From positions 1 through 16,870 of the forward strand of contig JBIKWN010000055.1 in NCBI GenBank assembly GCA_044356295.1: DNA of 16,870 nt. Reading direction: 5' to 3'. This DNA comes from Bdellovibrionota bacterium (lineage in GTDB: Bacteria > Bdellovibrionota_C > UBA2361 > JBIKWN01). Both the position numbers and the translations under genes were made by a program. Within the stretch, counting starts at the first letter, position 1; the number at the start of each line of letters is the position of its first letter. Positions 1 through 16,870 of the stretch are shown here, in pieces. Under the pieces are notes generated by a model. That model saw only the letters and a list, made by a program, of their open reading frames with translations. It was not told where the DNA came from and did not search any database.

Positions 1-28
1 TTCGCGACCTTCGCGTTACAAAAAAGAA

Positions 29-811
29 TTAATGCGCAGCACCCATACTAACCTGATACATCTCTTCCATAAGAGGAATATTTCGACGCCAGTTAGGATC
101 CATTTTATCCCAAAGGATTTCAGTAGGCTGCTCTTGAACATGTAGCTCTTGAATCTTTGCTTGAGTAACAATCAGATCTGCTTTTACATCCCAAGGTTGA
201 AGAGGAAATGCTTCGGGTGTTACCTGTGTATCATGAACAATAACCGCAACAGGAGTCTTAACAGAAGTAAGTCCCATTTTTTGCCACATGATCCATTCAG
301 AATCAAACCATCCACAACCTTTTCCACCACGGCCACCGTGAGCGCTACTTACAAAAAGCGCACCAGTAATCATAAAATCAATATTCCCAGCAGCTCTCAC
401 TGCATCAAGTGTAGTAAGAGGTTTTCCAAAACGCTCAAACCCATCAAGTGTTGCAGAGAATTCTTCTTGTCCGGCGGGAACCATATCTCGAGTTAATAAA
501 AGAGCCCCACGACGAATGCCGTGAGTTGTCATAACGACTTCTTTATTTTGTTCAATGGCTCGTTGTCTTAATAATTCAGTACTTCTGTCAGGAGTGATAA
601 AGACACGTTTTGAATTGATCCATGTAGGGTGATTACAAAGAAGTTCAGTAGCTTTTTCAAAGCCAATAAAATTAGGAATAAATTCTGCAAGATCGAGATG
701 AAATACAGCATCAGGTATTAAAAGATTTTTTTCAATTAATGTCTTTGCAACATGCTCGCGAATAACATGTTTTGCACTATCTACATCATCAGTTGCTCTT
801 ATAAATGCCAC
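29..811 (-). CDS. 5-formyltetrahydrofolate cyclo-ligase family protein (MTHFS/MTHFSD-like), paralogue 1
   Basis: 260-aa ORF, GTG start preceded by GAAGGA. Family motifs IPNFIG, VFITPD, DFMITGALFVS..GRGGKGCGWFDSEW (GxRxGKGxGxxD-like), VIVHDTQV and DVKADLIVT. Confidence 0.85.
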   Translation of the reverse strand: MAFIRATDDVDSAKHVIREHVAKTLIEKNLLIPDAVFHLDLAEFIPNFIGFEKATELLCNHPTWINSKRVFITPDRSTELLRQRAIEQNKEVVMTTHGIRRGALLLTRDMVPAGQEEFSATLDGFERFGKPLTTLDAVRAAGNIDFMITGALFVSSAHGGRGGKGCGWFDSEWIMWQKMGLTSVKTPVAVIVHDTQVTPEAFPLQPWDVKADLIVTQAKIQELHVQEQPTEILWDKMDPNWRRNIPLMEEMYQVSMGAAH

Positions 812-840
812 TTTTGAAATCCTTCAAAAATAAATAAAAA

Positions 841-1605
841 TTAAACAGCTTTTTTAGTTAGCTTTGCTCTTAGTTCATTTAAGAATGGTACATCTCTGTA
901 TTGGTCTGCCTGGACTAAGTCCCACGCAACACCTGTTGGTTGTGGATATGGTGTATGAGTTTCGATAATTTCATTTGGAGTAACTATCCAGTGAAGCGCT
1001 GAGTCATGCTCAAGCATAATAAGCTTTTCATTCTCAACAACTTGTACATCATGAACAGTAGTAACAATCGGGGCATGTTCCGGAATAGTGCCAACTTCTC
1101 TAAAAATCCCAAGCTCTAAATCAGCAAATCCACCACCTTTACCGGTTCGTCCACCTTCTCGAGTCACTGCAACACACCCAACAACGCAAACATCCATAGG
1201 GAGCATTTCGTCGAACTGAACGCGTTTACCATGTTTGAGCGCACCTGATGAGACTGCAGCTTCTTCGAAAGATACCCCGTTTTTTTTGAGTTCTTCAGGA
1301 TCTAGGAGTAAAAAAGGAAAATCTTGAACTAGTTCAGGTACCGGTGTGTAAACTAACTTACCTTCTTGCAGCGCTTTAAGCCGGACAGGTATTTGAGGAG
1401 CGTCAGGATTACACTTAACAACTTTAGCGCTCTTCCAAAAAGGAAGCGTTGCAAGTTTTTCAGCGGCGGTATGGGCACCAAAAAAGTTGGGTATAGCGCT
1501 CCAAATCGGCTCTATTCCAGCTTTTGAGGTTTCTAGAGCAGACCAAACTTCTCTTCGAAGGGTATCTTTATCGGTATTTCTTCCTTTCCATCGCTCATTT
1601 GTCAT
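841..1605 (-). CDS. 5-formyltetrahydrofolate cyclo-ligase family protein (MTHFSD-like), paralogue 2
   Basis: Motifs KDTLRREVW, IPNFFGA, VKCNPDAPQ, DVCVVGCVAV, GGRTGKGGGFADLE, TTVHDVQV and HDSALHWIVTP. Start moved from 1650 (TTG) to ATG 1605 (MTNERW) because GAGGA lies just upstream of it. Confidence 0.9.
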   Translation of the reverse strand: MTNERWKGRNTDKDTLRREVWSALETSKAGIEPIWSAIPNFFGAHTAAEKLATLPFWKSAKVVKCNPDAPQIPVRLKALQEGKLVYTPVPELVQDFPFLLLDPEELKKNGVSFEEAAVSSGALKHGKRVQFDEMLPMDVCVVGCVAVTREGGRTGKGGGFADLELGIFREVGTIPEHAPIVTTVHDVQVVENEKLIMLEHDSALHWIVTPNEIIETHTPYPQPTGVAWDLVQADQYRDVPFLNELRAKLTKKAV

Positions 1606-1732
1606 GTGCTTTCCTCGATTTTTATATACAGCAGCGTAAGAGTAGCACAATCGAGAACGCTACCCAAAAGGAGATAGAAAGAAATTATTTGGGTAAAAAC
1701 AAGAGAATTATCCGAATAGTGCCCTCGAGAAC

Positions 1733-1760
1733 TTGACTAGCTAGGTTAAGAAAATAAACT
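1733..1760 (+). promoter_or_regulatory. Putative sigma70-type promoter for the GCH II-like/SIS/QueD-like operon
   Basis: TTGACT (1733-1738), 16-nt spacer, TAAACT (1755-1760), 30 nt upstream of ATG 1791 in the divergent intergenic region. Confidence 0.4.
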
Positions 1761-1790
1761 AGGTTTGATTTTCTCTAACTTATTAAAAAA

Positions 1791-4001
1791 ATGCAGACAT
1801 CTTTTAATACTCTTACTTCTTCAGAGGTATATCGCCTTTCTTTTCCTAATAAAGACAATAACTTACCGGATCTTACCGGTTCAGCAGGTGGGTACTTTAA
1901 AGATTGGTATAAATCATCAGTAGAACAAAAATCTCCTAAATTAACTCATGAACAACAACATCTTGTTGCTACAGAGCTCTGTGTTTCAATCGTTGAGCTA
2001 CTACGTGCTAAGGGCATTGAGGCGTATATCTCTCTTGTTCCTGTGCGTACTGCTTTTTCGAAAGATCTCTTTGATGTGCGACCTATGGTCATTATAGATC
2101 CTAAGCGTGGTGAACATCATTATAACATGCAAGCAAAGAAAGTTTGGGAAGACGGTAATACTTTCATTTCTGTCGATCCACTATCCTTTGTTCGTGATTC
2201 TGGTGCAAAAATTCGCTCCCAGAGTTACAAAAGTCCATTACGTGTAGCTACAATACCAGCAAGAGTATTAATCGATCGAGAATTTGGCGATGAATCGCTT
2301 CCATTAGAAGTTTATGAACTCCATACGAAAAAACTTACGAAATCAAAGGAAGATGGAAGTGCAGTTGAGGTAAATTCACGATATGGATATCTATCATCGG
2401 ATGTTGTTTATCCTCCATTTCAAGCCAAAGGAGATATTGGTAAATTAAATAGCTTTTTAACTGACCCAGAATTTGCCTCAAAGATTTCCCCCTGGGGTGC
2501 CGAGACTCTTTTAAATCAACGACCGATATCAGGTACAACTCAATTTGATGCTGTTTCTGAATTTGAGTTCGAAGGTAAAACTTGGTTTAAATATCTATTT
2601 CATGACACTCAAACTAAAGAACATACGTTTGCCCTCGTTAGGGGTGATATTGCCTCAAATAAAGATGTTTATACTCGGGTACACTCTTCATGTGTTACTA
2701 GTGAAACTTTAGGAGCGCTTGATTGTGATTGTAGAGATCAGTTGCGAAGAGCAATGGAGATCATTAATGAAAAAGATTCCGGAGTAATCTTTTACTGCGT
2801 TCAAGAAGGTAGAGGGGCTGGATATGCACCTAAAGGAAGAGATAGAAGTGCTGTGCAAGCGACAGGACATCAAGTAGACGATCTGTATGAAACCTATGAT
2901 AAGATGGGATTAAAAGGAGATTTAAGAGATTACCGCGGCGTTAAAGATATTCTTCATATGTTTGGTTTTGATAACTCTCCAGATAGCCCATCTTTAACAC
3001 TTATTTCGAATAATCAAACAAAACTTGCTGCACTTGCTCAAATGGGCGTAAATGTTAGTGGTCTTCATAAAGTTCCTAAGATGAGAGCTAACCCTTATAA
3101 TACAGATTATCTTGGGGCAAAGAAGTCTAATGCAGATCATGACGTTGAGCATTATGGTGATATCGGTATTACCGTAGAATTGCCTCCTATGATGACTATC
3201 CCTGCTGGCGTAGCGAATACTCATAGTGTCTCTTTTGATTTAATCGCCCAATATTCTTTACCTACGACGACATATCCTGGTCGTACAGTGATGAGCAAAG
3301 AAGAATATCAAGCACTTCTTTTAGAAGTACAAGAGAGAGGAAGTCCAGAGCTTTACAAATCGATTTTAGATGTTGAGGAATTAAATTGCTCACGTGTAGC
3401 GGTAAAACGATCAAGAGATCTTCTTAACCGTCATCGTGATACCCATGGTGTAGATTCGATCTATTCTGCTTTAGCTACAGCTGACTGGCAGTCTTTAAAA
3501 ATCATAGAAGACAAAGATTACAAAAGAACATACGCAGTGCTTGAGTACGGAGATATTAGCGAAGATATCAACCCAATGGTGTACTGCCATTTTGAATCAC
3601 TCGATGCTCGAATCTTTATTGATCCTGAAAGCAGAAAGACATATCGCCAAGCATGGAAGCAAATTATACAAAATGGACATGGCTATATGATCGTAGCTAT
3701 TAATGATGGACAAGGATCGACTATCAATTCTGAAACCATAATTCAGATGAGTCATTTAAAGGAAAAAATGGGACTTTCTCCTTATGATACTTCTCGTTCG
3801 CAAGTGGTCTTCGAAAAGACTCGACAAGAGTGCTTGCAAACTTCAGCCCATATAGCCCAAGCATTCGGATTGGGGGCTCGAGAGTTACAACTACTCGTTT
3901 CAGAAGGTCAAGATCCTGAAGCCAGTGCTTCGATATTTGAAGATATAGGTCTTACAGTTTCATCAATGACTAAAGTTGAGGATTTGGTCGATGTGTCGTG
4001 A
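1791..4001 (+). CDS. Non-canonical multidomain GTP cyclohydrolase II (RibA-like): unknown N-terminal region, GCH II domain, degenerate C-terminal GCH II-like domain
   Basis: RVHSSC(301)-x10-C(312)DC(314) Zn motif, QEGRG, DLRDY, ISNNQTK and NTDYLGAKKSNADH match RibA motifs (RVHSEC..RCDC, QEGR, DxRD, TNNPxK, YLxTK..GH). The C-terminal region repeats the scaffold (AVLEYGDI..PMVYCHFES..QAWKQI..GYMIVAINDGQG) without the Zn cysteines. Confidence 0.85.
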   Translation: MQTSFNTLTSSEVYRLSFPNKDNNLPDLTGSAGGYFKDWYKSSVEQKSPKLTHEQQHLVATELCVSIVELLRAKGIEAYISLVPVRTAFSKDLFDVRPMVIIDPKRGEHHYNMQAKKVWEDGNTFISVDPLSFVRDSGAKIRSQSYKSPLRVATIPARVLIDREFGDESLPLEVYELHTKKLTKSKEDGSAVEVNSRYGYLSSDVVYPPFQAKGDIGKLNSFLTDPEFASKISPWGAETLLNQRPISGTTQFDAVSEFEFEGKTWFKYLFHDTQTKEHTFALVRGDIASNKDVYTRVHSSCVTSETLGALDCDCRDQLRRAMEIINEKDSGVIFYCVQEGRGAGYAPKGRDRSAVQATGHQVDDLYETYDKMGLKGDLRDYRGVKDILHMFGFDNSPDSPSLTLISNNQTKLAALAQMGVNVSGLHKVPKMRANPYNTDYLGAKKSNADHDVEHYGDIGITVELPPMMTIPAGVANTHSVSFDLIAQYSLPTTTYPGRTVMSKEEYQALLLEVQERGSPELYKSILDVEELNCSRVAVKRSRDLLNRHRDTHGVDSIYSALATADWQSLKIIEDKDYKRTYAVLEYGDISEDINPMVYCHFESLDARIFIDPESRKTYRQAWKQIIQNGHGYMIVAINDGQGSTINSETIIQMSHLKEKMGLSPYDTSRSQVVFEKTRQECLQTSAHIAQAFGLGARELQLLVSEGQDPEASASIFEDIGLTVSSMTKVEDLVDVS

Positions 4002-4002
4002 T

Positions 4003-5142
4003 ATGGCAAATCTTAGCGGTGATCACGCACTTGCATGGCGTGGGCTTTCAGCAGATCCAAAACTGCGTACCCTTAGTAATCAAGATCCACTAGGGCATGA
4101 ACTTATGCGCACTCGAATTGATGCGTTGCCTGAGTTATTGAGTTCATACCGAGATCAGGATTCATCACTTTCGGTTTTATCTGCTGGTACTATTGAGATA
4201 GTAGGTGTTGGGACATCTCAAGCTCATTCAGAATTTCTTTCATATTTATTAGAGAAGTATGTTCGCAGAGCATCAAAGGTGATTGATCCACTAGAGATCA
4301 TGCAACATGCTCATGGGGAAGTTTCGAAGGTAAGAGATAATCTCGTAGTATTTTCACAAGGATTATCACCCAATACATATGCTTCAATCGCTGCGTTAAG
4401 CACTGCAAGAAAAGGAATTCTTTTCACTGCTGCTTCTCAAGAAGACGTATCACCAGAGTCTGAAAAAGCAAAAATACTAGAACAAATTTCAAAAAGTGGC
4501 ATTGAAACAGTTCTTTTCCCAATAGCAAACGAATACGAATTGCTGCCTCGATTTATTGGCCCGCTTCTTGGATTCGTAGCTTGTTATAAATTTGTTAAGG
4601 AAGGGCTTTGCAACGAACAAACAAATGAACTTCGCTCACTAGATCTAGATAATTTTTTTAGTAGTTCTAGGAACTGCGCTGAAAAGATACGTGAACAATT
4701 ATCTGATGTTGATTTCGATAAAGCTCCAATCCATCTCGTATCAACGGTACCGTTCCACCGAACAGCATTTAATCTACAAGAAAAGATTCGTGAATGTTTG
4801 CTTCCAGCTGGTGGAGTTTTTCTTTCAAGTATAACGGGATATGATCATGGGCGATTCCAACATAATCTTGTCAATAATGGTGTTGAATTTATTCTTACGA
4901 GAGTTGAACGAGATGGGGTTGAAGGAGAGCTTGTTGAAAATAGACATACCCAATCTAAACAGGCTGGTCTAAATACAATTACAATTGAATCACCATATTC
5001 ACGTGATATTTCAGTAATGTGGTTTGAAATGGTATTTAATTACTTGATGCTTGATCTTGTTAAAGAAAGACAGATGAACTTAGTTGAGTGGCCTGGAAAA
5101 GAGCTTGAGGCTCTTGGTAATTATAGATTAACAGGCCTATAA
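4003..5142 (+). CDS. Double-SIS-domain sugar-phosphate isomerase/deglycase (GlmS C-terminal/FrlB/AgaS-like)
   Basis: IEIVGVGTSQAH (GxGTS), LVVFSQGLSPN (ISQSGET-like), EKIRE (GlmS KLKE-like) and YDHGRF (HGP-like). No glutaminase domain. ATG 4003 lies 1 nt after the upstream TGA; ATG 3991 and TTG 3976 are alternative starts. Confidence 0.8.
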   Translation: MANLSGDHALAWRGLSADPKLRTLSNQDPLGHELMRTRIDALPELLSSYRDQDSSLSVLSAGTIEIVGVGTSQAHSEFLSYLLEKYVRRASKVIDPLEIMQHAHGEVSKVRDNLVVFSQGLSPNTYASIAALSTARKGILFTAASQEDVSPESEKAKILEQISKSGIETVLFPIANEYELLPRFIGPLLGFVACYKFVKEGLCNEQTNELRSLDLDNFFSSSRNCAEKIREQLSDVDFDKAPIHLVSTVPFHRTAFNLQEKIRECLLPAGGVFLSSITGYDHGRFQHNLVNNGVEFILTRVERDGVEGELVENRHTQSKQAGLNTITIESPYSRDISVMWFEMVFNYLMLDLVKERQMNLVEWPGKELEALGNYRLTGL

Positions 5143-5150
5143 GATTTTTC

Positions 5151-6065
5151 ATGAGTCAGTCAATTTATATCAATAGAGTAACAGTTATTGACTGTGCAAG
5201 GTTGAATCCTGAAAGTGGTGAATTTGTAGGAGATAGTTTTAATCTTCATACACTAATTAGTGGGGATGCAAACAGTAAAGAACAAGTCGTAGTAGATTTT
5301 TCATCTGGTAAAAAATTAATCAAATCAGCCATAGATGGCCATGTATTTCATCAAGAAAGTTCTGGTCTAGAAGATAACTCAAAAGAGAATGGTTACGACC
5401 ATAAAACGTGGATTCCAAGCGATCTTATAGATCACTATTCAGAGCAAGGTAGATATATAGAGCTCCAAGGACCTAAGGGCTTCCGAATGTCAGCACCTTC
5501 AAATGCAGTAAAGATTCTACCGCAAAAAGTTCTAGAAGATCTTGAAAGAGGTTCAACAGAAGAACTTCAGAAACATCTAAAGGGTTTTCTAGAGGCAACA
5601 ATTCCTGGATTTTCTTTTGAAGTATTTTTAGATCGAGTTCCCTATCTAGATTACGCTTCACATCTTTTTGGCGAAGTGTACAACACTGTAGGATTTCAGT
5701 ATCTCCATGGATTAAAACAATCAACCTCGTTTGGATGTCAAAATATATTACATGGTCACGGTTCTGTTGTTTCAAGTGATGACCAAGAAGCTGCGATACA
5801 GATTGCAAGGTATCTTGACGGTGCATATCTGTATGAAACTAACTCTAAAACGCCTCATTATGGAACTTTTGCCTATCAAACTCTCGATAGAGGAGCGTTT
5901 AACTTAAAGGTTTCAGAAGACCAGGCTGTAAAGTTAATCGATATTGGCGGCGAGCCTACCATAGAAAACCTCAGTCAACATGTCGCAGAGGCGTTGCAGA
6001 TCAGGACGCCATTTTTAATCTCTGAGGGATTACAGAAAGGCGCTCGTTATCATGGAAAAAGGTAA
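5151..6065 (+). CDS. Tandem T-fold QueD/6-pyruvoyl-tetrahydropterin synthase-like protein
   Basis: N-terminal half has VVVDFSSGKKLIK..GYDHK (PTPS DF..lK..lDH motif). C-terminal half has YLHGLK..GCQNILHGH (Zn His ligands plus catalytic Cys), PTIENL and ISEG. At 304 aa it is about twice the length of single-domain QueD. Confidence 0.85.
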   Translation: MSQSIYINRVTVIDCARLNPESGEFVGDSFNLHTLISGDANSKEQVVVDFSSGKKLIKSAIDGHVFHQESSGLEDNSKENGYDHKTWIPSDLIDHYSEQGRYIELQGPKGFRMSAPSNAVKILPQKVLEDLERGSTEELQKHLKGFLEATIPGFSFEVFLDRVPYLDYASHLFGEVYNTVGFQYLHGLKQSTSFGCQNILHGHGSVVSSDDQEAAIQIARYLDGAYLYETNSKTPHYGTFAYQTLDRGAFNLKVSEDQAVKLIDIGGEPTIENLSQHVAEALQIRTPFLISEGLQKGARYHGKR

Positions 6066-6070
6066 TTTAT

Positions 6071-6099
6071 TTGAGTAACCCTCCATCAAGTTTTATACT
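6071..6099 (+). promoter_or_regulatory. Putative internal sigma70 promoter for the LOG-deaminase gene
   Basis: TTGAGT (6071-6076), 17-nt spacer, TATACT (6094-6099), about 42 nt upstream of ATG 6142. Confidence 0.55.
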
Positions 6100-6141
6100 A
6101 TCGTATCGAAATTTTTCGGAAAATTGAGTGTAGTTTTTCTC

Positions 6142-8421
6142 ATGAATATCTCTACTGCAGGCGGATTACCACAATCAGAACACCCTTGCTTAGTAACAAG
6201 TTCATACTCGAATCCTAATTTTAAATTTCTTCAACGATATGTTACCGATTATCTTAATGGTTACTTCTTGCAAGGACTTGAAGATTATCGATTTGAGGAA
6301 CCACAAAGAATCATTAATTCATTTTCTGCTCAGTTCTGCCTTAAGGCAGCAGAAGAAATTGGTCATGAACCAGTAAGCTCACAGGAACTCAGAGTTGTTG
6401 CAAAAAAACTAGCTATTGATGTACTAAAACTTCAGTCGATGTTTCTTGTTGGTGCTACTGATGCAGCATTAGCAGTTTTTGGCACTGCTAGAGATCCACT
6501 TTGGGAGCAGTTTCCACCACTAAAGACTTTTACAGAAATTCTTGGAAAAGAAATTGCGTCTCGTATGTCTATTTCTTGCGGTGGTTTTGATACGGGTTCT
6601 TTAAAAGATCTATTATCCGCTTTTCTAAATGAACCTGATAGAAAAAGTCTCTATGCCATAATTTTAAATTTCAAAACTGATCTGTATCAACAGCACTCAC
6701 CAGAGCCACCTGTTGTTGCTGGTACAGAAGATTGGGAATTTCCGTTCGATTCAATCTATGACAGAACACCAACAATTATCTGTGCAGCTAACTTAATAGG
6801 AGAGCTGTTTAACCCTGGTACATGGGGTACCTTACAAGAATGGGGTGATTCATCACTTGGTAAAGTTAACAGTTCGATTAACCAAACTGTTTTTAGTCCA
6901 CGTTTTCAGGTTCCTCATCCAATTTTTTTACTTGATCCAAAAGTTGGTTCGACAACTTTTTACGAAGGAACCATCAAACAGTCAGCATTGTTTGGACATA
7001 TACAACCTGAACGTTCTGCAATGCTCATCGATAATTTGCTAATCATCCGAGAAGATAGTGTTTATAGAATTAAAAAAACAACAACTCCAGATGAATTATG
7101 TTTAGAAAAAATTTGTGATTTCGGATTTGAAAACGACCCACAAGCACTGACGCAGTATATGATTACGCTGATGGAACAAACCAAAGAGAAGCTAAAATCT
7201 GCTGGGGTTCTTTGGGATTTTTCAAAAGTTTCTGATCAGCTCAATCGATACAAGGAAAAGATTAAGGAATTAGAAAAACAGTTACCTGAGTTTCCCATCC
7301 TTAGAACCTCGGTAGATATAATTGAAAAATCTGAGATTCTTAATTTGATGAATGTGCATGAGCGTTTTCAACAAGATGGTTGGTCTATCGATCCCGTTGT
7401 ATATGCTTCCGAAGCTGCAAAAGGCTCGTCTTACCCTGGAAAACCTACTTCATTTGGAGCTGTATTTAAAGTTCAAACATATATAGATGGTAAAAAAGGT
7501 TCAATTATTTACCCAGTTGGTGCCAATATCGCTGAAAGTGGAAGGGATACAAATTGTGCCGAGCGAGTAGCTTACGGCAATTTACTTAGTTATTTGGATT
7601 GTATACTACCAGAAGGTACAACTTTCAAAATTGAAGGTGTACATATTCATCTAGATCAAAAAGCTGATTTTCGTTTTTCATGCTCTTGCCAAAATTGCCG
7701 TCAACTATTTCAAGATTTAGTTCAAAATGGGCAGATGGATCTTGATTCCACAATATCGTATCAAGCGGGCAATGGAACTGACATTTTATTTACTTCGATT
7801 GATAAGTTAAGACCATTAATTGATCCAACTCTTGATATAATCAATCAATCAGATAGGTTTATTCCTTCTTCGTTTGAATTTTTAGCAGCTGAAGATACAT
7901 GGACAGATACCGAAAAAGAATTAATCACACAAAGTATCAAAAGAGCAGTAAAATCAAACAATAATACAGGGATAGCTTCAGTGCTCCTTGATGGGACAAT
8001 TCTTTCTCGCTCCTTGAGTGATAATCAGTTTGGATTTGAATTGTTAAGACAAGAGTCAAAGGCGAAAGGTAATAATATTCATCTTGGATTTGTGTATGCA
8101 GTCAATCAAGAAAAGAATTCAGATGCTCTTCCAACATTTCCAGCAGATCAGCTTGATATCTTGCTAACGGCTTCTCAGATATCTGGATTTGATTCCTATG
8201 TATACGTTGTTCAGTCTGAACGTGGAGAGTATCAGGCGGGGTATCGAGTCAAAATCTCGGAACTATTTCCATTAGGGAAAGGTATGGGTGATTCCAAAGC
8301 AGGAGATGATCACTACCACCGCATGTCTTTGGATAGAATTTGGAACGGTGAGCAGTTCGATGGAAGTATTAGTGAGGAAACAGCCAATATGCTCTTTAGT
8401 GAGGCTCGGAAATTAAACTAA
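6142..8421 (+). CDS. Fusion of LOG-family (nucleotide phosphoribohydrolase-like) domain, cytidine-deaminase-like domain and a probable degenerate second deaminase-like domain
   Basis: LOG motifs AVFGTAR, ISCGG, FDSIYDR and NPGTWGTLQEW (PGGxGTxxE). Deaminase motifs SSYP..FGAV, GANI, NCAERVA and SCQNCRQ. C-terminal region ends ISELFPLG (ELLP-like) but has no Zn ligands. ATG 6142 preferred over TTG 6124. Confidence 0.75.
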   Translation: MNISTAGGLPQSEHPCLVTSSYSNPNFKFLQRYVTDYLNGYFLQGLEDYRFEEPQRIINSFSAQFCLKAAEEIGHEPVSSQELRVVAKKLAIDVLKLQSMFLVGATDAALAVFGTARDPLWEQFPPLKTFTEILGKEIASRMSISCGGFDTGSLKDLLSAFLNEPDRKSLYAIILNFKTDLYQQHSPEPPVVAGTEDWEFPFDSIYDRTPTIICAANLIGELFNPGTWGTLQEWGDSSLGKVNSSINQTVFSPRFQVPHPIFLLDPKVGSTTFYEGTIKQSALFGHIQPERSAMLIDNLLIIREDSVYRIKKTTTPDELCLEKICDFGFENDPQALTQYMITLMEQTKEKLKSAGVLWDFSKVSDQLNRYKEKIKELEKQLPEFPILRTSVDIIEKSEILNLMNVHERFQQDGWSIDPVVYASEAAKGSSYPGKPTSFGAVFKVQTYIDGKKGSIIYPVGANIAESGRDTNCAERVAYGNLLSYLDCILPEGTTFKIEGVHIHLDQKADFRFSCSCQNCRQLFQDLVQNGQMDLDSTISYQAGNGTDILFTSIDKLRPLIDPTLDIINQSDRFIPSSFEFLAAEDTWTDTEKELITQSIKRAVKSNNNTGIASVLLDGTILSRSLSDNQFGFELLRQESKAKGNNIHLGFVYAVNQEKNSDALPTFPADQLDILLTASQISGFDSYVYVVQSERGEYQAGYRVKISELFPLGKGMGDSKAGDDHYHRMSLDRIWNGEQFDGSISEETANMLFSEARKLN

Positions 8422-10529
8422 TCAGTAATCCAATCAGCAAGTGCGTGTAACTGCACTGTTGTTAGATGGAGCGCCATTCCCGCACGGCATCCAAATGCAT
8501 AAGAATGATAGTCGTGCCCATTCTTGGGGATGGATCGATTCGGATCAATAACATCAGAAACTATATAGATTGGGCTAAACGTTGCCGGCTCATGAATTGC
8601 ATGTAGATTATGTTCTTGAATTGCAGATGCTATTGGCAATCCTTCAACATCAATCATTCCTAAATGAACATTGGTATCTGCTAGCAGAGACTTAAATCCG
8701 ATATCTGTTTCGATTGCAGGACACGGCGCCCAGCCATGATCAGCATATTGAATAATTGCTTTATTAGTTGGCGGTTTTAGAGGAACTCGTATTTGTGAGC
8801 CAAGATTATAAGCAACAAATTTTCCAGTTGGAGTTACAAGATCTCCTTCCCCAATTTCAAATCTAGGAGTTTTGATGGCACCTGCCGTAGCGAGAAACTT
8901 TATTGTCTTACAAAGAGGAATTGGTGATTTTTTATTTGCTAGTTTTAAAAACTCTTCCACAAAAATACCGGCAGTATCACCGTACAGCCCAGCACCACCA
9001 ACGGATGGAATAAGAAGTTGATATACTTGCTTATCTTGTGGATTTTCTATCCATGCGGCAAAAGTTTTCCCTAACGTTGGAAGCGTTGTCATAGTTTTAT
9101 CGAGAATTAATCCCCGATTTTGAAGCCCACTAAGAATTGTCTCGGCACTTGTTGCAGGCAGAGCAATGACTTTTTTAATTGAAGTAATTGAGGCTGGTCT
9201 CGATAAGGTTGCTGCTTCGAGAGCTTTTTTTATCTCACTTCCTATTATTGAGTTAATAGGAGTCGTTCTGTAGTAGCTGTGTATGGCACTGATAGGAATT
9301 CGAGTATTTTTTTTGATGGTTTGTCCGTTGATGTCTTTCTTAGGACCATACAACAGAAGCGCTGTAGAATTTGAAAGAACTCGGTATTCGCCAGCTTGAG
9401 CTATACAAAAAATCAGACGCTTTTCGCCGGATGAGTCAGTAAATTTATACAGGGTCTTAGAAAAATCGCCGTATTGGCCACAAGTATCAATAGCAAGTAT
9501 CTCAGTGGCATTGCTTAAATATTTCTGAATTACTAGTGCTTCAGCTTCATGTTTCGTCCCATCTACGATAACAATTGGAATATGACCAAAAGCAGCTCTT
9601 TTTAAGATACTTTCTGCAAACCGAAATCTCGTATAGTCACGACCACCAACAAGAGAAGAAGCACCATGTGTAATTTCCTGGTCAAGTTGCTCGAGTATGG
9701 TGAGGTGTCGATCATCTTTTTCTAAGTGATCAATAGTATGCAAAGCGCAAACATTTGAAGAGAGAATACGAAAATCGATTAACCGAGATGCGTTTGGTAG
9801 GAAGCTACGAACAGTTGGAAGGTAATCTGGCTCGATTACCTTCGAGTCCATATATCGATTGAGCGAAGTAAAAAACTCTTCTTCCTCATTTTTGCTTTTT
9901 GGAGTGTAGTCAAGTGGAAGGTTTGATTCTGTAAGGAATCGATTAATAAGTTCAGGAAAAGTTTTATTAAAACGAATCTGAATAGTAATTCCATCTTGAG
10001 TATTACGAAAATGGAAAGCTTCAATGAGAAAAATAATTCTTGCTAGCTTGAAAAAACGCTTTTGATCACTGTTTGTTGTTGGTTCGTCTTGATAATGAGC
10101 AAGCGAATCTGGAATCAATCGTTCAATTATTCTTCTATTCTCATCTGAAAGAACAAATGGTGCATGTTCTGATAAAAGGCGTGAAAAAGCACTGATTGGA
10201 TTAGTTTTATCCTTTGCCTCGAGGGCGAGTTGTTCAATTTTTTTTGGCTCAAGACAGTATAGTCCTGCTTGGCAGACTCCAATAAAGTAATCTAATTGGC
10301 GGCTATATCCCCACTTCTCATTTTTTGTAATTTCAAAATTGTTAAGATTAGTTCCGATTGCGAGTGAACCAAAAGATTTTATTGAATCGTCTGGATAATA
10401 GTCATCTTTTTCAGGATTTAAAATTGAAAGTGCTTTTGAAATAAGAGGAGTTAATTCACGAGCCATACCATCGAGTAAGGTCTGGGCTCTAACCTTTCGT
10501 ATGACTTGATTGATAGAATCAGCTTTCAA
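8418..10529 (-). CDS. Large protein with uncharacterised N-terminus and C-terminal purine/uridine nucleoside phosphorylase-like domain
   Basis: 703-aa ORF (TTG start uncertain). C-terminal motifs GLYGD, IKFLATAGAI, IGEGDLVTP, PAIET, MIDVEGLPIA and IYIVSDV follow the PNP/UDP/MTAN order (GxAGxl, GDlv, vdmE, vSD). Confidence 0.6.
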   Translation of the reverse strand: MKADSINQVIRKVRAQTLLDGMARELTPLISKALSILNPEKDDYYPDDSIKSFGSLAIGTNLNNFEITKNEKWGYSRQLDYFIGVCQAGLYCLEPKKIEQLALEAKDKTNPISAFSRLLSEHAPFVLSDENRRIIERLIPDSLAHYQDEPTTNSDQKRFFKLARIIFLIEAFHFRNTQDGITIQIRFNKTFPELINRFLTESNLPLDYTPKSKNEEEEFFTSLNRYMDSKVIEPDYLPTVRSFLPNASRLIDFRILSSNVCALHTIDHLEKDDRHLTILEQLDQEITHGASSLVGGRDYTRFRFAESILKRAAFGHIPIVIVDGTKHEAEALVIQKYLSNATEILAIDTCGQYGDFSKTLYKFTDSSGEKRLIFCIAQAGEYRVLSNSTALLLYGPKKDINGQTIKKNTRIPISAIHSYYRTTPINSIIGSEIKKALEAATLSRPASITSIKKVIALPATSAETILSGLQNRGLILDKTMTTLPTLGKTFAAWIENPQDKQVYQLLIPSVGGAGLYGDTAGIFVEEFLKLANKKSPIPLCKTIKFLATAGAIKTPRFEIGEGDLVTPTGKFVAYNLGSQIRVPLKPPTNKAIIQYADHGWAPCPAIETDIGFKSLLADTNVHLGMIDVEGLPIASAIQEHNLHAIHEPATFSPIYIVSDVIDPNRSIPKNGHDYHSYAFGCRAGMALHLTTVQLHALADWITD

Positions 10530-10597
10530 TGTGTATTACTTCTTTGCTCGTAAAAAAAATTGTTGATGCTAAGTATGATAGTATCTGATGAAAAATA

Positions 10598-11215
10598 CTA
10601 TTTCGCATCAATATTTGTAGCCCATAGAAACGTCGTCGTATTGTCACTACTATCTTCGATATGTGAAGCAAGAGTTTTTAAGTTAAAATTCTTAGCCAAC
10701 GCATTACTTCCAATGACTGCAGTCGTGGATGGTATTTCTTCATTCATTATACCCTGAGCTACTCTTGAAGGGTCGATAAATTCACCTTCTCCTACTATTA
10801 GTGTAAGACCAGAGAAGGACTTTTTAAGAGTCTTTTGACATTGGAAAAAGGCTTGCGGATGAGCCATAACATCTTGAATTTCTTCAAGATTCTTGTCTTT
10901 TCTCGAGAGTAGATTATGTTGAATTTTCAGAAGGTAGGTATCGACCACAAAAAATTCGTATCTTCCAAGACAATCAATCGTTTCTTGAACCAGTCCACCG
11001 AGCGAATTATGAATTGCAAAATGAGCAAAGCTAACTTTTTTTGCTTTCAGAGCTTCAAAGACATTTTTTGTAGTATAAAAATATTTAATTTCAAAATTTG
11101 TAAAACTTACTTCATTAAGCTTTGCTAAAACTGCTTCTTCATTAAAGCTTCCGGGTCCTCCCTGAATACCTATTGTGACAATAGAATCTTTAGGTAAATA
11201 AGATTCTAACTTCAT
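10598..11215 (-). CDS. Stand-alone prephenate dehydratase catalytic domain (no ACT domain)
   Basis: IQGGPGSFNEEA, AIHNSLGGLV, AHPQAFFQC, AVIGS and IEDSSDNTTTFL. The protein ends right after the N-x-T-x-F motif. ATGA overlap with the upstream pheA. Confidence 0.85.
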   Translation of the reverse strand: MKLESYLPKDSIVTIGIQGGPGSFNEEAVLAKLNEVSFTNFEIKYFYTTKNVFEALKAKKVSFAHFAIHNSLGGLVQETIDCLGRYEFFVVDTYLLKIQHNLLSRKDKNLEEIQDVMAHPQAFFQCQKTLKKSFSGLTLIVGEGEFIDPSRVAQGIMNEEIPSTTAVIGSNALAKNFNLKTLASHIEDSSDNTTTFLWATNIDAK

Positions 11216-12264
11216 AAGGAACTGTAACTACCCAAGATTTTGTAGGGGATGCTTCTTTGAGAAAGTTGGCTTAGTACTGATTTAGTATTTGAATCATTTT
11301 TATCTCCTTCAAACTCAAGAAGAAACGGAATGGTCGATCCGCCACGAGATGATAATGATTCAATCTTTAAAAGATTAATTTTATGTTCAGAAAAAAGATC
11401 TAACACGGCAGAGAGAGTTCCTGATGAATGATTCGTAGAGAAATAGAGCATTGTTTTGCTACCCTGTTTGGCAGCAGTTTTACTGACTTGTAAAAACCTT
11501 GCTGGTTCAAATAATTTATCGTCGGTTAAATCCTTGATAACGTGAAGATTATATACTTCTGCACATAAGATAGGTGCTATCACTCCGGTGGCGAGAGGTC
11601 TGTCCTGTCGTAACATGAGTGCAGCAGCAGCCGATTCATGGAAAGGATGAGCTTCAAGTTTCATCCGCTCCAAGAACGCAGACGAACGACTTAAAACTTC
11701 TGGATGCCCATAGACAATTTTAATTTCACGGTAGTTAGATTCAGGAAGAGTCATCAATGCGTAAGAGGGATTGATAGTAACATCAGCTACAACAAAAAGA
11801 TCTGAATCAAGAAGTAGAGAAAGTGATTTTTCAAGTCTTGAATCGCTTACGCGTTCAAATGGAACCATAGCACAATCGATAGTATTATTTTGAAGATGAT
11901 TGAATAGTTCCTCGTGAGATTCGTATGGGACGGGAATGATTGGTTGCTGAATTTTTCCAATCGCAGTTTCAATCAGACTTCCATGTACGCCAAAGAATCC
12001 GATAAGGTGCTGTGTGACTTCTTGTAGGCTCTTGCTTTCAGCTACAATAAGTTTCGAGAGCTTCTCTGAAAAGTCAGATGAAACAAGCCAGCGTGCATTT
12101 TTACGGGCATTTTCAAGGATTACTTGTTCTCTATTTGTATCAACAAGAGCTTCCTTAAGCCGGCGAGTACGAACTGCATATTCAAATCGTTTTCCAATAA
12201 GACGTAAAATTTCACTATCAATTGAATCTATTTCAGTTCTGATAATTTCAAGGTCTTTTGACAT
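11212..12264 (-). CDS. pheA: Chorismate mutase / prephenate dehydratase-like / ACT protein (P-protein); dehydratase domain degenerate
   Basis: AroQ-type mutase: IRTEIDSIDSEILRLIGKRF..D.NREQVI. PDT scaffold with divergent motifs (PFERVSDS, GHPEVLSRS, EPARF). ACT domain GTLSAVLDLF..KINLLKIES..KILGSY. AAGGA ribosome-binding site. Confidence 0.8.
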   Translation of the reverse strand: MSKDLEIIRTEIDSIDSEILRLIGKRFEYAVRTRRLKEALVDTNREQVILENARKNARWLVSSDFSEKLSKLIVAESKSLQEVTQHLIGFFGVHGSLIETAIGKIQQPIIPVPYESHEELFNHLQNNTIDCAMVPFERVSDSRLEKSLSLLLDSDLFVVADVTINPSYALMTLPESNYREIKIVYGHPEVLSRSSAFLERMKLEAHPFHESAAAALMLRQDRPLATGVIAPILCAEVYNLHVIKDLTDDKLFEPARFLQVSKTAAKQGSKTMLYFSTNHSSGTLSAVLDLFSEHKINLLKIESLSSRGGSTIPFLLEFEGDKNDSNTKSVLSQLSQRSIPYKILGSYSSL

Positions 12265-12270
12265 GAAATA

Positions 12271-13275
12271 TTATCCTTTTAGTTGTTGTTGAAAATAATG
12301 TTGTGAGTTTCGAATCAGTATAAAATCAGCAAGTGCAATAGCCGTAATAGCTTCAGCTACTGGTGGTACTCGAAGCGCAATACAAGCATCGTGACGTCCG
12401 GATACAGAAAGAGTTGTAAGCTCACCGGTAGATACATTGATAGTCTGTTTTTCTTTTTTGATGCTCGATGTCGGCTTTACTGCAAGGCGAAACGTTAATG
12501 TATTTCCGTTACTAATTCCGCCACTAATCCCTCCAGCATTATTAGTTTTAGTAGCTCCTGCACTATCTTGATACTCATCGTTATGGTTGCTTCCAAATAA
12601 TTTTGAAGAATTAAACCCTGAGCCAAATTCAATACCCTTTATAGCCGGAATTGCAAAAGCAAGATGCGATATCGTGCTTTCGATGCTATCAAAGAATGGT
12701 TCGCCCAATCCGATTGGTAGTCCTGAAGCCGTTACAGAGATGAGTCCTCCTACAGAATCGCCATCATCAAGAGCTTTCTTAATAGTGCCTTCTATATCAG
12801 TACTTCCACCAACTTCGGTGAGTTTTGCATTAATAGATATTGAAGGAATGATTTTTTTTGCTACGACACCAGCTGCAACTAAAGCAGCTGTAAGTCTTCC
12901 AGAGAAGTGCCCACCACCACGATAATCTTGAAAGCCAAAGAATTTATGTTGTGAAACAAAATCTGCATGCCCGGGTCTTGGGGTATCTTTCATCTTTTCA
13001 TATGAAGAGGAATCCGTATCGCCATTTTTAAATAGAATGGTAAGAGGAGCACCAGTAGTTTTATTGTTAAAAACACCGGTAAATATTTCAGGTATATCGA
13101 GCTCTTTTCTTGGAGTTGTTCCAATCGCTCCGGAGCGCCTACGAGCAAGATCGTTTTCAAAATCATTCGCTGAAAGCGTTATTCCGGCAGGGCATCCATC
13201 AATGGTAACTCCAAGCCCCGCGCCATGTGATTCACCAAAAATAGAAATAATAAAAAGTCTGCCAAAGGTATTCAT
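12271..13275 (-). CDS. aroC: Chorismate synthase
   Basis: MNTFG..FGESHG, RPGHAD, DYRGGGHFSGRLTA, DSVGG, IPAIKGIEFG, NNAGGISGGISNG, KPTSSI and GRHDACI. Confidence 0.97.
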   Translation of the reverse strand: MNTFGRLFIISIFGESHGAGLGVTIDGCPAGITLSANDFENDLARRRSGAIGTTPRKELDIPEIFTGVFNNKTTGAPLTILFKNGDTDSSSYEKMKDTPRPGHADFVSQHKFFGFQDYRGGGHFSGRLTAALVAAGVVAKKIIPSISINAKLTEVGGSTDIEGTIKKALDDGDSVGGLISVTASGLPIGLGEPFFDSIESTISHLAFAIPAIKGIEFGSGFNSSKLFGSNHNDEYQDSAGATKTNNAGGISGGISNGNTLTFRLAVKPTSSIKKEKQTINVSTGELTTLSVSGRHDACIALRVPPVAEAITAIALADFILIRNSQHYFQQQLKG

Positions 13276-14541
13276 TTATTCACTAATTTTACTGTTTTTT
13301 TCTAATACCTCAAAGAAATCTGGATAGCTTTTTTTAACCACATCAGAGTCGTTAATAGCGACAAGTTTTAATGCTCTCAGTGCAGTAATTGCTGTTGCCA
13401 TGACAATACGGTGGTCGTTATAGGAATCCATGGGCACGTCAGGTTGTGATAATGTACCCCCAGTAATCTTGAGAGAATCATCTTGATGTGTGATTGAAAT
13501 TCCAAACTTTCTAAATTCTTTTATCAGAGCTTCGGCTCTATTTGACTCCTTATGAATGAGTCTAGATGTCCCACGAATAATACTGACTCCATCACATGCA
13601 GTCGCAAGAGAAACGAGCGGCGGAAATAAATCTGGACAATCAGTCGCATCGAACTCAAAAGGCATTAATGGTGATTGTGGTTTCTCGAGGCGGAGAGTGT
13701 TTTTATTGATCCACTCAATTTTTCCTCCTGTTGATTCAATAACATCAAGAATAGCTTTATCTGCTTGTAGTGAGTCTTTGCTTATTTGCGAAAGAACAAT
13801 ACTTCCAGTTGTAACTGCTGCAACCAATAGGAAACTTGCCGATGACCAGTCACCTTCAACTGTTAGGATTTGACCGGTTGGTTGTTGGTTCCCAGGAATA
13901 TCGAATTCGGAAAAGTCTTTGTTGTATTCAATATTGACTAAAAAGTTTTTTAAAGCCTTTAGGGTCATTTCGATATAGGGGCGACTTTTAAGGTTTTTAA
14001 TGATTAGTTTGGTATTTTCAGTTCTTCTTGGCAGAGCGATTAATAGCCCAGAGATTAGCTGTGAAGTAATCGAACCATCAATCGTAATAATATTTTCTTT
14101 AAAAGGTCCAGTAATGGTCAGAGGGGCAAACCCTCCATTTGAAGAAACAGATAATCCAGCACGAGAAAGTGTATCAACGACCATTTGCATAGTTCTTGAT
14201 AATAACGATCCAGTACCTGTAAGGGTGATTGGTTTTTCATAGAGTCCAGCTATCGCTGAAAAAATCCTAAAAGAAGTTCCGGATTCAGCACATTTTAAAA
14301 CACATGGAAAAACAGGATCATCTGGGATTATCTCGATGTTTCCATCCTTTCTTGTACGAGCCATTGCTCCAAGGCCTCTCGCAACTTCAAGAGATGCAAG
14401 TCCATCGTCACAGAGCGAAGGATTTTTTATAGTTGTAGCACTCGAGGCAATAGCAGCGAGAGCAACATAACGTTGCATCATACTTTTTGAGGCAGGAGCA
14501 GAAACCTGACCAATAAAGTTAGCGGGTTGAACTAATTTCAT
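13276..14541 (-). CDS. aroA: 3-phosphoshikimate 1-carboxyvinyltransferase (EPSP synthase)
   Basis: PASKSMMQR, ESGTSFR, TSQLISGLL, SRPYIEMT, EGDWSSA, DCPDLFP, HKESNR, NDHRIVM and KSYPDF. Start set to ATG 14541 (MKLVQP), which overlaps the upstream gene by 23 nt. Confidence 0.96.
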   Translation of the reverse strand: MKLVQPANFIGQVSAPASKSMMQRYVALAAIASSATTIKNPSLCDDGLASLEVARGLGAMARTRKDGNIEIIPDDPVFPCVLKCAESGTSFRIFSAIAGLYEKPITLTGTGSLLSRTMQMVVDTLSRAGLSVSSNGGFAPLTITGPFKENIITIDGSITSQLISGLLIALPRRTENTKLIIKNLKSRPYIEMTLKALKNFLVNIEYNKDFSEFDIPGNQQPTGQILTVEGDWSSASFLLVAAVTTGSIVLSQISKDSLQADKAILDVIESTGGKIEWINKNTLRLEKPQSPLMPFEFDATDCPDLFPPLVSLATACDGVSIIRGTSRLIHKESNRAEALIKEFRKFGISITHQDDSLKITGGTLSQPDVPMDSYNDHRIVMATAITALRALKLVAINDSDVVKKSYPDFFEVLEKNSKISE

Positions 14542-15823
14542 AGAGGATCTTTTCAGCAAGCTCTCGTGAAGAGCGTATATCACTTCGTATTATTATATCT
14601 GATGTTTCCGCATAACGCTTGAACCTTTCTTTTAAAAGTTCAGTCAAGGTTTCTTTGATAGGTTTGCCTTTTAGAAGTGGCCTATCTGTGGATTTACTAA
14701 GACGAGATTCTAGGGTATCGATTGAGCTCCAAAGCCAAAACGAAGTTCCATTGTTTTTCATATGAACTCTATTCTTTTCATTTAGAACTGCGCCTCCTCC
14801 ACATGCAATAAAGTCAGCATGAGATGATCTGATAATATTTTCTTCAAGTTTTCGAAAATATATCTCTCCTTGAGTGGCAAATATTTCATTTATACTCATA
14901 TGAGCCGCTTTTTCAATCTCTTGGTCTGTATCAAGTGTCGAATATCCAAGCGCCGCAAGTTCTTGAAGTACAGATGATTTACCAGACCCCATTAAGCCAA
15001 TTAAGTAAAAGCACCCTTTTGAATCTGTTTTTTTTGATTGTAGAAGGGAGTCTAATGACTGAATTTGCTGGTCGCTTAAATTCTTATCAGTAAAGAGTGA
15101 ATAGTTTTTTATTGCCTGACCGATAAGCCAATCAAGACCTGATGCAGTTTGAATCATTGCGTTTTTGGCGGCTTTAGTGACCTCTGATTCAGAGCGATAT
15201 GTCGCATCAAGAAGTACAGCATCTTTATGAAAGTAAAATCCAGTAGGCAAAGTAACATCTGGCGGTATTGTAGAGATAACAATTGAAGCCTGAGAAAATA
15301 AATTTTTTGCATCTTCAGAAGTAAACTCGATTGCATTCAATCGAGTTGTTCGTGCTATGTACCGAGATGGTATTTGTATCGAATCTAAGGCTTCTTTGCA
15401 TGCCCTTGCAGCTCCGCCATTACCAAGAATTACTGCTGACAGGTTTGCTGGATTAGAAATATCTATTTTCTTTGAAAGGGCACTAAGCACACCGAAAGTA
15501 TCGGTATTATATCCCTTCCAGAGAAAATTATTAGCAGAATCCTCATTTGTTTTTGTTTTAATAAAAGTATTTACTACCCCGGTTGATGCTGCATCAGCGT
15601 TTTTGCTGGTAGTCAGTGAGAAAAAATCTTCTTTAAACGGCGCAGTAATATTAAATCCTGAAATATCTAACTCGTTTGCAAGGCCTAGGGCTTCTTTGGC
15701 AGAATCTGCTGCAATTCTAGTATAAATATGATCGTTTAAATTATTTTCCTTAAAAGCAAAATTAAAAAGAATTGGACTTTTAGAGTATAGAATTGGATTT
15801 CCGGTGACAGCAAAAAGCTTCAT
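14519..15823 (-). CDS. aroE: Bifunctional shikimate dehydrogenase - shikimate kinase (AroE-AroK fusion)
   Basis: AroE motifs [26 protein letters not shown] and GNGGAARA. AroK motifs GLMGSGKSS (Walker A), [22 protein letters not shown] and RPLL. Confidence 0.93.
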
Positions 15824-16632
15824 AGCGTTTGTACATGCTGATAGAGAGACCTAACTTTTTTCATCAGTATTTCATACTCTTCTGGTGGAAGGGCTTGATC
15901 TTTATCGCAAAGAGCTTCATCTGGCTGCCAATGGACTTCAATCATAATTCCATCTGCACCAACAGCTACGGATGCAAGAGAGAGTGGTTCAATGAGTTCT
16001 CTTCTACCAGTTCCGTGAGTTGGATCGACTATGACAGGAAGATGAGTAAGCGTTTTTACTGCTGCAACTGCATTTAAATCGAGCGTGTTTCTGGTGTGAG
16101 TTTCAAAAGTTCGAATCCCTCGCTCACAAAGAATTACATCTTTGTTACCTTCGGCAAGGATGTATTCAGCGGCATATAGCCACTCTTCGATTGTTGAATG
16201 CATTCCTCTTTTTATTAGTACTGGCTTGGAAGCTTTCCCAACTTCTTTTAGAAGAGAGAAATTTTGAATATTTCGAGCTCCAACCTGTAAGATATCTGCA
16301 TATTCACTAACCCATGCAACATCTCTTGGATCCAAAACTTCGGTAACAATTGGAAGTCCTGTTTCTTTTCTTGCAGCAGCTAATATTTTTAAACCTTCAA
16401 GTCCTAAACCTTGAAAAGAGTAGGGTGAAGTTCTAGGTTTAAATGCACCTCCACGTAGAATATTTCCGCCATGTCGTTTTACGATTTTGGCTGTTTCAAT
16501 AGTTTGCTCTTTGGTCTCAACAGAGCAAGGACCTGCCATAACACAAAAGCCTTCACCAATCGTGATGTCACCGACAGTAACTGTACTTTTATGGTTTTGA
16601 TCTTGTTTTTTAACGAGGCGAAGATCCTTCAT
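15820..16632 (-). CDS. aroF: 3-deoxy-7-phosphoheptulonate (DAHP) synthase, type I-beta, no regulatory extension
   Basis: [48 protein letters not shown] and IEVH. 270 aa. Confidence 0.96.
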
Positions 16633-16640
16633 TGCAAAAT

Positions 16641-16669
16641 AGTATAGTGAGATTTAGATGATAAGACGA
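16641..16669 (-). promoter_or_regulatory. Putative promoter of the aro operon (possibly leaderless transcript)
   Basis: Minus strand TCGTCT, 17-nt spacer, TATACT; the -10 box ends 8 nt before the aroF ATG and there is no Shine-Dalgarno sequence. Confidence 0.45.
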
Positions 16670-16719
16670 GGTTGGGAGGGTAAAAATCAGCTACTTAATT
16701 TAGAATTTAATCAAGAAAA

Positions 16720-16870
16720 TCAGATCTTATGGCAATAATACACAGCCTCGTTGCCATGAAGCCATGTAATTGAAGGCGGTGTAAAACCAGCATGTTCTAG
16801 TATTTTAAACTGAACAGAGAGCTTCTCTGGATTATCAGAGGCGATGTGCTCTAACCAAACCTCAAGTTCG
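16720..16870 (-). CDS. 3' end of a probable class I SAM-dependent methyltransferase (partial, runs off the window)
   Basis: Hand translation from 16869 gives ELEVWLEHIASDNPEKLSVQFKILEHAGFTPPSITWLHGNEAVYYCHKI*. The pattern W..h...d.p....q...L..AGF......w......K resembles CmoA-like methyltransferase C-termini. Not in the ORF track because the start is outside the window. Confidence 0.55.
   Translation of the reverse strand, partial: ELEVWLEHIASDNPEKLSVQFKILEHAGFTPPSITWLHGNEAVYYCHKI

Follow-up and report, generated by a model that had tools for sequence, protein, structure and literature searches.

The locus raises the question of whether a GTP cyclohydrolase II (GCH II)-like protein, an SIS-like protein and a QueD-like protein, encoded side by side, could together take the place of GTP cyclohydrolase I (GCH I, FolE) and lead from GTP to a pterin. 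The window analyzed covers 16,870 nucleotides of a Bdellovibrionota genome (G000), whose assembly is 93.6% complete. ORF1 (1791..4001), ORF2 (4003..5142) and ORF3 (5151..6065) all lie on the plus strand. The TGA of ORF1 (3999–4001) is followed one base on by the ATG of ORF2 at position 4003, and 8 nt separate ORF2 from ORF3. These re-derived gaps of 1 and 8 nt confirmed the described arrangement of three co-directional, tightly spaced genes, and the reported lack of folE, ribD, ribE, and ribH in the window was upheld across the 13 ORFs scanned with Pfam and NCBIfam.

The trio is part of a strain-specific block (positions 1–8417), no counterpart of which adjoins the conserved aromatic operon in the same-genus genome G002. 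Two genes on the minus strand encode MTHFS (5-formyl-THF cyclo-ligase) family paralogues. The first (841..1650, 269 aa; PF01812, 73.5 bits) is oriented divergently from ORF1 and is a candidate formyl-handling partner; the second (29..811, 260 aa; PF01812, 59.8 bits) is more divergent in sequence. The two proteins are 31% identical to each other and scored 25.6 (TIGR02727) and 18.7 (NCBIfam MTHFS), respectively, against a cut-off of 84.9, while a canonical MTHFS is encoded elsewhere in the genome (C82:1714-2265, 112 bits). Inside the block and 76 nt downstream of ORF3, the co-directional ORF4 (6142..8421, plus strand, about 760 aa) possibly belongs with these genes. Its C-A-E ... C-x-x-C motif resembles the zinc sites of cytidine deaminases. 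ORF4 had no match in Pfam, NCBIfam, or PDB, and its ESM Atlas feature matches to CMP/dCMP deaminase clusters all scored below 0.9 and are therefore treated as leads only. Two homologues (55–58% identity) were the only ones found, and the same-genus genomes lack ORF4.

The proteins encoded by ORF1, ORF2, and ORF3

ORF1 (736 aa) had been described as RibA-like. The Pfam model PF00925 (GTP_cyclohydro2) matched amino acids 267–424 with 117.7 bits (cut-off 23.3), and the zinc cysteines C301, C312, and C314 are retained; among 64 aligned sequences of the GCH II-like family, these positions are conserved in 64, 62, and 62, respectively. Like Escherichia coli RibA (PDB 2bz0) and Streptomyces coelicolor SCO6655, ORF1 has a GCH II fold with a triad of zinc cysteines and the conserved motifs QEGRG and K. 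It differs from both in an extra N-terminus of 240 aa, in a second, degenerate GCH II-like domain arranged in tandem behind the catalytic domain (aa ~267–454), and in scores below the NCBIfam RibA cut-offs (125.9 vs. 148; 97.2 vs. 205.85). The degenerate domain is common to the tandem homologues of 495–596 aa. An equivalent of E. coli Tyr105 is missing in ORF1, the column being Arg or Ser; in the family alignment it is Arg in 63 of the 64 sequences, and the following residue is Met in the five Bdellovibrionota homologues displayed and Ser in the window. SCO6655 is a GCH II variant without the tyrosine, which stops at the formyl intermediate. The RibA-like assignment therefore holds for the domain and the zinc site, whereas the missing Tyr105 equivalent and a formyl-handling partner that seems always to be present make a RibA-type product unlikely.

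ORF2 (379 aa) was recognized by no SIS model of Pfam or NCBIfam. Its AlphaFold model (pLDDT 88.1, pTM 0.90) matched NagB-II (7kqa/8eym), GlmS (3ooj/1mos), and BSU32610 of Bacillus subtilis (3eua) in Foldseek, with E-values from 5e-11 to 2e-8, and the profile of its family, which comprises 619 cluster representatives, aligned to NagB-II (3hba/8eol, E 0.003). The family has kept the motifs K..E...HG and G.GSS / SQ.G.S of the GlmS isomerase domain, NagB-II, and FrlB; in the alignment with NagB-II, the KxKE...HG stretch is matched by the invariant residues K261, E264, and H282. Judged by its model, ORF2 is a divergent double-SIS phosphosugar isomerase of the GlmS/NagB-II/FrlB type and a candidate Amadori isomerase. 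The known enzymes act on amino-sugar phosphates, with chemistry that includes the Amadori and Heyns types, whereas the presumed substrate of ORF2 is a ribosylamino-pyrimidine nucleotide. Since the motifs aligned to NagB-II are kept in the family, the Amadori-type step attributed to ORF2 in the original prediction is plausible.

ORF3 (304 aa) consists of two modules and is referred to here as a long QueD, the usual PTPS/QueD protein (COG0720) having about 120–140 aa. The Pfam PTPS match was borderline (22.5 bits vs. a cut-off of 22.4); the best Foldseek matches of the model (pLDDT 92.6) were PTPS and QueD (2a0s, 4e-5; 4ntm). ORF3 has the T-fold and the full PTPS catalytic set: its zinc histidines are kept, a catalytic cysteine precedes HGH, and an Asp-His pair is present. 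The invariant residues are H186, C196, H201, H203, D83-H84, and E292. In contrast to QueD/PTPS, these residues are divided between the two halves, and the motif reads C-x4-HGH instead of C-x3-HGH. In 6 of 57 metagenome loci folE adjoins the ORF3-family gene, and one locus (L127) comprises, in this order, ORF3-like, QueE-like, FolE, unknown, methyltransferase, and QueC. Distant relatives occur in 62 phage records, and relatives occupy the QueD position in phage preQ0/deazaguanine clusters, beside folE, queE, and queC. The relative in Vibrio phage 6E35.1a carries the annotation queD, with folE, a TGT-like gene, queF, and queC behind it. Such 'queD' relatives of Vibrio Straboviridae phages thus sit among folE, queC, queF, and a TGT-like gene, whereas ORF3 is coupled to the GCH II-like and SIS-like genes. 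Because of the folE neighborhood and the QueD position in phages, the expected substrate of the family is the GCH I product, in agreement with the earlier assignment. Among 124 Bdellovibrionota genomes, ORF3 was found in that of the window only.

The GCH II-like/SIS-like pair and its partners

Adjacent and co-directional GCH II-like and SIS-like genes were present in 59 of 80 loci, with hosts among the Verrucomicrobiota, Myxococcota, Bdellovibrionota, Binatia, Spirochaetales, and others. Fusions of the types GCH II+SIS, SIS+creatininase, and GCH II+SIS+creatininase also occur in the SIS-like family: 20 long members were scanned, and GCH II was found in 6, creatininase in 9, and both in one (P0129). 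Because of this adjacency and these fusions, the sequence data support a single shared pathway for both proteins, which would act on a GTP-derived ribosylamino-pyrimidine. The pair is a widespread, undescribed module, and the core of the block in the window is a variant of it. An anti-correlation of the pair with folE/folE2 did not emerge. Nearly all hosts of the pair (48 of 50 genomes) also encode FolE or FolE2, and replacing GCH I is therefore not the pair's general role. Neither did conservation of the trio: ORF3-like genes were found in none of the 80 pair loci and GCH II-like and SIS-like genes in none of the 57 ORF3-family loci. The translational packing with the two-module ORF3 was seen only at this locus among the loci examined.

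Next to the pair, one or another of three unrelated enzyme types is found. A creatininase-type gene is present in 39 of the 80 pair loci, an amidase gene (PF01425) lies 3' of the SIS gene in one cluster of eight loci (confirmed in 3/3 representatives), and in 7 of 11 Bdellovibrionota loci a tandem GCH II-like gene has an MTHFS-like gene next to it. Orthologues of the MTHFS paralogue at 841..1650 (52–70% identity) were detected in 10 of 124 Bdellovibrionota genomes. Four Bdellovibrionota genomes contain the MTHFS-like/GCH II-like pair with no SIS-like gene found, and in four loci a Cof-type HAD phosphatase gene lies beside this pair. The module is accompanied by a creatininase- or amidase-type hydrolase elsewhere and by divergent 5-formyl-THF cyclo-ligase paralogues in this genome and a few of its Bdellovibrionota relatives; these paralogues and the long QueD are the new partners in this window. 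A formamide cyclization of the MTHFS type would merely re-form GMP unless the sugar were altered beforehand.

One protein of the creatininase family, BrbF, is a proven formamidase for 2-amino-5-formylamino-6-ribosylamino-4(3H)-pyrimidinone 5'-phosphate on the way to riboflavin, and the matching cyclohydrolase of the Rhizobiales was still to be identified (PMC9478397). In archaeal ArfA/ArfB and bacterial BrbF, as described there, two steps are separated by a free formamido-pyrimidine nucleotide, as proposed here, and formate is removed by a creatininase-family hydrolase, the same domain that is fused to ORF2 relatives (PMC9478397). However, these systems lead to riboflavin without an isomerase (PMC9478397), and the window has MTHFS-like paralogues in place of a creatininase.

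Gene content of the host genome

FolE, FolE2, and QueD were not found in the 93.6% complete assembly of G000. FolB, FolK, FolP, and QueC are encoded; QueE was not found in this assembly, so that a deazapurine route would be incomplete. The same-genus genome G002 carries queD-folE-SDR-queE, whereas the contiguous syntenic site of G000 has none of these genes. The cluster has been deleted from G000, and folB, folK, folP, and queC have been kept. HPPK (folK) without FolE or FolE2 was observed in 19 of 60 relatives, with a tandem GCH II-like gene in only two and an SIS-like gene in none of these 19; the loss of GCH I in G000 therefore needs no such compensation.

A possible split of GCH I chemistry and its alternatives

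We give a probability of slightly less than one half to the reading that the block divides GCH I chemistry, from GTP to a pterin, among several proteins and adds a QueD/PTPS-type conversion. ORF1 would open the imidazole ring of GTP with release of pyrophosphate and stop at the N-formyl intermediate, the substrate of BrbF named above. The formyl group would be handled by the partner enzyme, after which ORF2 would convert the ribosylamine to the 1-deoxy-ribulosylamine in an Amadori rearrangement. Ring closure between the free 5-amino group and the ketone would yield 7,8-dihydroneopterin 3'-phosphate, to be converted by ORF3, in a QueD- or PTPS-like manner, to 6-carboxy-tetrahydropterin or another 6-substituted pterin. 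The analysis establishes which domains and folds are present, the fusions, the synteny, and the gene content, whereas all of these substrates and products are predictions. The overall reaction up to dihydroneopterin phosphate, namely ring opening, deformylation, Amadori rearrangement, and closure, would be that of FolE (PF01227) and FolE2 (PF02649), but the window proteins have no sequence or fold relation to these enzymes, and the steps would be spread over two or three proteins. Since pyrophosphate would be released, the product would be a monophosphate, unlike that of FolE/FolE2.

A precedent is the FolE/FolQ bypass of Chlamydia, where RibA and TrpF make dihydroneopterin monophosphate from GTP; GCH II-type opening and a separate Amadori isomerase operate in a FolE-less host, and the product serves FolB, FolK, and FolP (PMC4161248). 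In contrast, the isomerase of the window has a double-SIS fold and not the (beta-alpha)8 fold of TrpF; ring opening would fall to a dedicated Tyr-less tandem paralogue instead of the housekeeping RibA; the module includes a formyl-handling partner; and the pair's hosts have mostly kept FolE or FolE2. A FolE-independent route as originally predicted is partly supported. It is favored by the synteny and fusions of the pair, the context of ORF3, and the gene loss in G000, and weakened by the absence of the trio from the other loci examined, the coexistence of the pair with FolE/FolE2, the relatives that retain folK with neither GCH I nor the SIS gene, and the failure to find QueE.

This coexistence would suit a pair with a product of its own, and a rather unlikely alternative is that the module makes a non-pterin compound from GTP in a small specialized-metabolite or signal pathway. 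ORF1 would form the formamido-pyrimidine nucleotide, ORF2 would isomerize or remove the sugar, and the MTHFS-like protein would re-close the ring with ATP, for example, to guanine with 1-deoxyribulose 5-phosphate; ORF3 and the deaminase-like ORF4 would tailor the product. The strain specificity of the block, the change of partners with lineage (creatininase, amidase, MTHFS-like, and, in four loci, HAD phosphatase), the zinc motif of ORF4, and the nature of MTHFS chemistry, which is cyclization rather than hydrolysis, are consistent with such a pathway. However, ORF3 retains the catalytic set of PTPS, its relatives adjoin folE, and all PTPS/QueD-family enzymes known to us act on pterins or closely related bicycles. 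Moreover, once its 5-amino group is free, the Amadori product cyclizes to a dihydropterin, as happens in GCH I and in the Chlamydia bypass (PMC4161248).

It is improbable that ORF3 is a QueD relic of phage origin that a recent insertion placed beside an unrelated pair, with the pair keeping the role it has in other genomes and the tight spacing due to compaction and not to a shared pathway. The absence of the trio from the other loci examined and of the block from G002 would fit this, as would the distant relatives in phages, but the 8-nt gap between the same-strand genes holds no terminator-like site, and the closest ORF3 relatives (38–44% identity) are found in bacterial-looking contexts. 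In addition, homologues of ORF2 (80% identical) and ORF3 (76% identical) are reported from the same sources, in each case from just one contig with a length of 4377 bases, which suggests that the two genes may be adjacent in a second organism. An alternative start of riboflavin synthesis, with GCH III-like opening by ORF1, deformylation as in ArfA/ArfB and BrbF, and the SIS-like protein as an accessory, would accommodate the Cof-type HAD phosphatase and the vacant cyclohydrolase position beside BrbF (PMC9478397), but is very improbable, given that G000 already encodes a canonical RibBA (212 bits) and a second one, that no creatininase was found in it, that ribD, ribE, and ribH are missing from the window, and that the conserved isomerase and ORF3 would both be left unexplained.

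If the block does divide GCH I chemistry among its proteins, it may feed folate and/or 7-deazaguanine synthesis in G000, since queD-folE-SDR-queE was deleted there while folB, folK, folP, and queC were kept.

Gene arrangement in the window and its cyclohydrolase-like protein

The ORF table and the sequence agree on the three plus-strand genes that the original prediction had described, with gaps of 1 and 8 nt: ORF1, encoding a GTP cyclohydrolase II (GCH II)-like protein (1791-4001), ORF2, encoding an SIS-like protein (4003-5142), and ORF3, encoding a long QueD/PTPS-like protein (5151-6065). The absence of folE, ribD, ribE, and ribH from the window, also part of the prediction, was borne out for the 13 ORFs scanned. 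Upstream of ORF1, in divergent orientation, two paralogous genes of the 5-formyl-THF cyclo-ligase (MTHFS) family are found (841-1650 and 29-811). Downstream of ORF3 follows ORF4, which encodes a protein of about 760 aa without a known family and probably starts with the ATG at 6142. The two MTHFS-like genes and ORF1 to ORF4 (1-8417) are referred to as the block. ORF5 (8418-10529, minus strand; 703 aa, no family or PDB match) is convergent to ORF4, and the ends of the two genes overlap by 4 bases. It is located at the 3' end of an aromatic amino-acid operon on the minus strand, which comprises a PDT-only gene of the prephenate-dehydratase family without ACT domain (10598-11215, 205 aa), directly upstream of it a pheA encoding the full CM-PDT-ACT protein (11212-12264), aroC, aroA, an aroE-aroK fusion (14519-15823, 434 aa; shikimate dehydrogenase and shikimate kinase), and a DAHP synthase gene. 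In its size and in lacking a regulatory domain, the PDT-only protein resembles prephenate decarboxylases of the non-aromatising BacA type. ORF5 was rejected as a member of the cluster: it is kept within the genus (64% identity in the same-genus genome G002, 40% in G001) and conserved together with the aromatic operon in both genomes. A promoter and terminator scan was uninformative, with fewer promoter-like sites in the window than in shuffled sequences (14 vs. 30.2).

ORF1 matched the GCH II family PF00925 with 117.7 bits (Pfam cut-off 23.3) at amino acids 267-424 and stayed below both NCBIfam cut-offs for RibA (NF001591, 125.9 vs. 148; TIGR00505, 97.2 vs. 205.85). Its residues C301, C312, and C314 align to the zinc cysteines C54, C65, and C67 of the E. 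coli enzyme, and these cysteines are found in 64, 62, and 62 of the 64 aligned sequences of the GCH II-like family, respectively. Tyr105 of E. coli GCH II has a role in formate release. The column of this residue is occupied by Arg in 63 of the 64 sequences, followed by Met in the five Bdellovibrionota homologues displayed and by Ser in the window protein (R352/S353). A Streptomyces GCH II with Met in place of Tyr105 is said, from work of Spoonamore and Bandarian in 2008, to stop at the N-formyl intermediate; a literature search on SCO6655 returned no text on the product of a GCH II without this tyrosine (Tyr-less GCH II). The 240-aa N-terminal part of ORF1 gave no sequence match, and all Atlas structure matches had TM scores below 0.4. 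Its identification as a degenerate RibB domain was rejected, similarity being absent. A second, degenerate GCH II-like domain is common to tandem proteins of 495-596 aa. In ORF1, it is visible only via these tandem homologues, and the C-terminal domain gave no significant BLAST match to the catalytic domain of the same protein. Judged from its sequence, ORF1 is not an ordinary RibA because of the scores below the cut-offs, its length of 736 aa with the unmatched N-terminus, the degenerate second domain, and the loss of the Tyr105 position.

The host genome harbors a second tandem GCH II-like gene (region 7421-11107 of locus L018, contig C71), in which two of the three zinc cysteines are gone. 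The gene immediately before it codes for a membrane protein of 728 aa that combines CCG, 4Fe-4S, and nitrate-reductase-gamma-like domains and has a homologue near the GCH II/SIS gene pair of another Bdellovibrionota genome, G025 (locus L014, 2275-4473).

The SIS-like protein and the conserved gene pair

For ORF2, Pfam and NCBIfam gave no SIS family at E values up to 0.01. A structural model calculated from 13 family sequences (pLDDT 88.1, pTM 0.90) predicts a double-SIS phosphosugar isomerase fold. The model had 231 PDB matches at E values up to 0.001; the top matches listed were almost all double-SIS isomerases, and NagB-II, the isomerase domain of GlmS, tagatose-6-phosphate isomerases, and B. 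subtilis BSU32610 were among the matches. Residues invariant in the 13 sequences include G68/G70/S72/H75, S118-Q119-G120, K261, E264, and H282-G283, which the family profile aligns, weakly (E value 0.003), to the G.GSS, SQ.G.S, and KxKE...HG motifs of NagB-II (3hba/8eol). The motif formed by K261, E264, and H282 presumably equals K485, E488, and H504 of GlmS.

The ORF2-family profile detected 619 cluster representatives at E values up to 0.001, 363 of them at E values up to 1e-30. When 20 longer members were compared with Pfam, a C-terminal creatininase domain was found in nine, an N-terminal GCH II region in six, and no domain in six. One protein (P0129, 930 aa) combines GCH II, SIS-like, and creatininase parts, a single case among the 20 scanned. 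The gene pair was surveyed in the best 80 of 117 genome loci, which belong to Verrucomicrobiota (among them Opitutaceae and a metagenome-assembled genome of Akkermansia muciniphila), Myxococcota, Bdellovibrionota, Binatia, Spirochaetales, and others. In 59 of these 80 loci, a tandem GCH II-like gene is located directly upstream of the SIS-like gene on the same strand. ORF3-like genes are absent from all 80 loci. The predicted synteny of three families was therefore confirmed for the adjacent pair, and the trio had no second case among the loci examined. A hint of one came from an ORF2 homologue (80% identity) and an ORF3 homologue (76% identity): each is on record from just one contig, 4377 bases long and from the same sources, and the two may lie together. 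In the literature searched, no earlier description was found of this conserved GCH II-like/SIS-like module, nor of the long QueD proteins, whose genes may be listed in supplementary tables of phage papers.

The module is accompanied by different partners. A creatininase domain is encoded in 39 of the 80 loci (best 80 of 117), mostly as a fusion, and eight Opitutales-type loci carry an amidase-signature gene 3' of the SIS gene, confirmed for all three representatives. BrbF, a member of the creatininase family, has been proven to act as a formamidase on 2-amino-5-formylamino-6-ribosylamino-pyrimidinone 5'-phosphate (PMC9478397). No creatininase was found in a search of the host genome. Here, the module adjoins the MTHFS-family paralogue, as it does in G047 and G039, two further Bdellovibrionota genomes (58-61% identity). 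Both MTHFS-like proteins of the window score below the equivalog level of TIGR02727 (25.6 and 18.7 vs. 84.9), and the canonical MTHFS of the host is encoded elsewhere (contig C82, 1714-2265), so the window copies are not the sole ones. The window-type paralogue occurs in 10 of 124 Bdellovibrionota genomes; in 7 of 11 loci of this phylum, its neighbor is a tandem GCH II-like gene. Four genomes in which the tandem GCH II-like gene comes directly after the MTHFS-like gene yielded no SIS-like gene (loci L175, L180, L181, and L182 of G116, G024, G035, and G013, respectively). A divergent gene for a Cof-type HAD phosphatase lies beside the MTHFS-like/GCH II-like genes in four loci (L174, L175, L180, and L181). 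In G047 (locus L012), the genes on either side of the MTHFS-like/SIS/GCH II module code for a fused prephenate dehydrogenase-dehydratase and a class I/II aminotransferase of 646 aa (3902-5281 and 9678-11618), a second case of the module beside aromatic amino-acid genes. A pterin-binding domain in the cytochrome c neighbor was not confirmed, as sequence searches matched its cytochrome c part alone.

Thus, three unrelated types of formyl- or amide-handling enzymes (creatininase, amidase, and MTHFS-like) alternate beside the Tyr-less cyclohydrolase, which fits a cyclohydrolase whose product retains the formyl group. For the MTHFS-like partner, we infer that a formamido-pyrimidine is the substructure recognised by MTHFS in 5-formyl-THF.

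The long QueD-like protein and its neighborhoods

ORF3 barely exceeded the Pfam cut-off for PTPS (22.5 vs. 22.4), with no single stretch passing alone, and fell below that of TIGR03367 (24.7 vs. 89.25). Many members of its family carry a precomputed PF01242 match, and the best matches of the structural model (pLDDT 92.6) were PTPS and QueD. Common to 30 members of the family are H186, C196-x4-H201-G-H203, D83-H84, and a C-terminal SEGLxKG, which include the three zinc histidines and the catalytic cysteine of the T-fold enzymes. The cysteine motif is C-x4-HGH, whereas QueD has C-x3-HGH (PMC10516641). In contrast to PTPS and QueD with a single module of about 120-140 aa, ORF3 comprises 304 aa and two modules, the N-terminal half bearing D83-H84 and the C-terminal half bearing the zinc site. 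According to alignment and model, the PTPS/QueD catalytic set is present in ORF3, yet split over two T-fold modules.

Among 124 Bdellovibrionota genomes, ORF3 was found in the host only. Neither GCH II-like nor SIS-like genes were found in 57 metagenome loci of ORF3 relatives, six of which carry folE beside the ORF3-like gene (Pfam-confirmed in two). In one of the metagenome loci (L127), the order is ORF3-like gene, radical-SAM QueE-like gene, folE, a gene without assignment, a methyltransferase gene, and queC. Relatives of ORF3 are also encoded in 62 phage records, 51 of which are Vibrio phages. In Vibrio phage 6E35.1a (locus L171, 6498-11760), a dCMP deaminase gene, the long gene annotated as queD, folE, a TGT-like gene, queF, and queC are clustered in this order; neither queE nor an ordinary queD is present in the 15 kb shown. 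The neighborhoods with folE place the ORF3 family, as far as gene context can tell, downstream of GTP cyclohydrolase I (GCH I, FolE). The PTPS/QueD neighborhood with folE, queE, and queC is present for the phage and metagenome relatives; the window has the GCH II-like and SIS-like genes instead, and ORF1 and ORF2 stand in the place of folE. On two phage-like contigs, a small protein with an Acb2/Tad1 hairpin domain (anti-defence sponge family) is encoded just downstream of the long-QueD gene (L114, 8951-9259; L118, 2552-2875), in L114 between this gene and an ordinary PTPS gene.

Folate and deazaguanine genes of the host and the proposed route

The host assembly comprises 2.96 Mb in 128 contigs (93.6% complete, 1.1% contamination). 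It gave no match to models of FolE, FolE2 (GCH IB), and PTPS, and none to FolE, QueD, and QueE of G002 (tblastn, phmmer, TIGR04508). G002 possesses a queD-folE-SDR-queE cluster between atpC and a 120-aa gene (L100, 4292-6776). Its flanks align to one contiguous stretch of the host contig C70, in which the cluster is replaced by about 1.1 kb devoid of these genes (38603-39696). Since the flanks are contiguous, the loss at this ancestral site is a deletion, and an assembly gap was rejected as the cause of the missing folE. FolB, FolK (HPPK), FolP, QueC, and two TGT-family genes are retained. The host thus displays the Chlamydia-type pattern, i.e., FolE and FolE2 lacking and FolB, FolK, and FolP kept. 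The expected co-occurrence with folK, folP, and queC holds as well, with queC as an orphan (C82, 88795-89412), and did not extend to QueE, which was not found there. The block has no counterpart in G002; synteny begins exactly at ORF5 and continues through the aromatic operon. Of the two genomes of this genus, G002 carries the classical cluster and the host the block. The second TGT-family gene of the host (C103, 7878-8933) lies in a 660-aa frame; its counterparts of 667 aa in G002 and 735 aa in G025 occur beside an ordinary TGT of about 375 aa.

The lack of GCH I is not shared by most carriers of the module. Among 50 other genomes with the pair, FolE was found in 20, FolE2 in 29, both in one, and neither in two; 48 of the 50 therefore depart from the Chlamydia-type pattern, and the proposed anti-correlation with FolE/FolE2 did not hold. 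FolE and QueD are both present in G047, G039, and G028, and FolE2 and QueD in G025. In a set of 61 relatives including the host, FolE was detected in 22, FolE2 in eight, and HPPK in 44 genomes. Twenty of them, again including the host, have HPPK without GCH I; the other 19 lack the SIS-like gene, and a tandem GCH II-like gene is present in only two of them. The loss of FolE as proof of compensation is weakened by these 19 HPPK-positive genomes among the 60 relatives. Because a missing GCH I is common in the order, no such module is needed to account for it. With regard to folate or queuosine, the block may stand in for FolE in this organism, but the data do not require this.

The best reading of the comparative data is that the GCH I reaction may be split over separate proteins. 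The Tyr-less GCH II would open the ring of GTP, a lineage-specific partner would handle the formyl group, and the SIS protein would perform the Amadori step, after which spontaneous closure would give dihydroneopterin phosphate. In the window, this product would pass to the long QueD. The split itself follows the logic demonstrated for RibA and TrpF of Chlamydia (PMC4161248). Its coupling to a PTPS-family enzyme newly and independently supports a pterin product. It is highly improbable that the block, assembled from unrelated parts, completely takes over the opening steps of the preQ0 and folate pathways, with Tyr-less GCH II, MTHFS-like, and SIS proteins for GCH I, the two-module QueD for QueD, and ORF4, by a deaminase-like zinc motif, for the ammonia-releasing ring contraction that the radical-SAM enzyme QueE normally catalyses. 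Such a replacement would explain why QueC was kept after the deletion of queD-folE-queE. A deaminase assignment of ORF4 was rejected, with only the motif and Atlas scores below 0.9 in its favor and nothing relevant in Pfam at E values up to 10.

The routes to folate, biopterin, and queuosine start from GTP cyclohydrolase I, which is also a drug target. To our knowledge, RibA plus TrpF of Chlamydia is the single documented bypass. A split GCH I reaction, if true, would be a second independent solution, a route of several dedicated proteins with another isomerase fold and 619 cluster representatives in several phyla, and genomes with a "missing folE" would have to be read differently. Two further families are raised by the analysis, the MTHFS paralogues linked to a putative formamido-pyrimidine-producing cyclohydrolase and the long QueD, besides which some deazaguanine clusters of large Vibrio phages show no QueD candidate. 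The window is the cleanest test case so far, with the module coupled to a QueD-type enzyme and a host that has lost folE and queD by deletion.

Follow-up and report, generated by a model that had tools for sequence, protein, structure and literature searches.

The protein described here brings together features of two enzyme families, the LOG-type N-glycosidases and the cytidine deaminases (CDAs). LOG proteins bind phosphate through a GGGxxGxMG loop and carry their catalytic glutamate in a PGGxGTxxE signature, while CDAs bind the nucleoside through the Asn and Glu of a GxNxE stretch, of which the Glu is the ribose-binding residue. In the classical salvage of pyrimidines, deamination of cytidine and cleavage of the glycosidic bond follow one another directly. 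Iyer et al. described in 2011 a CDD/CDA-derived LmjF36.5940-like clade, also present in Bdellovibrio, and the portion of that paper dealing with the clade assigns its non-kinetoplastid members an uncharacterised N-terminal Rossmann-fold domain (PMC3239186). According to two further papers, the SLOG domain of Thoeris ThsA has the role of sensing a ligand (PMC7272460, PMC11204291).

In the window (i.e., the whole 16,870-nucleotide stretch of Bdellovibrionota DNA analyzed), an intact reading frame at 6142..8421 on the forward strand encodes 759 aa from an ATG at 6142 to a stop at 8419-8421, with no internal stop; if translation began instead at an in-frame TTG (6124), the product would have 765 aa. 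The first-pass annotation had read this frame as a fusion of a LOG-type domain with a three-Cys zinc deaminase; the frame and all of its motif positions were borne out, both domains were found, and their candidate catalytic sets are invariant in 3 orthologues. It also held that no characterised protein has this architecture, and indeed no biochemically characterised member of the fusion or of the LmjF36.5940-like clade was found in the literature, although a class combining a Rossmann fold with a CDA-derived domain had been noted computationally in 2011 (PMC3239186, in its account of the clade). Two proteins, P0002 (745 aa; 58% identity over 95% of the 759-aa query) and P0003 (750 aa; 55% over 97%), are end-to-end orthologues with the same architecture. 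Moreover, four contigs from an independent lake-water metagenome run cover positions 5800-7667 and 7716-8700 with 0 differences, one of them bridging 7083-7667, i.e., the middle region into the first deaminase domain. The two full-length orthologues and the identical independent contigs rule out an assembly chimera of two genes, a check for which the annotation itself had called.

The two enzyme-like domains are better conserved than the regions between them, which we counted as a sign of function: the LOG-like domain is 61-67% and the first CDA domain 62-64% identical to the orthologues, whereas identity drops to 42-44% in the middle region and to 43% in the tail, and every candidate catalytic residue of both domains is invariant in 3/3 orthologues. 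The N-terminal region (residues 1-95; 6142..6426, forward strand) belongs to no family, is 51-53% identical to the orthologues, and was modelled by AF2 as helical (pLDDT reaching about 70). The middle region (residues 286-414; 6997..7383, forward strand) also belongs to no family and is the least conserved part; it was modelled, at low confidence, as strands followed by long helices, and hhalign comparison of this region with CDAs gave nothing. What had been annotated as a helical charged linker is rather a region of approx. 130 residues with predicted strands as well as helices. The C-terminal tail (residues 716-759; 8287..8418, forward strand) is poorly conserved and of low confidence. No signal peptide or membrane segment was found in the 759-aa protein (highest 19-residue hydropathy, 1.42).

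Residues from about 108 to 281 (6463..6984, forward strand) probably form a strongly diverged LOG-superfamily (Rossmannoid) domain, whose membership is reached only through a transitive profile link. The LOG-like domain matched a LOG-like family of related genomes by hhalign (Prob 99.0, E 4.2e-18, 168 columns), and this family in turn matched canonical LOG proteins (Prob 98.5, E 1.8e-15); a PDB search with a profile of the domain plus its LOG-like relatives returned LOG-family chains in 14 of 14 matches (best E 9.6e-4). Conversely, direct hhalign comparison of the domain with 29 canonical LOGs gave a Prob of 2.5, PF03641 was absent from the 759-aa protein at E up to 10 (Pfam: 0 families at E up to 0.01), no LOG model was among its NCBIfam matches at E up to 1, a PDB sequence search with the N-terminal domain gave no LOG match, and the ESM Atlas gave no usable match for residues 1-330. 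The LOG assignment of the first-pass annotation is thus upheld by the transitive link, but not by direct profile, Pfam, NCBIfam or PDB sequence searches.

Within this domain, AVFGTARD (6472..6495, forward strand; AVFGTAR from 6472, FGTARD at 6478-6495) is the counterpart of the LOG (V/I)FGSAR start, and its G114, A116, R117 and D118 are invariant in 3 orthologues. CGGFDTG (6577..6597, forward strand) is a degenerate counterpart of the phosphate loop; at this position the protein has CGGFDTGSLK, as compared to GGGATGAMG or GGAETGAMG in the LOG-like relatives, and hence lacks the GGGxxGxMG pattern of the LOG family. The conserved LOG Arg is present in DRTP (6760..6771, forward strand), where Arg208 aligns with it via the LOG-like relatives, and the R and T of this motif are invariant both in the orthologues and in the alignment with those relatives. 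PGTWGTLQE (6814..6840, forward strand), the counterpart of PGGxGTxxE, keeps the P, the first G, the G, the T and the E (Glu233), all of which are invariant, with the second G replaced by Thr. As both the loop and the signature have changed, phosphate binding or catalysis may be altered or lost. The same genome already has a canonical LOG protein, encoded on C82, which counts against reading the fusion as a salvage enzyme.

The C-terminal half, as shown by profiles and structural models, consists of two CDA-fold domains rather than one. The single deaminase site annotated initially is located in the first of these (CDA1), which contains the CAE and CxxC motifs, but the module is tandem and a cysteine-free second domain (CDA2) follows. 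CDA1 (residues 415-565; 7384..7836, forward strand), the putative catalytic domain, was recognized by hhalign, Foldseek and VIA. The orthologue alignment matched 6 tetrameric CDAs by hhalign over residues 419-561 (Prob 90.9, E 1.1e-6), and CDA1 alone matched the same set with Prob 94.2 (E 1.1e-7), with CAE and CxxC in register. The predicted model of the C-terminal half (pLDDT 69, pTM 0.60) gave 42 Foldseek matches at E up to 1e-3, the top rows all being CDAs (best 2d30, E 1.6e-6), and VIA superimposed the CDA1 part of this model (model residues 2-146) on 2d30 with Z 15.3 and an rmsd of 2.4 Å over 119/124 residues. TIGR01354 matched residues 442-528 with E 0.062 and 13.6 bits (cut-off 113.65), and PF00383 was not reported in the protein by the Pfam search.

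By alignment, CDA1 has the complete three-cysteine zinc site and the proton-shuttle glutamate of the tetrameric CDAs (C472, E474, C516 and C519). NCAE (7552..7563, forward strand; CAE at 7555-7563), aligned with the CDA CAE, would provide Cys472 as a zinc ligand and Glu474 as the catalytic residue, with Arg475 immediately after, and CSCQNC (7681..7698, forward strand; CQNC from 7687), aligned with PCGxC, would provide zinc ligands Cys516 and Cys519 (CxxC). C472, A473, E474, C516 and C519 are invariant in 3/3 orthologues, and the E, C and C of the catalytic set are also invariant across a 10-row tandem-CDA alignment. GANIAES (7519..7539, forward strand) is the counterpart of the GxNxE nucleoside-binding stretch; its Asn462 is invariant, and its Glu is placed one position later than in the GxN(x)E/D of relatives, a displacement that counts against a salvage enzyme.

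CDA2 (residues 566-715; 7837..8286, forward strand) contains 0 Cys and 1 His and, because it has no cysteine, cannot bind zinc. Its assignment as a CDA fold is supported by single-domain CDAs of relatives, which match the CDA2 part of the tandem-CDA profile (G007, E 1.7e-9, positions 216-335), by a BLASTP match (E 6e-4) to the tandem CDA of G013, in its second domain, and by two-domain CDAs, which align with the model of the C-terminal half over 285-309 columns (1ctt with model residues 1-279). Comparison of CDA2 with canonical CDAs by hhalign gave a Prob of 8.8 only, and PF08211 was not reported in the protein at E up to 10. ELFPLGKG (8260..8283, forward strand), the counterpart of the CDA C-terminal LLP motif, is conserved across the tandem-CDA family.

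A survey of 124 genomes of the phylum revealed the full-length fusion in 1, and a search of 1.84 billion representative proteins gave 2 relatives, one of which is a fragment of the protein itself. In the data searched, the family appears to be confined to a single genus of Bdellovibrionota-like bacteria from lake water, and so narrow a distribution would be odd for a core salvage enzyme. On the other hand, canonical cdd (TIGR01354), matched in 10 of the 31 genomes searched, was absent from the three genomes of the host genus (G000, G001 and G002), and the fusion may thus supply their CDA activity. Genomes of the same order also show expansions of tandem LOG-like proteins (633-703 aa, plus one of 693 aa that is open-ended), LOG proteins of 551-799 aa, and tandem CDAs; the proteins of these nucleotide-directed expansions are large and have no other recognisable domain.

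Our preferred explanation, to which we give a chance approaching but not reaching even, is that the fusion is a soluble cytoplasmic bifunctional enzyme for breakdown and salvage of pyrimidine (cytosine-ring) nucleotides or nucleosides. CDA1 would hydrolytically deaminate a cytidine-type substrate (nucleoside or nucleotide, ribo or deoxy), CDA2 may act as a structural stand-in for missing subunits, by analogy with the two-domain E. coli-type enzyme, and the LOG-like domain would hydrolyze the N-glycosidic bond to yield free base and ribose 5-phosphate. If CDA2 replaces missing subunits, the protein should be at least dimeric when acting. The two activities could represent consecutive steps, e.g., conversion of CMP or cytidine into its uracil counterpart followed by release of uracil and sugar phosphate, and the ribose phosphate and bases of scavenged nucleotides may be fed into metabolism. 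Rittenberg and Langley (1975), Ruby et al. (1985) and Hespell and Odelson (1978) are said to have found that Bdellovibrio takes up and uses NMPs and metabolises RNA-ribose; that the present host is a predator is an assumption based solely on the label of its phylum, which we counted against a salvage role. Where the first-pass annotation proposed a bifunctional enzyme for salvage, tailoring or destruction of a modified nucleotide, the domain pair would fit nucleotide breakdown or salvage, but nothing points to a modified nucleotide. Counted in favor of salvage, besides the domain identities, the conservation pattern and the missing canonical cdd, were a phosphorylase-CDA fusion in G010 of the same order, a nucleoside hydrolase neighbor in a sister lineage, the cytoplasmic prediction, and the 0 families returned by PADLOC.

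The gene neighborhood bears on several other explanations. Upstream of the frame, a tight same-strand group (1791..6065, forward strand) encodes three proteins: one of 736 aa that carries a GTP cyclohydrolase II (GCH-II) domain, an unknown one of 388 aa and a PTPS/QueD-like one of 304 aa. As the fusion gene follows this group on the same strand after a gap of 76 nt, the protein could be a pathway enzyme for the group, in which the deaminase would attack the GCH-II product at its 2-amino group, as RibD does, and the LOG-like domain would cut the N-glycosidic bond; the free aminopyrimidine would then yield a pteridine-, flavin- or toxoflavin-like product with the PTPS/T-fold protein. The GCH-II product is 2,5-diamino-6-ribosylamino-4-pyrimidinone 5'-phosphate, and its ribosylamino-5'-phosphate bond and exocyclic amine are of the two types on which the LOG-like and deaminase domains act. 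Moreover, the host genome has 5 GCH-II domain matches, some of which are thus not for riboflavin. We nevertheless consider this explanation unlikely, as P0002 is flanked by topA on one side and by an unknown protein on the other, with no GCH-II group adjoining, the 304-aa PTPS-like protein was detected in a single genome among 91 of the order and in none of the same genus, and CDA1 is nearest to the three-Cys tetrameric CDAs and blasticidin S deaminase, not to the RibD type, which has a His-Cys-Cys motif. The 76-nt gap also contains a sigma-70-like promoter match (TTGAGT-17-TATACT; 6071..6099, forward strand), although this is a consensus match only and a weak one, since the promoter scan gave 13 sites as compared to 26.3 expected from shuffles. 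A more far-reaching proposal, which we consider distinctly improbable, places the fusion, as final enzyme, in an undescribed pathway that starts from GTP and is encoded at 1791-8421. Here the multidomain GCH-II would open GTP, the LOG-like domain, with its phosphate loop re-tooled, would strip ribose 5-phosphate from the ring-opened pyrimidine nucleotide, the three-Cys deaminase would take off the 2-amino group, and the tandem T-fold and 388-aa proteins would assemble a novel small molecule resembling a pteridine or azapteridine. The tandem T-fold protein is related to a phage protein family.

Downstream, a convergent 703-aa frame (8418..10529, reverse strand) has its stop overlapping that of the fusion gene by 4 nt; it belongs to no family and is kept in a sister genome (64% identical over 701 aa to a 733-aa frame of G091, with DNA synteny). 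In the sister lineage, the orthologue of the fusion is followed by a same-strand unknown protein and then by an inosine-uridine nucleoside hydrolase. The neighborhood thus differs between the two lineages seen, and the stretch that holds the gene is variable, with conserved anchors on either side; these unlike neighborhoods count against salvage. The flanking frames are large and without family. A variable location, together with the degenerate phosphate-loop and signature motifs and the sensor role of SLOG domains in ThsA (PMC7272460, PMC11204291), would suit a sensor-effector in which a non-hydrolysing, SLOG-type domain binds a nucleotide signal and the deaminase depletes or alters the cytosine nucleotide pool in conflict or defence. 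This is, in our estimate, quite unlikely, as the Arg and Glu at conserved LOG positions are invariant, no partner gene is conserved, PHROGs gave 0 families for the protein, and PADLOC gave 0 families at E up to 0.01 for 7 proteins (including neighbors in both lineages), a result that lends no support to the anti-phage link raised in the initial annotation. Export as a predatory or competitive effector that destroys prey or host nucleotides seems very doubtful. In its favor, MAGs of Bdellovibrionota are the closest named relatives, large proteins directed at nucleotides have undergone lineage-specific expansions in the order, and large frames without family flank the gene. Against it, the protein has neither a signal peptide nor a hydrophobic segment, the vicinity contains no secretion-system gene, predation by the host is an assumption, and an active site of the tetrameric CDA type is that of a small-molecule salvage enzyme. 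Editing of nucleic acids (RNA or DNA), as suggested for LmjF36.5940-like proteins by Iyer et al. (PMC3239186, in its treatment of that clade), has in our view the slightest chance of all the explanations considered. The general architecture fits that clade, reported from Bdellovibrio, and APOBEC chains occur lower in the Foldseek fold lists, but free-nucleoside CDAs are far ahead (Z 12-15, as compared to a TMt of about 0.3 for APOBEC), no nucleic-acid-binding domain was detected in the protein, and PF14421 was absent from it at E up to 10. PF14421 also gave 0 matches in the 124 genomes of the phylum, a count that stands without a positive control, as the control was likewise 0/14 genomes.

If both domains are active, the fusion would be the first LOG-type N-glycosidase to be examined that is physically coupled to a cytidine deaminase and, together with the G010 phosphorylase-CDA fusion, would indicate a bacterial group that repeatedly fuses base release to deamination. 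The salvage explanation, if true, would provide a handle on nucleotide dismantling by relatives of predatory bacteria and would show how far LOG signature motifs drift while possibly keeping activity; the GTP-derived pathway, if true, would represent a new biochemical use of the LOG and CDA folds. The protein is also a test case for annotation, as its N-terminal domain was missed by Pfam, structure prediction and language-model look-ups and was reachable only via lineage-specific intermediates. Practical value is modest, with the family in one genus in the data searched and both chemistries well known.

Compared to described deaminases, CDA1 has the same fold as the tetrameric CDAs (B. subtilis 1jtk, B. 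anthracis Cdd-2 2d30 and human 1mq0) and blasticidin S deaminase (1wn6; Z 11.8), and shares with them the CAE(R)...CxxC three-Cys zinc site. However, tetrameric CDAs are free 130-aa subunits, whereas CDA1 is placed after 414 residues and before the zinc-less CDA2, and the protein scores below all thresholds of the tetrameric family (TIGR01354, 13.6 vs. 113.65; no Pfam match). The E. coli-type two-domain homodimeric Cdd (1ctt, 4eg2 and 6k63; PF00383 plus PF08211) has the same order of a catalytic followed by a non-catalytic CDA-fold domain, but the modelled domain packing does not match (overall rmsd 13.8-15.8 Å), PF08211 is absent here, and the E. coli type is without the extra N-terminal half. 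Moreover, the zinc ligands of E. coli Cdd are His/Cys/Cys rather than of the three-Cys type found here. Free tandem CDAs of 347-397 aa (G011, G013, G043, G057, G067, G073 and G077) align with the C-terminal half with 20-23% identity and G, N, E, C, C and P invariant, but without an N-terminal enzyme domain.

LOG/PpnN proteins (PF03641; 1wek, 5its and 5ajt) comprise cytokinin riboside 5'-monophosphate phosphoribohydrolases and nucleotide 5'-monophosphate nucleosidases. With them the N-terminal domain shares the motif order, i.e., FG(S/T)AR, the GG..G loop, Arg and PG..GT..E, but it lies inside a protein of 759 aa whose N-terminal and middle regions are helical. The ThsA SLOG likewise represents a LOG-related Rossmannoid fold fused to an effector enzyme domain, SIR2 or macro as compared to a CDA here; the present protein retains the LOG Arg/Glu pair (PMC7272460, PMC11204291). 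The LmjF36.5940-like clade, compared by description only, has the same general plan of an N-terminal Rossmann fold and a CDD/CDA-derived deaminase, and a tandem second CDA domain is not mentioned in the portion of the paper describing it (PMC3239186). Within the order itself, the 734-aa frame of G010 (PNP_UDP_1, dCMP_cyt_deam_2 and dCMP_cyt_deam_1) differs from the present fusion in that its partner is of the phosphorylase superfamily and the inactive CDA domain comes first, but it too joins a tandem CDA to a domain that cleaves glycosidic bonds.

The 759-aa ORF is uninterrupted from an ATG at 6142 to 8421 on the + strand (a TTG at 6124 is also in frame), and all four + strand motifs reported in the first-pass annotation were found in it, i.e., AVFGTAR (from 6472), PGTWGTLQE (6814-6840), CAE (7555-7563) and CQNC (from 7687). 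The genome (G000) comprises 2.96 Mb in 128 contigs and is 93.6% complete; the window represents the whole of contig C54 (16,870 nt). A search of 5.8 billion clusters identified two relatives, P0002 (745 aa; 58% identity over 95% of the target) and P0003 (750 aa; 55% identity over 97%), which share one architecture with the target and align with it end to end. When 1.84 billion representatives were scanned with word-free HMMER, nothing came up other than P0002 and a 228-aa fragment with the target's own sequence. In an independent lake-water metagenome run from a separate study (X2), 94% of the sampled words were present, and the contigs showed 0 differences over 5800-7667 and 7716-8700, with a single contig across 7083-7667 (positions 7668-7715 fall outside the contigs listed). 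The end-to-end orthologues and the identical X2 contigs thus rule out an assembly chimera of two genes, which the first-pass annotation had raised. Overall, the fusion is genuine, and the domains assigned from the sequence were essentially correct.

The full-length protein was present in 1 of the 41 nearest genomes, 1 of the 91 genomes of the order and 1 of the 124 genomes of the phylum. No paralogue of either half was found in its own genome (tblastn of each half recovered itself only), and none of the 96 pattern matches obtained from a collection of genome contigs with the alignment of the target, P0002 and P0003 (A1) was a relative. A metagenome scan yielded one locus (L005). The sequencing runs holding the target gene are lake-water metagenomes, with no RNA run among those listed. 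Identity to the two orthologues was higher for the LOG-like domain (61-67%) and the first deaminase domain (CDA1; 62-64%) than for the middle region (42-44%) and the tail (43%), and every candidate catalytic residue was invariant across the three proteins; this conservation is consistent with functional constraint on both domains.

The whole target matched 0 Pfam families, and PDB sequence searches with the single protein and with a 3-row profile gave chance matches only (E above 0.5). For the N-terminal half, neither Pfam, NCBIfam, the PDB sequence search nor the ESM Atlas returned anything; with residues 1-330, the ESM Atlas gave no usable feature match and every structural row had a TM under 0.4. 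However, searches of the whole genomes of relatives revealed weak matches to target residues of about 95-280 (best E 9e-9 for protein and 6.4e-11 for profile searches) among single-domain LOG-like proteins of 335-339 aa as well as tandem-domain proteins, all of which carry GSARD, GGGATGAMG and PGGFGTIEE together with weak PF03641 matches. In profile comparisons, the target matched this LOG-like family (Prob 99.0, E 4.2e-18, 168 columns), and the family in turn matched 29 canonical LOG proteins from the same order (Prob 98.5, E 1.8e-15). Searching the PDB with the combined profile gave 14 chains, all of the LOG family: nine named phosphoribohydrolase or LONELY GUY, two lysine-decarboxylase-like proteins and three hypothetical proteins, which we take to be LOG-type. 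Alignment with its LOG-like relatives shows that the target N-domain has kept FGTAR, Arg208, the GG..G loop and PG..GT..E233; changes affect the phosphate loop (now CGGFDTGSLK) and, in the signature, the second Gly. The transitive profile match, the all-LOG PDB list and the retained motifs thus indicate, at the level of sequence, that the N-domain is a LOG-superfamily domain by descent, with putative LOG chemistry. The earlier claim of a LOG domain therefore holds through lineage-specific intermediates, but not by direct comparison with the 29 canonical LOG proteins (no match; Prob 2.5, hhalign) or by Pfam.

Among these relatives, tandem LOG-like proteins with a low-complexity N-terminus and only weak Pfam LOG matches occur in four genomes of the order (L004:418-2319, L009:427-2418, L010:1117-3228 and L011:1090-3168; three are complete, at 633-703 aa, and the fourth is open-ended, at 693 aa). 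Divergent from the L004 gene, an ORF at L004:2511-3518 (+) carries a stretch that, by eye, resembles a phosphoribosyltransferase PRPP-binding motif, with no Pfam match. LOG domains also lie inside 551-799-aa proteins whose remainder is unmatched in Pfam (L167-L170, in genomes G002, G022, G025 and G017).

For the C-terminal half, no library model scored above threshold (TIGR01354 was best, E 0.062). The A1 profile nevertheless matched six tetrameric cytidine deaminases (CDAs) from related genomes over residues 419-561 (Prob 90.9, E 1.1e-6; hhalign), CDA1 by itself reached Prob 94.2, and the CAE and CxxC of the target were in register with those of the tetrameric enzymes. The AF2 model of the whole protein was poor (mean pLDDT 44.3) and left the N-domain unfolded (20-30), yet a Foldseek search with it placed exclusively CDAs at the top of the list. 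When residues 415-759 were modelled with tandem CDAs as the alignment, the model reached a pLDDT of 69 and a pTM of 0.60; its CDA1 superimposed on Bacillus anthracis Cdd-2 with Z 15.3 (rmsd 2.4 A, 119/124 residues) and on blasticidin S deaminase with Z 11.8. The second domain (CDA2) contains 0 Cys and 1 His, and thus cannot hold zinc. In hhalign comparisons with canonical CDA, CDA2, the middle region and the N-terminal helices all gave no match (Prob 8.8, 0.2 and 0.1, respectively). The deaminase part is therefore a tandem, in which the first domain is a catalytic three-Cys CDA and the second a CDA fold with a structural role. The proposed fused three-Cys deaminase is supported by profile and fold, but the domain is not single. 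Two-domain E. coli-type CDAs align across both target domains (285-309 columns; 1ctt with model residues 1-279) but differ from the model in domain packing. A complex prediction for two copies of the C-terminal half scored 0.12 (mark 0.42), which counts neither for nor against dimerisation.

Free tandem CDAs of 347-397 aa were found in 15 of the 124 phylum genomes with a tandem-CDA profile (A4), the second half of which is also matched by single-domain CDAs (e.g., E 1.7e-9). Like the target, these proteins (L118:28-1212, L113:985-2055, L152, L154, L155, L160 and L166) have the catalytic domain first and the zinc-less domain second, and several are without Pfam match. A protein search with a second tandem-CDA profile (A5) at similar length returned only the target family, the fragment of the target and two of the free tandem proteins; among proteins of 1314-3750 aa, a range set by a 750-aa row in the alignment and thus uninformative here, the same query found none.

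Upstream of the target, a tight group on the same strand consists of a 736-aa protein with a GTP cyclohydrolase II (GCH-II) domain (1791-4001, +), a 388-aa protein without assigned family (+) and a 304-aa PTPS/QueD-like protein (5151-6065, +) with weak PTPS/QueD matches in both halves; the latter gene occurs in 1 of the 91 genomes of the order, i.e., G000 only. The 304-aa protein also matches the phage family phrog_14221, whose function is unassigned (E 1.9e-24). The 736-aa protein carries about 265 unassigned residues on each side of its domain. GTP cyclohydrolase II is normally single-copy; the five matches in this genome (the one in the window and those on contigs C68, C23 and C71), which include a 499-aa frame carrying the GCH-II domain twice, represent an unusual expansion. 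Further upstream are two adjacent paralogous 5-formyltetrahydrofolate cyclo-ligase family genes (29-811 and 841-1650, both -).

Downstream, a convergent 703-aa ORF without assigned family (8418-10529, -) overlaps the target stop by 4 nt and has 64% identity to a 733-aa ORF in a sister genome of the same genus (G091). Beyond it lie shikimate and phenylalanine pathway genes, all on the - strand: two adjacent prephenate dehydratase genes (10598-12264; one a stand-alone gene of 205 aa, the other a 350-aa fusion with chorismate mutase and an ACT domain), chorismate synthase (12271-13275) and a fused gene for the shikimate dehydrogenase N-domain and shikimate kinase (14519-15823). By chorismate synthase, the nearest named genomes are two "Bdellovibrionota bacterium" MAGs (80% and 74% identity); the other best named matches are mostly Bacteroidota (54-67%), and Bacteroidota may be the source from which the shikimate cluster was acquired. 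Synteny with G091 begins at 8464, with none before. As the metagenome contig of P0002 overlaps the start of the G091 contig at 95% identity, the combined gene order of that lineage is topA, the orthologue, an unknown protein, an inosine-uridine nucleoside hydrolase, further genes, the 733-aa ORF and the shikimate genes; in G000, the topA end falls at a contig edge (C69). Between the two lineages, the fusion gene has thus kept its place near the same anchor, while its immediate neighbours differ.

The most economical reading, as we infer it, is that the protein fuses pyrimidine catabolic or salvage steps: the deaminase part would deaminate a cytidine-type compound and the LOG-like part would cleave a glycosidic bond. 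An independent fusion in G010 joins PNP_UDP_1 to CDA domains (dCMP_cyt_deam_2 and dCMP_cyt_deam_1) and would thereby couple the classical Cdd and Udp steps, which supports the salvage reading. In this 734-aa frame (L117:1-1941, G010:C5), the nucleoside phosphorylase superfamily domain is followed by an inactive and then an active CDA domain. The nucleoside hydrolase near the orthologue also fits a pyrimidine salvage theme. The three genomes of the target's genus yielded no canonical tetrameric cdd.

Other roles are possible. The target may be a dedicated partner of the upstream GCH-II group, which lies on the same strand; the 76 nt between the two contain a promoter-like match. The LOG-like part could also act as a SLOG-type sensor driving the deaminase; the anti-phage setting raised in the first-pass annotation found no support, as PADLOC defence models matched neither the target nor its neighbours, and PHROGs did not match the target. 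An exported nucleotide-destroying effector is possible as well; a Sec-signal secreted protein was dropped, as the target N-terminus is not hydrophobic, and no membrane segment was found. Finally, the catalytic three-Cys domain could belong to an editing enzyme.

No paper on a fusion of LOG or SLOG with cytidine deaminase was found in the literature searched. The LmjF36.5940-like clade, as described by Iyer et al. (2011, PMC3239186), is CDD/CDA-derived and occurs also in Bdellovibrio, and its non-kinetoplastid members carry an uncharacterised N-terminal Rossmann-fold domain. By this description, the general architecture class had already been noticed. The target gave no match to the clade's Pfam model, PF14421, and a search of the phylum genomes with this model, run without positive control, gave 0 of 124. 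New here are the identification of the N-domain as LOG-derived and the recognition of the deaminase module as tandem.
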